DNA of 64,000 nucleotides from positions 1,678-65,677 of the forward strand of contig NVXU02000044.1 of NCBI GenBank assembly GCA_002734065.2, written 5' to 3'. Positions 1-64,000 of this stretch are shown here, one piece after another. The translations under genes were made by a program, and so were the position numbers. How positions within the stretch are numbered: the first letter of the stretch is position 1; each line of letters starts with the position of its first letter. Origin of the DNA: Fluviicola sp. (GTDB taxonomy: Bacteria; Bacteroidota; Bacteroidia; Flavobacteriales_D; Crocinitomicaceae). Below the pieces are notes generated by a model, which did no database searches, had not been told where the DNA came from, and saw only the letters and a list, made by a program, of their open reading frames with translations.

Positions 1-2
1 GG

Positions 3-815
3 TTGTTTACCAAGATGGTGGTTGCTGATAATTTGGCCCCTTTTGTCGATGAAATTTATGCCCATTCCGAATTGTACAATTCTAGCTCTATTTTACTCGG
101 AATGGTCTTCTATTCTTTTCAAATTTATTGTGATTTCTTCGGTTATTCGTTGATTGCCATCGGAAGTGCGTTGATTATGGGTATTCGCCTAATGAACAAT
201 TTTAATTCTCCCTATTTGTCGCGGAATATTGCTGATTTTTGGCAACGTTGGCACATTTCCTTATCCACTTGGTTTAGAGATTATCTATTTTTTCCGATGG
301 GAGGTAGTCGAAGCAAAACCTTTCGCAGGATTTTCAATATTTTCACCGTTTTTATTGTCAGTGGATTGTGGCATGGCGCCAACTATACTTTCCTATTTTG
401 GGGCTTGATTTTTGCCCTTGCTTATTTGTTAGAAAAGGGTCTCAATAGAATGCTAAAACCGAAGAAAGTCAAAGCTTTTTCTGTCGTTCATATTCTTCTT
501 GCACTCAAAACATTTACTATCGTAACCTTGGCTTGGGTGTTTTTTAGAAGTCCATCAATAGGCGATGCATTTACTTTGTTGGGAGATTTGCTCGGCAACT
601 TTTCTGTTGATAACTTTGTGAATATCAGTACTCTATCGCTTTGTGTTTTTGGGTCATTCATTCTCATTGACTTGTTGCTCTTCAACAAGCGTTATGATTC
701 TTGGATAGGCAAACAGCATTTTGCTATCCGTTGGGCGAGTTATTTTGCGTTGCTATTTGCCATCATTTCATTCTCAGGGGTAGAAGAAATTCCATTTATT
801 TATTTTCAATTTTAA
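3..815 (+). CDS. MBOAT-family membrane O-acyltransferase (AlgI/DltB-like), 5' end cut by window edge
   Basis: Open frame from window start; polytopic; conserved MBOAT histidine region FWQRWHISLSTWFRDYLFFPMGG. Confidence 0.85.
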   Translation: MFTKMVVADNLAPFVDEIYAHSELYNSSSILLGMVFYSFQIYCDFFGYSLIAIGSALIMGIRLMNNFNSPYLSRNIADFWQRWHISLSTWFRDYLFFPMGGSRSKTFRRIFNIFTVFIVSGLWHGANYTFLFWGLIFALAYLLEKGLNRMLKPKKVKAFSVVHILLALKTFTIVTLAWVFFRSPSIGDAFTLLGDLLGNFSVDNFVNISTLSLCVFGSFILIDLLLFNKRYDSWIGKQHFAIRWASYFALLFAIISFSGVEEIPFIYFQF

Positions 816-818
816 GGA

Positions 819-1820
819 ATGGTAATTGTCAAAAAAATAGCAATTAGAATTGGTGCTCTGGCAGCGATGCTTTTTGTCATGAACTTTATTTACACAAGCT
901 TCTTTTTTGAAGGCGATTTGCAAGAACATTCTCCCATAGTCAATGCCATTAAAAGCGTTCCGAAAAAAACAACCATTCTGTATTTGGGAGAATCTTCTAA
1001 CGTCACTTATGCGGAAAGTGATGCCAATAAAAATTCTATCAGTGAAATGCTCGACGGCTTGTTGAAGAATGAAAAAGTAACCGACATTACGAAGCCTGCC
1101 GCTCATTCTGGTATTTACAAAACGATTTTAGAGAATGTTGCCGATGACAGTCGCATAAAAACAGTAATTATCACGCTCAACTTGCGTTCTTTCGCTGCAG
1201 ATTGGGTGTTTTCAGAATTAGAAGCGCCTTTGCAGAAAGAAATGATGTTGTTGCAGAATTGTCCGCCCTTATACAATCGTTTTTTGCTGTCATTTAGAGC
1301 TTATGGAACAAGGAGTGAGCGCAAACGTTTTGAAAAAATAAATGTTTGGTGGGAACGGGAGTTTATACTTCCTCGCAATAAAAAGAAGATGACCGTTCGG
1401 CGATGGCAACAGCAAATAAACGAAACTTGGGAAGGGAGCAACATTGAGAATAGGGAATTGGCAAAGAGTTATGTGAATAATTTCGCTTTTAAGATTGACA
1501 AAAACCATCCTCGCATAAAAGATTTAGATGCGATTGTAGAATTGGCAAAAAAACGAGGTTGGAACCTGCTGTTTAACGTTCTCCCTGAGAATGTTGATGC
1601 GATAAAAACGCTTGTCGGGAATGATTTACTTGTCTTGATGAAGAAAAACACTCGTTTTTTGACCAAACGATATGAAAAAGAAGGAGTCAGCGTGGTCAAT
1701 AACCTCGCTCAGGTTCGAGAAAGTGATTTTATCGATAAAATTTTTCCAACAGAGCATTATGATGAAACTGGAAGAATGCTCATTGCTAAGAGATTGGCGA
1801 TGGAATTTATGAGAGAATAA
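819..1820 (+). CDS. membrane-anchored SGNH/DltD-like partner of the MBOAT protein (putative)
   Basis: Starts 3 nt after MBOAT stop; N-terminal TM anchor; LYLGESS (SGNH block I-like) and C-terminal EHYDETG (Asp/His block-like); function inferred from motifs and pairing only. Confidence 0.5.
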   Translation: MVIVKKIAIRIGALAAMLFVMNFIYTSFFFEGDLQEHSPIVNAIKSVPKKTTILYLGESSNVTYAESDANKNSISEMLDGLLKNEKVTDITKPAAHSGIYKTILENVADDSRIKTVIITLNLRSFAADWVFSELEAPLQKEMMLLQNCPPLYNRFLLSFRAYGTRSERKRFEKINVWWEREFILPRNKKKMTVRRWQQQINETWEGSNIENRELAKSYVNNFAFKIDKNHPRIKDLDAIVELAKKRGWNLLFNVLPENVDAIKTLVGNDLLVLMKKNTRFLTKRYEKEGVSVVNNLAQVRESDFIDKIFPTEHYDETGRMLIAKRLAMEFMRE

Positions 1821-1879
1821 AATCTTATTTCTACGCTTCACATTCTTCAATCTTCAAATCTTTCAACTATCTTCGTCCT

Positions 1880-2458
1880 ATGTTTACAGGAATCATAGAA
1901 CAATTAGGAATCGTTAAAAGTATCAACAAAGAAGGTGAAAACATTCACTTTACTTTGGAGGCGGATTTTACGCAAGAATTAAAGGTTGATCAAAGTGTAG
2001 CGCATAACGGTTGCTGCCTAACGGTGGTTAACATCAACGGAAATCAATACACCGTAACGGCAATTCAAGAAACGCTTCAGAAAACCAATTTAGGTTCTTG
2101 GGAAGTGGGAACAAAAGTCAACCTCGAACGTTGCATGCTTATGAATGGTCGCTTGGACGGACACATTGTTCAAGGCCACGTTGATACCACAGCCACTTGC
2201 ATTGGCAAAGAAAATCAAAATGGCAGTTGGAAGTTCACTTTTGAATACAAAAGCAAGGATATCACCGTGGAAAAAGGTTCTGTGACCATCAACGGTACAA
2301 GTTTGACGGTTGTTGACTCAAAAGAGACGCAATTTTCCGTTCATATTATACCTTATACCTATGAATTCACAAATTTTCATCAAATAGAAATTGGAAGCTC
2401 GGTGAATTTGGAATTTGATATTATCGGGAAGTATGTGGCGAAGTTGGTAAAGAAATAA
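1880..2458 (+). CDS. ribE: riboflavin synthase alpha subunit
   Basis: MFTGIIEQLG N-terminus, duplicated lumazine-binding half-domains (GDKVNLE-like VNLERC / VNLEFD), 192 aa. Confidence 0.93.
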   Translation: MFTGIIEQLGIVKSINKEGENIHFTLEADFTQELKVDQSVAHNGCCLTVVNINGNQYTVTAIQETLQKTNLGSWEVGTKVNLERCMLMNGRLDGHIVQGHVDTTATCIGKENQNGSWKFTFEYKSKDITVEKGSVTINGTSLTVVDSKETQFSVHIIPYTYEFTNFHQIEIGSSVNLEFDIIGKYVAKLVKK

Positions 2459-2502
2459 TTTTGTAGGGGCAGGTCGCGACCTGCCCCTACAAAATTATTT
2501 CT
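2451..2502. terminator. 52-bp perfect palindrome (26-bp arms, no loop) between convergent ribE and 2515..3072; probable bidirectional terminator / REP-like element
   Basis: agaaataattttgtaggggcaggtcg|cgacctgcccctacaaaattatttct verified base by base; includes ribE stop codon; extra half-copy ctgcccctac at 2501-2510. Confidence 0.7.
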
Positions 2503-2514
2503 GCCCCTACTGTA

Positions 2515-3072
2515 TTATTTCTTCCTCCACTTTTTCAAAATACGTTTGCCTGTTTTTTTTCTGAATTTCTTCAAAACAGTTTCTCTGTCACCAACATTTC
2601 CGCATTTTACCATGTCTGTATAGACAAATTCACCATTTCGGTAGAATTTGAATTCAAAACTAATAGAAACGATGTCTTGACGGTATAAATCGAAGAGTCC
2701 ACCAACAGAAAGTGCTGCCGCAAGGTTTTCTCGGCCTTCGGTTTTTTTGAAGCGTCTGTCGTAACCTCTAACGGAAACCAAGCAGTAAGTGTCAATTCCT
2801 TTGGTTTTCATGATTTCTGCGATAGAATCTGAAGCCAAAATTTTTGAATCTTCGCCAAATTTCATATAATTCAAAGACGGCTCGGCTTTGATGCCACTTG
2901 CCACCAATAATTGCGTCAAATTTATCTCTAAAGAGTACCTGTCGTCAGGATTGTCTAATTGTGCAACGACCAACGCGTTGGTCAAATTCAATTTTTCCTT
3001 CTTTTGCTTCTTCTGAGAGAAAGAAGTACTTGCAATGAGTAAAACGGACAATAAAACGATAAAATTCTTCAT
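2515..3072 (-). CDS. secreted hypothetical protein (signal peptide, Lys-rich C-terminus)
   Basis: MKNFIVLLSVLLIASTSFSQ signal peptide; no recognisable family. Confidence 0.6.
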   Translation of the reverse strand: MKNFIVLLSVLLIASTSFSQKKQKKEKLNLTNALVVAQLDNPDDRYSLEINLTQLLVASGIKAEPSLNYMKFGEDSKILASDSIAEIMKTKGIDTYCLVSVRGYDRRFKKTEGRENLAAALSVGGLFDLYRQDIVSISFEFKFYRNGEFVYTDMVKCGNVGDRETVLKKFRKKTGKRILKKWRKK

Positions 3073-3075
3073 AAT

Positions 3076-4026
3076 TTAAAATATTTCTTTGGCAATAGCC
3101 TTCACGGATACTGAATTAGACATGGTATAATAATGAATGCATGGAACGCCTGCAGCATTTAATTCTTTCGATTGTTGAATTCCCCATTCTATTCCGACTT
3201 GAGCAACATCTGCATTTGATTTACACTTCAACAATTCTTTTGACAGCGCTTCCGGGTAATCAATGTGAAAGAATTTCGGTAAAAACGAAATATGATTCAT
3301 CGATTTAATCGGTTTTAATCCTGGAATAATAGGAACGGTAATTCCGATGGCACGGCAAGCTTTCACGAAATCAAAATACTTCTGATTGTCAAAAAACATT
3401 TGCGTAACGACATATTCAGCTCCCGCATCGACCTTCTTTTTTAAATTCTCCAAGTCAAAATTGAGGTTCATGGCTTCAAAATGCTTTTCTGGATATCCTG
3501 CGGCACCAATGCAAAAATCGGTTGGTTCTAATTGAATGTCGTCCATTAAATAAGTCCCACTATTCATTTCTACAACTTGCTCAATCAATTGTTGTGCAAA
3601 TTGATGCCCGTATTTGTGCGGTCTGAAATTCGATTCTGTTTTGATAGAATCCCCTCGTAAAGCCAGCACATTGTCAATTCCTAAGAATTGTAAATCAATC
3701 AATGCATTTTCTGTTTCTTCTTTGGAGAATCCACCACAAATAAGGTGAGGAACTGCATCTACATCGTATCTGTTCATAATTGCGGCACAAATTCCGACCG
3801 TTCCTGGGCGTTTTCTAATTGCAATTTTCTCCAACAAACCATTCTCTCGTTCTTTGTAAATAAACTCCTCTCTATGGTAGGTGACATTGACGAACTTCGG
3901 TTTAAATTCCATTAATGGATCAATGCCATCATAGATAGATTGAATGCTTTTCCCCTTGAGTGGAGGAAGAATTTCAAAAGAAAATAAGGTGCTTTTTGCC
4001 CCTTTTATGTGATCTGTAACCTTCAT
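3076..4026 (-). CDS. metF: 5,10-methylenetetrahydrofolate reductase
   Basis: 316 aa; FSFEILPP, TYH, HLICGG, LALRGD motifs typical of MetF. Confidence 0.9.
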   Translation of the reverse strand: MKVTDHIKGAKSTLFSFEILPPLKGKSIQSIYDGIDPLMEFKPKFVNVTYHREEFIYKERENGLLEKIAIRKRPGTVGICAAIMNRYDVDAVPHLICGGFSKEETENALIDLQFLGIDNVLALRGDSIKTESNFRPHKYGHQFAQQLIEQVVEMNSGTYLMDDIQLEPTDFCIGAAGYPEKHFEAMNLNFDLENLKKKVDAGAEYVVTQMFFDNQKYFDFVKACRAIGITVPIIPGLKPIKSMNHISFLPKFFHIDYPEALSKELLKCKSNADVAQVGIEWGIQQSKELNAAGVPCIHYYTMSNSVSVKAIAKEIF

Positions 4027-4118
4027 TTATGCTAAAATAGAGAGTAAAGATAAACTTCACGATTGAAAAACATCAAAAATTAGGTTTTTTTAGGTAAAAA
4101 TGTGAATAAATCGGATAG

Positions 4119-5108
4119 ATGCTTTTTTTACCCAATCCGATATTGTATATTTGTGGGGTGTGGGAAATTGATGTGACATATAGAGAAGAATTAAGCACCA
4201 CCTTTGAGCGCTTACAAGACAAACTTGCCGTTTTAAACAAGGCAAGACCCTTGTCCCAATCCGCTTTGTCCAAAATCAAGGAAGTTCTGCAGATAGAATG
4301 GACATACAACTCCAACAGCATCGAAGGAAACACCTTAAACCTGAGAGAAACGCAAATGGTTTTGCAAGAAGGAATCACCATCAAAGGGAAATCTTTACGC
4401 GAGCATTTTGAGGCAAAGAATCACGAAACAGCCATTCATTATCTAACGACCCTTGTCCATAAAAACTACATTTTATCCTGCCATGATATTCTATCTTTGC
4501 ATGGCCTTGTACTGCGTTCTATAGAAGACGAATTTGCAGGTCGCATTAGAAATGCTGGTGTACGAATCTCTGGCGCCAACTTCACGCCGCCCAATGCATA
4601 TAGAGCCTCTGAATTACTAAACGAGCTGATTTCGTTTACCAATAACAATCCTTTGTGTCTAAACGAAATAGAATTAGCCACCGTTTTTCATCACAAGATG
4701 GTTTGGATACACCCCTTTTTTGATGGCAATGGTCGCACCGTTCGTTTGGCCATGAATTTATTGCTCATGCGTCACGGTTATCCCCCTGCCATTATTCTAA
4801 AAACAGATAGAAAAAAATATTACGAAGCCCTAAATCAAGCAAACAAAGGTAACTACCATAAATTGATGTTGCTCATGTGTCAGGCGGTAGAGCGTTCGTT
4901 AAACATCTACCTAACAGCTCTCCCAGAAAGAGATATTGACTACAAAAGTATCACCCAAATTGTGCGTGAGCCAAGCGTTCCTTACGGGCAAGAATATGTC
5001 AGTTTATTGGCAAGAACAGGCAAAATTGATGCGCACAAAGAAGGTAGAAATTGGGTAACCACTAAAAAAGCGATTGAAGATTACATCCTCGAAAAAAAAA
5101 CGAACTAA
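4119..5108 (+). CDS. Fic-family protein (class II, with N-terminal inhibitory helix motif)
   Basis: Fic core HPFFDGNGRTVR (HxFx[DE]GNGRxxR); upstream SNSIEG matches [ST]xxxE[GN]; true start uncertain (in-frame GTG candidates just after 4150). Confidence 0.88.
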   Translation: MLFLPNPILYICGVWEIDVTYREELSTTFERLQDKLAVLNKARPLSQSALSKIKEVLQIEWTYNSNSIEGNTLNLRETQMVLQEGITIKGKSLREHFEAKNHETAIHYLTTLVHKNYILSCHDILSLHGLVLRSIEDEFAGRIRNAGVRISGANFTPPNAYRASELLNELISFTNNNPLCLNEIELATVFHHKMVWIHPFFDGNGRTVRLAMNLLLMRHGYPPAIILKTDRKKYYEALNQANKGNYHKLMLLMCQAVERSLNIYLTALPERDIDYKSITQIVREPSVPYGQEYVSLLARTGKIDAHKEGRNWVTTKKAIEDYILEKKTN

Positions 5109-5113
5109 ATTAC

Positions 5114-5776
5114 TTATTTCAAGAATAATCCAGCGTATTTTAAGTCAGACTGATTTGTGATTTTGATGTTTTCGATATTTCCCTCCACCGTTTTGATTTT
5201 GTATCCTGCCTCTTCCACAAGACTTGCGTCGTCCGTAATCCCTTTGTGGTACTGCTGTTCGTAAGCCGCTGTGATTACCTCTTTCTTAAAGCACTGAGGA
5301 GTTTGCACCAATAAATAGTCGGTTCGGTCCACGGCTTTGGTTGTTTTTTCATTCTTCATTCTCATAGAATCGACAACGGCAATAACTGGAATTACTGCAT
5401 CGTGTTTATGAAGAACTTTCACGCAGTTTTTCATAGTGTCGTGACTAACCAACGGCCTTACACCGTCATGAATAGAAATATAATCTCCGTAACAATATTC
5501 TAACGCGTTTTTTATGGAGTGGAACCGTTCTTTGCCCCCGGCAACAACTCGGTGCGGAATTTTGAAATTGTGATCCGCAATCAAAGCTTCCCAATATTCT
5601 CTCCATTCTTCGGGCAGTGTTATGACAATTTGCACTTTTGGGTCAAAATGGTAGAACTTCTCAATGGTATGCATCAACAAAGGCTTGTCATTAATGGCAA
5701 TGAATTGCTTCGGAAGAGAAGACCCCATTCTTTTGCCAATGCCGCCTGCTGTTATGATGATGCTGTATTTGCTCAT
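5114..5776 (-). CDS. ispD: 2-C-methyl-D-erythritol 4-phosphate cytidylyltransferase
   Basis: IITAGGIGKRMGSSLPKQF N-terminal motif, 220 aa. Confidence 0.92.
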   Translation of the reverse strand: MSKYSIIITAGGIGKRMGSSLPKQFIAINDKPLLMHTIEKFYHFDPKVQIVITLPEEWREYWEALIADHNFKIPHRVVAGGKERFHSIKNALEYCYGDYISIHDGVRPLVSHDTMKNCVKVLHKHDAVIPVIAVVDSMRMKNEKTTKAVDRTDYLLVQTPQCFKKEVITAAYEQQYHKGITDDASLVEEAGYKIKTVEGNIENIKITNQSDLKYAGLFLK

Positions 5777-5873
5777 AGTGTAAATATACCTAAAAACTCT
5801 TTGATTTTGATATGTCCCACAAAAAAAGGTTGCTCATTTCTGAACAACCTTAAATATCGTATCCGATTCAAAT

Positions 5874-6068
5874 TTACTTCAATTGATTCGGGTCATTTGC
5901 CGCTTTAGCACTTAATTTTTTCTGTGTAAACAACCAGTATAAAAGACCAGAAGCAATTCCAATAATGAAGATGTTATTTAAAATATCACCCATCATATTT
6001 TGTTGTAAAAGTTGAAAAGTCCAATCTAAAAAATCTCCTATTCCCCAAAAAATTCCGCTCCAAGTCAT
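5874..6068 (-). CDS. small membrane protein (hypothetical)
   Basis: 64 aa, one clear TM (IFIIGIASGLLYWLF); only ORF filling this gap; weak evidence. Confidence 0.45.
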   Translation of the reverse strand: MTWSGIFWGIGDFLDWTFQLLQQNMMGDILNNIFIIGIASGLLYWLFTQKKLSAKAANDPNQLK

Positions 6069-6139
6069 AACTGCTGTTGTTTAAATGTGCTACAAATAAA
6101 AGCATTTTTTAGAATTAAAACAATGATTTGAATGAATTC

Positions 6140-6922
6140 TTAGTCTGCCGGCTCTAAACCATCGACTATTTGCGTTAATTCTATGAATTGGTCCACAGAA
6201 AGTGTTTCTGGTCGCAGCGCCATAAAAGGGTGATCTACCTTGTTGCCTTTTAGCAACGCTTTTATGGAATTCCGTATCGTTTTTCTTCGTTGATTAAAGC
6301 TCGTTTTTACTACTTGCTTGAACAAAACCTCATCGCAAGGGAGTTTTTCTCTACTGTTTCTTGTGCAGCGAATTACACCTGATTTTACCTTTGGTGGTGG
6401 GTCAAAAACGTGTTCATCTACTGTGAAACAATACTCAATGTCGTAATATGCCTGCATAAACACACTAAGAATACCGTATTGTTTTGTTCCGGGTTTTTCG
6501 GCAATTCTCCAAGCCACTTCTCGCTGAAACATGCCCATAATTTCAGGAATTTGGTTGCGGTGTTCCAGGCATTTGAATAAAATTTGCGAAGAAATGTTGT
6601 AAGGAAAGTTACCGACCACGGCAAACTTTTCTTTGCCCATAATTTCAGGTAAATCTGCCTTTAAAAAATCGGCTTCTATGATTTTATCCTGCAAAACTGG
6701 AAAGTTTTTTTGCAAAAAGGCAATGCTTTCTGTGTCAACCTCCATCACCCAGACATCCTGCTCTTTTTCTAGTAAAAACTCCGTCAAAGCACCCATTCCC
6801 GGGCCAATTTCTAAGACTTTTTTACATCCTTGATGTTGCTTAAATTGGTCCGCGATACGCTGACAGACTCCTTTATCGGTTAAAAAATGCTGTCCGAGGT
6901 GTTTTTTTGCTTTTACACTCAT
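6140..6922 (-). CDS. rsmA: 16S rRNA (adenine1518/1519-N6)-dimethyltransferase
   Basis: KKHLGQHFL start, SAM motif LEIGPGMGALT, GNFPYNISS motif. Confidence 0.93.
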   Translation of the reverse strand: MSVKAKKHLGQHFLTDKGVCQRIADQFKQHQGCKKVLEIGPGMGALTEFLLEKEQDVWVMEVDTESIAFLQKNFPVLQDKIIEADFLKADLPEIMGKEKFAVVGNFPYNISSQILFKCLEHRNQIPEIMGMFQREVAWRIAEKPGTKQYGILSVFMQAYYDIEYCFTVDEHVFDPPPKVKSGVIRCTRNSREKLPCDEVLFKQVVKTSFNQRRKTIRNSIKALLKGNKVDHPFMALRPETLSVDQFIELTQIVDGLEPAD

Positions 6923-6924
6923 TT

Positions 6925-7239
6925 TTAGGGCTTAAATTCTTCTATTACTGTCAACATTGTTCTAAAAGCAGCAAATTTACCATTAAATTTAGCAGAATGG
7001 TCGTTTTGCAAGGAAGTCGCATGTTTTTCTTGGTATTCATCAAAATCTTCTTGCGTTGGGGCAATGTAGGAAATGGCAAAAGTCATTCCGCCCTCTTCTT
7101 CTCCGTGCACGCGAGAAATTCGGCATTCTTTAAAGCATCCGGTTGCCATGACATCTGGAATGTGAGCGTTTCGCATCCAGTCGAGCCAGGCTAAGTGGAC
7201 TGATTTGTCTATGCTTACGGTTACGTTGTATAAGATCAT
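6925..7239 (-). CDS. DUF4286-like small protein
   Basis: 104 aa, MILYNVTV start typical of this family as remembered; 2 nt upstream of rsmA. Confidence 0.6.
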   Translation of the reverse strand: MILYNVTVSIDKSVHLAWLDWMRNAHIPDVMATGCFKECRISRVHGEEEGGMTFAISYIAPTQEDFDEYQEKHATSLQNDHSAKFNGKFAAFRTMLTVIEEFKP

Positions 7240-7241
7240 TG

Positions 7242-7299
7242 GAGTTATGAGTTATGAGTTATGAGTTATGAGTTATGAGTTATGAGTTATGAGTTATGA
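7242..7299. repeat. heptanucleotide tandem repeat (GAGTTAT)x8 plus partial unit
   Basis: Counted directly: 8 perfect units 7242-7297 then GA; ends 2 nt from the start codon (7239) of the minus-strand DUF4286-like gene. Confidence 0.97.
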
Positions 7300-7310
7300 A
7301 AAATAGCGTT

Positions 7311-8903
7311 TTAAATTGATTCTAGGACGGAATTCAAATCTATTAGGTGAAAATAAGACCCCTTGTCGCCCATTAGTAAGAATTTTGTTTTGCCGCTTTG
7401 AATATTGGTGAGTTGGTAGATAGAATTGACAGAATTTTTATAATTGACGTCAATTTCACAAAAATAATGCTTGAATTTGTCCGAAGGCAACTGATCGTCG
7501 GAGACTCCGACTGGCGTGGTGTACTTTTGAAATTTATTTCCTGCTACCACCATTAAATAATCGTAGCTGTTCATTTCAAAGGTCTTCGTTTCTCCTTTTT
7601 TTAGCAACATTGAATATATTTTCCCTCCTTTATTTTGTTGCGACACAACGACAATTGCATCGTAGCCACTTTCGTTTTTAATCATTGCTTCGACAGGTCC
7701 TTTTGAAGAAGAAAGCTCCTTTGTTCCTTCTATTTTTTGGAAGGGGAGTGCATTCTCGCAAGAATCCAAGATTTTGCCTTCTCTTGACTCGGCATCGTTT
7801 ATAAAATCTTGATAAATTCGTTCAAATGTTGTGTTGTAAAAGGTTTTTCGAAGAGTCAATTGGTCGCTTTGGCCTATCAATGGAATTCCTTGATCTATCA
7901 TTAAATCGTCTTCAACGAGGTTTCCATTCATGGCGATTAGTAAGGAGTCAATCTTCTTCCTTTCCTCTTTGGAGAATTGCATAAAAGAAGTGTCGTTATT
8001 GAACTGTGGATCTTCAATATCGCTGAATGGTTTGTATTTTATCACCCAGAATGTGAGTCCTGCGATTAGCAAAACAAGGGTAAAAGTGGCAACGGCACCC
8101 CATTTTATCGGCGTTCTTCCTTTTCCGTGGTTTCTGACCTTTAAATCTCCTTGTTTTAGGTCTTTTCGCAAGTCTTTTACCTTGTAAACGTGCTCGTTGT
8201 TTAATTGGATAAGCGAAAGTTTTTTCAAGACCCAATTTGCGAAACGCGGCGTGCAAGATTTGTACTTTAGCACAGAAAGAACATCGTCCACATACGTCAA
8301 TTTGAAAGAATACGATGCTCTAGACAAGGAATTAACAATGTCTATTATTTTGTCGTCACAGAGAGGTTTAACGAGTGAAATTAATTCGTCTTCTGTTGCC
8401 AAAATTTTGCATTCTTGAGTCGATTTTTTTATTCTCTCGTTGAGTGCGCTAAACAATTGACTTTCTACTGTTGGGCGGTGATTTTTATCGAGCAGACAGA
8501 CATAAGAAAAGGCCTTTTCTAGTGTTTCTAGGCTTTTTTCTCCCGCGTAAACCAATAATTTCTGGGCTAAATAAGGAGATAAAAACGCTTTGTAATTTTC
8601 AATGTATTGATGCTTTAAATGATTGTTGACATCTTCAAAGTTGGTGAGTTTTCCCTCCAGTAAAAATGTTTGCAAAGCTCTGTCTTGTGCTACCCATCCA
8701 TGAAACAGAACGTGCTGTGAGTTTGAAATTGACTTTTTGAATTGTGCTAAGTTCTCATCGTCAATGGATAGTTCTTGTCGAATTCCTTTGCCTTTTTCAG
8801 AATCTAGCTCGACTAAAAACCGTTGCATTCCCTCTTCAGTCATTAAGTCTGAGAAGCTGGTGTACAGTTCGCTGAAATGTTGAATGGGAATAAATGTGCT
8901 CAT
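7311..8903 (-). CDS. single-pass membrane protein of unknown function (530 aa)
   Basis: Long ORF with normal composition; one central TM (WGAVATFTLVLLIAGLTFWVI) separating ~270-aa and ~240-aa domains; no family recognised. Confidence 0.7.
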   Translation of the reverse strand: MSTFIPIQHFSELYTSFSDLMTEEGMQRFLVELDSEKGKGIRQELSIDDENLAQFKKSISNSQHVLFHGWVAQDRALQTFLLEGKLTNFEDVNNHLKHQYIENYKAFLSPYLAQKLLVYAGEKSLETLEKAFSYVCLLDKNHRPTVESQLFSALNERIKKSTQECKILATEDELISLVKPLCDDKIIDIVNSLSRASYSFKLTYVDDVLSVLKYKSCTPRFANWVLKKLSLIQLNNEHVYKVKDLRKDLKQGDLKVRNHGKGRTPIKWGAVATFTLVLLIAGLTFWVIKYKPFSDIEDPQFNNDTSFMQFSKEERKKIDSLLIAMNGNLVEDDLMIDQGIPLIGQSDQLTLRKTFYNTTFERIYQDFINDAESREGKILDSCENALPFQKIEGTKELSSSKGPVEAMIKNESGYDAIVVVSQQNKGGKIYSMLLKKGETKTFEMNSYDYLMVVAGNKFQKYTTPVGVSDDQLPSDKFKHYFCEIDVNYKNSVNSIYQLTNIQSGKTKFLLMGDKGSYFHLIDLNSVLESI

Positions 8904-9044
8904 TGAGAATGTTTGGTGCTAAATTAAGAACTATTTTGGGAAGGGGGGATAAGCAAAACAGAACTCGCAGCATTACAAATGCAACGAAGCGGGAGTAGGG
9001 GCTTAATCTTTAGTGATTCGTTTCTTCATTTTTTTAAGTCGGTT

Positions 9045-9377
9045 TTACATCATTGAAAATATATTTAATAGAAACAATAAACCGGCAACAATTAGAATAA
9101 CAAGATTTAAGCTCTTCCAAAATTTACTCAATAGTTTACTAAAGCTTATGCCGCTTAAAACAATTGCTATGGCACACAAAAGAATACCAAGTATGGTTGT
9201 ACTCCATCTGCCACCAAGAAATTCTGGAAAATAAGTTTTAAAAATAGTTACTCGCTCAAATTGAGTCGTTCCTAAATCGAAAACGTAAATCCACAACCCG
9301 TATATCGAAACGGGAATTAATAGGCACATCAAACTAATTAATGTTGCTATTTTAAACTTAGTTTGATTTAAAGTCAT
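9045..9377 (-). CDS. small polytopic membrane protein (hypothetical)
   Basis: 110 aa with 3-4 hydrophobic helices. Confidence 0.55.
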   Translation of the reverse strand: MTLNQTKFKIATLISLMCLLIPVSIYGLWIYVFDLGTTQFERVTIFKTYFPEFLGGRWSTTILGILLCAIAIVLSGISFSKLLSKFWKSLNLVILIVAGLLFLLNIFSMM

Positions 9378-9650
9378 TAATTAATTTGAATATCCGTACT
9401 GTAAATATAGCAAAATTTCCACCAATTTTTATTCCAAAACCTCCTTCTCCACCACCCCTCTTTTCTTCTAAAAAGTTCGATTTTTTACTCCAAACACCAA
9501 ACACTCAAAAACCTACTTTTTTTTGCTTTTTGAAACTCAAATTCTCCGTATTCAAACTAAAAAACACGCCTCATTCATAAAGTTGACCTTTATCATTCTC
9601 TTCTGCCCAAAAAATGCCGTTCTTTGCACTGAAATTTATATTTTATTGGT

Positions 9651-10907
9651 ATGACTTGGTTAAAAAAAGAACAAGGAGAGATTAAGGAAATCGTTTTTGA
9701 TGCGCTAAAAAAGAACACCAATTATGCCAAAGAAGAAATTCTTGGTGTGCCTGCATCGTATTTAGATTCTCGTGTTTTTTCGCAAGATGATCGTATTTTA
9801 GAGGATGCTCCTTTTCTGTCAACCTTGGTGCAGAATCCCAACCATATTGGTTGTCATACCTTAGAGAATTCTGAAAGTTTCTTCAAAGGAACGCATTCCA
9901 TAGAGCGCGATGTAATTGCGATCTGTGCAGAAGATATTCTCCACGCAAAACCAGATTCTTATGACGGTTACGTCGCTTCCGGAGGAACGGAAGCCAATAT
10001 TCAAGCGATTTGGATTTATCGAAACTATTACCTTCAAGAGAAAAAGGCAAAACACGAAGAGATTGCTGTTATTTGCAGTGAAGATTCTCACTATTCTATG
10101 GATAAAGCGGCTAATCTTTTAAACATCGGCATTTATAAGGTAAAAACGAATGACGTTGACTTCTCCCTTGATGCAAATTCTATCCAAAAGCAACTAGAAA
10201 ACGCAGCGAAAGAAGGTCGAAAATATTTTATCGTTGTGGTCAACATGATGACGACAATGTTCGGTTCTGTGGATGATTTTCAATTGTATGTCGATGCTTT
10301 TGAAAAGAAAAAATTGCCTTTTAAAATGCACGTTGATGCTGCTTTTGGAGGGTTTTATTTTCCGTTTTCTAACCCTAAAAATCAATTAAATTTTGCCAAT
10401 AAACACATCGATTCTGTCACTTTAGACGCTCACAAAATGGCACAAGCACCTTATGGGACGGGGATTTTTCTTGCCAGAAAGGGGTTGATGCGCTACTCTA
10501 CAACTATGGAAGCTAGTTATGTCGAGGGCGAGGACAGCACTTTGATTGGTTCTCGATCAGGGGCAAACGCTATTTCTATCTGGATGATTCTGTCAAAATA
10601 CGGACCAAACGGTTGGATAGAAAAGGTTTTTATTCTTCAAAAAAGAACGGATTGGTTATGTCAACAATTAGACGAAATGAAAGTTGAGTATTACAGAAAT
10701 GAATTCAGCAATATTGTGACCATTAAGAGTCGTTTTTTGACAAAAGAACTGGCTGAAAAGTACGGTTTAGTGCCAGACAATCATCATTCTCCAAAATGGT
10801 ATAAAATTGTGGTCATGGATCATGTTGAAATTGAGAAAGTTCAGCCTTTTTTAGATGAAGTTAGAACGTTAGAGTGTAGGGGTTCGCGACCAACCCCTAC
10901 ACTCTAA
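9651..10907 (+). CDS. PLP-dependent group II decarboxylase (MfnA / glutamate-tyrosine decarboxylase-like), substrate unknown
   Basis: SGGTEANIQA motif, PLP-lysine context LDAHKMAQAPYGTG; last 15 codons lie inside the 10861..10915 palindrome. Confidence 0.8.
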   Translation: MTWLKKEQGEIKEIVFDALKKNTNYAKEEILGVPASYLDSRVFSQDDRILEDAPFLSTLVQNPNHIGCHTLENSESFFKGTHSIERDVIAICAEDILHAKPDSYDGYVASGGTEANIQAIWIYRNYYLQEKKAKHEEIAVICSEDSHYSMDKAANLLNIGIYKVKTNDVDFSLDANSIQKQLENAAKEGRKYFIVVVNMMTTMFGSVDDFQLYVDAFEKKKLPFKMHVDAAFGGFYFPFSNPKNQLNFANKHIDSVTLDAHKMAQAPYGTGIFLARKGLMRYSTTMEASYVEGEDSTLIGSRSGANAISIWMILSKYGPNGWIEKVFILQKRTDWLCQQLDEMKVEYYRNEFSNIVTIKSRFLTKELAEKYGLVPDNHHSPKWYKIVVMDHVEIEKVQPFLDEVRTLECRGSRPTPTL

Positions 10908-10915
10908 CGTTCTAA
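10861..10915. terminator. 24-bp perfect inverted repeat with 7-nt loop at the junction of two convergent, overlapping genes
   Basis: ttagaacgttagagtgtaggggtt-cgcgacc-aacccctacactctaacgttctaa; both stop codons (10905-07 plus strand, 10904-06 minus strand) lie inside the right arm. Confidence 0.75.
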
Positions 10916-12499
10916 CGCTCTAATTGCCTCTTGCACATCGACATCGTCTTTCACACGGACCTGGTAGTAACCTTGTTCTACCCATAATTGTCGTGCTATT
11001 TCGCCTTTGATTGTTTCTTTGATTAGCTTTTTACTGATGGCTAAATCTTTCGCGTTTTTCTCCACTTTGGACTCTTCTTCTGCAAAAACCACAAACTGAT
11101 TGAGAATGTTGTCCGTCACTGTAAACTCCCTGTCAAATGTTTTAACAGACGCCCATTTTGTTCGCTTATCTTGCACAAAATCGAAGGCAAATGTTGTAAA
11201 AGCCGAAGAATAACGAAGATTGGTGAAATACCAACTGTTTCCAAGTGTGTCCAGTGGAACGAATACGTCCGGCATGATTCCTCCGCCTCCATAAACCACT
11301 TTTCCGCCAGGTGTCACAAACTTTAAGGAGTCTGGAAATTTAGTCGAATCCATAGCATACAATTCTCCGTTCTCGTACCTGTTCATTTGGTCGCTGTAAT
11401 AAGCATCCAAGTCGTCTGTGTAAGGTTTTTGGATGCATCTTCCGGTGGGAGTGTAGTATCGAGCAACGGTCAATCGAAGGTTACTTCCGTCCCTTAACAT
11501 CATGTCTTCTTGCACCAAACCTTTGCCAAAAGAACGTCTTCCAACAATAATTCCTCGGTCATTATCCTGAATGGCTCCTGCCAAAATTTCTGAAGCCGAT
11601 GCACTGTTCGAATTAATCAAAATGGCCAACTCAACGTCTTCGAGTCCCCCTTTTGGAGTGGCACGATACACATAATCCTGAGAATGTTCCCCTTTTGTCT
11701 CGACAATGGCAATATTTGTTTTTAAGAATTCATCTGCGACTTCTGTTGCTCCTGTAAGAACTCCTCCTCCATTAAATCGAAGGTCAATAATGAGTTTTTT
11801 TAGACCTTGCTTTTTCAAAACGGAGGTGGCGATAATGAATTCTTCAGAAGTTGCCACGCTGAACTGGTCTATTTTAACATAACCTATAGATTCGTCTATC
11901 ATAAATGATGCAACGACAGATTCTACCGGTATTGAGCCTCGAATGACTGATTTTTTCAATTTTTTGCTTCCTCGGAGAATAACAAGATTGACTTTCGTAC
12001 CTGCGACGCCTTTAAGCATGCCCATTACTTCATCGTTTTTTATCGCAATCTCTGTGATGACTGTGGTGTCCACCTGTAAAATTTTGTCGCCTGCTTTTAA
12101 TCCTGCATTTTCTGCAGGAGAATAGGGAAGAACGTTGGTTACCGAAACAGTGTCACGAATAATAAAAAAACGTATGCCAACTCCACTAAATTTACCTTCG
12201 ATAGACTCATTCATTGCTTTTAAATCTTCCGCAGGGATATAATTACTGTGCGGATCTAAGGTGTGCAACATATCGCTAATCGTTCTCTCGAAAATTTCTT
12301 CCCCATCGACAGATTCTACATATCGTTCATCCAAAAGGTGAATAATCTCTTGTATTTTTTGATACCTAACTTGTCCTCCGCTTTTTGTCAAATAAACCTC
12401 TTGTTGAGGGGCTAATTTCTTGCCCAACAACAACCCAACGGCTAAAAAGCACGCCATTACGATTGGAATGAGGTATTGATTTTGCTTATTCTGCATCAA
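10904..12499 (-). CDS. carboxy-terminal processing peptidase, family S41, with PDZ domain
   Basis: PDZ (GLKAGDKILQVD), catalytic Ser region NSASASEILAGA and Lys region FGKGLVQ. Confidence 0.9.
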   Translation of the reverse strand: MMQNKQNQYLIPIVMACFLAVGLLLGKKLAPQQEVYLTKSGGQVRYQKIQEIIHLLDERYVESVDGEEIFERTISDMLHTLDPHSNYIPAEDLKAMNESIEGKFSGVGIRFFIIRDTVSVTNVLPYSPAENAGLKAGDKILQVDTTVITEIAIKNDEVMGMLKGVAGTKVNLVILRGSKKLKKSVIRGSIPVESVVASFMIDESIGYVKIDQFSVATSEEFIIATSVLKKQGLKKLIIDLRFNGGGVLTGATEVADEFLKTNIAIVETKGEHSQDYVYRATPKGGLEDVELAILINSNSASASEILAGAIQDNDRGIIVGRRSFGKGLVQEDMMLRDGSNLRLTVARYYTPTGRCIQKPYTDDLDAYYSDQMNRYENGELYAMDSTKFPDSLKFVTPGGKVVYGGGGIMPDVFVPLDTLGNSWYFTNLRYSSAFTTFAFDFVQDKRTKWASVKTFDREFTVTDNILNQFVVFAEEESKVEKNAKDLAISKKLIKETIKGEIARQLWVEQGYYQVRVKDDVDVQEAIRALER

Positions 12500-12923
12500 A
12501 TGGATTTTCTATTTGTTGAACCTCAATTCCCGCATTTTCTAGGAAATCAACGCCACTTCTATCTTTATATTCATTGATATAAACGATCTTTTTGATGCCA
12601 GATTGCACAACCAACTTGCTACATTCTTTGCAGGGAGAAAGTGTAAGATATAGCGTGGATCCTTGGCAGTTGTGCGTTGATTTTGCGACCTTTAAAATAG
12701 CGTTTGCTTCTGCATGCAAAACGTACCATTGCGTTTCGCCTTGCTCATTCTCACAACAATTATCAAAACCACTAGGCGCGCCATTAAAACCGTCAGAAAT
12801 AATCATTCCGTCTTTAACGATAATTGCACCGACTTGTTTTCGCTTGCAATGCGAGAGTTCTGACCATGTTTTGGCCATTCTCAGGTAGGCTTTATCGTAT
12901 CTTAATTGTTTGTTCGTTGTCAT
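12486..12923 (-). CDS. dCMP deaminase (ComEB family)
   Basis: HAEANA zinc motif and PCKECSK; 145 aa; 14-bp overlap with downstream protease gene. Confidence 0.88.
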   Translation of the reverse strand: MTTNKQLRYDKAYLRMAKTWSELSHCKRKQVGAIIVKDGMIISDGFNGAPSGFDNCCENEQGETQWYVLHAEANAILKVAKSTHNCQGSTLYLTLSPCKECSKLVVQSGIKKIVYINEYKDRSGVDFLENAGIEVQQIENPFDAE

Positions 12924-12958
12924 CGAAAATTAAACTTGGTGCAAAAATACTAATAAAG

Positions 12959-13239
12959 TTTAGATACGGACGGTGTCCTTTAGACCGCTTCTCTTTTAGA
13001 AACATTCATTCGCACATTTCGACAGGCTCAATGGTCGCGAATTCATTTTTAGACACGCCTTCGGCTCTTAGACTTGGTTCTTGGTGAAAGTTTTAGTTGT
13101 GATTTTTTATTCATCACCTTAGGAAGCCGAGCAATCAAAGCGAGATTAATCTCCCTAAAAGAAAACCAAGTCTAAGAACCGCGGTCATCGAGAGAAGCCG
13201 AGATGAAGGCGTGTCTAAAGGACGAAGTCCGTATCTAAA
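12959..13239. repeat. ~280-bp nested imperfect inverted-repeat element built from TTAGAC-type units
   Basis: Three nested perfect pairings: 12959-12971/13227-13239 (13 bp), 13048-13062/13205-13219 (15 bp), 13067-13079/13164-13176 (13 bp); TTTAGA/CTTAGA words at 12959, 12979, 12995, 13048, 13067. Confidence 0.8.
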
Positions 13240-13282
13240 AGCGACGAAGGAGCGTGTCTAAGAATGAGCGTAGCGAATGTCT

Positions 13283-13963
13283 CTATTTAACGAACTTATA
13301 CCCCACTCCTCTTATCGAATGAAAAAACTTCGGGTTTTTAGGGTCTTCTTCAAACATTTTGCGAAAATTGAGGATGTAATTATCAATTGTTCTGGTTGTT
13401 GGAAATTGATTTTCTCCCCACAAACGGTCTAAAATCTCATCTCGGGAGACCACTTCTCCTTCTTTTTCCAAAAACAATTGAATCAACGCAATTTCTTTCT
13501 TCGAAAGAGTTTCAATTTCCTGTGTTGAATTATTGGTGACGTTATACGTCTTAAAATTGACCGTTTTCTGACCAATAGAGACTTCTTTTATTAATTCTGG
13601 CTCATTTAGACCAACAAGTGCGGCAACTCTGAGCAATAATTCTTCTAAATCGAATGGTTTTGGCAGATAATCATTGCCCCCTGCTTTTAAGCCTTCTATT
13701 CTGTCCGTAGTTGTGCCTTTCGCCGAAAGAAAAAGTATCGGAACCTTGCTTTTGGTTCTAATTTGCTTGCACAAATCAACGCCATTGACAATTGGCAACA
13801 TCACATCTAAAATAATTAAATCAAATGGAATGTCGTTCTCAAAAAGTGAACGAGCAACACCTCCGTTGTCAATTAATTTGACCTCGTACCCTTCTAATTC
13901 AAGGTTGAATTGTACGATTTCACCTATGCTTTTTTCGTCTTCTACGACACAAATTTTATGCAT
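13283..13963 (-). CDS. OmpR/PhoB-family response regulator (no adjacent histidine kinase)
   Basis: Receiver domain (ICVVEDE, LIILDVMLP, KPF) plus winged-helix output (RGVGYKF); start moved to MHKICVV (13963) to avoid overlap with yoeB. Confidence 0.9.
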   Translation of the reverse strand: MHKICVVEDEKSIGEIVQFNLELEGYEVKLIDNGGVARSLFENDIPFDLIILDVMLPIVNGVDLCKQIRTKSKVPILFLSAKGTTTDRIEGLKAGGNDYLPKPFDLEELLLRVAALVGLNEPELIKEVSIGQKTVNFKTYNVTNNSTQEIETLSKKEIALIQLFLEKEGEVVSRDEILDRLWGENQFPTTRTIDNYILNFRKMFEEDPKNPKFFHSIRGVGYKFVK

Positions 13964-13973
13964 GTTTTCTGTT

Positions 13974-14228
13974 TCAATAATGTTTTCTGCACTGAAGAAT
14001 GATGACACTTCCATCCTCAACTTTATACACTAATCTGTCTTCTAAGTTAATTCTTCTTGACCACCATCCAGACAATGAGTGTTTCAATGCCTCTGGATTG
14101 CCAATTCCTTCAAAAGGTGTTCTTTTTATCTCTTTTATCAACTTATTGATCTTTTTAACGCTCTTTTTGTCGTGCTGTTGCCAATACAAATAATCCTCCC
14201 AAGCGTTTGTTAACCAAATGATTCTCAT
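13974..14228 (-). CDS. yoeB: YoeB/Txe-family toxin (mRNA interferase)
   Basis: 84 aa; AWEDYLYWQQHDKK ... RRINLEDRLVYKV ... CRKHY typical of YoeB. Confidence 0.9.
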   Translation of the reverse strand: MRIIWLTNAWEDYLYWQQHDKKSVKKINKLIKEIKRTPFEGIGNPEALKHSLSGWWSRRINLEDRLVYKVEDGSVIILQCRKHY

Positions 14229-14476
14229 TCTGCCAAAGTTCTTTCTTTACCACCACCTTTTTTATACTCTTCAATTCCCTCTTGCAAACGCATCGCGTTT
14301 TTAGGACTGCTTAACAAAAACAAGGTCTCTTGCATCGATTCATAGTCTGATTTTGACAAAACAACCACGTCTTCCCCGTTAGACCGAGTTACAAACAAGG
14401 GACTATGATTGGTGAGAACCTTGTCTAAAAAGGACTTTAAATTTTGTCGAAAACTGCTATATGTCGTAATATCCAT
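14225..14476 (-). CDS. yefM: YefM/Phd-family antitoxin
   Basis: 83 aa; N-terminal Phd/YefM fold sequence (SFRQNLKSFLDKV ... VVVLSKSDYESMQETL); 4-bp overlap with yoeB. Confidence 0.88.
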   Translation of the reverse strand: MDITTYSSFRQNLKSFLDKVLTNHSPLFVTRSNGEDVVVLSKSDYESMQETLFLLSSPKNAMRLQEGIEEYKKGGGKERTLAE

Positions 14477-14506
14477 CTCTTTAATTTAAAGTAAAGATAA
14501 GTAATC

Positions 14507-14534
14507 CAAACCTATTGTACAAGAATTTGTACAA
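14507..14534 (-). promoter_or_regulatory. yefM-yoeB promoter with paired TGTACA operator hexamers
   Basis: Minus strand reads TTGTACAAATTCTTGTACAATAGGTTTG. That gives -33 TTG, a 17-nt spacer and a -7 box TAGGTTTG (TAnnTTTG). The two TGTACA cores (plus coordinates 14516-21 and 14528-33) are 12 bp centre to centre. Confidence 0.6.
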
Positions 14535-14608
14535 TTAAATGCGAAGATCTCTCCCTTTTCGTTCATAACTATATCGTTTTTGTTCATTTAGTTTTCTTAA
14601 AAAAGATG

Positions 14609-14616
14609 TACTTTTG
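14609..14616 (+). promoter_or_regulatory. candidate Bacteroidetes -7 promoter box for purH
   Basis: TACTTTTG matches TAnnTTTG, 35 nt upstream of ATG 14651; no well-spaced -33 TTG seen. Confidence 0.45.
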
Positions 14617-14650
14617 CACTTTCAATTTAAAAAAAACAAACACCACAGAA

Positions 14651-16180
14651 ATGAACGGTAGTAAAAAGATTAAATCAGCATTAATTTCAGTTTTCGACAA
14701 AGAAGGATTAGGTCCAATTGTCCAAGAGTTACACAAAAACGAGGTTGTTATTTACTCAACGGGGGGAACGCAGAAGTTCATTGAAGAACTTAAAATTCCA
14801 GTTGTTCCCGTAGAAGAATTAACGTCTTACCCGTCTATTTTGGGAGGTCGTGTAAAAACATTGCATCCAAAGGTTTTTGGTGGAATTCTTACCCGCAGAG
14901 ACAACACATCTGACCAAGAACAGATTGCAGAATTTGAAATTCCAGAATTGGATTTAGTGATTGTTGATTTATATCCTTTTGAAGACACGGTTGCTTCTGG
15001 TGCAGATCATTCTGACATTATAGAGAAAATAGACATTGGTGGAATTTCGTTGATTCGTGCTGCTGCAAAGAATTACAAAGACGTTGTTATTATTCCGTCT
15101 AAGAATCAATACGCAACTTTCTTGGATATTATTTCGGAGAATGCTTGTGAAACTACTTTGGGAGAACGAAAAGATTTTGCAAGAGACGCTTTCGATGTTT
15201 CTTCTCATTACGATTCGCACATATTCAGTTATTTTAACAATGGGAAGAAAGAAACCTTCAAACAGAGCATTTCTAACAACCAAACCTTAAGATATGGAGA
15301 GAATCCACATCAAAAAGGTATTTTTCATGGTGATTTAGACGCTATTTTCGATAAATTATGGGGAAAAGAGCTTTCTTACAACAACTTATTGGACGTGGAT
15401 GCAGCCGTTAATTTAATGGGAGAATTTAAGAACGACGGACCAACATTTGCCATTCTTAAACACAACAATGCATGTGGCTTAGCAACAAGAGAAACCATAC
15501 ATCAAGCTTATGTAGATGCTTTGGCAGGAGATCCTGTCAGTGCTTTTGGCGGCATTCTAATTAGCAACACCCGATTAGACGTTACTACCGCAAATGAAAT
15601 CAGTTCTTTGTTTTGCGAGGTTGTCATTGCTCCTTCTTACGAAGCTGAAGCAATCGAAATTCTGAAAGGAAAGAAAAATAGAATTATTCTTGTGCAGAAA
15701 GAAGTTGAAATGCCAAAAAGACAATTCAGAACCATCTTGAACGGTGTTCTTGAACAAGACAGGGACCTTGTTTCTGAAACGAAAGAAATGCTGGAGAGCA
15801 GAACGGATGCAAAACCGACAGAAAACGAAATAGAAGACTTATTATTTGCAAACAAGTTGGTCAAGCACACAAAATCCAACACTATCGTAATTGCAAAAAA
15901 CAAGCAACTTTTAGCGAGCGGAACAGGCCAAACTTCTCGTGTCGATGCCTTGAATCAAGCCATACATAAAGCACAAACGTTTAAGTTCGATTTGAACGGT
16001 GCCGTCATGGCATCTGATGCCTTTTTCCCCTTTCCGGATTGCGTAGAAATTGCAGGAAATGTTGGTGTAAAAACAGTCATCCAACCAGGAGGTTCTATCA
16101 AAGATCAATTGTCGATAGATTATTGTAATTCCAACGGAATTTCAATGGTTTTTACAGGGATTCGTCATTTTAAGCATTAA
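14651..16180 (+). CDS. purH: bifunctional AICAR transformylase / IMP cyclohydrolase
   Basis: Full-length PurH-like sequence (ALISVFDK, TLHPKV, GGISLIRAAAKN); start placed at MNGSKK because ATG 14606 overlaps the -7 box. Confidence 0.95.
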   Translation: MNGSKKIKSALISVFDKEGLGPIVQELHKNEVVIYSTGGTQKFIEELKIPVVPVEELTSYPSILGGRVKTLHPKVFGGILTRRDNTSDQEQIAEFEIPELDLVIVDLYPFEDTVASGADHSDIIEKIDIGGISLIRAAAKNYKDVVIIPSKNQYATFLDIISENACETTLGERKDFARDAFDVSSHYDSHIFSYFNNGKKETFKQSISNNQTLRYGENPHQKGIFHGDLDAIFDKLWGKELSYNNLLDVDAAVNLMGEFKNDGPTFAILKHNNACGLATRETIHQAYVDALAGDPVSAFGGILISNTRLDVTTANEISSLFCEVVIAPSYEAEAIEILKGKKNRIILVQKEVEMPKRQFRTILNGVLEQDRDLVSETKEMLESRTDAKPTENEIEDLLFANKLVKHTKSNTIVIAKNKQLLASGTGQTSRVDALNQAIHKAQTFKFDLNGAVMASDAFFPFPDCVEIAGNVGVKTVIQPGGSIKDQLSIDYCNSNGISMVFTGIRHFKH

Positions 16181-16275
16181 TTTGCAACTTTCTTTACAAT
16201 TTTGCGTAAATTAAGTTCTATTTGAGCAATAAATAGACTATTATTACAGAACATCATAACGTGTAGATTAAAATT

Positions 16276-17301
16276 ATGGGATTATTCAGCTTCTTAACGC
16301 AAGAAATTGCAATCGATTTGGGAACGGCAAACACGCTTATCATTATGAATGATAAGGTGGTTGTTGACGAACCTTCAATTGTTGCAAAAAACATCCAATC
16401 TGGAGAAATTGTTGCCATTGGCAAAAAGGCACAACAGATGCATGGAAAAACCCATAAATTGATTGAAACTATTCGTCCTCTGAGAGATGGTGTAATTGCT
16501 GATTTCCAAGCTGCCGAACAAATGATTCGAGGAATGATTAAGATGATTGGAACAGGTAAAAGCTTGTTCAATCCTTCTTTGAGAATGGTTATTTGTATCC
16601 CTTCTGGCATTACAGAGGTAGAAAAAAGAGCCGTTAGAGATTCTGCCGAGCATGCCGGAGCAAAAGAAGTTTATTTAATTCACGAGCCAATGGCAGCAGC
16701 TATCGGTATTGGAATTGATGTGGAAGAACCAATGGGAAACATGATCATTGATATAGGCGGTGGAACCTCAGAAATTGCCGTTATCGCATTGGGCGGAATT
16801 GTTTGCGACAAGTCCATTCGTGTTGCGGGTGATGACTTTACCAGTGATATTGAAGATTATATGCGACGTCAGCACAACATTTTAGTGGGTGAACGAACAG
16901 CAGAAGAAATTAAAATTAACGTAGGTGCTGCATTGCCAGAACTTGAAAATCCACCAGAAGAATATGCCGTTCAAGGTCGTGATTTAATGACTGGAATACC
17001 TAAAGAGATTATCATTACCTATACAGAAATTGCTCATGCGTTGGATAAAACCATTTCAAAAATCGAAGAGGCAATTCTTCAAGCATTAGAAATGACTCCT
17101 CCTGAACTCTCTGCCGATATCTTCAAAACAGGTATCTATTTAGCAGGTGGCGGTTCTATGTTAAGAGGTTTGGATAAACGAATTTCCATGAAAACAAAGC
17201 TCCCTGTCCACATTGCAGAGGATCCGTTAAGAGCAGTTGCAAGAGGGACAAGTATCGCCTTGAAAAATATTGACAATTTCCTTTTCTTAATTAGAGATTA
17301 A
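16276..17301 (+). CDS. mreB: rod shape-determining actin homologue MreB
   Basis: IAIDLGTANT, EPMAAAIG, IDIGGGT motifs; followed by mreC-mreD. Confidence 0.97.
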   Translation: MGLFSFLTQEIAIDLGTANTLIIMNDKVVVDEPSIVAKNIQSGEIVAIGKKAQQMHGKTHKLIETIRPLRDGVIADFQAAEQMIRGMIKMIGTGKSLFNPSLRMVICIPSGITEVEKRAVRDSAEHAGAKEVYLIHEPMAAAIGIGIDVEEPMGNMIIDIGGGTSEIAVIALGGIVCDKSIRVAGDDFTSDIEDYMRRQHNILVGERTAEEIKINVGAALPELENPPEEYAVQGRDLMTGIPKEIIITYTEIAHALDKTISKIEEAILQALEMTPPELSADIFKTGIYLAGGGSMLRGLDKRISMKTKLPVHIAEDPLRAVARGTSIALKNIDNFLFLIRD

Positions 17302-17409
17302 GTTGAGCAAGAGGTTTGAGTCTTGAGCAAGAGAACTTAGTATTGAGTCGAGTGAAAACTCTTACTCTAAAGCCTTGCTCAATCCTAAAAAGATTTACTA
17401 CTTTTACTT

Positions 17410-18246
17410 ATGCGTAATTTTATTGCATTCATTAAACATTTTCAGGTGATTTTAGTCTTTGCTCTTTTGCAAGGAATTGCGTTATCATTGTATGTTTCGT
17501 TTGTTCAATTCCCAAGATCGCAATACTTGACGACTGCTTCTTCGGTTCAAGGAAATATTCTTTCTGTTAGAAATAGTATGACCAAACATTTTAACTTATC
17601 GAAGAATAATGTGCAATTGCAAAAGAAAAACATTGAATTGATGCAAAAGCAACCCTTTAGCTTTATTCCACAAGAAAATGGTTTGGTAAAAATCAATGAC
17701 ACCCTTCAGCGCTTACAATATGAATACATTCCTGCCATAATTATCAATTCTACCCACGACAAAAGAGATAATTATTTTACCATTAATATTGGTTCTTCAC
17801 AAGGAATTGAAAGGGGCATGGGTGTTTTCTCTAACAATGGCGTCGTGGGAATCATTCACAATACCAGTGCTAATTTTTCTGTCATTAAGTCTTGCTTGAC
17901 AAAGAAGTTGAACATTGCCATCATGCTTCAAGAATCGAATGAATTTGGTTTTTTAGAATGGGACGGTAGAGATGCAAGACGAGGTTCAATGACTGGAGTT
18001 TCCAATGATTTTGACCTTAAAAAGTGGTCCAGAATAGTCACAAAAGGCGGTGGAGGCATCTTTCCAAGAGGAATTCCCGTTGGAAAACTTGAAAAATATG
18101 AAGTCATAGAAGGAGAGTCTCTTTGGGACATTACTTTTTTGTTTTCTGAAGATTTTAGATCCTTGCAAAACGTTTATGTTATCAAAAATTTATTGTTAGA
18201 AGAACAAAAAGAATTAGAAACCGAGGTAAATAACAATCAACAATGA
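17410..18246 (+). CDS. mreC: rod shape-determining protein MreC
   Basis: N-terminal TM, coiled region, beta-rich domain with GGIFPRGIPVG motif; gene order. Confidence 0.85.
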   Translation: MRNFIAFIKHFQVILVFALLQGIALSLYVSFVQFPRSQYLTTASSVQGNILSVRNSMTKHFNLSKNNVQLQKKNIELMQKQPFSFIPQENGLVKINDTLQRLQYEYIPAIIINSTHDKRDNYFTINIGSSQGIERGMGVFSNNGVVGIIHNTSANFSVIKSCLTKKLNIAIMLQESNEFGFLEWDGRDARRGSMTGVSNDFDLKKWSRIVTKGGGGIFPRGIPVGKLEKYEVIEGESLWDITFLFSEDFRSLQNVYVIKNLLLEEQKELETEVNNNQQ

Positions 18247-18758
18247 ATGACCCCTTAAAACATAGTCTGCGATTTCTCGCTGTGTTGTTGATTCAAGGAC
18301 TCATCTTAAATCAAATTGAGATTGGTTTTGGAATACAACTCATGATTTATCCTTTGTTTATTCTTCTACTTCCCGTCAACACAAGTATTCTCCCGTTACT
18401 TTTTATCTCTTTTTCCTTGGGGCTTTTAGTCGATGCTTTTTCTAACACTTACGGATTACATGCTTCCTCCGCGTTAATATTTGCGTTTTTGAGACCGAGT
18501 GTATTTAAACTTTTCGACTCAAGAGACGGTTATGACCCCCTTGTTGAAACAAACGTATTCAACATGGGATTTCTTTGGTTTGCAAAAACCTTTGGTGTTT
18601 TATTGTTCATTCATCACTTGTGGTTCTTCCTTTTGGAGATGTTTAAATTCAATGATTTGGGTTTTATTCTTCAAAAAACCGTTTTAAGTGCCCCTGTTTC
18701 ATTTGCTATTTGTATCTTATTGCAATATCTTTTTGTGAAAAAGCAAACCAGTAAATGA
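18243..18758 (+). CDS. mreD: rod shape-determining protein MreD
   Basis: 171-aa polytopic protein, overlaps mreC stop and mrdA start by 4 bp; position-based call. Confidence 0.75.
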   Translation: MNDPLKHSLRFLAVLLIQGLILNQIEIGFGIQLMIYPLFILLLPVNTSILPLLFISFSLGLLVDAFSNTYGLHASSALIFAFLRPSVFKLFDSRDGYDPLVETNVFNMGFLWFAKTFGVLLFIHHLWFFLLEMFKFNDLGFILQKTVLSAPVSFAICILLQYLFVKKQTSK

Positions 18759-20632
18759 ATTTTGATTCAAGAAAATACGTCTTCATTGTCATCTTTGTCC
18801 TCATAGGTGTGCTTTATGCTTCCAAATTGTTTTACATGCAGGTTGTTGACGACACCTGGAAATTACGGGCGCAACAAATTGCAGAAAAGCGAAGAGAAAT
18901 AACACCTCCAAGAGCGGTCGTTTTTGATCGTTCTGGAAAGAAAATTGTTGCCAATAAAACCTATTACAACCTGATGATGGTTGAGAAAAACATCGTTGAT
19001 TTAGACACGATTGCATTTGCAAAACTCATAGGTTGGACAGTTGAGGAAATTAGACAACGTTTTATCGATATTCGCAAGGGAGAAGGCAAGTACTACAACA
19101 AGCACACAGGTAAAACATCATCAAATTACCAAAAAATTAGAGCGTACCCCTTCCTCAAAGAACTAACGGCTGAAGAAATGGTCAAAATTGCCTCTCATCT
19201 TGAAGATTTTCGTGGATTCTATAAGGAAGTGACCAGTATGCGGGACTATCCTTTTGCTAATGGAGCAAATATTCTTGGCTATCTTTCTGAAGTATATCAA
19301 GAAGAGATTAACAAAGATAAATTCTACAAACCTGGAGGCAGAATAGGAAGATCTGGCATAGAACGATTCTACGAAAAAGAATTCCGAGGAACGAAAGGAG
19401 TAAAATACATTGTAACTTCTGCAATGAACAACACAGTAGGCTCATGGGAGGATGGAAGATATGACACCACCGCAGTTCAGGCTCCGGCAATTAAGTTAGG
19501 AATCGACATTGCTTTACAAGCCTACGGAGAGAAATTATTGGAGAACAAGCGAGGTTGCATTGTTGCGATTGAACCAAGTACAGGTGAAATTCTTGCGCTT
19601 GTTTCTTCTCCCAATTACGACCCTAACCTGCTCGTGGGAAACAGAAAAATTCGTAAAAATTACCCTAAATTATTGGAAGATCCTGACAAACCTCTTTTTC
19701 CTCGTCCTTTGGCTTCTGCGTATATGCCTGGTTCAACTTTTAAGCTTTTACAAGCCTTAATTGGCATGCAAGAAGGAGTAATTACAACAGAGTCTGGTTT
19801 CCCTTGTAACAAAAGTGTTGTTGGTTGTCACAATCACCCATCGGCAAGAAACGTAACGGATGCTGTTAAGATGTCTTGCAACCCTTATTTTTATGCTGTT
19901 ACGCGAAGAATTATTCAGCAAGGCAAAAAGAAGGTGAATTACGAAGATGCCGAATACGGGTTGGGCAGATGGGCAAAATACATGCACAGTTTTGGTTTGG
20001 GCCATCGCTTGGGAACAGACATTACAGGTTTGACCGCAGGCAATATTCCTGACCCTGCATATTACGATAAATGGTACGGTCATTTGCAGTGGAAATTTTC
20101 TACCATTCGCTCTATTTCTATTGGGCAGGGAGAGGTTCAATTGACTCCCTTGCATTTGGCAAATGTTGCAGCAATCATGGCGAATAGAGGTTGGTACATT
20201 ACGCCTCATTTCGTAAAAGGTTTCGGAGAAGAAGGACCGAAAGAAGAATATACTATTAAGCACAAAACTATGGTCGAAAGAAGATACTTTGTCCCTGTTG
20301 TGGAAGGTATGCGTCGCGTAGTTTATGAACCGGGAGGTACTGCAAGGCGAGCAAAAGTAGAAGGCGTAATCGTTTGTGGAAAAACAGGAACCATTGAGAA
20401 TTACCGAAGGCAATTGAAACTAAGAAATCACTCAGCTTTCATTGCTTTTGCCCCTATGGACAACCCAAAAATTGCCATTTCAGTATTCATAGAGAACGCT
20501 GGAGGCGGCGGTGGGACTTGGGCAGCGCCGATTGCAAGTTTGATGATAGAACAATACATTTACGGAAAAGTAGAGCCTTCGGCGAAAGAGAAACGAATTT
20601 TAGACGCTGTTTTACTTAAAAAAGAACGATGA
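18755..20632 (+). CDS. mrdA: penicillin-binding protein 2 (elongasome transpeptidase)
   Basis: STFK (PGSTFKLL), SCN and KTGT motifs; context between mreD and rodA. Confidence 0.93.
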   Translation: MNFDSRKYVFIVIFVLIGVLYASKLFYMQVVDDTWKLRAQQIAEKRREITPPRAVVFDRSGKKIVANKTYYNLMMVEKNIVDLDTIAFAKLIGWTVEEIRQRFIDIRKGEGKYYNKHTGKTSSNYQKIRAYPFLKELTAEEMVKIASHLEDFRGFYKEVTSMRDYPFANGANILGYLSEVYQEEINKDKFYKPGGRIGRSGIERFYEKEFRGTKGVKYIVTSAMNNTVGSWEDGRYDTTAVQAPAIKLGIDIALQAYGEKLLENKRGCIVAIEPSTGEILALVSSPNYDPNLLVGNRKIRKNYPKLLEDPDKPLFPRPLASAYMPGSTFKLLQALIGMQEGVITTESGFPCNKSVVGCHNHPSARNVTDAVKMSCNPYFYAVTRRIIQQGKKKVNYEDAEYGLGRWAKYMHSFGLGHRLGTDITGLTAGNIPDPAYYDKWYGHLQWKFSTIRSISIGQGEVQLTPLHLANVAAIMANRGWYITPHFVKGFGEEGPKEEYTIKHKTMVERRYFVPVVEGMRRVVYEPGGTARRAKVEGVIVCGKTGTIENYRRQLKLRNHSAFIAFAPMDNPKIAISVFIENAGGGGGTWAAPIASLMIEQYIYGKVEPSAKEKRILDAVLLKKER

Positions 20633-22029
20633 GAAAGAATAAATCTGTCATCGGTAATTTTGATTGGCCTCTTTTTAGTTGCTACATTTTATTGCTTCTC
20701 ATGGGAATAGGAACGGTTTATTCCGTTGCCTACAATCCTGAGCACCCAAGCATATTTGATTTGTCAGAAAAATACGGAAAACAAATCATGTGGCTTGGCA
20801 TTTCTCTGTTTTTAGGCTTACTCGTTTTTCTCATTGACTCTGACATTTACAGAAAATTTTCTTTGCCCATTTATGGTTTTACTTTGAGCTTGTTGGTCAT
20901 CGTTTTATTCATGCCTGCGGTGAATGGTGCAAGAGCGTGGCTAGGTATTGGTTCAATGGGAATTCAACCTGCAGAATTTGCCAAAATTGGCACCGCTATT
21001 CTGTTGGCAAACTATCTAAGTGTCGCCAATATCAAGCAACAAAGTCGCAAGACAGTGCTTGTGGCAAACGCCATCATTTTAGTCCCTATGGTTCTAATTT
21101 TACTGCAACCGGATGCAGGGACATTTGTCGTTTTTACGGCTTTTCTATTCGTTTTATACCGTGAAGGTGTCTCGTACGACCCTTTAATACTTCCTGTTCT
21201 CAATGCAATACCCATTAAGGGCATCCATTTCAAAAAAACATGGGTGGGAACTCACTTTGTGCCCATTTTATTCGTAGTTCTTTTCTTAAGTATTACGACT
21301 TTGCTGTTGAGCAATTCTACCATTACACTTGACTTTTTAGGTGTTGAATTAGCGGGTTACTGGGGTGTTTTTTTCTTCCTTTTAGTTCTTTCTGTTGTCG
21401 GTTATTTTTTCATGAGAATGATCTTTTCGAGAAGAGATAGAAAGCGAGCATTGACCATCTCCATCATTGCATTTCTATTGTCCGTTACATTGACAAAAGG
21501 GATTGATTTCGGTTTTCAAAAACTGGCTGGACACCAAAAAGAAAGGATAGAGCTTGTACTTGGCTTGCGAGAAGACCCTAACGGAGATGATTACAATCGA
21601 AATCGCGCCATGGCGGCAGTCGGTTCTGGAGGTTTGCTGGGTAAAGGTTATCGAAACGCAACTGTTTCTTCGGTTCAAACAAATCATGTCCCAGAAAGTG
21701 AAACGGATTTCATTTTTTGTCCTTTTGCAGAAGAATGGGGATTTGCAGGAAGTATTATTCTTGTTTTTTTATACATCTTTATGATTTTAAGAATTGTAAT
21801 CATCGCAGAACGTCAAAAATCTACCTTTAATCGGGTTTATGCCTACTCCGTCGCGATGATAATTTTCTATCACTTTGCCATTAATATCGGCATGAACATT
21901 GAGTTTTCGCCAGTTATCGGCATTCCTCTTCCGTTTTTTAGCTACGGAGGATCCTCACTGATGTCTTTCTCCATGATGATGTTTATTTTACTGAAATTAG
22001 ACAGCCAAAGGAAGGATGTTTTGAATTAA
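20629..22029 (+). CDS. rodA: SEDS glycosyltransferase RodA
   Basis: FtsW/RodA/SpoVE family sequence (ESETDFIF, PLPFFSYGGSS); 466 aa, longer than ~370-aa E. coli RodA. Confidence 0.9.
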   Translation: MRKNKSVIGNFDWPLFSCYILLLLMGIGTVYSVAYNPEHPSIFDLSEKYGKQIMWLGISLFLGLLVFLIDSDIYRKFSLPIYGFTLSLLVIVLFMPAVNGARAWLGIGSMGIQPAEFAKIGTAILLANYLSVANIKQQSRKTVLVANAIILVPMVLILLQPDAGTFVVFTAFLFVLYREGVSYDPLILPVLNAIPIKGIHFKKTWVGTHFVPILFVVLFLSITTLLLSNSTITLDFLGVELAGYWGVFFFLLVLSVVGYFFMRMIFSRRDRKRALTISIIAFLLSVTLTKGIDFGFQKLAGHQKERIELVLGLREDPNGDDYNRNRAMAAVGSGGLLGKGYRNATVSSVQTNHVPESETDFIFCPFAEEWGFAGSIILVFLYIFMILRIVIIAERQKSTFNRVYAYSVAMIIFYHFAINIGMNIEFSPVIGIPLPFFSYGGSSLMSFSMMMFILLKLDSQRKDVLN

Positions 22030-22113
22030 ATCGACGAATACTCATTGGATGTCTTTAAGTCACCCTATGAGTATCAAATAAATTTTCTACATTTACAAGA
22101 CCAATAAAGAAAG

Positions 22114-24600
22114 ATGGCAAAGAAAGAACAAGAAAAAGCTCCAAAAAAAGAATTTTCCAAAAAAACGGCTCGGGTTCTTACTGTCCTTTTTTGGTTGGGC
22201 GCTATGTCTCCTTTCTTGCTTGTTTTATTTTTAGTTTACAGTCAGGCCGAAGATGAATTGCCTTCTGTAGAAACGTTGGAAAACCCACCGGAACTTTTAG
22301 CGTCAATCGTTTTTGCAGACGACGCTAAAACAGAATTGGGAAGGTATTGGAGCGTTAACAGAACCAATGTCGCTTACAAAGACATCTCCCCTTATGTTTT
22401 TGATGCCTTAATTGCGACCGAAGATGAGCGTTTTTTAGATCATTCTGGCATTGATTTTAGAGGTGTGGGTAGAGCAATTGCACGGATGGGCGAAGGAGGA
22501 GGAGCTTCTACTATTTCTCAGCAGTTGGCAAAATTGATTTTCACACTTGAAGAAAGAGCAAGAATAGCAGAACTAAAAGCACAAGGCAAACCTGTACCCA
22601 ATCAGCGAAAAGGAAAAATGAAACGTCTTGACGAGAAAGTAAAAGAAAACATCATTGCAGTGCGTTTGGAAGAACGCTATACCAAAGAAGAAATCATTAC
22701 CATGTATCTCAACCAGTTCGATTTCTTGTATAACGCCGTTGGGATAGAGAACGCCGCAAACGTTTATTTCAACAAAAAACCGATAGAATTGAACAGGCAA
22801 GAAGCAGCAACACTCATTGGAATGTGTAAAAACCCTGATTTGTACAATCCTTATCATGCGCAGCTCAAAAATTATAGAAATGTGGTTGCTCGTAGAAAAA
22901 AAATAGCCCGAGAGAATGTTACACCACTGCAAATGACAGAAGAAAGAGCAAAAGACAGTACTCGTGCGATTAAACGAAGAAATCAGGTGCTTTTTCAATG
23001 GAAACGGAGTACGAATAGCAACAACATTGCACTAAAAAATCAAATGACGCAAAAGGAATACGACTCCTTGAGAATGTTGCCCATCATTATTGATTATCAA
23101 GTAGTCGATCACAAAGAAGGTTTGGCTCCATACTTTAGAGAATCATTGAGAAGTGATTTAAAGGCATTATTTAAGTCCAAGAATGAGAAAGGAGAACTCA
23201 TTTATAAGAAAGAAAATGGCGATGCTTACAATGTCTATAAAGATGGTCTTAAAATCTATACCACCATCAACGTTGACATGCAACAACACGCAGAATACGC
23301 ACTAAAAAGACACCTAAAAGAAGATTTACAACCTCAATTTGACAAAAACAACCGAAAATTAAAAAGATACCCCTTTACGAATAGCATTTCTGCAAAAGTT
23401 GCAGAATCTTTAATGAATTCTGGACGAAAAAATTCAGACAGATACAGGTCAATGAAAGCCAGTGGTATTTCTGAAAAAGAAATCATTGCAAGTTTTGATG
23501 AACCTGTTCCTATGCACGTTTTTTCTTGGAACGGAAACATTGACACTACGCTTACCCCCAATGATTCTATTCGTTATTATAAGGGAATTCTAAGAGCCGG
23601 AATGATGTCCATAGAACCAAGTACAGGTTTTGTAAAAGCATGGGTGGGGGGTATTGACTTTAACCACTTTGCTTTTGACCACGTAAAACAAGGAAAAAGA
23701 CAGGTTGGTTCTACCATAAAACCCTTTGTTTATGGAACTGCTTTGTCTATGCGAGTTGTAAAACCGTGCACTGAATTTGGACCAGACTCTTATTTCTGCG
23801 TTGATACTCCTGGAGAGCCTGGTCAAGTTGGTAAAAGTTGGTGCCCAAGAGGAAAAAAACCGAAAGGTCCGAAAACTGTTGAAAATGGTTTAGCTACTTC
23901 CGACAATTTAATCACTGTGGCAGTAATGTCTAAAATGGGTGGCCTTTCAGGACCTAAAAACATTTCTAAAATACTGAAGGGAATGGAAATTAACCTTAGA
24001 CCAGAGGACGAGGTTCCGGCGATGTGTTTAGGCATTATGGATTTGTCCGTCTATCAAATGGTAGCGGCACAAGCCATGTTTGTGAACCAAGGGATTTACA
24101 ATAGACCAACAACTATTCTCCGAATAGAGGACAGAAATGGCAATGTAATATACAATGCAGACCTTCATTCAAAAGAGGTTTTTAATCCCAATGATGCCTA
24201 CAGAACTTTGCAGATTATGAAAGGAGTTGTTCAATATGGAACAGGGGCGTCTTTAAGAGGCACCTGGAGAAAATGGGGAGGCATTACGCAACCAATGGCT
24301 GGAAAAACAGGTACTACGCAGAACAACTCTGACGGCTGGTTCATGGGGTTAACGCCCGATCTAGTTACAGGGATTTGGGTAGGGGCAGAAGACAGAGCGG
24401 TTCGTTTTCGGTCTATGGAATGGGGACAAGGAGCAAGAATGGCGCTTCCTATTTACGGTTATTACATGCAAAAAGTCTATAAAGACAATAAAATAAAAAT
24501 ATCAACAGAAGATTTTGACGTTCCCATTGGGTATGACCCTTCAATTTATGAATGCGAGGGTGAGGAAAACGTTTCTGATGAGAATCAAATAAATTATTAA
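22114..24600 (+). CDS. class A penicillin-binding protein (PBP1A-type transglycosylase/transpeptidase)
   Basis: GT51 motifs (EDERFLDHSGID, GASTISQQL), transpeptidase STIKP and KTGT. Confidence 0.92.
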   Translation: MAKKEQEKAPKKEFSKKTARVLTVLFWLGAMSPFLLVLFLVYSQAEDELPSVETLENPPELLASIVFADDAKTELGRYWSVNRTNVAYKDISPYVFDALIATEDERFLDHSGIDFRGVGRAIARMGEGGGASTISQQLAKLIFTLEERARIAELKAQGKPVPNQRKGKMKRLDEKVKENIIAVRLEERYTKEEIITMYLNQFDFLYNAVGIENAANVYFNKKPIELNRQEAATLIGMCKNPDLYNPYHAQLKNYRNVVARRKKIARENVTPLQMTEERAKDSTRAIKRRNQVLFQWKRSTNSNNIALKNQMTQKEYDSLRMLPIIIDYQVVDHKEGLAPYFRESLRSDLKALFKSKNEKGELIYKKENGDAYNVYKDGLKIYTTINVDMQQHAEYALKRHLKEDLQPQFDKNNRKLKRYPFTNSISAKVAESLMNSGRKNSDRYRSMKASGISEKEIIASFDEPVPMHVFSWNGNIDTTLTPNDSIRYYKGILRAGMMSIEPSTGFVKAWVGGIDFNHFAFDHVKQGKRQVGSTIKPFVYGTALSMRVVKPCTEFGPDSYFCVDTPGEPGQVGKSWCPRGKKPKGPKTVENGLATSDNLITVAVMSKMGGLSGPKNISKILKGMEINLRPEDEVPAMCLGIMDLSVYQMVAAQAMFVNQGIYNRPTTILRIEDRNGNVIYNADLHSKEVFNPNDAYRTLQIMKGVVQYGTGASLRGTWRKWGGITQPMAGKTGTTQNNSDGWFMGLTPDLVTGIWVGAEDRAVRFRSMEWGQGARMALPIYGYYMQKVYKDNKIKISTEDFDVPIGYDPSIYECEGEENVSDENQINY

Positions 24601-25299
24601 ATGAACAAGGTTGTAAATAACGTAGAAGAAGCATTGCAAGGTTTGCAAGACAACATGACCATTATGTTGGGTGGTTTTGGACTGTGTGGAATTCCCGAAA
24701 ATTCTATCGGGCAAATGGTTAAATTAGGTATAAAAGGACTCACCTGCATTTCTAACAATGCTGGGGTAGATAATTTCGGTCTTGGATTACTCTTGCAAGA
24801 AAAACAAATCAAGAAAATGGTCTCTTCTTATGTCGGAGAGAACGATGAATTTGAGCGACAAATGCTCTCTGGAGAATTAGAGGTTGATTTAATTCCTCAA
24901 GGTTCTTTAGCAGAAAGATGCCGTGCTGGTGGTGCTGGAATTCCTGCGTTTTATACTCCTGCAGGTTATGGAACAGAGGTTGCTGAAGGAAAAGAAGTGA
25001 GAGAATTCAACGGGAAACCACACATTTTAGAGTCTGCATTAACCGCTGATTTTGCCATTGTAAAAGCTTGGAAAGGAGATACAGAAGGCAACCTCATCTT
25101 TAAAGCAACGGCAAGAAATTTTAACCCAATGATGGCAATGGCAGGCAAAATTACCATTGCAGAAGTAGAAGAGTTGGTTCCTGCAGGAGAATTAGATCCT
25201 AATGAAATTCACACCCCTGGAATTTTCGTTCAGCGAATTTTTAAAGGAGAAAAGTTTGAAAAAAGAATTGAGCAACGAACGGTAAGACAAAAATCTTAA
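24601..25299 (+). CDS. scoA: 3-oxoacid CoA-transferase subunit A
   Basis: 232 aa; [10 protein letters not shown] and ESAL... motifs typical of ScoA/AtoD; partner subunit B at 27093. Confidence 0.88.
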
Positions 25300-25300
25300 T

Positions 25301-27106
25301 TTGTTAGTTCAAAACGAGAATAAATTATACAAAGGAGTTGTAACGCTTCTTTTTTTGCTCGTTTTTGCCTATATTTTATTGCGAGCAATCTACACCGATC
25401 CTTTGCACGATGAAATTGCCACCTTCATTTTTTACTTTTATCACGGTGACTATATTGGTCCGACCATTCAGTGGGACGCAAATAATCATTTGCTCAATTC
25501 ATTTCTTGGTCACCAGCTTTACAAAGTTTTTGGTGACAACTTATTCATTCTTCGCTTGCCAAACGTCCTTGCATTCATTCTTTATTTTTGGGGCTTAGTT
25601 CGATTAACTCAAAATTTTAAAACCGTTTTTTTAAAGTTTTCAAGCCTTTTTTCCTTGGCTTGCATTCCCTTTATATTAGAATATTTTGCCTACGCAAGAG
25701 GTTACGGTTTGTCTTTGGGTTTTTTTGTTTGGGGAATAATCCATTTTCTGAATTATCAAAAAGAATTTCAACTTAAGCATCTTTTTTATAGCTATCTTTT
25801 TTTAATTCTCGCTGTATCTGCCAACCTTACTCTGATTAATTCTACCATTATTATCCTTGGAATAAACATCATTACCCCATTTTTTACAAAGATTCCTCAA
25901 ACGAAGTCATTCTTACTGAAAAAATGGAGTTTACATTTACTGTGTGTCTTGGCTCTACTTCCGTTTATTGCTTTTGGCCTTTCTTTAAAAATGACAGGGG
26001 CACTGTATTATGGCAACCTTAGTGGTCTTTGGGAACTTACGGGGAAATCATTGAGTAAGCTTGTATTATTTTCAGGACATCTGTGGGTGAAGTACCTTTT
26101 GATTGCTCTACTTACTGCTTTCACTCTTTTATTCTTCAGAAAAAAAGAAAATTTAAGCGTTTGGGCTAAACAACCCTTTGTTCTTCTCGTTTGTTTGCTG
26201 TTTGGAAACATCATTGCGATTCTTCTTTTGGCAAGAGTGTTCTCAATTAACTTTCCTGAAGACAGAACAGGCATGTACTTAGTCATCCTGATTTTACTCG
26301 TGTTCTTTCATTTTTTGGAGAATTTAAAACTTGGTAAATGGTTGCAACTTCCACTTTTATTCTTCCCTATTTCTTTACTAACACACATAAGTTTAGACAC
26401 TTCTATTTTTTCTCCTGAGCAAAGAATGAACCATGAATTCTACTTAAAAGTCAAAGAGCAAGTCTCGGAGCAGAGCAGCATAACCATCTATCAGACAATG
26501 AATTGGAACTGGCCGTATGCGGAGTCGCATCAAAAAACAAAGGCAAGTGTTGCACAGTTTGACAATCCTAATTCTATTCTCTATGATGTCATTGTTACAA
26601 GAACAGGAGTGCTGGAGAACGAAAAAATTCCTCGCCTATACGACACCATTGCTACACACGAGCCGTCAGGTTATATTGCTTTTAAAAGAAAGGAGAATAT
26701 TGATAAAATTAGCTTGAACAATTGGGAAGTTGAGGATGTAAAAACTTCTTCTGATTTTTATACCCTAGCAACGATCAATGTGGATGATTTAGGAGGAAAA
26801 GATTTGCAAATAGACGTGGCGGGACACCTAAAAACTTTTCAAAGAAAGAATAAGATTCAACTGATTGTTCATTCTTCTGACAACACTGGAGCAACCGGAC
26901 GTTATTTATATTACTCCTTTGAAGCGTGTTATCAAGGAAGCAAAATCGATGATAATTTCTTGCATCATTTCATTATTGAGAATGTAGAAGAACAAGAAAC
27001 TGAAATAAAAGTTTACCTTTGGAATAGAGCTAGTCAACCTCTCAAATTGACAGGTTCAAGTTTACAAATGTTTGAATTAAAAACAGCAGAAAATGAGCTT
27101 AGATAA
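25301..27106 (+). CDS. polytopic membrane protein, GT-C fold (PMT_2/ArnT-like glycosyltransferase) candidate, inserted between scoA and scoB
   Basis: ~370-aa multi-TM N-terminal region with early loop [10 protein letters not shown] and [23 protein letters not shown] (resembles GT39/83 pattern), ~230-aa soluble C-terminal domain; no in-frame ATG for ~230 codons so a TTG start (25301 or ~25355) is required. Confidence 0.5.
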
Positions 27107-27764
27107 AACAGGAATAGCAAAACGCATTGCGCAAGAATTAAGAGATGGATGGTATGTCAACCTCGGAATAGGAATTCCAACCTTAGTGGCTAATTACATT
27201 CCTCAAGGAATTGAAGTGGAATTCCAGTCAGAAAATGGAATTTTAGGAATGGGTCCTTTTCCATTTGATGGAGAAGAAGATGCCGACCTAATCAATGCCG
27301 GTAAGCAAACAATTACTGCGCTAAAAGGAGCTGCTTATTTTGATTCCGCAACCTCATTTGCTATGATTCGTGGACAGCACGTTCAGTTAACGGTTTTGGG
27401 AGCCATGGAGGTTTCACAAAACGGAGACATTGCCAACTGGAAAATTCCAGGGAAAATGGTCAAAGGAATGGGCGGCGCAATGGATTTGGTTGCTTCTGCG
27501 GATAATATCATTGTGGCAATGATGCACGCCAATCGTGCTGGAGCATCGAAACTGTTAAAAGCTTGCTCTTTGCCTCTCACAGGAGTTAATTGTGTGAGAA
27601 AAGTAGTGACCAACCTAGCCGTTATGGATATTAAAGACGGAAAGTTTCATTTAGTTGAACGAGCACCTGGTGTTTCTGTGGAAGAAATAGTTGCAGCAAC
27701 TGAAGGGGAATTGGTTGTGCCGGAGAATGTTCCGGAAATGGTGTTGGACGTAGTCAGGTGTTAG
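27093..27764 (+). CDS. scoB: 3-oxoacid CoA-transferase subunit B
   Basis: 223 aa; SENG catalytic Glu motif (FQSENGILG); overlaps preceding gene by 14 bp. Confidence 0.88.
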
Positions 27765-27856
27765 AATTATGGATTATGATGCCCTTTGTTTGTTAGGATT
27801 ATGAATTATAACACGCACCTACGTTATAATCCATAATTCTAACACCTGACTACGTC
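27747..27856. terminator. 31-bp perfect inverted repeat with 48-nt spacer between convergent scoB and nadD
   Basis: gacgtagtcaggtgttagaattatggattat (27747-27777) is the exact reverse complement of 27826-27856; left arm contains last 6 codons and stop of scoB. Confidence 0.7.
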
Positions 27857-27892
27857 ATAATTCTAACAGGAGTCCACTTCAAACGCTCCAAT

Positions 27893-28501
27893 TTATCCTT
27901 TCCTATAAAAATTCATCTCATCAACATACTTAAAAACAGGCGGCGACAACAAATACTGCACGTCTTTCTTGTTTTTTATCGCTTGGCGAATAAAACTAGA
28001 CGAAATTTTCATTATCGGGACATCTTTACAAAAAATAACGTTGTCATGGTTCTTAACAGAATCGATGGCTGTTGTTTTCTTTTCTAATTCTTGCTCCGTA
28101 TAAACCCGAGGATAGACGTACACCTGATGATTGTCTATAATTTCTTCATAGTTTCTCCATTTATGAAAGGTTCTAAGGTTATCTTCTCCCATTAACAAAG
28201 AAAACACATGCTCCGGATACTTTTCTTCTAAATAAGCCAGAGTGGTAACGGTATAACTTGGCTGTGAAAGCTTAAACTCAATGTCGCAAGAGCGCAGTTT
28301 ATTGTTTGACTCTATGGCAACATTTACCAAGGCCAAGCGATGATAATCTTCGAGCAATGATGCTTTTTTCTTGAGTGGATTCTGCGGAGAGACAACCAAC
28401 CAAACTTGATCAAAATCCGTGTATTCTGCCATATAATTGACAATAATCAAATGACCTATATGAATAGGATTAAATGACCCGAAATACAGTCCAATTTTCA
28501 T
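27893..28501 (-). CDS. nadD: nicotinate-nucleotide adenylyltransferase
   Basis: GLYFGSFNPIHIGH motif; start set to MKIGLYF giving ATGA overlap with gmk stop. Confidence 0.9.
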   Translation of the reverse strand: MKIGLYFGSFNPIHIGHLIIVNYMAEYTDFDQVWLVVSPQNPLKKKASLLEDYHRLALVNVAIESNNKLRSCDIEFKLSQPSYTVTTLAYLEEKYPEHVFSLLMGEDNLRTFHKWRNYEEIIDNHQVYVYPRVYTEQELEKKTTAIDSVKNHDNVIFCKDVPIMKISSSFIRQAIKNKKDVQYLLSPPVFKYVDEMNFYRKG

Positions 28502-29079
28502 TTTTTTTGTAAAAATTCGCCAACTAGCTGCTCTGCTTTGTTGCAAGCCTCTTTAAGGTTATCGTTGATTAAAACAGCGTCAAATTCTGAAGAAAAAGCC
28601 ATTTCCTTATGCGCTTTCTCCATGCGTTGATTAATTTTTTCTTCTGATTCGGTGCTTCGTCCACGCAAACGCTTTTCCAATTCCTCATAAGATGGAGGTT
28701 GTACAAAAACAGCAAAAGCATCGTCTTGAAATTGCTTTTTAAGATTCAATCCACCGATTACGTCAACATCAAAAATCACTGTTTTTCCTTCGCTCCAAAT
28801 TCGTTCCATCTCTGACTTCAATGTTCCGTAAAAATTATTGGAATAAACTTCTTCCCATTCTACAAAGGCATCTTTCTCTATCAATTCTTTAAACTTTTCA
28901 ACGCCCAAAAAATAATAATCAGAGCCGTCAACTTCTTGTGGACGCGGTTCCCGACTGCATGCAGAAACGGAGAATTCTAAACCAAAATTTTGCTCCAACA
29001 AATGATGCACAATCGTTGTCTTGCCAGCACCTGATGGTGCCGAAAAAATAATGCATTTACCTTTGTTTTTTAACAACAT
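28498..29079 (-). CDS. gmk: guanylate kinase
   Basis: P-loop SAPSGAGKTT and Gmk-type sequence, 193 aa. Confidence 0.95.
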   Translation of the reverse strand: MLLKNKGKCIIFSAPSGAGKTTIVHHLLEQNFGLEFSVSACSREPRPQEVDGSDYYFLGVEKFKELIEKDAFVEWEEVYSNNFYGTLKSEMERIWSEGKTVIFDVDVIGGLNLKKQFQDDAFAVFVQPPSYEELEKRLRGRSTESEEKINQRMEKAHKEMAFSSEFDAVLINDNLKEACNKAEQLVGEFLQKK

Positions 29080-29099
29080 CTTATTCTCTACGAGAGATT

Positions 29100-29966
29100 T
29101 TACAAAGTGTTCAAAATTTGCTCTTTTATTTTCTCCAAATTATCTTTCATACCAATAACCAACTTCTGCATCTCCGCGTGATTGCTCTTGCTTCCTAAAG
29201 TGTTAATTTCTCTCCCTATTTCTTGCGCAATGAATCCTAGTTTCTTCCCTGATTGCTCCAATTGCATCGTTTCTTCAAAGTAAGTCAAGTGATTTGCCAA
29301 GCGCATTTTTTCTTCAGCTACATCTAATTTCTCAATGTAAAAAATCATCTCTTGCTCCAGTCGATTGTCGTCATAAGTTCCCGATTGAATGTCTTCCAAA
29401 CCCTTTTTCATTCTTTCTTTGACATTGTCTATTCTTTCTTGCTCATATTTTGGAACTTCTTTGAGTAAGTTGCTAATATCCGTTATTCTTTCTTTGAATT
29501 CTCTCTCTAAATCCTCTCCTTCCTTTCTTCGGAAATCGTTGAGACTCTCAATTGCTTCAGATGCTATCTTTAGAACTTCTTTTTGCTCGTCTTCGCTCAA
29601 TTCTTCTTTTTCTGAAGAATAAATGTCTGGCATTCTCAAAATTAACGACAAATAATCTTCCGTTTTCTCTCCCAAGGAATCGTTAAGACTCTTGAGTTCT
29701 TTGTAGTAGAATTTTGCCAACTCTTGATTGATAGAGGTTTCACTATTTGCACCAACTAAGTCGTAATTCAACGAAAAATCAATTTTTCCTCGCCCTGCAC
29801 TTGCTGAAATCAATTTTCTAATTTGCGGATCTAATTCTTTATACAAAGAAGGAACTCGAATATTTAAGTCTAAGGACTTGCTATTGAGCGAGCGAATTTC
29901 TATAGATATTTTTCTGGTTTGAGAAATGCCTGTAGCTTTTCCAAAGCCCGTCATTGATTTTAACAT
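29100..29966 (-). CDS. yicC: YicC-family stress-induced protein
   Basis: MLKSMTGFG N-terminus and C-terminal EIGREINTLGSK motif. Confidence 0.85.
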   Translation of the reverse strand: MLKSMTGFGKATGISQTRKISIEIRSLNSKSLDLNIRVPSLYKELDPQIRKLISASAGRGKIDFSLNYDLVGANSETSINQELAKFYYKELKSLNDSLGEKTEDYLSLILRMPDIYSSEKEELSEDEQKEVLKIASEAIESLNDFRRKEGEDLEREFKERITDISNLLKEVPKYEQERIDNVKERMKKGLEDIQSGTYDDNRLEQEMIFYIEKLDVAEEKMRLANHLTYFEETMQLEQSGKKLGFIAQEIGREINTLGSKSNHAEMQKLVIGMKDNLEKIKEQILNTL

Positions 29967-30124
29967 AGAATTATTTTGTACAAAAGTAAGAATTCTATGT
30001 TATATCCTAGTGCCCTTCTATCAAAAGAATTCTTACAGCTTAATGACTTTTAGTTTTTGATTTGCCAACGAAAAAATGAAAACACCCTCTTTTAATTTTT
30101 CTAAATCTACCTGAGTTTCGTTGT

Positions 30125-33100
30125 TTATTTTTTTACTATTCTTGTTTGATAAATCTCATCACCAGAGATTAATACAAGGAAATAGATGGCAGGCTTCAAT
30201 CCTGAAATGTCGATAGTGTTAGTTTGCTTCGCTTGATAAACGACCCTTCCATTTAAGTCTAAAAGCTGAATCGAGTTAACGAGAATTCCGTTAAAATCAA
30301 TTTTCAACTCCCCAATGGTAGGATTAGGGTAGATGCGAATTGTTTCCATTCCATGAAGCGGCACGGCTAAACTTTCTTCGATTGTTATATAAACAGAGGC
30401 TACTGAAGGGCAATTTCCGTTTGTCGTGTAAACGATTTGGTAAGGGCCTCCAACTAGACTGGTTACTAAATCTATTTCACCAGTTATTGAATTAAGGGTT
30501 ACATTTCCCGTGCTTTCTGAGAATGATCCTCCTGTTAACCCTGTGACAGTTGGAAGTGGATTAGGATCTGTGCTAATGTAGGTTGGCTGACCATAGCTAA
30601 ATGAAGGGTCATCCTGCGCAGTGATTTCAACCTGAAAAGTAGACGAAGCAGATATGCATCCACCAGATGCTGCTATGAAATTCGTTACTGCATACACATT
30701 TGGTGTACTCCCCATTGGGGCTATTTCTCCTGTTGAAGAGTTAATACTTAATCCCGATGGTGTGGCAGAAAATACTCCACCGCTAGTTCCTGCGCCAAAT
30801 TGCGGTAGTGAGTTTAGGTCATCTTCACAATAAGTGGGTTGTGAATATGTAAAAGTAGCATCGGGCGAATTTGTGATGACCAAATTAAAATCGATTGAGT
30901 TGGCACAGTTTCCATTTGTGAGGTAAGAAATTGTATAGTTTCCAATACCACTTGCAGGAATATCAATCTCACCTGTGGATGAGTTTATCACAATACCATT
31001 TGTGCCTGAGAAAACTCCCCCGCCCAATCCAAGAATCGTAGGAATAGGATTAGCCCCCGAAAGACAGAATGTACCCGATGGATAAAAGAATGATGCATCA
31101 TCTAATTGGTTGATCGTTATTGTGGAGCTTGTGGAGTCAGGACAAACTCCACTTGTTAAGTATTTGATCGTGTAAGTATTAGGTATGCTAGTATTTAAGT
31201 TTAATTCACCTGTGAGTGGGTTCATAACCAATCCAGCAGGTAGCGAAGTGAAAGTGCCTCCTGGTGTACCCATTATTGATGGTGTTGGATTTACCTCGTT
31301 CTGGCAATAATTACTCGCTGTGTATGCTATGGTAGCAGCATCTCCAGCTACTATATTTACGTTTACTTGTGACGATACAGAGCAAACTCCATTCGTTTGG
31401 TAGTTGATTAGATAAGTGTTTGGTACGCTCAATGAGAAATCTATTTCTCCTGTCGAAGGATTGATTGATAATCCAGCAGGAGTTGCCGAGAAAGTTCCGC
31501 CTAAAGTTCCTGTAATTGACGGGAGCGAATTTGGATCATTTTCGCAATAATTTAAGGAAGCAAGGGTAAAACTAGCGTCATCAATGGCATTAATCGTAAT
31601 TGTACCAGCAATAGAATCAGGGCATGCTCCGTTTGTTATGTATTTAATCGTGTAAGCTGCTGGAGTGCTTAAAGAAAGGTCAATTTCTCCTGTTGAAGTA
31701 TTAATCACTAATCCCATAGGACTTGCGGAAAAAGTACCTCCTAGCGTTCCTGTTATAGAAGGAATAGGGTTCGCTTCTCCCTTGCAGTATGACAAGCTAG
31801 TGTATGAAAAACTAGCATTATCATTAGTAAGTAAGAATAATGACGTATTAGTTGTGTCAGGACAAGTTCCAGGTGAAGCATAATAAATAGTATATGGGCC
31901 AACAGAACTTGTGGATAGGTTAATTTCTCCGGTAGAAGAATTAATTGAAAGTCCATTTGTTCCGAAAAACGAACCTCCTGAATTTCCAGTGATTATCGGG
32001 GTAGGATTCAACCCAGAAACACAAAATGATGATGATGAATAGCTAAAAGAGGCATCTTCCTGAGGGTCTATTTGAACACTAAGACTTACCGTGTCTGGGC
32101 ACGCTCCTGCTATGATATAAGAAACAGAATAAATGGATGGTGTACTAGTAGATAAGTCAATCACACCTGATGAAGGGTTGATTGATAAACCAACGGGTGT
32201 TGAAGAAAAAACGCCACCAAGACTACCTGTTATTGTTGGCGAAGGATTAACTCCTCCCGAACAATAATTAGCGTTAGAATAAGAAAAGCTTGCGTCACCA
32301 TTTGGTGAAATTGAACTTATCGTAGTGCTTGCTGTAGGAATAGAACGACACTGTGTTTGAGTATCTAAAAGGGACAACTCATAAGTGCCGTTTCCCTGTG
32401 TAAGGAAAAAATTATAGTTCAAGTCATCAAACGTTTGCTGAACGCCATTGTAATACCAATTGAACCTAAAGGCCGATCCAGTATTTAATGATTGCAAATA
32501 GCCTTGGTCGTTTACGCAATTTCCCACAAAATTATTCACGATATAAGTATCGATGGTTCGATAACCACTAAAATTGAAAGCAACATCAACAGTACATCCG
32601 TTTCCAGCATCAACTGTCATTCCGAGATTTAAAGGAGTAGTAACACCATTTCCTCCCCAGATATAAATGGAATCAGCATTCGTTCCAAAGGGGCTGTTCC
32701 ACCAAGAATAAGCACTGGCATACTCGCTAGAAATGTTAAAAAACACGGTGTCATTAGGACAAACAGCATTTGCCCAGTTTAATCCTGTCATTGTAGCATT
32801 GACCTCTGGAGGAATACACACGCGCTGAGTCATCGTAGAATCAGCAGTTTTAAATGTTGAAATTGTAAATGTGTTATTGTCGGTAAGTCGCATTTTTGGA
32901 TTGCTTGATTCAGAATGTGTTTCGTAGGTGAAGTCAACCCAATTATATGAGTTTCCAATGAGTCTTCTTCGCTGTACTCGTATTGAATCTCCCGCTGCAT
33001 TTGAGCAAATATAAAGACTCGTATCACTTGCCATTTGAATGTCGGTATAATACGTATTGATAATCGAAGATAATTCATTTCCGTTCGCATCAAAAACTTT

Positions 33101-33991
33101 GATTGTATTTGCGTTCATTGCACGTACATATCTTCCATCTGAGAAACGCCAGTACTTCAGCCTAGTGGTTACAAATAATGAAGATGTATTTTGAAAATTT
33201 ACTGTTTCATTGAGTAAGCCAGATGATTTACTATATCGTTGCTTAGATGTAAAACTGTACACTGAAACATTAGCCCCTTCAATTAGTAGAACGGCATCCA
33301 TCTCTCCAGATGTCTGAGGAACTTTTGACCAAGCGAATGCACCTGTATTTGTGTACTTTATAAGAATGTTAGTCCCCGGAACGCCAATTAAAGCCGCATT
33401 CGTCTCTCCCAAAACAAACACATTATTTGCAGCATCTATTTTCATCTTATATGCGATATCATCGACTGAACTCCCTCCATCAAAAGATTTGGCCCAATCT
33501 AATATGCCAGATGTTAAGTATTTTAGCACCATGATGTTTTTTTCATCTGCACTAACTGCATTTGTACTATATCCAACAATAAAAACGTCTCCTGTTGTAC
33601 GATTAACCTCCATGCCAATTGCTGTAGTAGAAAGAATAGCACTGGAATATTGAGATGTCCACAATAATGTACCTGTAGGACTGTATTTTTTAACCATTAC
33701 GGCGGTGCTATTTTGAGTGTTTAGAACCACATAGGTGTTACCACTATTGTCGTATTCAACCTTTAAACCACCACCTGAACTGTAGGTGTCATAGAAAATA
33801 AGTGCTCCAGTATTATCGTGTTTCGAGACAAACGAACCTGTTGCATATACGTTGCCCGAAGGGTCAGCGATTGAATGCACAGGACTTGCTCCATTAAAGT
33901 ATGTTTCTAATGTTTCCCAAACCTTAGTTGGATTTTGAGAGAACCCTATAACACTTAGTACAAGCATCGCAATAGCTAACAAATATTTCAT
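30125..33991 (-). CDS. giant secreted protein with beta-propeller-like N-terminal region, 8 tandem ~80-aa repeats and T9SS type A C-terminal sorting domain
   Basis: Signal peptide; SBBP-like repeats (NSGNTYVV, TGDVFIVG); C-terminus IYPNPTIGELKIDF ... AIYFLVLISGDEIYQTRIVKK resembles Por_Secre_tail (TIGR04183). Confidence 0.85.
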   Translation of the reverse strand: MKYLLAIAMLVLSVIGFSQNPTKVWETLETYFNGASPVHSIADPSGNVYATGSFVSKHDNTGALIFYDTYSSGGGLKVEYDNSGNTYVVLNTQNSTAVMVKKYSPTGTLLWTSQYSSAILSTTAIGMEVNRTTGDVFIVGYSTNAVSADEKNIMVLKYLTSGILDWAKSFDGGSSVDDIAYKMKIDAANNVFVLGETNAALIGVPGTNILIKYTNTGAFAWSKVPQTSGEMDAVLLIEGANVSVYSFTSKQRYSKSSGLLNETVNFQNTSSLFVTTRLKYWRFSDGRYVRAMNANTIKVFDANGNELSSIINTYYTDIQMASDTSLYICSNAAGDSIRVQRRRLIGNSYNWVDFTYETHSESSNPKMRLTDNNTFTISTFKTADSTMTQRVCIPPEVNATMTGLNWANAVCPNDTVFFNISSEYASAYSWWNSPFGTNADSIYIWGGNGVTTPLNLGMTVDAGNGCTVDVAFNFSGYRTIDTYIVNNFVGNCVNDQGYLQSLNTGSAFRFNWYYNGVQQTFDDLNYNFFLTQGNGTYELSLLDTQTQCRSIPTASTTISSISPNGDASFSYSNANYCSGGVNPSPTITGSLGGVFSSTPVGLSINPSSGVIDLSTSTPSIYSVSYIIAGACPDTVSLSVQIDPQEDASFSYSSSSFCVSGLNPTPIITGNSGGSFFGTNGLSINSSTGEINLSTSSVGPYTIYYASPGTCPDTTNTSLFLLTNDNASFSYTSLSYCKGEANPIPSITGTLGGTFSASPMGLVINTSTGEIDLSLSTPAAYTIKYITNGACPDSIAGTITINAIDDASFTLASLNYCENDPNSLPSITGTLGGTFSATPAGLSINPSTGEIDFSLSVPNTYLINYQTNGVCSVSSQVNVNIVAGDAATIAYTASNYCQNEVNPTPSIMGTPGGTFTSLPAGLVMNPLTGELNLNTSIPNTYTIKYLTSGVCPDSTSSTITINQLDDASFFYPSGTFCLSGANPIPTILGLGGGVFSGTNGIVINSSTGEIDIPASGIGNYTISYLTNGNCANSIDFNLVITNSPDATFTYSQPTYCEDDLNSLPQFGAGTSGGVFSATPSGLSINSSTGEIAPMGSTPNVYAVTNFIAASGGCISASSTFQVEITAQDDPSFSYGQPTYISTDPNPLPTVTGLTGGSFSESTGNVTLNSITGEIDLVTSLVGGPYQIVYTTNGNCPSVASVYITIEESLAVPLHGMETIRIYPNPTIGELKIDFNGILVNSIQLLDLNGRVVYQAKQTNTIDISGLKPAIYFLVLISGDEIYQTRIVKK
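30374..32296 (-). repeat. 8 tandem in-frame ~80-aa (240-bp) Cys-bracketed repeats inside the 1288-aa protein
   Basis: Units follow D[AP][ST]F.Y....YC....NP.P.ITG..GG.FS..P.GL.IN..TGEIDL..S.P..Y.I.Y...G.CPD; boundaries mapped from codons for DASFSYS (32296) and ITIEE (30374). Confidence 0.85.
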
Positions 33992-34356
33992 AGATTGTAT
34001 GTTTTTTTATTTACATACAAAGTACGTTGATTACTATTGTTGATTTGTCATCAATTCTATCCAATTTGGTCTAAAATGGTTAATATTACGTGAATTGGAG
34101 GCTCATAAAAAGCTATTCTCATAGTAAAATTCTATTTTGCAAAAAAAAACTTAGTGAGCCCGTATGTGATAAGTGATTATACTCAATGAAAACAATTGAA
34201 TGTTTATTCACATACTTGTTTTATTCATTCTCTAGTCTAAAACACTCATGCCACCGACATCTTTTTTGCGCTTAGAGGTATTTTGTCTATCTTCGTCGAG
34301 AATTTGTTTGCTTTAATCGGACTACTTGTGAATTATTTAACTTCTTCTACTCAATT

Positions 34357-37300
34357 ATGATAAAGAAAATACTCCTTCTTTTTTGCCTTCTTTTTCAGCT
34401 GCAACTCACTGCGCAAATTGACACTGACTTTTGGTTTGCTGCTCCCGAAGTATCTGCTTCAGAAGGCGATAGTCCTATAGTATTGCGGTTTTTAACTTAT
34501 AACAATCCTGTTAATAACATTACCGTTTCCTTGCCAGCAAATGGTGGTTTTACTCCAATAAATATAACACTTGGAGCCAACCAAACAGGAAGCATTGACC
34601 TGACTCCTTTTATCGCAAGTATAGAAAGTCCAGCCGCAAATGTTGTGTCAAATAATGGAATTAGAATCGTAAGTGATCAGAATATTAGTGCGTATTACGA
34701 ATTAAACAACGCTTCCAACAAAGAAATCTTTACCTTAAAAGGTTCAAAGGCCTTGGGAGACAACTTTTATACTCCTTTTCAAACTTTTTGGGATAATTCT
34801 GCGACTACACCCGCCTCTTTTTCATCCATTGACATTGTTGCAACGGAGAATAACACCACTGTTTTAATTACCCCAAGAACGAACATTACTGGTAATGCAC
34901 AAGATGTTACCTTCTCTGTAGTCCTAAATCAAGGTGAAACATACAGCGCAAGAGACATGAATGTTACCGGTGCTTCAACGCTTGCGGGCTCTATTGTTTC
35001 CTCCGATAAACCAATCGCTTTAACATTGTTTAGTGGGAGTTTGAGTAATTCTACTTGCTCTAATGCAATGGGCGATCAAATAACGTCAGAAGTTTATACA
35101 GGGAGCAAGTACATTGTGCACAAAAGCACCTCTGGAAATGACCGTGTTTATATTTTGGCCACGCAGAATGGAACGAGCATAACAATCGATAATTCTGGAA
35201 CAACAACGACCCTTATTAACTGGGGTGAAACTTACGAAGTCGCTCTGAGCGATGCTATCAATTATATCAATGCCTCAAAACCTGTTTATGTTTGGCACGC
35301 ATCCGGTTATGGGTGTGAGTTGAGTGGTGCACAAGTTCCTCCAGTATTCTGCGCAGGAACTTATTCAACTGCTTTTACCAGAACTTCAACTGACTCATTA
35401 GGTTTGCTTCTTTACACACGGACAGGATTCGAAAATCAATTCGCGCTGAATGGCAGTCCTTTGTTGATTCCAGCAGGGGCATTCTCTCCTGTGCCAGGTA
35501 CAGCGGGGACTTTCCAAGTAGCATTGATTCACTACTCAACCGCTGACGTTCCTGTAAACTCTTACAATGAGGTGACCAATTCAGGCGATATTTTTGGGCT
35601 CGGTGTGATGAATGGCAACAGCGGAAGTGGCGCTTCTTATGGTTATCTTTCAGAGTTCGCTTCCTATCCATTTGTTAGTGGTGGGGCTGACGCATCAATC
35701 TGTGCCAATACTTCTCTCAACTTAACAGGGCTTGTTGGCGGAGGCTCGGTAACTGGTGTTTGGAGCGGAACGGGATTTGGAAGCTTTGCCAACCCAACAG
35801 ACCAACTTATCAATACTTATCTACCTAGTCCTTTGGACACTATTATTTCTCCCATTGAGCTTATTCTAACAACCACAGGTCCTTGCCCTGTTGTTCGTGA
35901 TACAATTACAATTACAGTGGAGCCAGCACCAATTGTTACGGCATCTGCTGATCAATCTTTGTGTGAGAACAACTCCAATGTTCAACTTGCTGGTGATGTT
36001 ACCGGAGGCGCAACAACTGGAGTTTGGGCGTCAACAGGTACTGGCGTTTTTAGTCCAAACAACACAACTTTTAACGCAATTTACACACCTTCAGCTGCAG
36101 ACTTAACTGCTGGGAGCGTTCAATTGGTTCTAACTTCTACAAATTTTGGTTCTTGCCTAACAGAGTCTGATACGATGGAGGTTGTCTTTTCACCACCACC
36201 AATAGTTGACTCTGGTGCCGATACCTTATACTCTTGTGAGAATAATTCTTTAGTGAATTTATCTGGAACAGTTTCTGGGGCAACAACAACGGGTAAATGG
36301 CTGTCAAGCGGGACTGGTGTTTTTAGTCCTGATAACCTAAGTTTATCTGCAAGCTACCAACCTTCTCCTGGAGATATATTACTAGGAAGTGTTCTTCTTC
36401 ATTTAGAATCTACCAGTAACTTAAGTTGCATCCCTGTATTAGACAGTGTTCTTATCATTTTTACTCCAGAACCTACTGTTAACGCAGGAACAAATTTCTT
36501 GACATGTACCAACAACGCAACAATAACATTAAACGGGGCTGTTGCTGGAGCAACGACAACTGGTGTTTGGACTGGAGGTGCAGGGGTTTATTCTCCCAAC
36601 GACACTGACCTAAACGCAACCTATACACCAACGGCTGGAGAAATAACTTCTGGAAATGTCTTTTTAACATTGACAACAACTAATAATGGTACTTGCCTTT
36701 CTGTAAATGACAACGTGCAAATAAGTTTTATTGCTCCCCCCACTGCTAATTTCAATTTCACCGAAGTATGTCTCAATAATCAATCTGTATTCACTGACTT
36801 CTCTTTGTCTGGTTTTGGCAACATAAGTAATTGGACTTGGGACTTCAACGATGGAACTAACTCAAACAATCAAGATGAAAATCACGTTTACACAACTCCT
36901 GGTGCTTATAATGTGCAATTACTTGTTACAACCAATGCTGGCTGTTCAGACTCAATTACTCAATTAGTGAATGTTTGGGAAGTTCCTGTTGCTGATTTCA
37001 GTTTTTCATCTAATTGCCCTAACAATCAAATAATTGTTGACTTTGTAGACCAATCCACAACCGTTTCTGACCCAATTAATTTTTGGTATTATGATTTTGG
37101 CGGACAAGGAACCACATCGACAGAAGACCCAACACAATTATTCTCGGCAAATGGGAACTATACGATTCTACACATCGTGGGAACTGCCAATGGTTGCTTT
37201 GACACAACTTCACAGCTGCTCACAGTTTCTCCTTTACCTGTAGCAAATTTTTCATACAACTTGAACACCTCCTCTAACGTAACGGCAGATGTTAATTTTG

Positions 37301-37782
37301 TTAACTCTTCAACAGATGCTGTGACCTATACTTGGAACTTTGGAAACGGCATCAGTTCTTCAGACATTAATCCGAGCATTACTTACTTTACCAACAATAA
37401 CTACATCATCACCTTATATGCTACTAGTGCTTTAGGTTGTGTTGATAGCACTTCGCAAATTATATTTATCGATAATATTGTTCCTCCTGAAGAAATAAAC
37501 ACCTTAATTCCAAACGCTATTTCACCAAATGGAGATGGTAAAAATGATGTTTGGAAACTGGACTTCTTGAATGTTCTTTATCCCAATGCCATTGTTCAAG
37601 TTTACAACGGATGGGGACAACAGCTTTTCGAATCAGAAGGTTACGCTGTCCCTTGGGATGGAACTTACAACGGTGAGAATGTACCTGACGGCAACTATTT
37701 CTACATCATTGACATTGGAGGAACAGGACAAGAAAGTGAAATCTTCAAGGGGGTTATCCTTGTGTTAAAAAGTAAAAACTAA
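34357..37782 (+). CDS. giant adhesin-like protein with T9SS type B C-terminal domain (gliding motility-associated CTD)
   Basis: Signal peptide; ~440-aa N-terminal domain; 4 x ~88-aa modules; 3 PKD-like domains (WDFNDGT, YDFGGQG, WNFGNG); C-terminus IPNAISPNGDGKNDVW ... GNYFYIID ... GVILVLK resembles TIGR04131. Confidence 0.85.
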   Translation: MIKKILLLFCLLFQLQLTAQIDTDFWFAAPEVSASEGDSPIVLRFLTYNNPVNNITVSLPANGGFTPINITLGANQTGSIDLTPFIASIESPAANVVSNNGIRIVSDQNISAYYELNNASNKEIFTLKGSKALGDNFYTPFQTFWDNSATTPASFSSIDIVATENNTTVLITPRTNITGNAQDVTFSVVLNQGETYSARDMNVTGASTLAGSIVSSDKPIALTLFSGSLSNSTCSNAMGDQITSEVYTGSKYIVHKSTSGNDRVYILATQNGTSITIDNSGTTTTLINWGETYEVALSDAINYINASKPVYVWHASGYGCELSGAQVPPVFCAGTYSTAFTRTSTDSLGLLLYTRTGFENQFALNGSPLLIPAGAFSPVPGTAGTFQVALIHYSTADVPVNSYNEVTNSGDIFGLGVMNGNSGSGASYGYLSEFASYPFVSGGADASICANTSLNLTGLVGGGSVTGVWSGTGFGSFANPTDQLINTYLPSPLDTIISPIELILTTTGPCPVVRDTITITVEPAPIVTASADQSLCENNSNVQLAGDVTGGATTGVWASTGTGVFSPNNTTFNAIYTPSAADLTAGSVQLVLTSTNFGSCLTESDTMEVVFSPPPIVDSGADTLYSCENNSLVNLSGTVSGATTTGKWLSSGTGVFSPDNLSLSASYQPSPGDILLGSVLLHLESTSNLSCIPVLDSVLIIFTPEPTVNAGTNFLTCTNNATITLNGAVAGATTTGVWTGGAGVYSPNDTDLNATYTPTAGEITSGNVFLTLTTTNNGTCLSVNDNVQISFIAPPTANFNFTEVCLNNQSVFTDFSLSGFGNISNWTWDFNDGTNSNNQDENHVYTTPGAYNVQLLVTTNAGCSDSITQLVNVWEVPVADFSFSSNCPNNQIIVDFVDQSTTVSDPINFWYYDFGGQGTTSTEDPTQLFSANGNYTILHIVGTANGCFDTTSQLLTVSPLPVANFSYNLNTSSNVTADVNFVNSSTDAVTYTWNFGNGISSSDINPSITYFTNNNYIITLYATSALGCVDSTSQIIFIDNIVPPEEINTLIPNAISPNGDGKNDVWKLDFLNVLYPNAIVQVYNGWGQQLFESEGYAVPWDGTYNGENVPDGNYFYIIDIGGTGQESEIFKGVILVLKSKN
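35680..36745 (+). repeat. 4 tandem ~88-aa Cys-bracketed modules
   Basis: Pattern AG.D...C.N....L.G.V.GATTTG.W...GTG.FSP......A.Y.PS..D...G.V.L.LT.T....C....D...I.F...P repeated 4 times; coordinates approximate. Confidence 0.7.
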
Positions 37783-38792
37783 TGAGAATACTACTCTTCA
37801 TATTATTCAGTTTTCTTTTCACTTCTGGTGTAAATGCCCAACAACGAGCGGTATATTCTAACTTCATGATGAGTGATTACTATCACAACCCTGCCATCGC
37901 TGGAACCAAAGATGTACATGTTGCTAATGTAAGTTACAGAAATCAATGGATTGGTTTTAGCGGCGCACCATCGTTAATTATGGCAAACTTCTTTGGGTCT
38001 ATTAATAACAACACCAAAAATGGATACGGTGTGTCAGTTATCTCAGAAAGAACAGGAATTACACAGAATTCTTCCATTTACTTGAATTATGCGCAACATT
38101 TTAAGCTTTCGGAAAATTTAAAACTAGGACTCGGTGTAAAACCCGGCTTTATGCAATACAGAATAAAACTCTACGACGCTATACTTGCAGATGAAGGGGA
38201 CAATGTTCTAACTGGAAATGTTTACGCAGCAAACGCATTAGATTTAAGTGCTGGGTTTAACCTCTATTCAGAAAAGTTTTTTGTCATGGCTTCCTTTCAG
38301 CAGTTGCTTGGGAAAGGATTGCGTTTTACTTCTTACAACGAGAACTTGAGCTTTCATTACAACGCGATTCTAGGCTACAACTTCTTATTGAAGAAGAAAA
38401 AAATTCAAATTCAGCCTAGTTTAATGGCTAAATACACAAAACCAGTCCCTTTACAATACACGGGAATGATTAAAACTACATTCAACGATAAATTTTGGTT
38501 TGGATTATTATACACAGGTGATGTAAACTGGAACACGAGTCAATATCCTATTAACGCCGCTGGAATTTCATTAGGAATGACTTTCAAAGAGCGTTTTATG
38601 GTTGGTTATAGCTTTGACTACACGCTTTCTAAAATTAGTAGTTACCAATCGGGCTCCCACGAAATTATGTTGACTTTTGTGATTACCAAAAACAAGCCGA
38701 CACTTGAAGAAGAAGATGATAAATTAAATAACAGTATCATGGAGGAGATGAAGAAGAAGATGGAGGAAAAAGAGCAACAAGAAAAGAATTAA
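37782..38792 (+). CDS. PorP/SprF-family T9SS outer membrane protein (copy 1)
   Basis: AQQRAVYSNFMMSDYYHNPAIAG N-terminus typical of TIGR03519; ATG shares one base with adhesin stop (TAATG); E/K-rich C-terminal tail. Confidence 0.85.
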   Translation: MRILLFILFSFLFTSGVNAQQRAVYSNFMMSDYYHNPAIAGTKDVHVANVSYRNQWIGFSGAPSLIMANFFGSINNNTKNGYGVSVISERTGITQNSSIYLNYAQHFKLSENLKLGLGVKPGFMQYRIKLYDAILADEGDNVLTGNVYAANALDLSAGFNLYSEKFFVMASFQQLLGKGLRFTSYNENLSFHYNAILGYNFLLKKKKIQIQPSLMAKYTKPVPLQYTGMIKTTFNDKFWFGLLYTGDVNWNTSQYPINAAGISLGMTFKERFMVGYSFDYTLSKISSYQSGSHEIMLTFVITKNKPTLEEEDDKLNNSIMEEMKKKMEEKEQQEKN

Positions 38793-38802
38793 TATAAACG
38801 TT

Positions 38803-41800
38803 ATGAAACTTTTAAAATACATCATTCTTGCGCTTTTACTAAGTAATGTTAGTGCGTCAAAGCTACAAGCACAAATAGACACCTTGTTTTGGTTTGCCCC
38901 ACCATGGGTGACACCCGATCATGATAACAATGTGCAATTAGCATTTAGAATCTCAACTTTTGGAAATGCGGCGACAGTAAGAATGCAACAACCCGCTTTA
39001 TTGTTTGATACAACTTTTGTTGTTCCTGCAAACTCTTTAGCAGATGTGCCATTAGATTATTTAGTTAATTCTTTAGAAAGCACTCCTGCAGATGCAATAC
39101 TCACCTCGGGAATGAAGATTACCTCTACCGAATTAATCACAGTCGTTTATGATTTTATTTCCGATTTAATTACAATATCACCCGGCTCACCTAATAATCC
39201 TGAAACGTACTCCTTGAAAGGACAAAATGGTATGGGATTGGAATTCGTAACTCCTTTTCAAACAATCTGGAACAATCGCGCACTTTCGACGGATAGAAAT
39301 GGTGATGGAACTGTTACTCAACCTAAACAGTATTTTTCAATTGTTGCCACAGAAGACAACACTACGGTCTACATTAAACCCAACTGTGATGTTATAGGTC
39401 ACCCTGCTGATATTACTTATTCTATAGTATTGCCCTTGGCAGGGAATGTTTACACCTGCGAGAATGTTACTCTAATTACAAGTGCCCCAGGAGACAACCT
39501 GTCTGGTTCTGTTGTTTTTGCTGACAAACCCATTTCTATAACAATCAACGATGATTCTGTAAATCCAGCAGGAGGAGGAGGTTGTTTTGATTTGATGGGA
39601 GATCAAATTGTACCAACAGATGTAATCGGAAATGAATACATTGTAAACATCGGGTTCTTAAATGCCGGCTCAAACGAGTCCATTTTTATCATTCCCGCAG
39701 AAAATTTTACTACTGTGACTGTTACTGATGGTGGCACTACAACTCAAATGATGAATCAAGGAGAGACTTGGCAATATTCTATTACAGACCCTCTAACACA
39801 CATTATTGCTGATAAGCCTTTGTACCTTGTACATATGTCAGGCTATGGCTGTGAGTTAGGAATGGCTATTTTGCCTCCCCTCAATTGCGCTGGGTCTAAT
39901 GAGGTTTCTTTTGCAAGAAATAACAATCAACAATTCTTATTGAACTTACTTTGCGCTGCAGGTGACGAAGGATCATTCACATTAACAGGTCCTGGAACAG
40001 GAACTGTAACAGCTGCTTCTTTTGCTCCTGTACCAGGAACTGGTGGGGCTTGGGTGGGTGCTCAAATTGATTACACAACGGCAGAAATCCCCAGTGGCAC
40101 TCAAAACACATTGACTAACTCTGCTGGTTTTTTCTCTATGGGGGTTATTAACGGAGGACCTGCAACGGGTTGTCTGTATCATTATATGTCTTCTTTTCAC
40201 CGAAGGGTAATCACAGAAGCTGGTGTTGACACAACTTTATGTAACGGCGTTCCAACAGTTGATTTAAACGGAACCGTAACTGGAGGAACAACTACTGGTA
40301 TTTGGACCGTTCTTGATGGGACAGGAACCATTAGTAACCCAACAACTTTAGTGAATACTTATGCACCAACAACAAGTGATTATAATCAAGGTTATTTAAC
40401 CTTTGTTTTGGCATCTACAGGCAATTGTACACCTGTAACAGATACGATGCGTGTTACTTATATTCAATCACCGATTGTTGATGCTGGACTGGATGATGGT
40501 TACTGTAAGAATAACATTGGAGCCGTACCTATATCAGGTTCGGTTAACTTTGCTGCAGGAGCCAATTGGACGGGTGGAAATGGAGGTGCTTTTGGTAACC
40601 CTGGAAGTCTTGCGACAACCTACACCCCTTCACCAGCGGACATTGCACAAGACAGTGTGATTCTTGTTCTAAGTTCTGCAGGAAGCTTTTTCTCCTGCCC
40701 AAATGATAATGACACTGTTGTTATTCGTTTTACACAGGCACCCGCAGTTATTGCCGGAGCAGATGCCGTTCTTTGCTCAAACACTTCAACGATTAACCTC
40801 AACGGACTCGTTTCTGGAGCTACATCCACTGGTATTTGGACAACCAACGGGGCGGGGGCATTCTCCCCGACTTCTACTGCGCCAATTACGGACTATTTAG
40901 TAAGTTCTGCTGACACAACTGCTGGGACGATTTCTTTGGTCTTGACCTCAACAAATAATGGCAATTGTTTAGCAGAACAAGACAGTATTCAAATAACATT
41001 CTTAGCTGAGCCTTCGTTAACGATTACCTCTGCCGATTCGATTTGTTCTAACTTAGCCTTGCTAAGCCTCGACGGAACTATCTCTGTTGGCTACACCCCA
41101 ACTTGGACAACTGGAGGCTTTGGTTCTATTGTTGCTCCAAATTCTATCTCTACACAATATAATATTACGGCTGTTGATACAGCGCAAGGCTATGTTGATT
41201 TCTACTTAGAGTCAAACGCTGGAATTTGCCCAACAACTACTGACTCATTAAGAATATACTTCATTGACCCACCAGCTGTTTTTGCAGGTCTTGACCAAAA
41301 CTTTTGTGACAATGCCGTTATACAAGTAAATGGTTCTGTAACCGGAATTAGTTCCGTTGGGAACTGGACAACGTTGGGTACGGGGACTTGGAGTCCAGGG
41401 GCAAACTTCCCAGTTACAACTTACATTCCATCAGCTCTTGATATAGCAAACGGCTCTGTAGATTTAACCTTATCTTCCACAAGTGTTTTTGGGTGCGCTC
41501 CGAATAGCGACGTCGTTACGATAACATTCTTAAGCTCTCCAACGGCTGATTTCTCCGCAACAATGGCCTGTGCGGGACAGAACACTGTCTTTACAGATGG
41601 TTCAACTGGTTCTGTCACTAATTGGGATTGGGATTTTGGAGATGCGGATACTTCAATCGTTTCTAACCCAACGCACACTTATACGGGGTCTGGTAATTAC
41701 ACAACAACATTGATTGCTTATTCTAGCAATGGTTGTAGTGACACTACTCAACAAGTAATAGTTGTTAATCCTGTTCCTATTGCTGATTTTTCGCCAACAG

Positions 41801-42552
41801 CAGCATGTGAAAACATTCCCATTAACTTAACAGACCTTTCTTTTATTTCTGGAGGATTAATTAATTCTTGGATGTATGACTTTGGAGGCGGTGCATCAAG
41901 CACAGATCAACATCCAACTTACACTTTTACTGGTTCTGGCTTGCAACAAGTGACCCTCACTGTTACTTCTACGCTAGGTTGTGTAGACGACACCACAATT
42001 AATTTCTCAATAACACCTGCGCCAATAGCAGATTTTACATTTACGCCAGACCAAGCAATTGTTCAAGAACAAGTAAACTTTACAGACATATCTGTTGGAA
42101 ATGGAATCTATCAATGGTTGTGGGAGTTTGGTGATGGACAAGGAAACAACGTGCAGAACCCCGTCCATTCTTTCAATGACGGCGGGACTTTTGATGTCAT
42201 GCTCATTATTACGGATGCAAACGGATGCATTGATACAGCTGTTCATTCTATTTTAATAGGATTGCCTCCTGTTTTACCGACTGGGTTTACGCCAAACGGA
42301 GATGGAGAGAATGACATTTTCTATATACGGGGCGGTCCTTTCGAAACCGTTTCTTTTAATGTGTATAATAAATGGGGAGAATTGATTTTCTCTGCCACAG
42401 AAGCTGATTTTATAACAGACTGGAGTGATTTAGGCTGGGACGGAACCTTTCAAGGTGAACCTGTTCCTCTTGGTGTTTATACATGGACATTTGTTGTGGA
42501 ACAAGGTCGAGAAATTCATAAAAAAACGGGTGACGTTACCCTAATGCGTTAA
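38803..42552 (+). CDS. second giant adhesin-like protein with T9SS type B C-terminal domain (paralogue of 34357..37782)
   Basis: Same architecture: signal peptide, homologous N-terminal domain (DTLFWFAPPW, SGYGCELGMAILPPLNCAG), 5 x ~89-aa modules, 3 PKD-like domains, CTD PTGFTPNGDGENDIF ... GVYTWTFVV ... GDVTLMR. Confidence 0.85.
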   Translation: MKLLKYIILALLLSNVSASKLQAQIDTLFWFAPPWVTPDHDNNVQLAFRISTFGNAATVRMQQPALLFDTTFVVPANSLADVPLDYLVNSLESTPADAILTSGMKITSTELITVVYDFISDLITISPGSPNNPETYSLKGQNGMGLEFVTPFQTIWNNRALSTDRNGDGTVTQPKQYFSIVATEDNTTVYIKPNCDVIGHPADITYSIVLPLAGNVYTCENVTLITSAPGDNLSGSVVFADKPISITINDDSVNPAGGGGCFDLMGDQIVPTDVIGNEYIVNIGFLNAGSNESIFIIPAENFTTVTVTDGGTTTQMMNQGETWQYSITDPLTHIIADKPLYLVHMSGYGCELGMAILPPLNCAGSNEVSFARNNNQQFLLNLLCAAGDEGSFTLTGPGTGTVTAASFAPVPGTGGAWVGAQIDYTTAEIPSGTQNTLTNSAGFFSMGVINGGPATGCLYHYMSSFHRRVITEAGVDTTLCNGVPTVDLNGTVTGGTTTGIWTVLDGTGTISNPTTLVNTYAPTTSDYNQGYLTFVLASTGNCTPVTDTMRVTYIQSPIVDAGLDDGYCKNNIGAVPISGSVNFAAGANWTGGNGGAFGNPGSLATTYTPSPADIAQDSVILVLSSAGSFFSCPNDNDTVVIRFTQAPAVIAGADAVLCSNTSTINLNGLVSGATSTGIWTTNGAGAFSPTSTAPITDYLVSSADTTAGTISLVLTSTNNGNCLAEQDSIQITFLAEPSLTITSADSICSNLALLSLDGTISVGYTPTWTTGGFGSIVAPNSISTQYNITAVDTAQGYVDFYLESNAGICPTTTDSLRIYFIDPPAVFAGLDQNFCDNAVIQVNGSVTGISSVGNWTTLGTGTWSPGANFPVTTYIPSALDIANGSVDLTLSSTSVFGCAPNSDVVTITFLSSPTADFSATMACAGQNTVFTDGSTGSVTNWDWDFGDADTSIVSNPTHTYTGSGNYTTTLIAYSSNGCSDTTQQVIVVNPVPIADFSPTAACENIPINLTDLSFISGGLINSWMYDFGGGASSTDQHPTYTFTGSGLQQVTLTVTSTLGCVDDTTINFSITPAPIADFTFTPDQAIVQEQVNFTDISVGNGIYQWLWEFGDGQGNNVQNPVHSFNDGGTFDVMLIITDANGCIDTAVHSILIGLPPVLPTGFTPNGDGENDIFYIRGGPFETVSFNVYNKWGELIFSATEADFITDWSDLGWDGTFQGEPVPLGVYTWTFVVEQGREIHKKTGDVTLMR
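40216..41550 (+). repeat. 5 tandem ~89-aa Cys-bracketed modules
   Basis: Same module pattern as 35680..36745; coordinates approximate. Confidence 0.7.
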
Positions 42553-42555
42553 TGT

Positions 42556-43575
42556 ATGATTAAAAGAATTACTCTCATAGCAATTTTCTTTTTAGGTGTT
42601 CATGCAGCAAATGCACAGGACGCCCACTTGTCGTTGTATGATGCTGCACCCCTCTCTTTAAACCCCGCAATGACGGGAGTTTTTGAAGGTGACTGGAGGT
42701 TGCATGGCCAATACCGAACGCAATGGAAGTCCGTTAATTTTAAACCTTACCAAACAGGGTTAATCAGTTTTGATATGTCCAAAAAGAAATGGGGTTTTGG
42801 TATTCAAATTTCTAACTTTAGAGCAGGGCAAGGAAATTATAACGCTCTTCAAGGTTCTGTTTCTGCTGCTTATACTACTTCTTTAGACAGAAGGAAACAC
42901 CACAATTTATCCTTTGGATTACAGGCTGGTGTGACACAAAAATCAATAGAATACCAGCTTTTAACCTATAATAACCAATACACAACTATTGATGGCGGTG
43001 GTTTCAATCAAGATTTAGGCTCTTTGGAGAATTTTAACGGGCAATCTGTTATTTTGCCAGTCACAAATGTCGGTTTACTCTATTTCTTTGCGAAACAAGA
43101 GAGTAGGCTTAATCCATTTATTGGTCTTTCTGCTTTTAATTTGTTAGAGCCTAAAGAATCTCTTTACGGTATCGATAATCGATTGCCTATGCGTTTTTAT
43201 GGGCACTTTGGTACGCGAATTAATGTTACGGAGTTGTTCTATTTAATTCCTAAGTTATTAGTGATGAATCAAGGTAAATTCTGGGAGCAAACTTATGCGT
43301 TAGATGCCGGTTATTACCTCAAAAACAATGACTTTTATCTTTTGGGAGGAGTAATTGTTCGTTCTGTTGGAGATGTTGCAAATACCTTTGGATCCGATGC
43401 TATGATTATTTCGATAGGAGCAAAAATGGAAAACATTGTTGCCAAAATTGCCTACGATGTTAATGTTTCAAAGTTGTCAAGATTTACCGCTGGAAAAGGA
43501 GGGTTTGAGGTCTCCGTAACTTATACACATCAGAAGAAGAAACCTCGAACAGAGAAAATTTGTCCACGACTTTAA
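42556..43575 (+). CDS. PorP/SprF-family T9SS outer membrane protein (copy 2)
   Basis: AQDAHLSLYDAAPLSLNPAMTG N-terminus; starts 3 nt after adhesin stop. Confidence 0.85.
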   Translation: MIKRITLIAIFFLGVHAANAQDAHLSLYDAAPLSLNPAMTGVFEGDWRLHGQYRTQWKSVNFKPYQTGLISFDMSKKKWGFGIQISNFRAGQGNYNALQGSVSAAYTTSLDRRKHHNLSFGLQAGVTQKSIEYQLLTYNNQYTTIDGGGFNQDLGSLENFNGQSVILPVTNVGLLYFFAKQESRLNPFIGLSAFNLLEPKESLYGIDNRLPMRFYGHFGTRINVTELFYLIPKLLVMNQGKFWEQTYALDAGYYLKNNDFYLLGGVIVRSVGDVANTFGSDAMIISIGAKMENIVAKIAYDVNVSKLSRFTAGKGGFEVSVTYTHQKKKPRTEKICPRL

Positions 43576-43585
43576 GAAGAATTTC

Positions 43586-45694
43586 ATGATAAAAAAAATC
43601 ATCATATTTGTTTTACTAGCGCTCCCTATGGTTGTGCAAAGTCAATCCAGAAAGGTGTGGATAAACAATGCCGACAACTTTTACGAAAAAGAAGACTTTC
43701 ACAATGCACTGATTAATTATAAATTAGCTTTGAGTGATTCTTCAGGCTTATCAATGATGGTCCTTCCTTATGAAGTTGACATTACAAAACAGAAGTTAAG
43801 TGAAAAAGGCAAAGAAATTGATACCGCTCGACAGGTTCCGTTGCGAGATTATTTAGAACATCAAATTGCTTCTTGTTACTTACAGACTTACGACTACAAA
43901 AAAGCCGTTGAACAGTTTGAAAAAACATCCACTTTTGAATCTTATCCCGAGGATGTCTATCACTTCGCAGTAGCCCAAATGAATGTTGATCAGCATGAAA
44001 ATGCAATCGTTAACTTCGAGAGATACATCAGCTCCGACCATTACAATGACTCCTTACTTAGAAGTGCTCAGCTTTCCGTTACGGGTTGCAAATACGCAAT
44101 GAACAGTGAAAATGTGAAAGAAAAAGTGGCAGTTTGGAGAGCAGACACCAACGTATTTAACAAAGGGTCCTCTTCTTTTGCTACTATGTTCTTCGGAAGT
44201 GAAGAAAAAATTCTATTCACAAGCGCTCGAGATGGTGGCGTAATTTTAGATCCTGAAAAGCAAGATTCTAAGTTCATTTTAGACCTCTACTGGACTCAAA
44301 AATCAGGGGAAAATGACTGGTCAGAAGCAAAAAACTTTGGAAGACCGTTGAATACTGCTCAGCATGATGCTTCAGGCACACTGAGTAAGAATGACATTAT
44401 TTACTACACTCGCTGGAGTGATGCTGACAGAAAAGATAAGAATATCTATTTGGCGAGAATGGTCAATTTAAAGTTCTATGAGTCTTTTAAACTTCCTGAA
44501 GCGGTTAATGTTCCGGGCTATAAAAGTGTTAACCCTTTCGTTACTAAAAGCGGTAAATGGCTTTACTTTTCAAGCAATCGACCAGGCGGTGAAGGAGGTA
44601 TGGACATCTGGAAAATAGAATTGAATGAATCTGGCAACGTAATCAACGACGCCATTAATTTAGGGCGACCCATTAATTCAGAATTAAATGAAGTAACTCC
44701 TTTCTATCACCAGGTTTCTTCTACCCTGTTTTTTAGTTCTAACGGACACAATTCCATTGGGGGCTTAGATATTTACAAAGCTTCCTACAATAGACGTAAC
44801 AAGGCTTTCGATGACCCCATTAACTTAGGAATGCCTATTAACTCAAGCAAAGACGATGCTTATTTAATCTGGGATGACAACCTAAAAAACGGTTTCTTTT
44901 CGAGTGATAGAGAACCTTGCGAAAACGGGCATTGCTACGATATCTATCAGGTTAGCAATGAGCCAATAATAATTACCTTGAGCGGTTATGCTTTTAATGG
45001 AGAAACGGATGAAGTTCTACCAAACACCAACCTTGCATTTAAAGATATCGATTTTGTCTTCGAAACTTTTGATCTTAAAACGGATGAAGATGGTTTTTAC
45101 AGTATTGAATTGACTCAGAATCAAGAGATTTTTATTAAAGCAACTCGACCTTCATTCTTTGCCGATGCAGCATCGGTAAACACGAAATCTATCACAGAGT
45201 CAACAAAATTAACGCAGGACTTTTTCTTAAATCCTATTCCAACAGGTGAAATTGAAATTGAAGGGATTGAATACGATTTTGACAAGGCAACTTTGCGTCC
45301 TTCTTCAAAAGAAATTCTAGATAAACTGGTAGAGTTCTTAGAGTTGAATAATAACCTTGTGATTGAAATTAATTCTCACACAGATGCTCGAGGAAGTGAC
45401 AAATACAACCAGCGCCTTTCTCAAAGAAGAGCAAAATCATGTGTTGATTACCTGATTAAGAGTGGAATTAGCAAAACGAGGTTGAAAGCAATCGGCTATG
45501 GTGAGTCAGAACCAAACGTGTTGAAAGGTGCAAACAAAAAACCTGTATTGGATGATAAAGGCAAACGAATCTACTTGACTGAAGATGTTATTAAAGCAGC
45601 AGAATCAGAAGAACTAAGAGAAGAGTATCATCAGCGCAATAGAAGAACTTCATTTAAAGTTGTTGGCGAAGGATTTAATTTGGAAAGCAATTAG
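43586..45694 (+). CDS. PorE-like multidomain OmpA-family protein (TPR + PD40 beta-propeller + carboxypeptidase-regulatory-like + OmpA_C)
   Basis: TPR-like helices near N-terminus; PD40-type repeats (FSSNRPGGEGGMDIW, FFSSNGHNSIGGLDIY, FFSSDRE); CRD-like segment ITLSGYAFNGETDEVLPNT...DEDGFYSIEL; OmpA_C (NSHTDARGSDKYNQRLSQRRA). Confidence 0.75.
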   Translation: MIKKIIIFVLLALPMVVQSQSRKVWINNADNFYEKEDFHNALINYKLALSDSSGLSMMVLPYEVDITKQKLSEKGKEIDTARQVPLRDYLEHQIASCYLQTYDYKKAVEQFEKTSTFESYPEDVYHFAVAQMNVDQHENAIVNFERYISSDHYNDSLLRSAQLSVTGCKYAMNSENVKEKVAVWRADTNVFNKGSSSFATMFFGSEEKILFTSARDGGVILDPEKQDSKFILDLYWTQKSGENDWSEAKNFGRPLNTAQHDASGTLSKNDIIYYTRWSDADRKDKNIYLARMVNLKFYESFKLPEAVNVPGYKSVNPFVTKSGKWLYFSSNRPGGEGGMDIWKIELNESGNVINDAINLGRPINSELNEVTPFYHQVSSTLFFSSNGHNSIGGLDIYKASYNRRNKAFDDPINLGMPINSSKDDAYLIWDDNLKNGFFSSDREPCENGHCYDIYQVSNEPIIITLSGYAFNGETDEVLPNTNLAFKDIDFVFETFDLKTDEDGFYSIELTQNQEIFIKATRPSFFADAASVNTKSITESTKLTQDFFLNPIPTGEIEIEGIEYDFDKATLRPSSKEILDKLVEFLELNNNLVIEINSHTDARGSDKYNQRLSQRRAKSCVDYLIKSGISKTRLKAIGYGESEPNVLKGANKKPVLDDKGKRIYLTEDVIKAAESEELREEYHQRNRRTSFKVVGEGFNLESN

Positions 45695-45787
45695 AGTTTT
45701 TTACTTCTACATTTCTCTGTTTAATATTGGACATTAAACACCCAACAGAAAAATGAAAAAGTATCGACTCTAGTAAAAATTTGGTTT

Positions 45788-46693
45788 TTACCTTCTCTTC
45801 GAAGTAATAAACACTCCCACAAAAATCAACAACATATATCCAACTTTCTCCCAGGTTATCGTTTCTGTGTAATCTTCTGCAATTCCAATTGCTGCAAGAC
45901 TAAACGCAAAGAAAATAACCAAAGCAGGTTGCAAATAAATGTAAGCCGAAGAAACAGATGGTGATAAATACTTCAGCGCATAGACCGTTAAAAGATAGGT
46001 TAAGAAGGTTACTCCAACGACAATGTAAATGATTTTCCAAACAATTGCTGTTGTGAAAGAAGAATAATCCGTTGCAAAGAATTCGGTTAGGGTTGGAGGA
46101 TAAAGAAGGATGTAAATCAACCCGAAAGTAAAGACGTAAGTGATGACTGTCAAGGGAGAATACCGTTGCATCAGTGGCTTTACCAACACAAGGTACATTG
46201 CATAGCTAGAGGCATTAATGAAGAGCAAAAAATCGCCCAAAACAGAGTCGCCTTTGCCTGTTCCAGCGGTTAGTGTTAAAAGTATTGCTCCCGCTGCGGC
46301 GATGAGAATTCCCACTGATTTTTTGACGGTTATTTTTTCTTTCAGAATAAAAAACGAGAGAATAACGACCAAAATAGGATTCACCGTCATGATGATTCCT
46401 GCATTGATAGAAGAAGACAAGCTCAAGCCATGAAAGAAGCACATTTGGTTAATGGCGACGCCGAACATTCCGCAGGCAGCAAATAATAACAGGTCTTTTT
46501 TCTGAATTCTCTCTTTGATAAAGAATATTTTGACCAACCAAAATAGCGCAACTGCGCCAACAACTCTAAACAGAATAAAAACGCTTGGTGTTAAAAAATC
46601 TGGCATTACACCTTTGGCAATCACATGACTTGCTCCGTAAAGAGCATTCACTGCAAACAATGCCAAGTTGGCTTTTAGAAAGCTCGACTTCAA
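45788..46693 (-). CDS. DMT-superfamily (EamA-type) transporter
   Basis: 10-TM, duplicated EamA-like halves, 301 aa. Confidence 0.85.
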   Translation of the reverse strand: MKSSFLKANLALFAVNALYGASHVIAKGVMPDFLTPSVFILFRVVGAVALFWLVKIFFIKERIQKKDLLLFAACGMFGVAINQMCFFHGLSLSSSINAGIIMTVNPILVVILSFFILKEKITVKKSVGILIAAAGAILLTLTAGTGKGDSVLGDFLLFINASSYAMYLVLVKPLMQRYSPLTVITYVFTFGLIYILLYPPTLTEFFATDYSSFTTAIVWKIIYIVVGVTFLTYLLTVYALKYLSPSVSSAYIYLQPALVIFFAFSLAAIGIAEDYTETITWEKVGYMLLIFVGVFITSKRR

Positions 46694-46695
46694 GG

Positions 46696-47046
46696 TTATG
46701 AATTAAACGATTCTTTGGCTGCTTCAACCACACTTTTTGCATTGCCTATGAAAACCTCGTCTCCATTGATCATATACGGTCGTTTTAAGAAGGTGTATTC
46801 TTCCAAAATGTACTTTTTGTAGTCTTTTTCGGTCAAATTCATCTTATTTAGACCTAAAGAACGATATTTCATCGCCTTTTTGGAGAATAATGCCTCGTAC
46901 GAACCTACTTTCTCTTTTAAAAAATCAAGCGTTGCTTCGTCAATGTTCTGTTCTTTGATGTTCTGCAATTCGACAGCCTCCAAGTTTAATTCTTTGAGAA
47001 TACGAACGTTGGTGGAGCAAGATTTTAGATGGTATATTTTTTTCAT
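46696..47046 (-). CDS. ArsC/Spx/YffB-family thioredoxin-fold protein
   Basis: 116 aa; IYHLKSCST N-terminal Cys motif, LKRPYMI motif. Confidence 0.75.
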   Translation of the reverse strand: MKKIYHLKSCSTNVRILKELNLEAVELQNIKEQNIDEATLDFLKEKVGSYEALFSKKAMKYRSLGLNKMNLTEKDYKKYILEEYTFLKRPYMINGDEVFIGNAKSVVEAAKESFNS

Positions 47047-47064
47047 AATTCAGCTTTATATTGC

Positions 47065-47091
47065 CAATTATTAATTGCACATTACTAATTG
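47065..47091. repeat. AT-rich intercistronic motif, copy A (CAATTATTAATTGCACATTACTAATTG)
   Basis: Near-identical copy at 49574..49607; contains the palindrome CAATTA-T-TAATTG. Confidence 0.7.
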
Positions 47092-47092
47092 A

Positions 47093-47989
47093 CTACCTAT
47101 TCCGTTGCGTCTCCTTGTCCTGAGAATTAGTCTCCACAGCAGGACAGCTTTTCGCTTTTTTCTCGAACATAAACATGTACTTGATATGAAATAAAAGCGG
47201 CATATAATCAGACGCAAAATATTTAATGGTTGGTCTTCCTTTGTTCCATTCATAAGCTCCTAAAATTGGAATTCTCACGCCCGGAATTAGGTAAGCTCCT
47301 CGTTTCAATTTAATTCCAATTCCCAAACCATAATGCAATTGCGCTATGAAGTTTTGTTGATACTGTTGTGGGGCGCCAACGGCTCCCAGTGCGGCAAGAT
47401 GATCTCCTGTGGGTCCATCAACCGGTGATTTTAGCACGCTGTAATCAAAATTAACTCCTACACTGTTATCTAAATAGAATTTCTTGATCTTTTTTAAATG
47501 ACCATTCTTATGAATACTAAATCGTCCGTAAACATGACCTCTTTGGAACCTGCCCTCGGTCTCGCTTGTTCCTATTATTGCGCCTGCAGGGGTTAGTCTG
47601 TCAACGCTCATTCTTTCTAGTCCTCTAAAATATTTAAAGCCCAATCCCCAGTCATAATAGCTGACCAAAACTGTCTTCAGAGCAAGAGATAATTTTGACC
47701 TTTTCTTCGGAAAGTGAACCAGGCCTATTTCTCCATAAACGCCCAAAAGTCCTTTGGGCTTAATGGTATATTGACCGTTTATAAAGCCGTTATCAAAAGG
47801 TTCTGTCTTATAATTCATGCGTGTCATCAAATAGGTTCCTCCCAGTTGAAATTGCAAGCCGGTATATCCTAACTTTCTAAAATCGCGTGTTCCAAAGCCT
47901 TGGTTTTTCTTTGTTGGAGTTAAATCACGAGGTTGTGTCAATGCAACTATTGGCAGAATCACTATAAGTAAAAGGATTAATTTTTTCAT
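47093..47989 (-). CDS. putative outer-membrane beta-barrel protein (hypothetical)
   Basis: Signal peptide, alternating Gly/aromatic-rich strands; ATGA overlap with KMO stop. Confidence 0.5.
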   Translation of the reverse strand: MKKLILLLIVILPIVALTQPRDLTPTKKNQGFGTRDFRKLGYTGLQFQLGGTYLMTRMNYKTEPFDNGFINGQYTIKPKGLLGVYGEIGLVHFPKKRSKLSLALKTVLVSYYDWGLGFKYFRGLERMSVDRLTPAGAIIGTSETEGRFQRGHVYGRFSIHKNGHLKKIKKFYLDNSVGVNFDYSVLKSPVDGPTGDHLAALGAVGAPQQYQQNFIAQLHYGLGIGIKLKRGAYLIPGVRIPILGAYEWNKGRPTIKYFASDYMPLLFHIKYMFMFEKKAKSCPAVETNSQDKETQRNR

Positions 47990-49326
47990 ATTTTTTCTAA
48001 TATCATATTTATAACGTCGTCAGAATTCCATTTATTCTCAATGTCGCTCATTTGCATCACTTCTTTCATGATGTTGGTTTGGCGTTTTCCATTCTTCAAT
48101 GCTTCACTGTAGCGAATGTCAGAGAAGGTCACTTGAGAATATAACGGCATCCACTTTTCTGGGTACAGTTTGGAGAATTTCGCCTCTATTTTTTTCTGCA
48201 ATAAGAATTTTGGATCAGCCACAAAGTCGCGCATTACGTAGTAATTATATAAAGATAAGTCTTGCAATGCATCACCATCTGGTTTGCGAATTTCGCTGTA
48301 TTCTTCAAAGACTTTTTCCCAATTCTCATTGTGTTTTTGCATCAATTCCCAAAGAACGGTGCAATCTTCAAAACCGCCATTCATTCCTTGTCCGTAAAAA
48401 GGAACGGTTGCATGAGCCGCATCACCAATTAAGGCTGTTTTGCCATGATGCCATGGGTAAGAACGCATAATTGCCAATGAAGAAAGAGGATGATCTTCCC
48501 AAGCATCTGCCACATTGGGCATCATCTCATAAAAATCCGTAAAGGTTGATTTGAAAAAGGCATCTACTTCTTCTTTGGTGTTTACCTTATCGAAAGAATT
48601 CTCTTCGCCATCATGTGGCATGAACAAAGTACAAGTAAAAGAACCGTCCTCATTAGCAAGAGCAATCAACATAAACTTACCTCTTGGCCAAATATGCAAA
48701 GTGTTTTTATCTAACTTATACGAACCGTCTTCGTTGGCAGGGAGAAGTAATTCTCGGTAGCCATCAGCCAAGTATTTTTGACTAAAGTTAAATCGATCAA
48801 CCTTCTGAAACGCATTGTACCTAACCGCAGAAAAAGCTCCATCAGCAGCGAAAACAACATCTGCTTGCGCTGTTGAAACTTCTCCCGTATTTCGATTCTT
48901 TAAAGTAACCTCTCCCTTCTCAGTATCGGCATCAATGCATTCCATATTGTAATGAATCGTCGCTCCACCTTTCTCTTCGGCGATGTCCATCATTTTTGCA
49001 TTTACTCCACCCCTTGAAACAGAATAAATAGCTTGTCCTTCTTTTCCATAAGGCTGGTAAGAAAGGTTTCCCTCCATGTCGTGCATCGTTCTGCCAAACA
49101 TTGGAATGGCAATTTCTCGGATTTCATCTCCTACATCAACAGTGTCCAAAGCTTTCCATCCTCTTGTAGAAAGTGCAAGGTTGATTGATTTACCCGCAGA
49201 AATATCTGCCCTTCTAATGTCGGGGCGACTTTCAAAAATAGTCACTTTATATCCTGCTTTTGACAAATAAACGGCCCACAATGAACCGACTAACCCTGCT
49301 CCGACAATAATTGCTGTTTTTTCCAT
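47986..49326 (-). CDS. kmo: kynurenine 3-monooxygenase (FAD-dependent)
   Basis: GAGLVGS FAD motif, GDAAHATVPFYGQGMN motif; start set to MEKTAIIVGAG (49326). Confidence 0.88.
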   Translation of the reverse strand: MEKTAIIVGAGLVGSLWAVYLSKAGYKVTIFESRPDIRRADISAGKSINLALSTRGWKALDTVDVGDEIREIAIPMFGRTMHDMEGNLSYQPYGKEGQAIYSVSRGGVNAKMMDIAEEKGGATIHYNMECIDADTEKGEVTLKNRNTGEVSTAQADVVFAADGAFSAVRYNAFQKVDRFNFSQKYLADGYRELLLPANEDGSYKLDKNTLHIWPRGKFMLIALANEDGSFTCTLFMPHDGEENSFDKVNTKEEVDAFFKSTFTDFYEMMPNVADAWEDHPLSSLAIMRSYPWHHGKTALIGDAAHATVPFYGQGMNGGFEDCTVLWELMQKHNENWEKVFEEYSEIRKPDGDALQDLSLYNYYVMRDFVADPKFLLQKKIEAKFSKLYPEKWMPLYSQVTFSDIRYSEALKNGKRQTNIMKEVMQMSDIENKWNSDDVINMILEKI

Positions 49327-49330
49327 CCTA

Positions 49331-49552
49331 TTATTTTCTTTTCCAACCTTTCGAGTACGATGTCTCAAAAAATTGATTCCTTGATCTTTGTGCTACTTTT
49401 TTCTTGTGTATCACAACACTTATTCTCCACAAAACAATGCCTCCAATCAACACAGCAACCGTTTGAATCGCCAAATTAACATACGACGAAACATCACTAG
49501 CAGCCCCTGAATATTGAGCTCTAATTAGTAATTCTATGGTTAAATCTTCCAT
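49331..49552 (-). CDS. small single-TM protein (hypothetical)
   Basis: 73 aa, one TM; stop 4 nt before KMO start; weak. Confidence 0.4.
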   Translation of the reverse strand: MEDLTIELLIRAQYSGAASDVSSYVNLAIQTVAVLIGGIVLWRISVVIHKKKVAQRSRNQFFETSYSKGWKRK

Positions 49553-49573
49553 TTATCTTTCAAGAGCAACCGT

Positions 49574-49607
49574 CAATTATTAATTGATAATTGCACATTA
49601 TTAATTG
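49574..49607. repeat. AT-rich intercistronic motif, copy B (CAATTATTAATTGATAATTGCACATTATTAATTG)
   Basis: Equals copy A plus a 7-bp insertion (ATAATTG) and one C/T difference; lies just past the kynU stop. Confidence 0.7.
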
Positions 49608-49610
49608 TAA

Positions 49611-50906
49611 TTATTGAATCGCTTTCTCTAAACACACTCCAAAACGGTAACAATCCTCGTAAGAATTATACAGCGGTGCCGGAGCTATTCTGATAACATT
49701 GGGTTCTCTCCAATCTGCAATCACTCCTTGCTTTGTCAATGCGTCAAACAATGCTTTTCCTTGTCCATGCGCAAGAATTGATAATTGTGCCCCTCGTTTT
49801 GTTTTGTCTTTTGGCGTTATAATTTCAAAGGTGCATCTGTCCGAATTCTTTGCAGAAATATCTTCAATCACAAACTCCAAAAATGCTGTCATTTGATCTC
49901 TTTTCTCTCCAATTCTATCCATTCCCGCTTCTTCAAAAATATCTAAGGATGCTAAATGCGCTGCCATTCCCAAAACGGGAGCGTTGCTTAATTGCCAACC
50001 TTCTGCTCCTCGCATCGGGTTAAAACCGGGCTCCATCTGGAAGCGAGTTTCTTTGTCATAACCCCACCAACCTGCTAAACGAGGCAATTCTGGCTTATAA
50101 GCGTGTCTTTCATGCACAAACATACCCGAAACGCCTCCTGGAGAAGAATTTAAGTACTTATAACTGCACCAAGCGGCAAAATCTACCCCCCAATCGTGCA
50201 ATTTAAGGTTAATGTTTCCTGCGGCATGCGCTAAATCAAACCCAACCTTTGCTCCGACTTTATGTCCCGCGTCTGTGATTGATTTCATGTTAAACAACTG
50301 CCCTGTATAATAATTTACACCGCCAATCATGATCATTGCGAGTTCGTCCCCAAGCTCTGCAATTTTTGCCAAAATATCTTCTTCTCTAATTAAATGTTCT
50401 CCTTCTCGTGGGGCAATTTCAACAAGATTTTCTTCTAAATTCAATCCGTGCAATTTCACTTGCGACTCCAATGCGTATTGGTCACTCGGAAAAGCTTTTG
50501 CTTCACAAATTATCTTCGTTCTCTTGCCTTTTGGTTCGTAGAATGAAATCATCAACAAGTGTAAATTGGTCGTTAGTGAATGCGTTACAACCACTTCTTC
50601 AGGATTTGCTCCAACGACATTAGCCACCTTTTGGGTTAAGAATTCGTGGTAAGAAAACCATGGTTTTTCTGCCAAAAAATGTCCTTCTACTCCAAATTTT
50701 GCCCAAGCATCTAGTTCTTCTTTGATATACTTCTCAACTGATTTTGGTTGCAAACCTAAAGAGTTCCCTGTAAAGTAAACCACTTCATTCTCCGTAAAAG
50801 TTGGAAGATAAAACCGTTCTCTGAAAGACCTTAGCGGGTCGTTTGCATCTAATTCTCTTGCAAATGCTTGAGAATTCATAAATGTTGTTGCTGTTAGCTC
50901 GTTCAT
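49611..50906 (-). CDS. kynU: kynureninase
   Basis: 431 aa PLP enzyme; CSYKYLNSSPG lysine region and overall KynU-like sequence. Confidence 0.92.
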   Translation of the reverse strand: MNELTATTFMNSQAFARELDANDPLRSFRERFYLPTFTENEVVYFTGNSLGLQPKSVEKYIKEELDAWAKFGVEGHFLAEKPWFSYHEFLTQKVANVVGANPEEVVVTHSLTTNLHLLMISFYEPKGKRTKIICEAKAFPSDQYALESQVKLHGLNLEENLVEIAPREGEHLIREEDILAKIAELGDELAMIMIGGVNYYTGQLFNMKSITDAGHKVGAKVGFDLAHAAGNINLKLHDWGVDFAAWCSYKYLNSSPGGVSGMFVHERHAYKPELPRLAGWWGYDKETRFQMEPGFNPMRGAEGWQLSNAPVLGMAAHLASLDIFEEAGMDRIGEKRDQMTAFLEFVIEDISAKNSDRCTFEIITPKDKTKRGAQLSILAHGQGKALFDALTKQGVIADWREPNVIRIAPAPLYNSYEDCYRFGVCLEKAIQ

Positions 50907-50928
50907 TCGTGTTAAAAATCGTGTTTGT

Positions 50929-50936
50929 CAAAAATA
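50929..50936 (-). promoter_or_regulatory. candidate -7 promoter box for kynU operon
   Basis: Minus strand TATTTTTG (TAnnTTTG), 22 nt upstream of ATG. Confidence 0.45.
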
Positions 50937-50991
50937 AGCAAATTCTAGCAAGGAAATGAAGAATAAAGCATCCAAAAAGTGAAACAATTGC

Positions 50992-50999
50992 TACTTTTG
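50992..50999 (+). promoter_or_regulatory. candidate -7 promoter box for hemL
   Basis: TACTTTTG, 16 nt upstream of ATG 51016. Confidence 0.45.
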
Positions 51000-51015
51000 A
51001 ATCAAAATCAATCTT

Positions 51016-52314
51016 ATGTCAAAAATCAATCGGTCAAACTCAGAAAATTTATTCAAAACGGCAAAAACCTACTTCCCAGGTGGGGTAAATTCTCCAGTAC
51101 GTGCTTTTAAGTCAGTAGAAGGCGCTCCAATCTTCATGAAAAAAGGAAACGGTTGCCATATTTACGATGAAGACAACAATAAATACATTGATTTTTGCTG
51201 TAGTTGGGGTCCGCTTATTTTAGGGCACAACAACAAGAGTGTTTATGACGGCATTGTGGATGCTTTGAAAAATGGAGCAAGTTTTGGAACGCCAACCGTA
51301 TTAGAAAACGAATTGGGAGAATTGATTCTTTCTAAAAACCCTTTCATAGATAAAATACGATTTGTCAGTTCTGGAACAGAAGCGGTAATGTCTGCTTTGA
51401 GAATGGCAAGAGGCTTCACAGGCAGAAAAAAAGTATTGAAATTTGAAGGTTGCTACCACGGCCACGTTGATTCAATGTTGGTAAAAGCAGGGTCAGGATT
51501 AGTCACTTTTGGAGAATCTTCAAGTGCCGGTGTTCCCGAAGAATATGCCAACGAAACATTGGTTTTGCCCTTAAATGACATTGATGCGTTGAAGAAATGC
51601 TTTGCAGAACACAAAAACGACATTGCTTGTGCGATAATTGAACCCATTCCCGCAAATAACGGCTTGCTTTTGCAAGATAAATCATTTTTAACTGCACTCC
51701 GAGAAATTTGCACAGAATATGGAGCGTTGTTATTCTTCGATGAAGTTATTTCTGGATTTAGAGTTGGATTTAACGGAGCATCAGAATTATATGGTATCAC
51801 TCCTGACATCATTACCTACGGAAAAATCATTGGCGGTGGTTTACCCGTTGGTGCTTATGGTGCAAGAAATGAAATTATGGCAATGATTTCTCCTGACGGA
51901 CCAGTTTACCAAGCAGGAACATTGTCTGGGAACCCTGTTGCGATGGCTGCTGGAATTGCGCAACTAACGGAATGTGCAAAAGACGGTTTTTACGAAGATC
52001 AAGAAAGAAGAACTAAAAACTTTGTGAACGCAATCAATGCACATGCCAAAGCCAAAGGATACGACTTTGAAATGGTTACCATTGCCTCTATTTTCTGGCT
52101 ATCTTTTGATGGTAAAAAGAAAATTCAAAACGCAGGTCAAATTGATCCTGACATGTCGAAATTTAGCGCGTTATTTTCGGAATTGCTCGACAGAGGTGTT
52201 TATTTAGGACCTAGTGGTTACGAGGTTGGATTTGTTTCACAAGCGCATACGGAAGAGTATTTAGCAGACGCAGCAGATGCTTTTTGTGAGAGTTTGGATG
52301 TCGTTTTAGGCTAG
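51016..52314 (+). CDS. hemL: glutamate-1-semialdehyde 2,1-aminomutase
   Basis: FPGGVNSPVRAF, FDEVISGFR, YGKIIGGGLPVGAYG motifs. Confidence 0.95.
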   Translation: MSKINRSNSENLFKTAKTYFPGGVNSPVRAFKSVEGAPIFMKKGNGCHIYDEDNNKYIDFCCSWGPLILGHNNKSVYDGIVDALKNGASFGTPTVLENELGELILSKNPFIDKIRFVSSGTEAVMSALRMARGFTGRKKVLKFEGCYHGHVDSMLVKAGSGLVTFGESSSAGVPEEYANETLVLPLNDIDALKKCFAEHKNDIACAIIEPIPANNGLLLQDKSFLTALREICTEYGALLFFDEVISGFRVGFNGASELYGITPDIITYGKIIGGGLPVGAYGARNEIMAMISPDGPVYQAGTLSGNPVAMAAGIAQLTECAKDGFYEDQERRTKNFVNAINAHAKAKGYDFEMVTIASIFWLSFDGKKKIQNAGQIDPDMSKFSALFSELLDRGVYLGPSGYEVGFVSQAHTEEYLADAADAFCESLDVVLG

Positions 52315-52324
52315 GCGGGCTCGT

Positions 52325-53839
52325 TTATCGTATAACTTCAATCTGTTTTCTGCTCTTTACAACAAAACAGACAGATTGATGGATATTTAGTTTTTCTTTT
52401 ATCTCCCCTATCTCTATTGGAATAATATTCCTTTCTGCATAGACTATCAACTGCGGGTCTAAAACAACATTTCCCGTTAAATAAATAATCTCATCTGGTT
52501 GTGCTTCTTTTTTAATGAATTTTCCTATTTCATAACTGGTTGCATAATAATCTCCATTTAGAGAATACTGTCCCGGACGATTGATGAAAAAGTAAATTCC
52601 GACAGAAAAAATAACAGTGAAAAATGTTAGTCTGTTTAAAAATGAAATAGATACACTTTTTGAATTCTTTAGCTGGTTATATAAAACACCAACCATTACA
52701 GATAAAAAGAGACCTGCGTACAGAGACACAAAATCATGCCCTGAATAATTCATTAACACGAGGTGAAGAAGAACTATCGGCGCAATTGAAAGCCAACAAA
52801 AAGAGGACAATCCTTTATTCTTCAGACTTGCTATTTTATTGTTTTTCACAAATAGAGTCAAAAAGGTAATTAGCAGCAAAAAAATCGGCAAGTAGGATGT
52901 TGTGTATGCAAAGAGTATTGCTCCTAATTCACTTATTTTTTCACTCCAGAAGTTCGTTTCTCCACTGAGGTTTCCCCGAACAGAAAAGCGATGCAACATC
53001 TGATTAAAATAGGCTTCCGCTCCATTAATTAAACTGTATTGCCAAATAATTAATCCCAAAGATGAAATAACAATCAATGTACTTGTCCCTAAAAGTAACA
53101 GGTAACGGTTGTCTTTTCTCCCATTTGCAATTGAAAATAAAGCGACAGAAAAAGCAAAGAACAAGCCCAGCCATGAAGTGTAAATCATAATAAACAAGCT
53201 TATTGCATATAATAGTAAATGCTTAATTGAGTCCGTTTTGTTTTTAACAACCATGGTTAGAACGATAAACGTGGACCAAATAAAAGGAAGCTGCACTAAA
53301 ATATCACTCATGTATGTGTTGCTTTGAAACCAAAGAACACCGGACGCGAATATGTAAATCACATAGGCAACGAGTCCAGGAACAAAAAGTTGTTCAAACG
53401 GTTTTTTACGGCAGAGTAGGCAAATAATTAGATAAATAAGAAAGGCAGAAAAGAAATTCCCAACCAAATTTAAAGATTGTAAAGCACCAACTTCGGCTTT
53501 AACTCCAGTCACCTTAAAAATAAAATACGGTAAAATATATGCGAGTTGTGGGTGTGAGACATAGTAATAATTTCCCTCACTATCTTTCATGTCTCCAGTT
53601 GTACTGGCATACACGTTAATGTTCTTGTTTGCTGCCCCTGAATAATTCATAACAGGATTAAAATGATATTTTGAAGCACCCTCTTTTTGCCAGATTTGCA
53701 ACACCCTTAACGGTATCGCGGTAACAAACTCATGGTGTTTAGAGAGGGGCCTGTTAAGGTTGGGATAACGGACAACCAACGACAAAGCAAAAACCATAAC
53801 CAAAGGCAATATTACTCTAAAGGTGGGTTTAATTCTCAT
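52325..53839 (-). CDS. polytopic membrane protein, GT-C fold (PMT_2/ArnT-like glycosyltransferase) candidate
   Basis: 504 aa, ~12 TM helices; early-loop HHEFVTAIPLRV resembles the HxWxxxT pattern of PMT_2-type enzymes; function is inference. Confidence 0.5.
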   Translation of the reverse strand: MRIKPTFRVILPLVMVFALSLVVRYPNLNRPLSKHHEFVTAIPLRVLQIWQKEGASKYHFNPVMNYSGAANKNINVYASTTGDMKDSEGNYYYVSHPQLAYILPYFIFKVTGVKAEVGALQSLNLVGNFFSAFLIYLIICLLCRKKPFEQLFVPGLVAYVIYIFASGVLWFQSNTYMSDILVQLPFIWSTFIVLTMVVKNKTDSIKHLLLYAISLFIMIYTSWLGLFFAFSVALFSIANGRKDNRYLLLLGTSTLIVISSLGLIIWQYSLINGAEAYFNQMLHRFSVRGNLSGETNFWSEKISELGAILFAYTTSYLPIFLLLITFLTLFVKNNKIASLKNKGLSSFCWLSIAPIVLLHLVLMNYSGHDFVSLYAGLFLSVMVGVLYNQLKNSKSVSISFLNRLTFFTVIFSVGIYFFINRPGQYSLNGDYYATSYEIGKFIKKEAQPDEIIYLTGNVVLDPQLIVYAERNIIPIEIGEIKEKLNIHQSVCFVVKSRKQIEVIR

Positions 53840-53939
53840 TGCCCTACAAAAGTAGTAAAATATCTATCGCCTTTTTACTCTGTCTTTTTGTAAAAAAGTC
53901 AATGGAAATTTTACTCACAATTTTATGTTTTTGAACGTT

Positions 53940-53984
53940 GCTGCAAAGGCTTTCTGTGAGAGTTTGGATGTGGTTTTGGGGTAG
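53940..53984 (+). pseudogene. relic copy of the hemL 3' end (last 14 codons plus stop)
   Basis: GCTGCAAAGGCTTTCTGTGAGAGTTTGGATGTGGTTTTGGGGTAG versus hemL 52270-52314: 38/45 identical. It encodes AAKAFCESLDVVLG* versus AADAFCESLDVVLG*. Confidence 0.7.
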
Positions 53985-54015
53985 GAATTAGCTTTTATTT
54001 TCTACATTAGCCCTT

Positions 54016-54885
54016 ATGAAACATCGTTCACTCTCCTTATTATTAATTTTTTTTAGTTGCACGTCTTTATATTCGCAAAAGAAACCATACAAATACATCT
54101 ACGAAAGTATTGATAGTATTGTTGTAAATCATGGTTATGAGGTTGCAAAAAGAAGAATAAAGGCCTACGAAAAACGATTTACTCTGAACCCTTTAGAAAT
54201 TCAAGATTTTGTTAAAACATCTTTAGATAGTGGGGATATCGGATATTTTAAACGGAAGCTAAAGTTTCTTTCTAGGAACTACGGCTTTATATACACATAC
54301 AAAGATACTATTGATATTCAATGGGCTTACAATTCAAATATCAAGAAGAAAATTTATGATAACGATCTTGTAGATTGGGCTGTCAAAATGAATAAAAAGA
54401 ATTACCCTAAATGGTTAGCCGAGCATTATAAAGAAGAAACATTTAATCAAAAATTTGCAATCCTGGATGAGAAAGATCAATACTTAAGATGGATATGCTC
54501 TTACTTCACTCCTCTTGACCCCTCCTATTCAGATTCTATTTTAACAAAAGGTGATTACGACAACTTTTTGGAGGTTTTAACCATTTATCAACTAAATGAC
54601 TCTATTATTCCCAACCCTTTTGATAATGGATTAAGTTATCCATCAGGATGGCTAATTATTTGGCATAATTTGAAAGACCCCAATATTATTGATTTAATTT
54701 GGACCCTATTGCTCCCTTACGTTGAAAAAACCTATGCAACCGGCAAGATTGGAAAACATTATTTTGAAGTGTACGATCATTGGCTTAATGAGTTTTTTAA
54801 CGAACAGTATTATGGAACACTTGAGAACGTTCCCATTCGAGACTCTGAACACTTTGAAGAAAGAAAGCTTAAATATCGACTGTAA
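54016..54885 (+). CDS. hypothetical lipoprotein / secreted protein
   Basis: Signal sequence with lipobox-like FFSC; no family recognised. Confidence 0.55.
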   Translation: MKHRSLSLLLIFFSCTSLYSQKKPYKYIYESIDSIVVNHGYEVAKRRIKAYEKRFTLNPLEIQDFVKTSLDSGDIGYFKRKLKFLSRNYGFIYTYKDTIDIQWAYNSNIKKKIYDNDLVDWAVKMNKKNYPKWLAEHYKEETFNQKFAILDEKDQYLRWICSYFTPLDPSYSDSILTKGDYDNFLEVLTIYQLNDSIIPNPFDNGLSYPSGWLIIWHNLKDPNIIDLIWTLLLPYVEKTYATGKIGKHYFEVYDHWLNEFFNEQYYGTLENVPIRDSEHFEERKLKYRL

Positions 54886-54956
54886 TTCATTAAAGAATGA
54901 ATGTCTTTAATTCTACAACTCCTTCCTTTTTACTATATTTATAAAAAACAAAATCA

Positions 54957-55502
54957 ATGACTATTCTATTCATCATACTCGGAATTGCCGCAGTAATCGG
55001 GTTTTTTCTTTGGACAATTTACAACCGACTTGTTCGCGCGCAGAATGTCGTGGATGAAGCATTCAGTGGAATTGATGTGCAACTAAAAAAACGTTTTACA
55101 CTCATTCCTCAGCTTGTGGATGTTACAAAAGCATACAACAAGCACGAGTCTAATATGCTAGAGCGCATCGTAAAATTAAGAAGCGGCGCGAGTTTGCAAG
55201 AAACTGCAGATAACGACCAAAAAGTGACGAGCACCTTGAATCTTTTAAAAATAACGGTGGAAGATTACCCAGAATTAAAAGCAAATACGCAGTTTTTAAA
55301 ACTTATGGACAACCTTTCTGCTGTCGAAAATGATTTGTCAATGGCGAGAAGGTATTACAACGGAGCGACGAGAGATTACAACACTAAAATTGAAGTTTTC
55401 CCCGCTGTTCTTATTGCCGGTAAGTTTGGCTTTAAAGAAGTAGACTTTTACGAAATAAATGAGGATGAAAAGGCTGTTCCTGAGATTAATTTAAACGACT
55501 AA
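54957..55502 (+). CDS. lemA: LemA-family protein
   Basis: N-terminal TM then IYNRLV ... YPELKAN ... RRYYNG motifs. Confidence 0.9.
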   Translation: MTILFIILGIAAVIGFFLWTIYNRLVRAQNVVDEAFSGIDVQLKKRFTLIPQLVDVTKAYNKHESNMLERIVKLRSGASLQETADNDQKVTSTLNLLKITVEDYPELKANTQFLKLMDNLSAVENDLSMARRYYNGATRDYNTKIEVFPAVLIAGKFGFKEVDFYEINEDEKAVPEINLND

Positions 55503-55504
55503 AC

Positions 55505-57238
55505 ATGAAAATATTCATTTCCTTCTTTTTCCTTTTTTGCCTCTTTTTTACCTCTTTTTCGCAAAATTCGATTGAAAACAGCGAAAAAGTGCTCAATTTT
55601 CACAGTAATATCGAAATTCTAGCCAACAACCATGTTCGAGTAAGCGAAACAATAAAGGTGGTTGTAAAGGGCATTGTTTTTAAGCGAGGAATCTTTCGGG
55701 AAATTCCACTTTCTTATGATTACAAAGGTGGAAATGTGCACGTTGGTTTTGATCTTCTTTCTGTCAAAAAAGAAGGTGAAGAAGAAAACTACTTTACAAA
55801 AAAAAAAGATAATGGAATCATTATTTACGTTGGCAATGAAGATGTGTTCTTAAAGGAAGGGGTTTACACCTATGAAATCGTTTATGAAGTTTCCGATGTT
55901 CTTCTCTACAATGAAGAATTTGACGAGTTTTATTGGAATGTGAACGGAAATGGATGGGAAGTGCAAATGGACAAACTTTCTGCAACGATTATTTATCCGA
56001 AAGGAGCCGAGTTAATCCAGTATGACGGCTATACTGGGCAATTTGGTGAAAACAACAAAGATTTTGAAACAAAAACCAACGATAATTCCATTACCTACAC
56101 CTTTACTAAAAAGGTTGGTTACAAAGAGGGCTTATCCGTCGCCGTTGCTTGGGAAAAGGGTTTTGTCACCTACCCTACACTTCTTGATAAGCTTTGGTTG
56201 TGGGTTAAAACGTACATCTTATATGTCGTTGGGGCACTCGGACTTTTTCTTAATCTTATTTATCTCTACAAAAAATGGAAAAAACACGGCGTTGACCCAA
56301 AACCGGGTGTTATTATTCCCATTTATCATGCACCTGAAGGTTTTTCTCCTGCAGAATGTGCTTATTTAGGTAATTATGGAGAAAAGACGGACACCATGTT
56401 TGGCTCTACACTCATTGGTCTTGTGATGAAAGGTTTTGCAAAGATGAATATGGAGAAAGAAGGACTCATCTTTAAACACAACAAATATACCTTTGACAAG
56501 GTTCTCGAAAAAACGGACACTTCTTCTTTAAACGACATTGAAAAAGCATTTTATGATGCCTTTTTCGGTAAATCAGATCAGGTTATTATCGAAAAGGGGA
56601 AATACAACGCAAATGTTCTAACAACCTCCAAGAGTTTAATCGCAAAGGTTGATAAAAAACAAGACAACATTTACTTTCTCAGAAACAAACAACTTATTGG
56701 AAAACCTTTTCTTTATACTCTAGCAATAGCATTGGTCGGAGGTTCCTTGTTTTTCTTTTACGGCGGAGCCATCCTAATTGTGATTATTGCGGCGGCTATA
56801 TCATTAATTTTTAATGGCTTTTTTATCAAATTAATTGAGCAACCTACCCGTTTAGGACGACAAAAAATGGATGAAATTGAGGGGTTTAAAATGTACATGA
56901 AATACGCTGACAAGCAGCGAATTGAAATGATGAATCCTCCAACGATGAATTTTACACACTTTGAAGAAAACCTTTCCTATGCAATTGCATTGGAGGTTGC
57001 CGAAGAATGGGCTGGTAAATTTGACCCGAAAGAAATTGAACAAGGAATGACACCAATTATGCCCTATTACATAGGTTCTTCGTTTGCTAACTTTACAAGC
57101 ATGGGCGATGACCTGTCCTCTGTCATTTCTTCCGCCTCAACCCCTCCATCAAAAAGTGGTGGTGGAAGCGGCGATTTTTCTGGAGGCGGTGGATTTTCAG
57201 GCGGTGGATTCGGTGGTGGTGGCGGTGGAGGTTGGTAG
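55505..57238 (+). CDS. DUF2207-like membrane protein with Gly-rich C-terminal tail
   Basis: Signal peptide, beta-rich ectodomain, TM helices, tail GGGSGDFSGGGGFSGGGFGGGGGGGW; classic pairing with lemA. Confidence 0.8.
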   Translation: MKIFISFFFLFCLFFTSFSQNSIENSEKVLNFHSNIEILANNHVRVSETIKVVVKGIVFKRGIFREIPLSYDYKGGNVHVGFDLLSVKKEGEEENYFTKKKDNGIIIYVGNEDVFLKEGVYTYEIVYEVSDVLLYNEEFDEFYWNVNGNGWEVQMDKLSATIIYPKGAELIQYDGYTGQFGENNKDFETKTNDNSITYTFTKKVGYKEGLSVAVAWEKGFVTYPTLLDKLWLWVKTYILYVVGALGLFLNLIYLYKKWKKHGVDPKPGVIIPIYHAPEGFSPAECAYLGNYGEKTDTMFGSTLIGLVMKGFAKMNMEKEGLIFKHNKYTFDKVLEKTDTSSLNDIEKAFYDAFFGKSDQVIIEKGKYNANVLTTSKSLIAKVDKKQDNIYFLRNKQLIGKPFLYTLAIALVGGSLFFFYGGAILIVIIAAAISLIFNGFFIKLIEQPTRLGRQKMDEIEGFKMYMKYADKQRIEMMNPPTMNFTHFEENLSYAIALEVAEEWAGKFDPKEIEQGMTPIMPYYIGSSFANFTSMGDDLSSVISSASTPPSKSGGGSGDFSGGGGFSGGGFGGGGGGGW

Positions 57239-57290
57239 CAAAAAAGCCAACCGTTTCCGATTGACTTTTTAACTGCACTCTATGAAAAGT

Positions 57291-57722
57291 CTATTGATGA
57301 ATGGTGTGCTCTTCTTTCACTTCAATCATTTTTGATTCTTGCAAACCCATTTCTTTAATCTTTTTCTCCGCTTCAATCCCAACGAATACTTCTTCCGTTT
57401 TTTCCCCACCTTTTGTCGTGATAATCGTTAGCTTTTTCTTGCCATCAACATCTTCCAATTTAATTTCTTGGCGTTCTTCCTTAAACTTCATGTCGGTACC
57501 GGCTTGTAGTTCTGCTAACTTAGCATCTGCGGCTTCGCCTTCAAAAATCTCTTCGGTAACTTTACCGTCTTCTGTTGTGATAATGGTGAGAGTTTTTTTG
57601 CCGTTTTCCTCCTCCATACGCACTTCTTTCCTAATCTCTTTTTCTTTCTTTTCTTGTGAAAAAGAAGTGTTCGAAACTGCTACCACGAATAGACAGCTTA
57701 AAATTGTTGTTGCTAATTTCAT
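57291..57722 (-). CDS. secreted E/K-rich protein with internal duplication (hypothetical)
   Basis: Signal peptide; two ~50-aa repeats (NGKKTLTIITTEDGKVTEEIFEG / DGKKKLTIITTKGGEKTEEVFVG); the antisense ORF 57301..57771 is Ser/Phe-rich and is read as an artefact. Confidence 0.6.
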   Translation of the reverse strand: MKLATTILSCLFVVAVSNTSFSQEKKEKEIRKEVRMEEENGKKTLTIITTEDGKVTEEIFEGEAADAKLAELQAGTDMKFKEERQEIKLEDVDGKKKLTIITTKGGEKTEEVFVGIEAEKKIKEMGLQESKMIEVKEEHTIHQ

Positions 57723-57825
57723 CCCCTTTTTCTTTTATATTCAATACAATATTACGCTAAAGAACTCTTAAAACCCAAAAAAGAAGGTTAAAGTAAGTTA
57801 ACATTTTTATTTGTAATTTTAGAAC

Positions 57826-58965
57826 ATGAATCCTTTCAAGTCTAAACTTCCCGACGTTGGCACCACCATATTCTCCGTCATGTCAAAATTGGCGAAAGAA
57901 ACTGGCGCCATTAACTTATCGCAAGGTTTTCCTAACTTCCCTGTTGACCCTCTTTTGGTCGACATCTTAAAAAAGAATGCTGAACAAGACGTGCATCAGT
58001 ACATGCCCATGCCAGGTTCTGTACAATTATTGCTCCAAATTTCAAAACTTATAAAAAACAACTACCAAAGGGCTATTGACGCTGAAAAGGAGCTTTTAGT
58101 CACCGCTGGAGCCACTCAGGCGCTATTCACCGCAATTCTTGCGGTGATTAACACTGGAGATGAGGTAATTATTCTTGATCCAGCCTACGATTGCTACGAA
58201 CCAGCTGTTATTCTCGCTGGGGGAATACCAGTACACGTTCAGTTAGGAGATGATTTCTTACCCGATTGGGACAAAATAGAAGATGCCTTTTCTTCAAAAA
58301 CGAAGATGATTATTACCAACAATCCACACAACCCGTCGGGGAGACTTTGGTCGCAGAAAGATGTTGATTCTTTGGAGTCTCTTTTACTGAAAAATGAAAA
58401 TGTTTTGCTTCTTTCTGATGAAGTTTATGAATTCATTACCTTCGAGAATAAGCATATTTCCATTCATACAAGAGAAAAACTATTAAATAGAACGATCATT
58501 ACCTCATCTTTTGGAAAAACCTTTCACATAACAGGTTGGAAAATGGGCTATTTGGTAGCGCCAGAAGAGTTGATGATAGAAATTAAAAAAGTGCATCAAT
58601 TCAATGTTTTTAGCGTCAATAGCGTTGCCCAGTCTTGCCTGACGGAGTACATTCAAAAAACAGACGTTTCCGTTCTTGGAGAGTTCTATCAAAAGAAAAG
58701 AGACCTCTTTCAATCGTTAATGCATGAGTCGAGGTTTCGTTTGCTTCCTTGTGAGGGTACTTATTTTCAAACGGTAGATTATTCTGCTATTTCGCAAGAG
58801 AATGATGTAAGCTTTTGCAAAGAACTGGCAACAAAACACGGTGTAGCGGCTATTCCAATTTCTGTGTTTAACAAAAACAAACTAGACCTTAAAATAATTC
58901 GTTTTTGCTTTGCCAAAGATGAAGAAACCTTAACTTCTGCAACAGAAAGACTATGCAAGATTTAA
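57826..58965 (+). CDS. class I/II PLP aminotransferase (YbdL / methionine aminotransferase-like)
   Basis: NLSQGFPNF, PHNPSG, SSFGKTFHITGWKMGY (PLP lysine) motifs. Confidence 0.85.
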   Translation: MNPFKSKLPDVGTTIFSVMSKLAKETGAINLSQGFPNFPVDPLLVDILKKNAEQDVHQYMPMPGSVQLLLQISKLIKNNYQRAIDAEKELLVTAGATQALFTAILAVINTGDEVIILDPAYDCYEPAVILAGGIPVHVQLGDDFLPDWDKIEDAFSSKTKMIITNNPHNPSGRLWSQKDVDSLESLLLKNENVLLLSDEVYEFITFENKHISIHTREKLLNRTIITSSFGKTFHITGWKMGYLVAPEELMIEIKKVHQFNVFSVNSVAQSCLTEYIQKTDVSVLGEFYQKKRDLFQSLMHESRFRLLPCEGTYFQTVDYSAISQENDVSFCKELATKHGVAAIPISVFNKNKLDLKIIRFCFAKDEETLTSATERLCKI

Positions 58966-59729
58966 AAGTAAGCCTTGTTCAAGCCAACCAAATTTGGGAA
59001 GACAAAACAGCCAATTTCACAAATTATTTACGCCTTCTAAAGGATGTACAAACTGACTTAATCATTCTCCCAGAAATGTTTAACACCGGTTTCAGCATGA
59101 ATGTAGAAATTCTTGGAGAAGAATGGAGCACCAGTCCTTCTATTCAATGGTTGAAAGAATTAGCGGCGCATCATCAAGCCGCAGTTTATACCTCCCTTAT
59201 AATAAAAGACGAGGATAAATTCTATAATCGAGGTGTTTTTGTTCATCCTTCTGGCAAAATCAACTCCTACGACAAACGAAAATCATTCTCCTTGGCAAAA
59301 GAAGATCTTTTCTTCACAGAAGGAGTAAAAGAAGTAATTGTTGAGTACAAAGAATGGAAAATTCAACTCCAAATCTGCTTTGACTTACGATTTCCTGAAA
59401 TAGTAAGAAATGAATTGGACAATGACAACTTGCCAAAATACGACCTTATTCTCTACATCGCTAATTGGCCTGAGAAAAGAATTTCTCATTGGGACAGCTT
59501 ATTAACAGCAAGAGCGATTGAAAATCAAAGCTATGTGGCGGGAGTGAATAGAATAGGAACAGACGAGAACAACTTAGACTATTGCGGTCATTCAACCGCT
59601 ATTTCTGCTTTAGGTTCAGAATTGTTAAGTAAAAATGATGCTGAAAGTGTAAAAACAATCGTTTTATCTTCAGAAAGTCTCAAAAAAGTAAGAAAAACCC
59701 TTCCTTTTTTGTATAAACGGTTGTTTTGA
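58953..59729 (+). CDS. nitrilase-superfamily amidohydrolase (omega-amidase YafV-like)
   Basis: Catalytic triad context LPEMF (Glu), YDKRK (Lys), QICFDLRFPE (Cys); 13-bp overlap with aminotransferase gene. Confidence 0.82.
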   Translation: MQDLKVSLVQANQIWEDKTANFTNYLRLLKDVQTDLIILPEMFNTGFSMNVEILGEEWSTSPSIQWLKELAAHHQAAVYTSLIIKDEDKFYNRGVFVHPSGKINSYDKRKSFSLAKEDLFFTEGVKEVIVEYKEWKIQLQICFDLRFPEIVRNELDNDNLPKYDLILYIANWPEKRISHWDSLLTARAIENQSYVAGVNRIGTDENNLDYCGHSTAISALGSELLSKNDAESVKTIVLSSESLKKVRKTLPFLYKRLF

Positions 59730-59766
59730 TTGATTAAACGGTACTCCTTTTTTTGATTTTATATCG

Positions 59767-59774
59767 TACTTTTG
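59767..59774 (+). promoter_or_regulatory. candidate -7 promoter box
   Basis: TACTTTTG, 21 nt upstream of ATG 59796. Confidence 0.45.
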
Positions 59775-59795
59775 TCTAAATCAAATCATTATACA

Positions 59796-61688
59796 ATGAA
59801 AAAAATATACTTAAGTGCTTTATTTATTGGATTGTTTGCAAGTGCAGATGCTCAAGTTAAAAAAGAGGCAATGTACAAAATGGGGGTAATAGAGAATGGA
59901 CAATTCGCCCAACCAAACAATCCGATCTATACAACAAAAGACATTGGAGTTGAAATTTGGACAGAAAATTTTGATAACAGCACCAATTGGACATTTAGCA
60001 ATTCTTCAATCAACAACCCTGGTTATACCGGTTCAAATTATGGATGGAATATTGGGTCTACCGTTAATTCTTGGTGGAATGGGTTTAGCGCAGGTATTAA
60101 CTCTACATCAGGTGGTGGTTTTGCAGAAGTTTACAATGGAGATTATTTTGCTCCGACGGTAGATTCTACAAACATTGTCATTTACGAGATGACATCTATT
60201 CCTTTAGATATTCCTAACTTGCCAGGAAACACAGGGAACACAGAAAACGTAATTGTTTCGTTTCAACAGTTCGGAGCATTATTTAACGATGATCAGACTG
60301 TACAAGTAAGTACTGATGGTTCTGTTTGGAATGACATTCATACAAATAATGACAGATTGGTTTATTTAGGAAATAATCCTGATGCTGTTTATGACAACCC
60401 TGAAACAATTCAAGTTAACATTTCTCAATGGGTGGTGGGTAACGCTTCCGCTGTTCAGTTTCGTTTTAAATGGACTTCTAGATTTCAGAGCAGTAATTCT
60501 AAGGCTGCGTGGACAACTTTTGGATGGTTCATTGATGATATGAAAATCTTAACACAACCAACGAATGATGTACAGTTATTATCCTCTTATATTGTTGGTG
60601 CAGGTAATGAAGGTATTGAATACGGGAGAACTCCAACAAACAACTTAGATGCTAGCTGGCTTGTTGGTGGCGTTATCCGTAACTTTGGTTCTATGGATCA
60701 ACCAACAACTGATTTAACAGCGGATTTTGTGTCGTTTTCTTCAAATTCTACAGGTCTAGTGGAAGCAGATTCGACAAGAGTTCTCGAATCAACGGAAACT
60801 CCTACTCTTGCTGTAGGTGTTTACGATGGAACCTATACTGTTGTTGCAGGAACGGATACAGCAAATGGTGTTTCGTTTTTTGACAATACTGGATTAAGAA
60901 GCTTTGAAGTAACTAACAATGAGTACTCCATAGACGGAATTGGAATCTACCCTAACCCTGTGCTAGGATCTATCGGTACTAACTCGTTTACAGGTGCTCA
61001 AGATGGACTTGTTCTTGCTGCAATGTACCACCTTAAGAACACGACAACCGTAAATTCACTTCGAGTAATGCTTGCTTCTGGAACAGTCCCTGGAGGAGAC
61101 ATCACTGCCTCAATTATTGACACCGCAGTTTTGTTAGCTGATGCTACAAGTCCTCTGTATGTTAGTAATCCTATAACACTTACCTCAGCACATGTAGCTG
61201 CTGGTTTTGTTGATCTTCCGTTTGCTAGCGTTCAAGCTAACTTACCCGTGTTAAGTCCTGGAGCTTATTTTGCTGCTGTTGAATTAACGAGTAACTCTGG
61301 ATCAAATACGATTAGCGTTGTTGATGACCAAACAGTTGTTCAGCCTGGAGTTGGTAGTATGATTTTTATTCCTGGGGATCAAACTTATTCTAATGGAACC
61401 GCTATTGGTGTAAGAATGTTAACTGGAGTAGGAACTATTGGTTTAGAAGAGAATTCATTAAATAGTATTAAGGTTTTCCCAAATCCAAGTAAAGGAGTCT
61501 TTACAATAACATTTGATAATAAAACAACTAATTCCATTGCTATCTACGATATGCTTGGTAAGGAAGTTTACTCTAAAACAACTTCTTCTAAACTTACTGT
61601 TGATTTATCAGCAAAAGGAATGGGGGTTTACTTAGTGAAAATTTCTAACGAAAGTGGTGTTATTGTAAAAAGAATTGTTGTTAGATAA
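59796..61688 (+). CDS. secreted protein with T9SS type A C-terminal sorting domain
   Basis: Start moved to MKKIYLSALFIGLFASADAQ signal peptide; C-terminus KVFPNPSKGVFTITF ... GVYLVKISNESGVIVKRIVV resembles TIGR04183. Confidence 0.8.
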   Translation: MKKIYLSALFIGLFASADAQVKKEAMYKMGVIENGQFAQPNNPIYTTKDIGVEIWTENFDNSTNWTFSNSSINNPGYTGSNYGWNIGSTVNSWWNGFSAGINSTSGGGFAEVYNGDYFAPTVDSTNIVIYEMTSIPLDIPNLPGNTGNTENVIVSFQQFGALFNDDQTVQVSTDGSVWNDIHTNNDRLVYLGNNPDAVYDNPETIQVNISQWVVGNASAVQFRFKWTSRFQSSNSKAAWTTFGWFIDDMKILTQPTNDVQLLSSYIVGAGNEGIEYGRTPTNNLDASWLVGGVIRNFGSMDQPTTDLTADFVSFSSNSTGLVEADSTRVLESTETPTLAVGVYDGTYTVVAGTDTANGVSFFDNTGLRSFEVTNNEYSIDGIGIYPNPVLGSIGTNSFTGAQDGLVLAAMYHLKNTTTVNSLRVMLASGTVPGGDITASIIDTAVLLADATSPLYVSNPITLTSAHVAAGFVDLPFASVQANLPVLSPGAYFAAVELTSNSGSNTISVVDDQTVVQPGVGSMIFIPGDQTYSNGTAIGVRMLTGVGTIGLEENSLNSIKVFPNPSKGVFTITFDNKTTNSIAIYDMLGKEVYSKTTSSKLTVDLSAKGMGVYLVKISNESGVIVKRIVVR

Positions 61689-61738
61689 TAACTAATGACT
61701 TTCTGATAATTTTCAGAACACAATACGTATATTTAAAA

Positions 61739-61768
61739 CCGAGAAGCTAATCCTTCTCGGTTTTTTTT
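61739..61768 (+). terminator. rho-independent terminator
   Basis: ccgagaag-ctaatc-cttctcgg followed by TTTTTTTT. Confidence 0.8.
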
Positions 61769-62191
61769 ATGGACTATCTCGAACTTGGTTATCTAGGACT
61801 TTTTTTGGTTTGCTTCTTATCGGCAACCATTCTTCCGTTGGCTTCCGAAGCGGTCGTTTTGGCTTTTCTGTACTACAATTTTGACCCTGTAACAGTGTTA
61901 ATTGTCGCAACAGTTGGTAATACTCTCGGAGGTGTCACCAATTACCTATTAGGGATGCTTGGTAAGACTAAAACACTTAAAAAATACATCCGCAATGAAA
62001 AAAAGTGGGCTAAATTTGAAAAACGGGTGGACAAGTACGGGGTTTGGTTAGGATTAATAACCTGGCTCCCTTTCATCGGCGATCCACTAACCATTGTTCT
62101 CGGCTTTTTTCGAGTAAAATTTATTCCCTTATTCTTTTTAATGCTCCTCGGAAAAGGTTTACGGTACGCCGTCATCGTTTTCTTGTGGTAA
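61769..62191 (+). CDS. YqaA/DedA-related small membrane protein
   Basis: 140 aa, 4 TM, LGYLGLFLVCFLSATILPLASE N-terminus typical of YqaA family. Confidence 0.75.
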   Translation: MDYLELGYLGLFLVCFLSATILPLASEAVVLAFLYYNFDPVTVLIVATVGNTLGGVTNYLLGMLGKTKTLKKYIRNEKKWAKFEKRVDKYGVWLGLITWLPFIGDPLTIVLGFFRVKFIPLFFLMLLGKGLRYAVIVFLW

Positions 62192-62243
62192 AATCATTAC
62201 GGTGTAAATCATTTTACCGATATTTGTGCAAAACAACTCTAAA

Positions 62244-63251
62244 ATGGCAAAATTGACCACCCTTCATGAATTTATCATGAATAAACAAGCAGATTTTCCT
62301 TATGCTTCTGGAGAATTATCACGCTTACTTTCTGACATTGCAATCGCATCAAAAGTAGTGAGTAATGACGTTCGTAGAGCTGGACTGATGGATGATATTC
62401 TCGGTGCTCAAGGAAATACAAATGTACAGGGTGAAGAACAACAAAAATTAGATGTCATTGCCGATAATGCTTTTATTTCCATCTTTAAAACCGGTGGGGA
62501 AGTGTGTGGAATTGCTTCAGAAGAGAATGATGAGTTCATGCCTTTCGAAAGTGAATTTTCGCAATCAGGAAAATACGTTGTTTTATTTGATCCATTAGAC
62601 GGTTCTTCCAACATTGATGTGAACGTTTCTATCGGAACAATTTTCTCCATTTATAGAAGAGAAAGTCCAAAAGGAACTCCTGCAACCAAAGAAGATATGT
62701 TGCAGTCTGGCGACAACCAAATTGCAGCAGGTTATGTTCTCTACGGTTCATCGACAATGATGGTTTACACCACGGGGAAAGGTGTTAACGGCTTTACTTT
62801 AGATCCGTATATCGGAGAATTTTGCCTTTCTCACCCCAATATGAAAATGCCTGAAACTGGTCGTATGTATGCCATGAATGAAGGCAACATCAATATTTGT
62901 GACCCCGGAATTAAAGAATACATCGAAACTTATTGCCAACAAACACAACCTGGTCAACCGAGACCATATTCAGGAAGATACATCGGGTCTTTGGTGGCTG
63001 ATTTTCACAGAAACTTAATCAAAGGAGGTATTTATATCTACCCATCTACCACTGTTGATCCAGAAGGGAGGTTGCGATTGTTATACGAGTGCAACCCTTT
63101 AGCATACATTGCTGAGCAAGCAGGAGGCCTTGCCACAACTGGTCATGAAAGAGTGATGGGAATCAAGCCAACGGAATTACATGAGCGTGTGCCGTTTTTT
63201 ATTGGTTCTAAAACAATGGTTGAACAAGCGATGAACTGCTTGAAAAAATAG
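62244..63251 (+). CDS. fbp: class 1 fructose-1,6-bisphosphatase
   Basis: DPLDGSSN metal-binding motif and GGIYIYP motif; ATG 62244 preferred over upstream GTG 62226. Confidence 0.95.
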
Positions 63252-63258
63252 TCAAAGA

Positions 63259-64000
63259 ATGGATGTTAAAAGTCTAAAAGCATCTTTTTCTGAGCTTCAA
63301 CAGGTAGGTGCAACTGCCAATCAATTGCAAATAATTGGTTCAAAAATCAACTGGTCGGGACTGGTCGGTTCTGCAAAAGCCATTTGTGCCAATTGTGTCA
63401 TAGAACAGGCTCCTGGCAACCATGTTTTCATTCTTGAAGACAAAGAAAAAGCCGCATACTTTCTCAACGACCTAGAAGGGTTAAATCCAAAGAATTCTAA
63501 CGTTCTTTTCTATCCTGCGTCTTACCGAGTTCCTTACGAAACAGAAAAAACAGACAACGCTAATGTCGTCGCAAGAGCAGAGGTTCTCGACAAGGTAGCA
63601 AAGAATAAAAACACGTGGATTGTTACTTACCCAAAGGCTATAATTGAGCAAATTCCGTCTAAAAAAGTGTTGGCGAAAAGTACGCTCAAAGTAGAGGTTG
63701 ACAAAACCTACTCCATTGACTTTATCAACGAAACCCTTATGGATGTTGGTTTTGATAGAGTTGATTTTGTTTACGAACCAGGGCAATTCTCCATCAGAGG
63801 TGGAATTATCGATGTTTTTTCCTTCTCCAATGATCATCCTTTCAGAATAGAATTCTTCGGCGATGATGTTGAGAGCATCCGAACATTTGATGCAAGCACG
63901 CAACTGTCAATCAACACGCATAAACACTTCAATATTGTTCCCAATATTCAAGGAAGTATCGTCAAAGAGGGCAACGTTTCTTTCTTTGATTTTCTAGGAG
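63259..64000 (+). CDS. mfd: transcription-repair coupling factor, N-terminal part (continues past window end)
   Basis: My own translation from ATG 63259: FYPASYRVPYE, FSIRGGIIDVFSFSNDHPFRIEFFGDDVESIRTFD (UvrB-homology module of Mfd); open to the window end. Confidence 0.9.
   Translation, partial: MDVKSLKASFSELQQVGATANQLQIIGSKINWSGLVGSAKAICANCVIEQAPGNHVFILEDKEKAAYFLNDLEGLNPKNSNVLFYPASYRVPYETEKTDNANVVARAEVLDKVAKNKNTWIVTYPKAIIEQIPSKKVLAKSTLKVEVDKTYSIDFINETLMDVGFDRVDFVYEPGQFSIRGGIIDVFSFSNDHPFRIEFFGDDVESIRTFDASTQLSINTHKHFNIVPNIQGSIVKEGNVSFFDFLG

Follow-up and report, generated by a model that had tools for sequence, protein, structure and literature searches.

A five-gene type B cargo, PorP and PorE-like module of Fluviicola with a predicted disulfide between carrier and anchor

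In Flavobacterium johnsoniae, six porP-like genes adjoin porE-like genes (Gorasia 2022, PMC9143113) and five operons combine cargo, PorP and PorE-like genes; the cargo Fjoh_3952, whose operon includes a PorE homologue, forms only static foci (Paillat 2025, PMC12618676). The locus described here resembles Fjoh_3952-Fjoh_3951-Fjoh_3950 in its order of type B cargo, carrier and PorE homologue (Kulkarni et al. 2019; Paillat et al. 2025), in the static cell-wall anchoring that we propose as its outcome (PMC12618676) and in encoding a PorE homologue that, like most of those in gliding bacteria, is not a lipoprotein (PMC12773672). The initial annotation of this DNA regarded such an organisation as not characterised functionally, a view that does not hold, as both the arrangement of cargo, PorP and PorE-like protein and its static anchoring have been published (PMC9143113, PMC12618676). 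In Porphyromonas gingivalis, PorE forms a complex with PorP that also includes the type B cargo PG1035 (PMC9143113), with the propeller (WD40) domain of PorE implicated in PorP binding (PMC12773672). The three protein classes and the four-domain order of PorE are the same as at our locus, but the genes for PG1035, PorP and PorE are unlinked in P. gingivalis, where PorE, a lipoprotein, acts as a general component of the T9SS. Disulfides are known to join the twin cysteines of SprF to GldK and those of PorG to PorK (Liu et al. 2025, PMC12635249; Gorasia et al. 2025, PMC12365241), and a single-Cys variant of SprF bonds GldK inefficiently (PMC12635249).

The window analysed, a stretch of 64,000 nt from Fluviicola sp., contains five tightly packed genes on the forward strand at 34357-45694 (Table 1). 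Their junctions consist, in order, of a 1-nt overlap (TAATG) between the stop codon of adhesin 1 and the start codon of PorP1 and of gaps of 10, 3 and 10 nt, exactly as first annotated, and from this spacing we infer that the five genes are co-transcribed as one operon. The only gap of the unit with room for a promoter is the upstream intergenic region, which is shared with a divergent type-A-CTD gene (30125-33991) and lacks an exact match to the Bacteroidota motif TAnnTTTG. Within the five-gene unit, promoter-like and terminator-like sites showed no excess and no terminator-like site rose above chance, the promoter scan being of the sigma-70 type, which is uninformative for the phylum Bacteroidota. 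The unit differs from the F. johnsoniae operons in its fixed five-gene composition, with two cargo-carrier pairs and one PorE-like gene, and in the very different PorP subtype of its first pair.

Table 1 Positions of the features of the five-gene unit and its upstream region within the window.
Feature	Length	Position	Strand	Basis or proposed role
Upstream intergenic region	365 nt	33992..34356	+	Presumed operon promoter region
Adhesin 1	1141 aa	34357..37782	+	PF17517, PF18911, PF13585, TIGR04131
PorP1	336 aa	37782..38792	+	TIGR03519, 209.9 bits; presumed cognate of adhesin 1
Adhesin 2	1249 aa	38803..42552	+	Architecture as adhesin 1, but 5 Cys-bracketed modules
PorP2	339 aa	42556..43575	+	TIGR03519, 150 bits; PorP/SprF-family outer-membrane carrier
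PorP2 C-terminal tetrapeptide C-P-R-L (codons)		43561..43572	+	Tail conservation
PorE-like protein	702 aa	43586..45694	+	NF052230, PF00691, PF07676, AF2 model
Twin-Cys loop C445-E-N-G-H-C450, last propeller blade		44918..44935	+	Candidate site for docking and disulfide bonding of the PorP2 Cys

The two large proteins are assumed to be adhesins from their domain types. Adhesin 1 consists of a signal peptide, an IgGFc_binding-like N-terminal domain (residues ~21-440), four Cys-bracketed modules of ~88 aa (~441-795), three PKD domains and a type B CTD (1051-1135), and its orthologues are 1141-1155 aa long with 61-67% identity. Profile searches assigned the same N-terminal domain, three PKD domains and type B CTD (1159-1249) to adhesin 2, and TIGR04131 scored 57.7 bits for adhesin 1 and 41.1 bits for adhesin 2 against a cutoff of 35. 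The common architecture, the type B CTDs and the difference of four versus five modules, all noted in the initial annotation, are thus borne out by the Pfam and TIGR04131 calls and, for the modules, by Cys spacing and alignment (pairwise identity 27-48%). Adhesins 1 and 2 are 34% identical (E = 9e-147). Their CTDs share only 31% identity and are of different subtypes, that of adhesin 2 being the subtype found on the cargo of three-gene modules in distant taxa.

Each adhesin is probably cognate to the PorP encoded directly downstream. Both carriers exceed the TIGR03519 PorP/SprF cutoff of 90.55 bits, in agreement with the initial annotation, yet their similarity to each other is not significant (BLASTP, E = 0.018) and their conserved C-terminal tails are entirely different. 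PorP1 has no cysteine and ends in the acidic tail KP(T/S)L(E/D)E(E/Q)D(D/E)xLNNSI(L/M)EE. PorP2 has a short basic tail ending in KICPRL-COOH, which is invariant among orthologues, and its sole cysteine, Cys336, lies at position -4. Across orders, every PorP2-type gene that adjoins a PorE-like gene encodes the ending C-P-(R/K)-(L/I), and 73 of the 134 family representatives carry a Cys at position -4, against a background family Cys frequency of 0.29%. The CxC motif of SprF is present in neither carrier.

The fifth protein has a signal peptide without a lipobox Cys, so that any link to the outer membrane must rest wholly on protein contacts. TPR helices (residues ~1-172) are followed by a PD40 beta-propeller (~197-457), a CRD-like beta-sandwich (~463-548) and an OmpA_C domain (~556-695), an order that was proposed at the outset and is now supported by Pfam matches to OmpA and PD40, by the AF2 model and by an alignment that spans nearly the whole of the NCBIfam PorE model NF052230 (residues 82-693 against model positions 51-647 of 648, E = 3.6e-103). 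The three profile classes whose absence would have counted against the initial annotation, namely type B CTD, PorP/SprF and OmpA_C, all gave matches at this locus. The designation as a PorE paralogue stands in the sense of PorE-like; as a PorE equivalog it does not, given a score of 346 bits, below the 600-bit cutoff, and the missing lipobox Cys. The CHU_0125-family OmpA-like protein (NF053607) shares the overall TPR, propeller and OmpA_C-type architecture and aligned to residues 93-645 (E = 1.7e-81), but membership of that family was rejected at 274.6 bits, far under its cutoff of 620. The best match of the C-terminal domain, by both sequence (E = 1.6e-24) and fold, was P. gingivalis PorE (PDB 6TOP), with 41% identity over OmpA_C in the fold alignment. 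The invariant residues D600 and N608 align to the D...N pair, eight residues apart, of the PorE SH(A)D...YN motif, whose D and N are reported to bind peptidoglycan (PMC12773672), and the OmpA_C domain is accordingly predicted from its sequence to do likewise. A further difference from P. gingivalis PorE is the twin-Cys propeller loop, which is missing from the sampled solitary Bacteroidales-type PorE-like proteins; the AF2 model has low confidence in this loop (pLDDT < 50 at residues 444-448).

A synteny survey found the five-gene unit fixed in 32 loci (Crocinitomicaceae, Fluviicola, Salibacteraceae and Parvicella) with identical gene order, near-identical lengths and differing flanks, and the five proteins have diverged in parallel, with identities of 57-72% across loci. 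A further 18 loci (Vicingaceae, Crocinitomix, Chitinophagaceae, Mucilaginibacter and Niastella) carry three genes, for cargo 2, PorP2 and the PorE-like protein. The neighbour of the PorE-like gene is always the PorP2-type gene, in the three-gene loci as well, and the invariance of this adjacency in the 32 loci argues against mere coincidence. The description of the locus as a duplicated cargo-plus-adaptor cassette applies to the adhesins, which are paralogous, and not to the PorPs, CTDs and tails. Because these parts are dissimilar and distant taxa hold the three-gene module alone, the first cassette appears to have joined a pre-existing three-gene module rather than to be half of a simple tandem duplication.

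The cysteines of the two neighbouring proteins occur together. At least two Cys were present in the propeller loop of 65/65 PorE-like proteins with a Cys-tailed PorP partner and none in 18/18 that were unpaired or had a Cys-less PorP; since the Cys-loop proteins form a single clade (NJ tree), this split is not a probability and may reflect one ancestral event plus retention. The form of the loop differs by lineage (Cx4C, CxC..C or, in Chitinophagales and Sphingobacteriales, vicinal CC), with the Cys retained. By analogy with SprF-GldK and PorG-PorK, this pattern suggests that PorP2 and the PorE-like protein are joined by a covalent disulfide. A twin-Cys partner facing a single Cys suits thiol-disulfide exchange, as in the known pairs, and the inefficient bonding of single-Cys SprF favours such a partner for a single-Cys tail. 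The roles would be mirrored relative to SprF(CxC)-GldK(Cys343) and PorG(CxC)-PorK, the barrel tail contributing the single Cys and its periplasmic partner the twin Cys. The predicted complex would be static on a peptidoglycan-bound anchor, whereas SprF is coupled to the moving GldK track.

The same locus could be read in other ways. Gene 5 might be the general housekeeping PorE of the whole T9SS, placed 3' of a cargo-carrier array by chance, as its high conservation (> 120 cluster representatives at >= 60% identity), the lack of any other PorE-like gene within the window and the requirement of P. gingivalis PorE for secretion of many cargoes (PMC12773672) would allow. We consider this highly improbable in view of its sub-cutoff score, its lack of a lipoprotein signal and its invariant place beside a PorP2-type gene throughout the 32 five-gene loci and the 18 with three genes, whose flanks are unrelated. 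Moreover, relatives have further PorE-like paralogues, either adjoining (L026, L028, L029, L033 and L043) or in second cargo-PorP-PorE-like modules (L040 and L064), it is reported to be typical for gliding Bacteroidota to have several PorE homologues that are not lipoproteins (PMC12773672) and the solitary Bacteroidales-type PorE proteins fall in separate clades of the NJ tree. An ordinary published type of anchoring module, held together by protein-protein contacts alone as proposed for P. gingivalis PG1035-PorP-PorE and F. johnsoniae Fjoh_3952/3951/3950, with an intramolecular structural disulfide in the PorE-like loop and another role or none for the PorP2 tail Cys, is somewhat unlikely. 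In P. gingivalis, PorE and PorP were pulled down as a complex and we found no PorE-PorP disulfide described in PMC9143113 or PMC12773672, Cx4C across the turn of a hairpin could plausibly be a structural disulfide, and a second clade (L078 and L084, the latter being the only Flavobacteriaceae-labelled pair scored) has adjoining PorP and PorE-like genes with Cys in neither tail nor loop, so that adjacency, and presumably binding, need no cysteines. Such a module accounts poorly, however, for the enrichment of Cys at position -4 and for a lone invariant Cys on a short periplasmic tail, which, being the only one in PorP2, has no intramolecular partner; vicinal CC pairs, in addition, make poor structural but reactive disulfides.

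Fluviicola is described as gliding, which counts in favour of PorP2 Cys being tethered to GldK/PorK Cys343 in the manner of SprF. Adhesin 2 would then ride on the gliding/T9SS track, C445/C450 could be a plain structural disulfide and the PorE-like protein would have a separate role, for example in local envelope stabilisation or assembly. GldK is the only experimentally shown partner of a PorP-family tail Cys (PMC12635249), and in P. gingivalis the complex of PorE, PorP and PG1035 shows weak binding to PorK (PMC12773672). This tether is nevertheless improbable in our assessment, as PorP2 has one Cys in place of the SprF CxC pair on which efficient bonding depends (PMC12635249), the perfect tracking of the twin-Cys loop with the PorP tail Cys is left unexplained and the published operons with PorE homologues are tied to static, not mobile, cargo (PMC12618676).

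We give roughly even chances to the overall reading of one operon whose adhesins sit on their own carriers, with PorP2 disulfide-tied to a peptidoglycan-bound PorE-like anchor. After passage across the inner membrane by Sec and export through the T9SS translocon, each adhesin would be picked up and held, by its type B CTD, on the PorP/SprF-family beta-barrel encoded directly downstream. Cys336 of PorP2 would attack a strained C445/C450 disulfide to form a mixed disulfide with the PorE-like protein in the periplasm, and the OmpA_C domain of the latter, bound to peptidoglycan, would immobilise the complex. The Cys-free PorP1 with its acidic tail would most likely associate non-covalently with the same anchor, or be kept in place through pairing of adhesin 1 with adhesin 2. 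HMM matches for the cargo, the carriers and the PorE-like, putatively peptidoglycan-binding protein support the notion that the locus encodes a self-contained surface-attachment module. Such a layout has in broad terms been published before, and the matching conserved cysteines of PorP2 and the PorE-like protein point to a predicted disulfide between them.

Anchoring operons that combine a type B cargo gene with a porP-like and a porE-like gene are a published class, and the locus is one of them. Within that class it represents a separate five-gene variant, strongly conserved, in which two unrelated carrier types share one anchor. The five same-strand open reading frames (ORFs) and their junctions lie exactly where the initial annotation had placed them: the first two genes overlap by 1 nt (TAATG), and the following gaps measure 10, 3 and 10 nt. 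One porP/sprF-like gene lies directly downstream of each cargo gene, and the genes for adhesin 2, PorP2 and the PorE-like protein, on one strand with gaps of 3 and 10 nt, reproduce the published cargo/porP-like/porE-like adjacency. The five genes are presumably co-transcribed. Inside the unit, sigma-70 promoter-like and terminator-like sites are rarer than in shuffled controls, and the Bacteroidota TAnnTTTG motif is absent from the upstream intergenic region and occurs only within coding sequence; both observations are uninformative either way.

The contig that contains the window was assembled from several metagenomes, and a PorE-like protein annotated in a Fluviicola sp. MAG (Crocinitomicaceae) has exactly the sequence of the one encoded here. 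Among the 30 other window ORFs scanned, there were no core T9SS, gld or spr genes, and the set consists of housekeeping genes, such as purH, together with two cargo genes with a type A C-terminal sorting domain (CTD). The mreB-mreC-PBP2-rodA cluster comprises ordinary housekeeping genes. One of the type A cargo genes is divergent from the operon and shares a 365-nt intergenic region with adhesin 1; neither type A product showed a domain other than the sorting domain (Por_Secre_tail; E = 1e-16 in the second).

Coordinates of the operon, of other window features and of features at related loci (L numbers denote loci in relatives' genomes from the genome scan)
Feature	Location	Strand	Product or content
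Adhesin 1	window 34357-37782	+	1141 aa
PorP1	window 37782-38792	+	336 aa
Adhesin 2	window 38803-42552	+	1249 aa
PorP2	window 42556-43575	+	339 aa
PorE-like	window 43586-45694	+	702 aa
Cell-shape/cell-wall cluster	window 16276-24600	+	mreB, mreC, 171-aa ORF (mreD position), PBP2-type transpeptidase, RodA/FtsW-family, class A PBP
Type A CTD cargo gene	window 30125-33991	-	1288 aa
Second type A CTD cargo gene	window 59772-61688	+	638 aa
Second PorE-like paralogue, downstream of operon	L026:12372-14420	-	
Second PorE-like paralogue, downstream of operon	L028:2963-5038	-	
Second PorE-like paralogue, downstream of operon	L029:12626-14677	-	
Second PorE-like paralogue, downstream of operon	L033:12601-14679	-	
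Second PorE-like paralogue, downstream of operon	L043:6840-8888	-	
Second cargo-PorP2-PorE-like module	L040:12951-21700		1389-aa cargo; PorP ending TCPKL
Second cargo-PorP2-PorE-like module	L064:17719-21700		convergent three-gene set; PorP ending VCPIYM
Divergent gene upstream of three-gene modules	L047-L049, L053, L054, L056, L058, L060, L062, L077	-	830-1140 aa
Split adhesin or PorP/PorE-like genes	L013:846-4277		several ORFs
Split adhesin or PorP/PorE-like genes	L032:2689-8990		several ORFs
Split adhesin or PorP/PorE-like genes	L043:2-6335		several ORFs
Split adhesin or PorP/PorE-like genes	L052:830-4250		several ORFs
DsbB-family gene, just downstream of operon	L006:12463-12990	-	disulfide-bond formation

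Profile HMMs for the type B CTD, PorP/SprF and OmpA domains ascribed to the operon by the initial annotation all gave matches. Each adhesin has three PKD domains between an IgGFc_binding-like N-domain (PF17517) and a type B sorting domain, which scored 57.7 bits in adhesin 1 and 41.1 bits in adhesin 2 against TIGR04131 (cutoff 35), and 82.1 and 49.3 bits against PF13585 (CHU_C; cutoff 27); both CTDs contain the PNGDGxND motif. By inspection, the N-termini of the window proteins and their orthologues, which are candidate Sec signal peptides, are hydrophobic and lead into a conserved AQ-IDTxFWFA. The spacing of the Cys residues, together with an alignment in which all nine segments were compared, bore out the proposed four Cys-bracketed ~88-aa modules in adhesin 1 and five in adhesin 2 (27-48% pairwise identity). 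The two large proteins, which are presumably adhesive, are clear paralogues (34% identity over ~1087 residues, E = 9e-147), and their alignment stops short of the CTDs, which are 31% identical.

The carriers are both recognised by TIGR03519 (PorP/SprF; 209.9 bits for PorP1 and 150 bits for PorP2, cutoff 90.55) and by PF11751 (208.2 and 106.6 bits), and they are not detectably similar to each other by BLASTP (E = 0.018). Their periplasmic tails are unrelated, each being conserved separately: PorP1 lacks Cys and has the conserved acidic end KP(T/S)L(E/D)E(E/Q)D(D/E)xLNNSI(L/M)EE, and PorP2 has a single Cys, Cys336, within the invariant end KICPRL. A Cys-Xaa-Cys motif in the periplasmic C-tail marks the SprF-type carrier of mobile adhesins, which forms a disulfide to the GldK track (PMC12635249); this motif is in neither PorP1 nor PorP2.

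The product of gene 5 is a PorE homologue and not an equivalog. It scored 346 bits (E = 3.6e-103; cutoff 600 bits) against the NCBIfam PorE model NF052230, with residues 82-693 aligned to positions 51-647 of the 648-position model, and membership of the PorE or CHU_0125 NCBIfam families was rejected with both scores far under the cutoffs. The protein itself matches PD40 and OmpA Pfam models and its homologues also match TPR and CarboxypepD_reg-like models, and it has the PorE-type order of TPR, beta-propeller (WD40/PD40), CRD-like and OmpA_C domains. The AlphaFold2 model, for which 42 homologues were supplied (mean pLDDT 73), comprises helices (1-172), beta-blades (197-457), a beta-sandwich (463-548) and an alpha/beta OmpA_C fold (560-695). 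Among solved structures, the C-terminal domain of Porphyromonas gingivalis PorE (6TOP) ranked first in sequence (E = 1.6e-24) as well as in fold. All 42 sequences compared have D600 and N608. In the alignment with 6TOP, these two fall on the Asp and Asn that stand 8 residues apart in its SHADRKGPDAYN motif, and they are the predicted counterparts of the peptidoglycan-binding residues D576 and N584. The N-terminus reads MIKKIIIFVLLALPMVVQSQ followed by SRKVW, and neither a lipobox Cys nor any Cys before residue 97 was found in this protein or in four orthologues. The absence of a lipobox together with the conserved D/N pair fits the published picture of PorE homologues, of which gliding bacteria have several, most of them not lipoproteins; the WD40 domain of PorE is needed for PorP binding (PMC12773672).

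Synteny was surveyed in a one-genome-per-species scan that returned 79 loci (best 80 kept), which were annotated with HMMs built from orthologue sets. Among these best matches, the full five-gene order was present in at least 32 loci, including the window, from Crocinitomicaceae, Fluviicola (one MAG labelled F. taffensis), Salibacteraceae and Parvicella, and at least 11 further loci interrupted by contig ends are consistent with it as far as they are present. Where the PorE-like protein exceeds about 46% identity and the upstream sequence is long enough, none of the listed loci deviates from this order. The orthologues looked up at 60-70% identity to that protein all belong to the same five-gene unit, with proteins of 1141-1155, 322-336, 1240-1249, 329-339 and 700-714 aa, in neighbourhoods that otherwise differ. 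A lineage-specific accident was therefore rejected, since the unit is conserved with different flanks. The five proteins diverge together (57-72% identity, compared with 80-84% for the neighbouring aspartyl-tRNA synthetase), indicating that the cargo evolves no faster than its machinery; in the adhesins, conservation is highest in the N-domain. A three-gene form, with an adhesin-2-type cargo, a PorP2-type carrier and a PorE-like protein of 26-42% identity, occurs in at least 18 loci, from Vicingaceae, Crocinitomix, Chitinophagaceae, Mucilaginibacter and Niastella. Many Bacteroidales and other listed loci have a solitary PorE-like gene, and extra PorE-like paralogues exist in relatives; the invariant linkage of PorP2 and the PorE-like protein argues against coincidental adjacency.

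Several features accompany these loci. In several Fluviicola relatives, a second, very divergent PorE-like paralogue (21-22% identity) lies convergently and directly downstream of the operon, where the window instead contains EamA and ArsC genes. This paralogue carries a separate CxC...C cluster near residues 278-303. Two loci harbour a second cargo-PorP2-PorE-like module beside the first. The divergent gene upstream of ten three-gene modules encodes the same IgGFc_binding-like N-domain, and no type B CTD was detected in its product. Two MAGs labelled Arenicella sp. (L042) and Chryseobacterium gleum (L059) carry a Crocinitomicaceae-type operon (PorE-like identity 47-50%) on contigs that are probably mis-binned. 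The genes split over several ORFs at four loci reflect frameshifts or assembly errors, or possibly pseudogenisation.

The origin of the two cargo-carrier pairs was initially read as duplication of a cassette. The paralogy of the adhesins agrees with this reading, but the carriers, their tails and the CTDs do not, and a recent tandem duplication of cargo plus adaptor was rejected because BLASTP gives no significant similarity between the two carriers and the adhesin alignment does not reach the CTDs. That distant lineages have the PorP2-containing three-gene form on its own points to an older three-gene module. As judged from these comparisons, the simplest history is that an old cargo2-PorP2-PorE-like module gained, on its upstream side, a carrier of a different type and a second cargo whose passenger is paralogous.

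The tail of PorP2 and the propeller of its neighbour both carry conserved cysteines. In the main clade, each PorP encoded directly upstream of a PorE-like gene ends C-P-(R/K)-(L/I)-COOH, and this applies to Chitinophagaceae and Sphingobacteriales as well as to Crocinitomicaceae. A search of PorP2 against 1.84 billion representative proteins placed Cys exactly at position -4 in 73 of the 134 full-length proteins among the best 150 matches (consensus C-P-R-(F/L/Y/I)), against a background Cys frequency of 0.29%. In the PorE-like proteins, the last PD40 blade has a loop that normally reads S-N-R-x-G-G-x-G-x-D-D-I-Y. This loop contains at least two Cys in all those encoded downstream of a PorP with the tail Cys (65/65) and none in the others (18/18), which include the second convergent paralogue of several Fluviicola genomes. 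The Cys cluster takes the form Cx4C in Crocinitomicaceae (C445/C450 in the window); in Vicingaceae and Crocinitomix it is CxC...C or CxxC...C, and in Chitinophagales and Sphingobacteriales a vicinal CC. AlphaFold2 modelled the loop at low confidence.

The perfect co-occurrence of tail and loop Cys may reflect a single origin followed by retention. All Cys-loop PorE-like proteins form one clade in a neighbour-joining tree, and 65/65 versus 0/18 was accordingly rejected as independent statistical evidence and is not to be read as a probability. A separate clade (L069:3614, L078:1 and L084:8932) keeps the PorP-PorE-like adjacency with a Cys-free V-(N/Y)-P-N-P-F tail, showing that the cysteines are not needed for adjacency; it also suggests that PorP C-tails in general are a partner-specifying element. 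On the side of a functional pairing, Liu et al. (2025; PMC12635249) showed that the two cysteines of the CxC motif in the SprF tail join in a strained disulfide, which a single GldK residue, Cys343, resolves to give a bond between the two proteins; an SprF variant with one Cys forms this bond poorly. PorG-PorK coupling behaves like SprF-GldK (PMC12365241). In the present locus the roles are reversed, with the single Cys on the barrel tail and the twin Cys on the periplasmic partner, in the domain reported for PorE to mediate PorP binding. From this arrangement we infer that the tail Cys of PorP2 and the loop of the PorE-like protein are joined in a mixed disulfide. Such a bond would tie adhesin 2's outer-membrane carrier covalently to a protein bound to peptidoglycan. 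A DsbB-family gene, notable given the cysteine hypothesis, adjoins the operon in one Crocinitomicaceae MAG (L006) and may be there by coincidence.

We tentatively propose, at somewhat less than an even chance, that C-P-R-hydrophobic-COOH PorPs are a large subfamily disulfide-stapled to the twin-Cys propeller loop of a PorE-like protein that serves as their dedicated peptidoglycan anchor. T9SS/gliding would then have a third disulfide coupling, after SprF-GldK and PorG-PorK, and this one would specify static rather than mobile placement of type B adhesins. Under the same proposal, the Cys-less, acidic-tailed PorP1 of Crocinitomicaceae would have the same anchor as its putative partner, possibly through the TPR domain, so that one anchor holds a two-adhesin assembly. 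A physical cargo-PorP-PorE-like complex and immobile surface localisation are predicted, with the tail/loop covariation as the one piece of indirect evidence.

An operon of cargo, PorP-like and PorE-like genes for static anchoring is reportedly described by Kulkarni (2019), according to papers quoting that work. Gorasia et al. (2022) found an association of PorE, PorP and PG1035 in P. gingivalis, noted that six F. johnsoniae porP-like genes adjoin porE-like genes, and postulated that PorP-PorE-like complexes anchor non-mobile type B cargo to the wall (PMC9143113). Paillat et al. (2025) showed shuttle dependence and observed only static foci with Fjoh_3952 fusions (PMC12618676). The three-part organisation, initially regarded as uncharacterised, was thus already published, and the anchoring idea of the initial annotation is sound but restates an existing model; overall, its observation is confirmed and its interpretation supported in part. 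No description of a PorP-PorE disulfide or CPRL tail was found in the searchable literature, where absence proves nothing about the literature as a whole.

What sets type B T9SS cargo to ride the gliding track or to stay fixed is a current question, and fixation through a PorE homologue of the same operon has so far been published speculation backed by microscopy of one F. johnsoniae protein. The locus and its relatives provide a residue-level prediction, the pairing of the PorP2 Cys at -4 with the PorE-like twin-Cys loop, which extends the recently discovered periplasmic intermolecular disulfides of Bacteroidota and gives a mechanism that is specific and cheap to test. Should the prediction prove wrong, the locus remains another example of a known operon type. 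If it holds, the PorP tail would provide a rule for adhesin fate, with CxC denoting mobile, C-P-R-hydrophobic denoting PorE-anchored, and an acidic or PNPF tail some other mode.

Follow-up and report, generated by a model that had tools for sequence, protein, structure and literature searches.

A predicted non-lipidated PorE-like protein encoded in a conserved type B adhesin module of Fluviicola sp. is a probable cell-wall anchor

The last gene of a five-gene module of Fluviicola sp. very likely encodes a PorE-like periplasmic bridging protein belonging to a T9SS type-B-cargo module. By analogy with known systems, this protein probably ties two adhesins to the cell wall by means of outer-membrane partners. 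Positions refer to the window, that is, the whole stretch of 64,000 nucleotides that was analysed. The order of genes in the module is type-B-CTD adhesin, PorP/SprF, adhesin, PorP/SprF, and PorE-like. The genes and the regions of the PorE-like protein are as follows:

34357..37782, + strand: adhesin 1 (1141 aa), with a signal peptide, a domain of the IgGFc_binding type at the N-terminus, then PKD repeats, and a type B T9SS CTD (CHU_C / TIGR04131) at the C-terminus (Pfam, NCBIfam)
37782..38792, + strand: PorP/SprF-like outer-membrane barrel 1 (336 aa; PF11751 208 bits, TIGR03519 210 bits)
38803..42552, + strand: adhesin 2 (1249 aa), built like adhesin 1 and likewise carrying a type B CTD (Pfam, NCBIfam)
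42556..43575, + strand: PorP/SprF-like barrel 2 (339 aa; PF11751 107 bits, TIGR03519 150 bits)
43586..45694, + strand: PorE-like gene (702 aa), last of the five-gene module (ORF list, sequence, NCBIfam, AF2, Foldseek)
43586..43642, + strand: predicted signal peptide of type I (SPase I), covering residues 1-19, with predicted cleavage between S19 and Q20 and no lipobox Cys
43649..44110, + strand: helical TPR-like region, residues ~22-175 (AF2 helices; weak TPR_8, TPR_2 and ANAPC3 matches)
44126..44959, + strand: PD40-type beta-propeller, residues ~181-458 (PD40 Pfam matches, ~19 strands in the AF2 model, Foldseek)
44972..45235, + strand: carboxypeptidase-regulatory-like beta-sandwich, residues ~463-550 (7 strands, pLDDT ~90)
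45257..45670, + strand: OmpA_C-like peptidoglycan-binding domain, extended at its C-terminus as in PorE, residues ~558-695

The PorE-like protein displays the domain order of PorE, namely TPR, five-bladed beta-propeller, CRD and OmpA_C. A first-pass annotation, made from the sequence alone, had described TPR-like helices, at least four PD40-type blades, a beta-sandwich and an OmpA_C domain in this order, and HMM searches, Pfam and an AF2 model agree with that description. Five PD40-like motifs were counted in the propeller, and PorE has been published as five-bladed (PMC5053529, PMC7192894). The two domains on which the first-pass reading depended, propeller and OmpA_C, were both recovered by Pfam: OmpA (PF00691) at residues 563-645 (2.6e-21) and PD40 at residues 316-342 (3.3e-11). 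A scan of the propeller alone brought out a further PD40 stretch. The TPR and CarboxypepD_reg matches are weak and below threshold, yet they lie at the expected positions; those to the sandwich correspond to PF13620 and PF13715 (E 0.05-0.13). TPR Pfam families are on record for orthologues of the protein, as is PF13715 for two of them (P0015 and P0018). The structure prediction proposed in the first-pass annotation shows all four domains. The AF2 model (mean pLDDT 77) consists of helices up to residue ~172 and ~19 strands at 181-458, followed by a sandwich of 7 strands (463-548) and an OmpA_C domain with an alpha/beta fold (556-695), and the TPR-like region carries a conserved, low-confidence beta-hairpin insert at ~55-85. 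The tentative TPR and CRD assignments combine sub-threshold Pfam matches with this moderate-confidence model.

The top Foldseek match is 6TOP, the C-terminal domain of Porphyromonas gingivalis PorE, followed by five-bladed propellers that match the middle part of the protein. 6TOP is the best PDB match by sequence as well as by fold (9.5e-26, 44% identity). The predicted peptidoglycan-contact residues D600, N608 and R615 align to PorE D576, N584 and R591, which are DAP contacts, so that residue mapping places the complete Asp/Asn/Arg triad of PorE in the window protein. All three residues are invariant in an alignment of 45 orthologues (A1).

The N-terminus of the protein, MIKKIIIFVLLALPMVVQSQS, presents a basic n-region, a hydrophobic core of 13 residues and the small residues V17 (−3) and S19 (−1), and the earliest Cys is residue 97. 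The signal type (SPI versus lipobox) was assigned by sequence rules, which support a non-lipoprotein with a type I signal peptide; the lipoprotein signal of PorE of the NF052230 / PG1058 type is absent. Q20, directly after the predicted cleavage site, is invariant among orthologues, in agreement with the "Q-rule" of Bacteroidota (PMC5837995). Q[SA][RK] follows small −1/−3 residues in 109 of 120 orthologues, the remaining 11 being gene calls truncated at the N-terminus. None of the 109 full-length orthologues has a Cys at the cleavage site, although one has a Cys a few residues away. Some orthologues (e.g. MKRILLLIVCLIG...) carry a Cys in the h-region, which was considered as a cryptic lipobox and discarded: it is found at position 10-14 and is followed by more of the hydrophobic stretch and then by the conserved small-x-small site preceding Q.

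A misplaced start codon was the other way in which a lipobox might have been overlooked, as the first-pass annotation had pointed out. A stop codon closes the reading frame at 43517-43519, and the ORF begins at the first ATG/GTG/TTG past it. Neither a start codon nor a Cys occurs among the 22 in-frame codons located 5' of the ATG, LIHIRRRNLEQRKFVHDFKKNF, so a corrected start cannot provide a lipobox. The first-pass proposal of a soluble or differently anchored, non-lipoprotein PorE paralogue is therefore upheld by the predicted Gln at +1, the lack of a Cys at this site in the 109 orthologues and the lack of an alternative start. With respect to the 3' side, the downstream neighbour is convergent. 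A promoter/terminator scan gave fewer matches than shuffled sequence; it yielded no signal of either type that would mark the limits of the operon, and no terminator 3' of the PorE-like gene.

The PorE-like gene shares a predicted operon with genes for type B CTD substrates and PorP/SprF-like proteins. The intergenic gaps of the module are −1, 10, 3 and 10 nt, the first value reflecting a 1-nt overlap between the barrel 1 gene and the stop of adhesin 1. The five-gene order is intact in 56 of the 57 related genomes with enough flank, and in loci with shorter flank a PorP gene lies directly upstream of the PorE-like gene in 21 of 23 cases. Overall, a PorP/SprF gene occupies that position in 77 of 80 related loci. 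The double adhesin/PorP arrangement persists down to loci in which the PorE-like protein is only ~45% identical, and, in the searches that were run, the orthologue group is limited to Crocinitomicaceae-type Flavobacteriales. The two adhesins share 34% identity over more than 1000 residues, while the two barrels are strongly diverged (25% identity over 146 residues, E 0.018). A recent tandem duplication of the adhesin/PorP pairs was ruled out, since the adhesins are only 34% identical, the PorPs can barely be aligned and the double layout is conserved. The suggestion that the PorE-like protein may be dedicated to the two upstream pairs, also made at first pass, thus finds support in genomic evidence, namely the gaps of at most 10 nt and the order kept in 56 of 57 genomes.

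The NCBIfam model T9SS_PorE (NF052230; 648 positions) matches the protein over almost its whole length, with residues 82-693 aligned to model positions 51-647, but its score of 346 bits is below the curated cut-off of 600 bits. Formal membership by NCBIfam cut-offs was rejected for the CHU_0125 family too (275 versus 620 bits). However, the PorE cut-off is exceeded in only one of 61 sampled Bacteroidota genomes, and by no copy of this genome, so the model is evidently too narrow to settle membership outside Bacteroidales. The single protein above the cut-off (946 bits), from the 60 other Bacteroidota genomes, has the lipobox LFSC. A family tree and a count of paralogues had both been suggested in the first-pass annotation. 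In the tree, the window protein, which is ~29% identical overall to a PorE-type protein, falls in the half that contains the bona fide lipoprotein PorE and all PorP-adjacent copies (support 100/99). The genome holds at least six PorP-linked PorE-like proteins: besides the window copy, five are encoded by genes that immediately follow a PorP gene. All six lack a lipobox. The 12 PorP-adjacent copies from the 60 other genomes likewise lack a canonical lipobox, which makes 0 of ~18.

These numbers bear on the possibility that the protein is simply the housekeeping PorE of the host T9SS, needed for general secretion, its adjacency to cargo genes being incidental. PorE is essential for the T9SS of P. 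gingivalis (PMC5053529), and the window protein ranks among the top two matches to bona fide PorE in this genome, with 233 bits by blastp and 345 bits by HMM. Nevertheless, the other one, at C58:18594-20723, is the better match by both measures (253 and 368 bits, respectively) and has no cargo linkage. The window gene, in turn, keeps its place among the five genes of the cargo module in 56 of 57 genomes, and the existence of at least six PorP-linked copies argues for module-specific roles. A housekeeping function is, on balance, improbable.

It is still less probable that the protein is a general outer-membrane integrity factor of the Pal/CHU_0125 type, tethering the outer membrane to peptidoglycan with no relation to the adjoining cargo. 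Its 275-bit match to NF053607 and the combination of OmpA_C with a PD40 propeller, which recalls TolB/Pal, would agree with such a role. That score, however, is far under the cut-off of 620 and also under the PorE score. Moreover, CHU_0125-like copies, including C56, the sole lipoprotein copy of this genome, lie in the other, well-separated half of the tree, and a protein with neither a lipid anchor nor a barrel of its own would need a partner to tether the outer membrane.

A free periplasmic chaperone or adaptor, which would escort adhesins or PorP barrels before or during export with no stable attachment to the wall, is hardly likely either: the missing membrane anchor, the TPR and propeller scaffolds and the PorE-PG1035 cross-links of P. 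gingivalis, possibly formed before secretion (PMC9143113), fit this role, but the invariant peptidoglycan-binding triad and PorE-type OmpA_C favour a wall-bound state, and a PorP_SprF-OmpA_C fusion protein encoded elsewhere in this genome (C54:21213-22628) suggests stable coupling of barrel and wall. By itself, this fusion already hints at a coupling of PorP-like barrels to peptidoglycan.

The preferred reading is then that of a bridging protein fixed to the cell wall. After Sec export, signal peptidase I would cleave the protein just ahead of Gln20, so it would carry no lipid anchor, and its new N-terminus would probably be cyclised to pyroglutamate, like most SPI substrates of Bacteroidota. 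[quoted passage not shown] These barrels, in turn, would hold the type B C-terminal domains of the two large adhesins at the cell surface. In the resulting chain of adhesin, PorP-like barrel, PorE-like protein and cell wall, the link to the outer membrane would be the barrel and not an acyl chain, and the adhesins would be immobile rather than carried on the gliding track. From the literature on the P. gingivalis PorE-PorP-PG1035 complex and on Fjoh_3950-3952 of Flavobacterium johnsoniae, we infer both the protein contacts and the static-anchor role. The conserved 2:2:1 layout of diverged PorP barrels, paralogous adhesins and a non-lipidated PorE-like protein also allows for a bivalent anchor, in which TPR and propeller would each dock a different PorP and so gather both adhesins in one wall-fixed complex. 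We regard this elaboration as unlikely; the 1:1:1 modules of F. johnsoniae and P. gingivalis are not known to form anything of the kind.

Both the non-lipidated state and the operon position have already been described in F. johnsoniae, so the interpretation, although correct, is not new. What mainly emerges is a confirmation and extension of a known pattern, in which PorE-family proteins of Flavobacteriales encoded in type-B-cargo operons are systematically non-lipidated, implying that they reach the outer membrane only via a PorP/SprF-like partner. The sole distinctive feature, and a mild one, is that one anchor would serve two diverged PorP/adhesin pairs. The adjacency of porE-like and porP-like genes is reportedly documented in the first place by Kulkarni et al. 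2019, as cited in PMC9143113 and PMC12618676. Comparative support for the published model, which has type B adhesins held at the wall by way of PorP and PorE-like proteins, comes from the strict conservation of the five-gene module and from the PorP-OmpA_C fusion of this genome. The finding is also of value for annotation, because genes of this kind are now labelled only "OmpA family protein". The module is a clean candidate for testing the wall-anchoring model and opens no new question.

The closest known counterparts are those of F. johnsoniae. None of its more than 20 PorE homologues is a predicted lipoprotein, and signal peptides are present (Trinh 2020, PMC7192894). Operons that combine the genes of a type B substrate with those of SprF-like and PorE-like proteins have been described, for which static anchoring to the cell wall has been proposed (Gorasia 2022, PMC9143113; Paillat 2025, PMC12618676), including a static complex of Fjoh_3952/3951/3950 (PMC12618676). 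Like Fjoh_3950, which was compared by its published description together with Fjoh_3951 and Fjoh_3952, the window gene directly follows PorP/SprF-like and type B cargo genes. As in the F. johnsoniae PorE-like proteins, its product has a predicted signal peptide, no lipobox and conserved peptidoglycan-binding residues (PMC7192894, PMC9143113, PMC12618676). In the F. johnsoniae modules, however, one substrate/SprF pair accompanies the PorE-like gene, while in the window a single PorE-like gene comes after two adhesin/PorP pairs, the PorPs of which have strongly diverged.

With P. gingivalis PorE (PG1058 / PGN_1296), the window protein shares the four-domain order and an OmpA_C domain that is 44% identical, with identical Asp/Asn/Arg. 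PorP is a binding partner of PorE and itself binds a type B CTD protein (PMC5053529, PMC7192894, PMC9143113); in the PorE-PorP-PG1035 complex PorP stabilises PorE, and the PorP-PG1035 complex still assembles without PorE (PMC9143113), so the anchor may be dispensable for secretion or surface display as such. In contrast to the window protein, P. gingivalis PorE carries a type II signal and is a lipoprotein. T9SS function in general depends on it, and its gene is present in a single copy, adjacent neither to porP nor to the cargo gene. The CHU_0125 family of Cytophaga hutchinsonii (Pal-like OmpA protein, NF053607) resembles the window protein in its layout of TPR, propeller and OmpA_C, but the latter is under the family cut-off and in the opposite half of the tree, and the CHU_0125-like copy of this genome is, unlike the window protein, a lipoprotein with no PorP linkage.

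The window protein (P0001) is encoded by an intact ORF of 702 amino acids (window positions 43586-45694, + strand), whose start is the first ATG, GTG or TTG past an in-frame stop codon at 43517-43519. Since the 22 codons between this stop and the ATG contain neither a start codon nor a cysteine, a corrected upstream start that would add a lipobox is excluded. The N-terminus, MIKKIIIFVLLALPMVVQSQS, carries two lysines, a hydrophobic core of 13 residues and small residues at positions -3 and -1 (V17 and S19), followed by Gln20, and the earliest cysteine is residue 97. The first-pass annotation of a signal peptide without cysteine at the cleavage region thus holds, with a predicted type I site between S19 and Q20. 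A search in a 5.8-billion-protein collection retrieved more than 120 clusters of orthologues (60-89% identity), whose named sources are Crocinitomicaceae, Fluviicola and other Flavobacteriales MAGs, and which are annotated merely as "OmpA family protein" where named. In 109 of the 120 orthologues listed the leader is complete and Q[SA][RK] comes right after it; the remaining 11 are N-terminally truncated gene calls. In these leaders position -1 is S, G, N, T or A, position -3 is A, G, S, T or V (L in one), and Q20 is invariant in the orthologue alignment. Glutamine at +1 past the signal peptidase I (SPI) site is the Bacteroidota "Q-rule" (PMC5837995, PMC10653852). Judged by such rules, the leader is positively of type I, beyond the mere absence of a cysteine.

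The domain order read initially from the sequence (TPR-like helices, at least four PD40 blades, a carboxypeptidase-regulatory-like sandwich and OmpA_C) was confirmed in full. Pfam detects OmpA at residues 563-645 (2.6e-21) and PD40 at 316-342 (3.3e-11), with a further PD40 stretch when the propeller region is scanned by itself. Sub-threshold matches to TPR_8, TPR_2 and ANAPC3 (E about 1e-4) and to CarboxypepD_reg (PF13620 and PF13715, E 0.05-0.13) lie at the expected positions. Against the NCBIfam model T9SS_PorE (NF052230) the protein scores 346 bits, under the cut-off of 600 bits, with residues 82-693 aligned to positions 51-647 of the model's 648; against the CHU_0125 model it scores 275 bits, also under the cut-off (620 bits). 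An AlphaFold2 model built from 45 orthologues (mean pLDDT 77, pTM 0.63) shows helices to about residue 172, then some 19 beta-strands (181-458), a sandwich of seven strands (463-548, pLDDT about 90) and an alpha/beta domain (556-695). The top Foldseek match in the PDB is the C-terminal domain of Porphyromonas gingivalis PorE (6TOP; 44% identity, target TM-score 0.72), which is also the top sequence match (9.5e-26); other OmpA_C domains follow, and the middle of the protein matches five-bladed propellers. Five PD40-like motifs were counted (near 199-236, 262-291, 315-343, 370-398 and 423-456), in agreement with the five blades described for the PorE propeller (PMC5053529). In the 6TOP alignment D600, N608 and R615, all invariant among the orthologues, correspond to PorE D576, N584 and R591, whose side chains bind the meso-DAP stem peptide (PMC7192894). 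Weak Pfam matches, a moderately confident model and homology to PorE along the full length together suggest the TPR and carboxypeptidase-regulatory-like assignments.

The TPR-like helices are interrupted by a conserved beta-hairpin insert (window 43748-43840, residues ~55-85), in which P61 and Y62 are invariant and E63, V84 and P85 nearly so. Model confidence is low here (pLDDT 49-65), and the insert precedes the stretch aligned by the PorE HMM.

The gene is the fifth and last in a run of same-strand genes, the downstream gene being convergent.

The five-gene module (window positions)
34357-37782, + strand, adhesin 1, with a C-terminal domain (CTD) of type B
37782-38792, + strand, PorP/SprF-like gene 1
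38803-42552, + strand, adhesin 2, with a type B CTD
42556-43575, + strand, PorP/SprF-like gene 2
43586-45694, + strand, PorE-like gene (P0001)

The junctions are, in order, a 1-nt overlap and gaps of 10, 3 and 10 nt. The two adhesins share 34% identity over more than 1000 residues, whereas the two PorP-like proteins can scarcely be aligned (25% identity over 146 aa, E 0.018); the pairing is therefore old, and by these alignments the barrels of the module have diverged far more than its cargo. A synteny scan with one genome per species yielded 80 loci with 43-89% identity to the window protein, in genomes that are not independent of one another. The order CTD protein, PorP, CTD protein, PorP, PorE-like is found in 56 of the 57 loci with at least 9.3 kb of upstream sequence, the lone exception having a split adhesin gene, and PorP lies directly upstream of the PorE-like gene in 21 of the 23 loci with a shorter flank. 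Within this lineage the module is thus conserved as a unit.

Many Fluviicola genomes carry, immediately downstream of and convergent to the module, a second, distant PorE-like gene (~685 aa, ~145 bits to the orthologue HMM) that is absent from this position in the window. In some relatives an extra cassette (type B CTD gene plus PorP) lies a few kb downstream.

Additional genes at related loci
L052-L058, L061, L063-L065, L083 and L089, about 12.4-14.8 kb, - strand, second convergent PorE-like gene
L079-L082 and L087, ~16.5-22 kb, extra type B CTD and PorP cassette
L049, 15252-21600, extra type B CTD and PorP cassette plus a PorE-like gene

The genome to which the window belongs (3.49 Mb, 99.98% complete) contains about 20 PorP/SprF genes, about 38 type B CTD proteins and about 14 PorE-like ORFs, about nine of them with all four domains. 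Six PorE-like genes, on contigs C31 (the window), C21, C55, C24, C6 and C53, immediately follow a PorP gene, and none of these six has a lipobox. Among 60 other high-quality Bacteroidota genomes, the leader is of SPI type in all 12 sampled PorE-like proteins encoded beside PorP and a type B CTD gene, mostly with A or S before Q. Only one match in this sample (946 bits) exceeds the PorE cut-off; this protein carries a classical lipobox (LLLFSC) and is not encoded beside PorP. In a maximum-likelihood tree built from 36 full-length members, the PorE/CHU_0125 family splits into two halves (support 100/99). One contains the CHU_0125-like lipoprotein and no PorP-adjacent member; the bona fide PorE falls in the other, together with all 15 PorP-adjacent members and the clade of the window protein.

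That the window protein is itself the housekeeping PorE is a less well supported reading. With a true PorE as query it is one of the two strongest matches in its genome (233 bits), next to C58:18594-20723(+) (253 bits). The latter is also the top match to the PorE model (369 bits, full length), with neither PorP nor cargo genes linked to it; it may be the housekeeping PorE and, having no lipobox (MKFNTILLIAFLFFGYQSNAQ), would then be non-lipidated too. A role as a Pal/CHU_0125-like integrity protein is likewise less well supported. The only family member with a lipobox in this genome, C56:7532-9550(+) (MKYLVFILSLLIFASC, LIFASC), scores higher with CHU_0125 (284 bits) than with PorE (263 bits), is not PorP-linked and belongs to the half of the tree opposite the window protein. 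A transient periplasmic adaptor is also a less well supported explanation.

The PorE match, the type I leader and the synteny instead support the original proposal of a soluble periplasmic or differently anchored PorE paralogue that may be dedicated to the two upstream adhesin/PorP pairs. As the most likely course of events, and one that we hold with considerable confidence as a whole, the protein would be exported by Sec and cleaved by SPI; free in the periplasm, it would use its OmpA_C domain to bind peptidoglycan and its TPR and propeller domains to bind one or both of the PorP-like barrels. The two adhesins, held on the barrels by their type B CTDs, would be fixed to the cell wall via this protein, which a barrel rather than an acyl chain would link to the outer membrane. 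Independent support for an intended coupling of PorP barrels to peptidoglycan comes from C54:21213-22628(+), directly downstream of the type B CTD gene C54:17142-21209. Its 471-aa product joins a PorP_SprF barrel (22-290, 208 bits) to OmpA (368-462, 80 bits), by its domain content a Rosetta-stone-type fusion bypassing a separate PorE-like protein. On the same contig, the N-terminus of a 2095-aa protein (C54:86548-92835, + strand) is similar to PorE-like proteins over their TPR region and part of their propeller.

Heath et al. (2016) defined PG1058/PorE as a predicted lipoprotein of four domains and noted that some Bacteroidetes species have 2-13 homologues each (PMC5053529). A complex of PorE, PorP and PG1035 was demonstrated by Gorasia et al. 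(2022), who noted porE-like genes adjoining six porP-like genes of Flavobacterium johnsoniae and postulated that PorP-PorE-like complexes fix non-mobile type B cargo to the wall (PMC9143113). Paillat et al. (2025) described five such operons and proposed a static complex of Fjoh_3952, Fjoh_3951 and Fjoh_3950 (PMC12618676). According to Trinh et al. (2020), F. johnsoniae has more than 20 PorE homologues that, like the window protein, have signal peptides and conserved peptidoglycan-binding residues, and "none is predicted to be a lipoprotein" (PMC7192894). Given the last three reports, the lack of a lipobox and the location within a cargo operon have both been published for the class, to which the window protein is an ordinary addition. 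Its only mildly distinctive trait, as far as gene content and order indicate, is a strictly conserved module of five genes in which one PorE-like gene would serve two PorP/adhesin pairs that have diverged.

Follow-up and report, generated by a model that had tools for sequence, protein, structure and literature searches.

Integrase-encoding islands enter a gene at its 3' end and supply a surrogate end, with attL and attR repeats as the result. A different kind of event, a single (Campbell-type) crossover of circular DNA carrying a chromosomal gene-end fragment, has been seen in experiments with lacZ in E. coli (PMC3240628). When a circular molecule integrates in this way, part of the gene-end homology is duplicated on either side of the insert; homology-facilitated illegitimate recombination (HFIR) was described as well (PMC3240628); the single-crossover duplications at lacZ comprised 109-950 bp of identical sequence (PMC3240628). 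At Rhs, CDI, and T6SS effector loci, successive insertions are known to have left 3' gene ends behind as orphans (PMC5361080, which cites the HFIR work of de Vries & Wackernagel 2002, Prudhomme et al. 2002, and Meier & Wackernagel 2003).

The locus described here lies in a window of 64 kb, the whole stretch of DNA that was analysed. It contains an intact hemL (glutamate-1-semialdehyde 2,1-aminomutase, 432 aa; 51016..52314, plus strand), whose last 17 codons, stop codon, and one further nucleotide make up copy A (52261..52315, plus strand; LADAADAFCESLDVVLG and stop), a native-type end by sequence comparison. Farther along the same strand is copy B (53931..53985; LNVAAKAFCESLDVVLG and stop), an orphan hemL 3' end without a gene body upstream and, from repeat and allele comparison, apparently of a foreign allele.

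As in the lacZ single crossovers, a direct duplication of a gene-end segment flanks the insert, the gene is intact, and no dedicated recombinase is needed; reciprocal hybrids are expected of such events, which fits a copy A that is native on its left and a copy B that is foreign on its left and native-like on its right. Unlike the lacZ cases, the two copies at hemL are 76-85% identical over about 54 nt, of which a core of 17 nt matches perfectly, and the circle is one that we infer. The HFIR orphan ends at Rhs, CDI, and T6SS loci likewise have one homologous anchor and a non-homologous junction inside the 3' part of the gene, with a dead 3' fragment moved downstream and insertions that recur at one site. 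Those loci carry selectable variable toxin tips with immunity genes and reusable orphans, whereas hemL encodes a housekeeping enzyme and its 17-codon orphan has no plausible reuse. Integrase islands resemble the locus in that foreign DNA is enclosed by imperfect direct repeats of a gene 3' end that share an identical core; they differ in that here there is no integrase, the 'element' would hold a single gene in 1.67 kb, and the interval absent from relatives is not the one that the repeats delimit.

A second hemL end beside an intact hemL

A repeat search returned a 46-nt direct repeat (52270-52315 and 53940-53985) with 39/46 identical positions (85%) and copies 1670 nt apart, by far the longest repeat in the 50.5-55.5 kb region. 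The second-best ungapped match to the hemL end on either strand of the window was 26/46. The repeat that the sequence-only reading had claimed is real, given that the top match in 200 shuffled windows did not exceed 29/46, and its seven differences are as that reading listed them: five synonymous third-position changes plus GAT to AAG, with third codon positions holding six of the seven. The 17-nt identical core, TGTGAGAGTTTGGATGT, was found by pattern search of the window only at 52285..52301 and 53955..53971 (both on the plus strand), even with three mismatches allowed, and is a candidate for the crossover zone. Between the two copies, the ORF list confirmed the earlier statement that there is just one minus-strand ORF (52325-53839, 504 aa) with short flanks.

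An assembly artefact was ruled out as the source of the repeat because independent assemblies agree: six contigs encoding an identical hemL, from independent ENA, JGI, and Logan assemblies, matched the window at 99.97-100% wherever they overlapped 51000-57300, and four of the six ran through the 504-aa gene and both hemL ends in full. No empty-site or intermediate variant was present among the contigs encoding identical hemL, all of which were clonal with the same arrangement. Among all 110 loci searched, a second hemL end occurred only in the window's own population.

The resident gene passed the TIGR00713 equivalog cut-off (548.8 vs 527.3 bits, residues 9-428) and matched Pfam Aminotran_3. 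Its product is 95% identical in amino acids to that of the nearest relative, L001, and dS between the window and L001 is 1.156 for hemL and 1.152 for the neighbouring kynU. By same-codon fraction per quarter, hemL including copy A is uniformly L001-like along its length; neither this measure nor sliding identity revealed a recombination breakpoint inside the gene. From these comparisons the resident hemL, end A included, is evidently native. The flanks after both stop codons lack significant similarity to the flanks of relatives' hemL genes, and they therefore cannot tell which copy sits on native DNA.

The acquired interval and its cargo

Among relatives whose flanks could be read, L001, L110, and L003 are the three closest (95, 92, and 91% amino acid identity). 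All three have hemL followed by lemA at a distance of 92-217 nt, and in none of them does the 504-aa gene, the 289-aa gene, or a second hemL end lie between the two. In the window, lemA and a DUF2207 gene (54957..57238, plus strand; Pfam, synteny) form the conserved right flank, with lemA directly after hemL in all three relatives. Alignments of the window with L001 (blastn) stop at 52316 and restart at 54923. The adjacency of hemL and lemA in the relatives thus defines the acquired DNA as 52317..54922 (no strand assigned), from hemL to the lemA promoter region, replaced by 71 nt in L001 and with copy B in its middle. Judging from this synteny, the ancestral order was hemL-lemA-DUF2207, and the window's lineage evidently gained 2.6 kb containing the minus-strand GT-C-fold gene, copy B, and the orphan 289-aa gene.

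This result revises the extent of the insert, which had been taken as the 1.6 kb between the copies: the interval missing in relatives runs about 940 nt past copy B, taking in the 289-aa gene, and copy B lies inside it. It had also been asked whether the gene at 54016 directly follows hemL in related genomes; that gene is not a native neighbour, as lemA follows hemL and the 289-aa gene is absent from the hemL loci of every relative. Relatives without the 504-aa gene have a single hemL end rather than both copies. Copy B, absent from relatives and without an Rfam match, does not behave as a conserved regulatory element.

Across about 45 family members the downstream neighbours of hemL are of at least a dozen kinds, and the kynU-hemL pair is largely conserved. 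By gene order, the site downstream of hemL is a gene-insertion hot spot that varies across the family.

The first acquired gene (52325..53839, minus strand) encodes a polytopic membrane protein of 504 aa for which a GT-C glycosyltransferase fold is predicted (ORF; AF2 model and Foldseek). It is convergent with hemL, their stop codons 10 nt apart. Sequence searches did not bear out the earlier description of the protein as GT-C-like: there was no Pfam match at E up to 10, no NCBIfam match at E up to 1, and no match of a profile of 42 homologues to PDB sequences at E up to 10. What stands is the predicted fold. The AF2 model (pLDDT 90.5, pTM 0.90) gave top 24 Foldseek matches in the PDB that were all GT-C, with E values of 4e-7 to 1e-3 for the first 20 and weaker ones beyond, and TM-scores normalised to the query of 0.5-0.6 (0.46-0.60 for most). 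The protein thus shares with GT-C enzymes (ArnT, PglB/STT3/AglB, DPY19, PMT, AftB) a predicted polytopic architecture and model matches to GT-C structures only, and we treat the GT-C fold as a prediction only. It differs from them in its identity of 8-14% in structural alignments, in a conserved first-loop motif, SKHHEF, in place of a recognised DxD/ExD, and in the lack of a sequence match to the curated families (Pfam PMT_2, PMT, and STT3; NCBIfam ArnT). Residues R30, S33, K34, H35, and E37, just after TM1, are invariant in the 42 homologues, and one 47%-identical homologue bears the NCBI name 'ArnT family glycosyltransferase'.

That this gene was acquired, with no integrase, as had been proposed, agrees with its absence near hemL in all close relatives and with nearest homologues that are at most 58% identical. 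In the three contexts examined, the homologues adjoin a CoA_transf_3 gene, not hemL. Composition was a weakly informative check: GC is low, but GC3 and codon usage are normal, so that composition is only weakly atypical.

The second acquired gene (54016..54885, plus strand; ORF) encodes a 289-aa orphan protein with a lipoprotein-like signal and no Pfam or NCBIfam match. Its GC content of 32.2% is the lowest among the window's 47 genes. Elsewhere the gene is a member of a RiPP-like ATP-grasp/C39-ABC cluster, and in the three closest homologue families examined it follows a small 73-74-aa ORF of this conserved RiPP-like cluster. Homologues of neither acquired gene adjoin hemL in the three closest contexts of each.

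The repeat search also located an imperfect palindrome or hairpin with 23-nt arms (53852..53918, no strand assigned) in the gap that separates the start of the 504-aa gene from copy B, about 10 nt from the copy B junction; its fold energy is -15.5 kcal/mol (z = -3.9). On inspection it was rejected as an integron cassette or attC site, since R'/R'' core motifs are missing, the palindrome is on the 5' side of the gene, and no integrase accompanies it.

A foreign allele as the source of copy B

Comparison with hemL alleles probably moves the left limit of homology in copy B from 53940 to about 53931, perhaps 53928, and the sequence upstream of about 53931 has no significant similarity to hemL or to the flanks in relatives. 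The 5' 24 nt of copy B match L003, L106, and L107 at 18-19 positions of 24, compared with only 14-15 for copy A, L001, and L110; the first 24 nt of copy A match L001 at 20/24 and L110 at 21/24, against 14/24 for copy B. Over the last 30 nt, copy B is closest of all alleles to L001 (29/30), with 26-27/30 for copy A, L104, and L002.

The Lys of copy B and the Val preceding it are normal residues in the hemL products of P0131, P0134, P0135, L106, and L107, and the peptide VAAKAFC is the normal end of hemL in P0131, P0134, and P0135. The D-to-K change noted in the sequence-only reading is therefore present as a difference but is not a mutation, since Lys is normal in other hemL alleles; these Val and Lys states also agree with its view that one copy came from a different lineage. 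Its further view that the copies diverged as parts of functional hemL genes is supported: polarised with L001, the changes on the B branch fall at third codon positions in 4/4 cases (p ~0.012 under neutrality, with the third-position statistics drawing on 4-7 sites only), and with a same-codon fraction of 8/13 the two copies stand at the level of the hemL genes of the window and L001 (0.56-0.66). Its description of the other copy as a displaced native terminus is not borne out, in that copy A, still part of hemL, is of native type and copy B is of foreign type.

These few sites argue that copy B derives from a different hemL allele or lineage and not from a duplication in situ, and the allele comparison establishes that at least its 5' part is of foreign type. 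On balance, we favour a reading of copy B as a relic without function, made up of the final ~17 codons of hemL from another species-level lineage within the same Crocinitomicaceae/Fluviicola-like clade, left when foreign DNA recombined downstream of the resident hemL. Copy B has no frame-breaking change, which implies that its function was lost recently relative to the divergence of A and B.

Probable recombination at the hemL end

Copy B is most likely an ordinary recombination scar at an insertion hot spot, requiring no new element or mechanism: it is homologous to the adjacent hemL and ends in a non-homologous junction. The incoming DNA may have come from a relative that already had the GT-C gene convergent to hemL, docking via the short hemL-end homology with a crossover in or near the 17-nt identical core. 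In the most economical version, a single crossover would have taken place between the chromosome and a circularised fragment of about 1.67 kb on which the hemL' tail was followed, after 10 nt, by the GT-C gene with its upstream flank. Such a crossover would duplicate the homologous segment as two hybrid copies, A with a native left and donor right, B with a donor left and native right. The hybrid pattern fits because the last 30 nt of copy B are so nearly identical to L001, a reading that turns on the few sites separating 29/30 from 26-27/30. For RecA-dependent recombination, the A/B homology is short, with about 54 nt in all and a perfect core of 17 nt. HFIR of a linear fragment would be a close alternative. 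The 289-aa gene may have reached this hot spot independently, or all of the DNA may later have moved as one piece; since the repeats enclose only part of the acquired interval, the account requires two or more events, or else a composite donor. No recombinase would have been involved, and copy B would have no function of its own. The collections searched, limited in their sampling, held no donor or intermediate in the form of a hemL-GT-C gene pair, a hemL-289-aa gene pair, or a hemL ending in LNVAAK, and a scan of JGI metagenome contigs for hemL ends encoding FCExLDVVLG and a stop returned only the L002 species.

Other histories would account for part of this evidence. Copy B and the 289-aa gene could have arrived together from a donor ordered hemL'-289-aa gene-lemA' into a recipient ordered hemL-GT-C gene-lemA, with a homologous anchor at lemA on the right and an illegitimate left junction at about 53930; copy B would then be wholly foreign and would never have stood beside the GT-C gene in the donor. 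The two lie 31 nt apart, copy B upstream, and both are absent from relatives, the 5' part of copy B is of foreign type, the 289-aa gene has the most deviant GC content in the window, and HFIR is an established mechanism (PMC3240628, PMC5361080). We consider this joint arrival unlikely, though not negligible, given that no genome has the 289-aa family beside hemL (in three families it follows the 73-74-aa ORF), that lemA bears no foreign sign (it is closest to L001, with a fourfold-site identity of 0.49 like that of hemL and kynU), and that the near-identity of the last 30 nt of copy B to an L001-type allele is left unexplained. The locus might instead be the remnant of an integrase island that brought a surrogate gene end, with the hemL 3' end as attB, copies A and B as attL and attR around the 17-nt core, and the integrase and most cargo later deleted. 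Imperfect direct repeats with a perfect 17-nt core do flank foreign DNA at the gene's 3' end, the copies look hybrid as attL and attR would, and the site is a hot spot in the family. Against this, neither the insert nor the ORFs scanned from 37.8 to 64 kb contain an integrase, excisionase, transposase, or tRNA; the insert holds a single gene in just 1.67 kb; searches of plasmids, phages, and IMG/VR gave no match to it; a second hemL end, which recurrent use of an att site would leave, is absent from all of the about 45 relatives with other cargo; and the repeats do not bound the interval missing in relatives, as those of an island compared with its empty site should. An island remnant is accordingly improbable.

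A duplication of the resident hemL end in situ, as a target site or in tandem, followed by neutral decay of copy B, would also place a direct repeat around an inserted gene, but it merits very little credence: neutral decay strikes all codon positions, as opposed to the third-position bias seen here (6/7 overall, 4/4 on the B branch); the Val and Lys of copy B coincide with real alleles of other lineages; and a repeat of 46-54 nt at 85% identity is unlike a transposase target-site duplication, in an insert with no transposase and no terminal inverted repeats at its ends. A transposon or IS with target-site duplication was rejected on the same grounds. Equally little credence is due to the idea that copy B was kept for a function, for example as a 19-aa ORF (ATG at 53925) or because one of its neighbours, the 289-aa gene or the divergent GT-C gene, uses it as promoter or 5' leader. 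Copy B is intact, in frame, and placed between two divergently oriented acquired genes, with an unusually stable hairpin adjoining; yet it occurs in one clonal population and in no relative, has no Rfam match, and gave promoter and terminator scans at chance level, and its recent origin accounts for its intactness. Very doubtful, too, is a view of the hemL 3' end in this family as a recurrent, integrase-free docking site for small cassettes with a surrogate hemL tail, captured and exchanged through short homology and possibly aided by the 67-nt palindrome; such a site would be to a housekeeping gene what the orphan-tip arrays are to Rhs and T6SS loci.

Understood as a recombination scar, copy B would be a clean and datable trace of horizontal acquisition in the genome of an uncultured Crocinitomicaceae-like bacterium, its 17-codon foreign tail pointing to sister-species DNA that entered by recombination beside hemL. 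It marks two orphan genes as probable recent cargo, a family-less membrane enzyme of predicted GT-C fold and a gene torn from a RiPP-like cluster. In annotation, copy B should not be called a gene. The hemL-tail finding does not reveal a new mechanism or element; the site should be useful to studies of integration hot spots.

Two further arrangements in the family involve the kynU-hemL pair. In L006, a 38%-identical homologue of the 504-aa gene lies between kynU and hemL; this arrangement does not explain copy B, and no simple inversion relates L006 to the window. The kynU-hemL block is evidently inverted between L104 and the window, which does not explain copy B either; the breakpoint of the inversion, just after hemL, fits the hot-spot picture.

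A second hemL end downstream of the resident gene

The locus comprises kynU (49611-50906, minus strand), hemL (51016-52314, plus strand; TIGR00713 equivalog cut-off passed), a 504-aa open reading frame (52325-53839, minus strand), a 176-nt spacer, a 289-aa open reading frame (54016-54885, plus strand), lemA (54957-55502) and a DUF2207 gene (55505-57238). The top direct repeat returned by a repeat search paired the end of hemL (copy A, 52270-52315) with 53940-53985 (copy B), identical at 39 of 46 positions. The next best match to the hemL end across the 64-kb window reached 26/46 and the best match in 200 shuffled windows 29/46; a perfect 17-nt core occurred just twice, once in each copy. Six contigs with an identical hemL, from independent ENA, JGI and Logan assemblies, were 99.97-100% identical to the window within their overlaps of 51000-57300, and four of the six contained copy A through copy B entire. 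Because these independent assemblies agree with the window, an assembly artefact was ruled out as the source of the repeat. The repeat described in the sequence-only reading was thus borne out, as was, on recount, its list of seven differences between the copies, six of which fall at third codon positions.

When hemL alleles were aligned over their last 54 nt, the homology of copy B proved to extend further upstream than the start assigned to it earlier. Copy B translates as LNVAAKAFCESLDVVLG*; the matching allele peptide is LEVAAKAFCDSLDVVLG in P0131 (a hemL allele of another lineage) and in the relative L106, and LKVAAQAFCESLDAVMG in the relative L003. Since lysine stands in the hemL ends of other lineages, the Lys of copy B is an allele state and not the D-to-K change it had been taken for. 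Over the first 24 nt, copy A matched the nearest relative, L001, at 20 positions and L110 at 21, against 15 for copy B in both comparisons; against L003, L106 and L107, copy A matched at 14-15 positions and copy B at 18-19. The two copies matched each other at 14/24. Over the last 30 nt, both resembled L001 (28/30 for copy A, 29/30 for copy B). With L001 as outgroup for the 45 shared nt, three changes were placed on the branch to A and four on the branch to B, the latter all at third codon positions (p ~0.012 if neutral). Codons for the same amino acid were identical between A and B in 8 of 13 cases, equal to the level between the hemL genes of the window and L001 (0.56-0.66). No internal mosaic was seen in the resident hemL, and its dS to L001 (1.156) was the same as that of kynU (1.152).

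Together, the allele matches, the third-position bias, the lack of a mosaic in hemL and the equal dS values indicate that copy A and the resident hemL are native and that copy B, at least in its 5' part and on few informative sites, derives from the hemL of another species-level lineage. They also indicate that the gene body of B was lost recently enough for B to have gathered no frame-breaking or non-allelic changes. The key inference of the sequence-only reading, that one copy came from a different hemL lineage, is thereby supported; its displaced native terminus is wrong or unproven, as the end of hemL itself is native and copy B foreign in type. Sequence following the two stop codons bore no significant similarity to the flanks of relatives and so does not tell which copy sits on native DNA.

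Within hemL lies a 119-aa antisense open reading frame (51453-51812, minus strand), also open in the relatives L001, L002 and L003 (115-119 aa); rather than being a gene, it most likely stays open as a side effect of the constraints on hemL codons.

Acquired DNA and the position after hemL

Relatives were scanned at one genome per species, giving 80 hemL loci, about 45 of them in the same Crocinitomicaceae/Fluviicola-like family. Among relatives whose flanks could be read, the closest three are L001 (95% amino acid identity in hemL), L110 (92%) and L003 (91%). In these, hemL is followed directly by lemA, and in L001 and L003 by DUF2207 after that; the L110 contig stops inside lemA. The 504-aa gene, the 289-aa gene and the second hemL end are each absent from all three; of 110 loci searched, only those of the window's own population had a second hemL end. 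The blastn alignment of the window with L001 ends at 52316 and picks up again at 54923, so the DNA gained in the window's lineage is 52317-54922 (2.6 kb), with copy B mid-interval, and exceeds the 1.67 kb that separates the repeats. An insert confined to the space between the copies, as first proposed, is therefore wrong or unproven, and the same applies to the status given to the gene at 54016: where the membrane gene is missing, it is lemA and not that gene that directly follows hemL.

In more distant relatives, hemL is followed by dus (L104-L107) or by a convergent 141-aa gene and then aminotransferase and CN-hydrolase genes (L004, L005, L008 and L013), a backbone that the window also carries, on the right-hand side of DUF2207. 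The gene immediately 3' of hemL belongs to at least a dozen unrelated classes across the family, and kynU-hemL is mostly kept. Judging from these arrangements, the position right after the hemL stop codon is a hot spot at which genes are gained and rearranged.

A block of aminotransferase, CN-hydrolase, Por_Secre_tail, VTT-domain and FBPase genes occupies 57826-63251 of the window, on the plus strand to the right of hemL. In L104 (89% hemL identity) the same block (1-5300) lies on the minus strand to the left of kynU; the opposite side and strand imply an inversion of kynU-hemL with one breakpoint immediately after hemL. Identity to L001 at fourfold-degenerate sites was about 0.5 for kynU, hemL and lemA. 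Between window 55505-57722 and L001 6047-8255, it was 0.34 (42/123) for DUF2207 and 0.24 (5/21) for the 143-aa gene that follows. These low values are at saturation level; the two genes have either evolved far more rapidly, or recombination has left another boundary after lemA and before DUF2207.

The two acquired genes

The GC contents of the 504-aa gene (35.1%) and the 289-aa gene (32.2%, the lowest of 47 genes) lie below the average over genes (38.5%, sd 2.2); GC3 and codon usage of both were unremarkable, and composition lends weak support to a foreign origin. Homologues of both genes occur elsewhere in contexts different from that of the window, making both orphans, away from their usual surroundings.

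The 504-aa protein matched nothing in Pfam, NCBIfam or PDB sequences, even with a 42-sequence profile. Its AlphaFold model was confident (pLDDT 90.5), and all significant Foldseek matches were GT-C glycosyltransferases (STT3, PglB, AglB, ArnT, DPY19, PMT, AftB; TM-score 0.5-0.6). The earlier description as GT-C-like thus holds for the predicted fold only and not for sequence families. The nearest homologues are at most 58% identical, several named ones being from Chitinophagales; in the three closest contexts examined they adjoin a CoA-transferase III gene, never hemL, and in two of the three that gene abuts or overlaps the homologue. The family is large (260 matches, Bacteroidota), and its GT-C fold is predicted with confidence, although neither Pfam nor NCBIfam has a model for it. 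An invariant motif, R30..S33-K34-H35-x-E37, marks the first loop, and a second motif, WFQxNxYMxD, lies at 170-179. In the relative L006 (80% hemL identity), a 38%-identical homologue (5207-6601) lies between kynU and hemL, on the other side of hemL, a second and independent association of this family with the hemL neighborhood.

Only seven homologue clusters of the 289-aa protein were found among 5.8 billion proteins. Three contexts were read (L093 6703-12256, L097 6719-14861 and L101 4923-8568; homologues 56-71% identical), and in each the gene directly before the homologue encodes a peptide of 73-74 aa whose leader is of the double-glycine type (..GG[AN]). A conserved 325-327-aa gene is present in all three; it has MvdD/RimK-type ATP-grasp matches in two, and the same two carry a C39-peptidase ABC exporter. 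Further members are a 61-63-aa open reading frame and a protein of about 337 aa. These clusters look like an undescribed RiPP-type cluster, with no role assigned to the 289-aa family; none of the partner genes occurs in the window.

Origin of the second hemL end

Any mechanism must account for a foreign-type hemL tail lacking its body, in direct orientation 1.67 kb 3' of the native-type end, for the 17-nt core, for two foreign genes, the first enclosed by the copies and the second just past copy B, and for the lack of a recombinase. The best-fitting mechanism is recombination with the short homology of the hemL ends as its anchor. That copy B is a relic of recombination with a foreign allele at the hot spot we consider probable, and our best explanation as a whole reasonably likely; its single-crossover version is put forward tentatively. 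In that version, a fragment running from the foreign hemL tail through 10 nt and the GT-C gene to the 5' flank of that gene would have circularized, and a single crossover with the chromosome would have doubled the homologous segment, the two resulting copies being reciprocal hybrids. Copies A and B match this pattern, the left part of A being native, and B being foreign on its left and L001-like on its right. An experimental precedent exists at E. coli lacZ, with part of the gene-end homology duplicated in most integrants (PMC3240628). A close alternative is that a linear fragment entered by homology-facilitated illegitimate recombination, the process usually invoked for the orphaned 3' gene ends of Rhs and T6SS loci (PMC5361080). 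Under either mechanism the 289-aa gene would have come in by a further event at this hot spot, or the block would have been built in a donor and moved in one piece. The weak points of this account are the very short anchor, the few informative sites and the lack of a donor: neither donor nor intermediate arrangement was found in the homologue contexts, JGI or the relatives' loci examined.

It is unlikely that copy B came in with the 289-aa gene on a fragment that used lemA as its anchor. The geometry of a repeat with a core would also fit a degraded integrase-borne island that used hemL as attB, but this is improbable: the repeats do not bound the interval missing in relatives, att-like duplicates occur in no other family member, and no recombinase was found. 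The insert and the open reading frames scanned between 37.8 and 64 kb held no integrase, as the sequence-only reading had remarked, and neither a transposase nor a tRNA; searches for plasmid, phage and IMG/VR similarity were likewise negative. Duplication in situ followed by neutral decay is contradicted by both the codon-position pattern and the allele matches and is hardly credible. A functional role for copy B, equally implausible, is without support; no Rfam family matched and promoter-like or terminator-like sites were not in excess. We also think it very improbable that the hemL tail is a recurrent, integrase-free docking site for cassettes. The feature is a new example of something familiar: a gene end, duplicated or orphaned, that marks the homology-anchored insertion of foreign DNA at an integration hot spot. 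It is neither a mobile element nor a new system.

A stable imperfect palindrome (53852-53918) separates the 504-aa gene, on its start side, from copy B. It has 23-nt arms (19/23 complementary) and no match in Rfam, and folds at -15.5 kcal/mol (z = -3.9 against shuffles). An operator, a leader and a recombination-prone site are candidate identities. It sits about 10 nt from the non-homologous junction and, more speculatively, may have favored breakage there.
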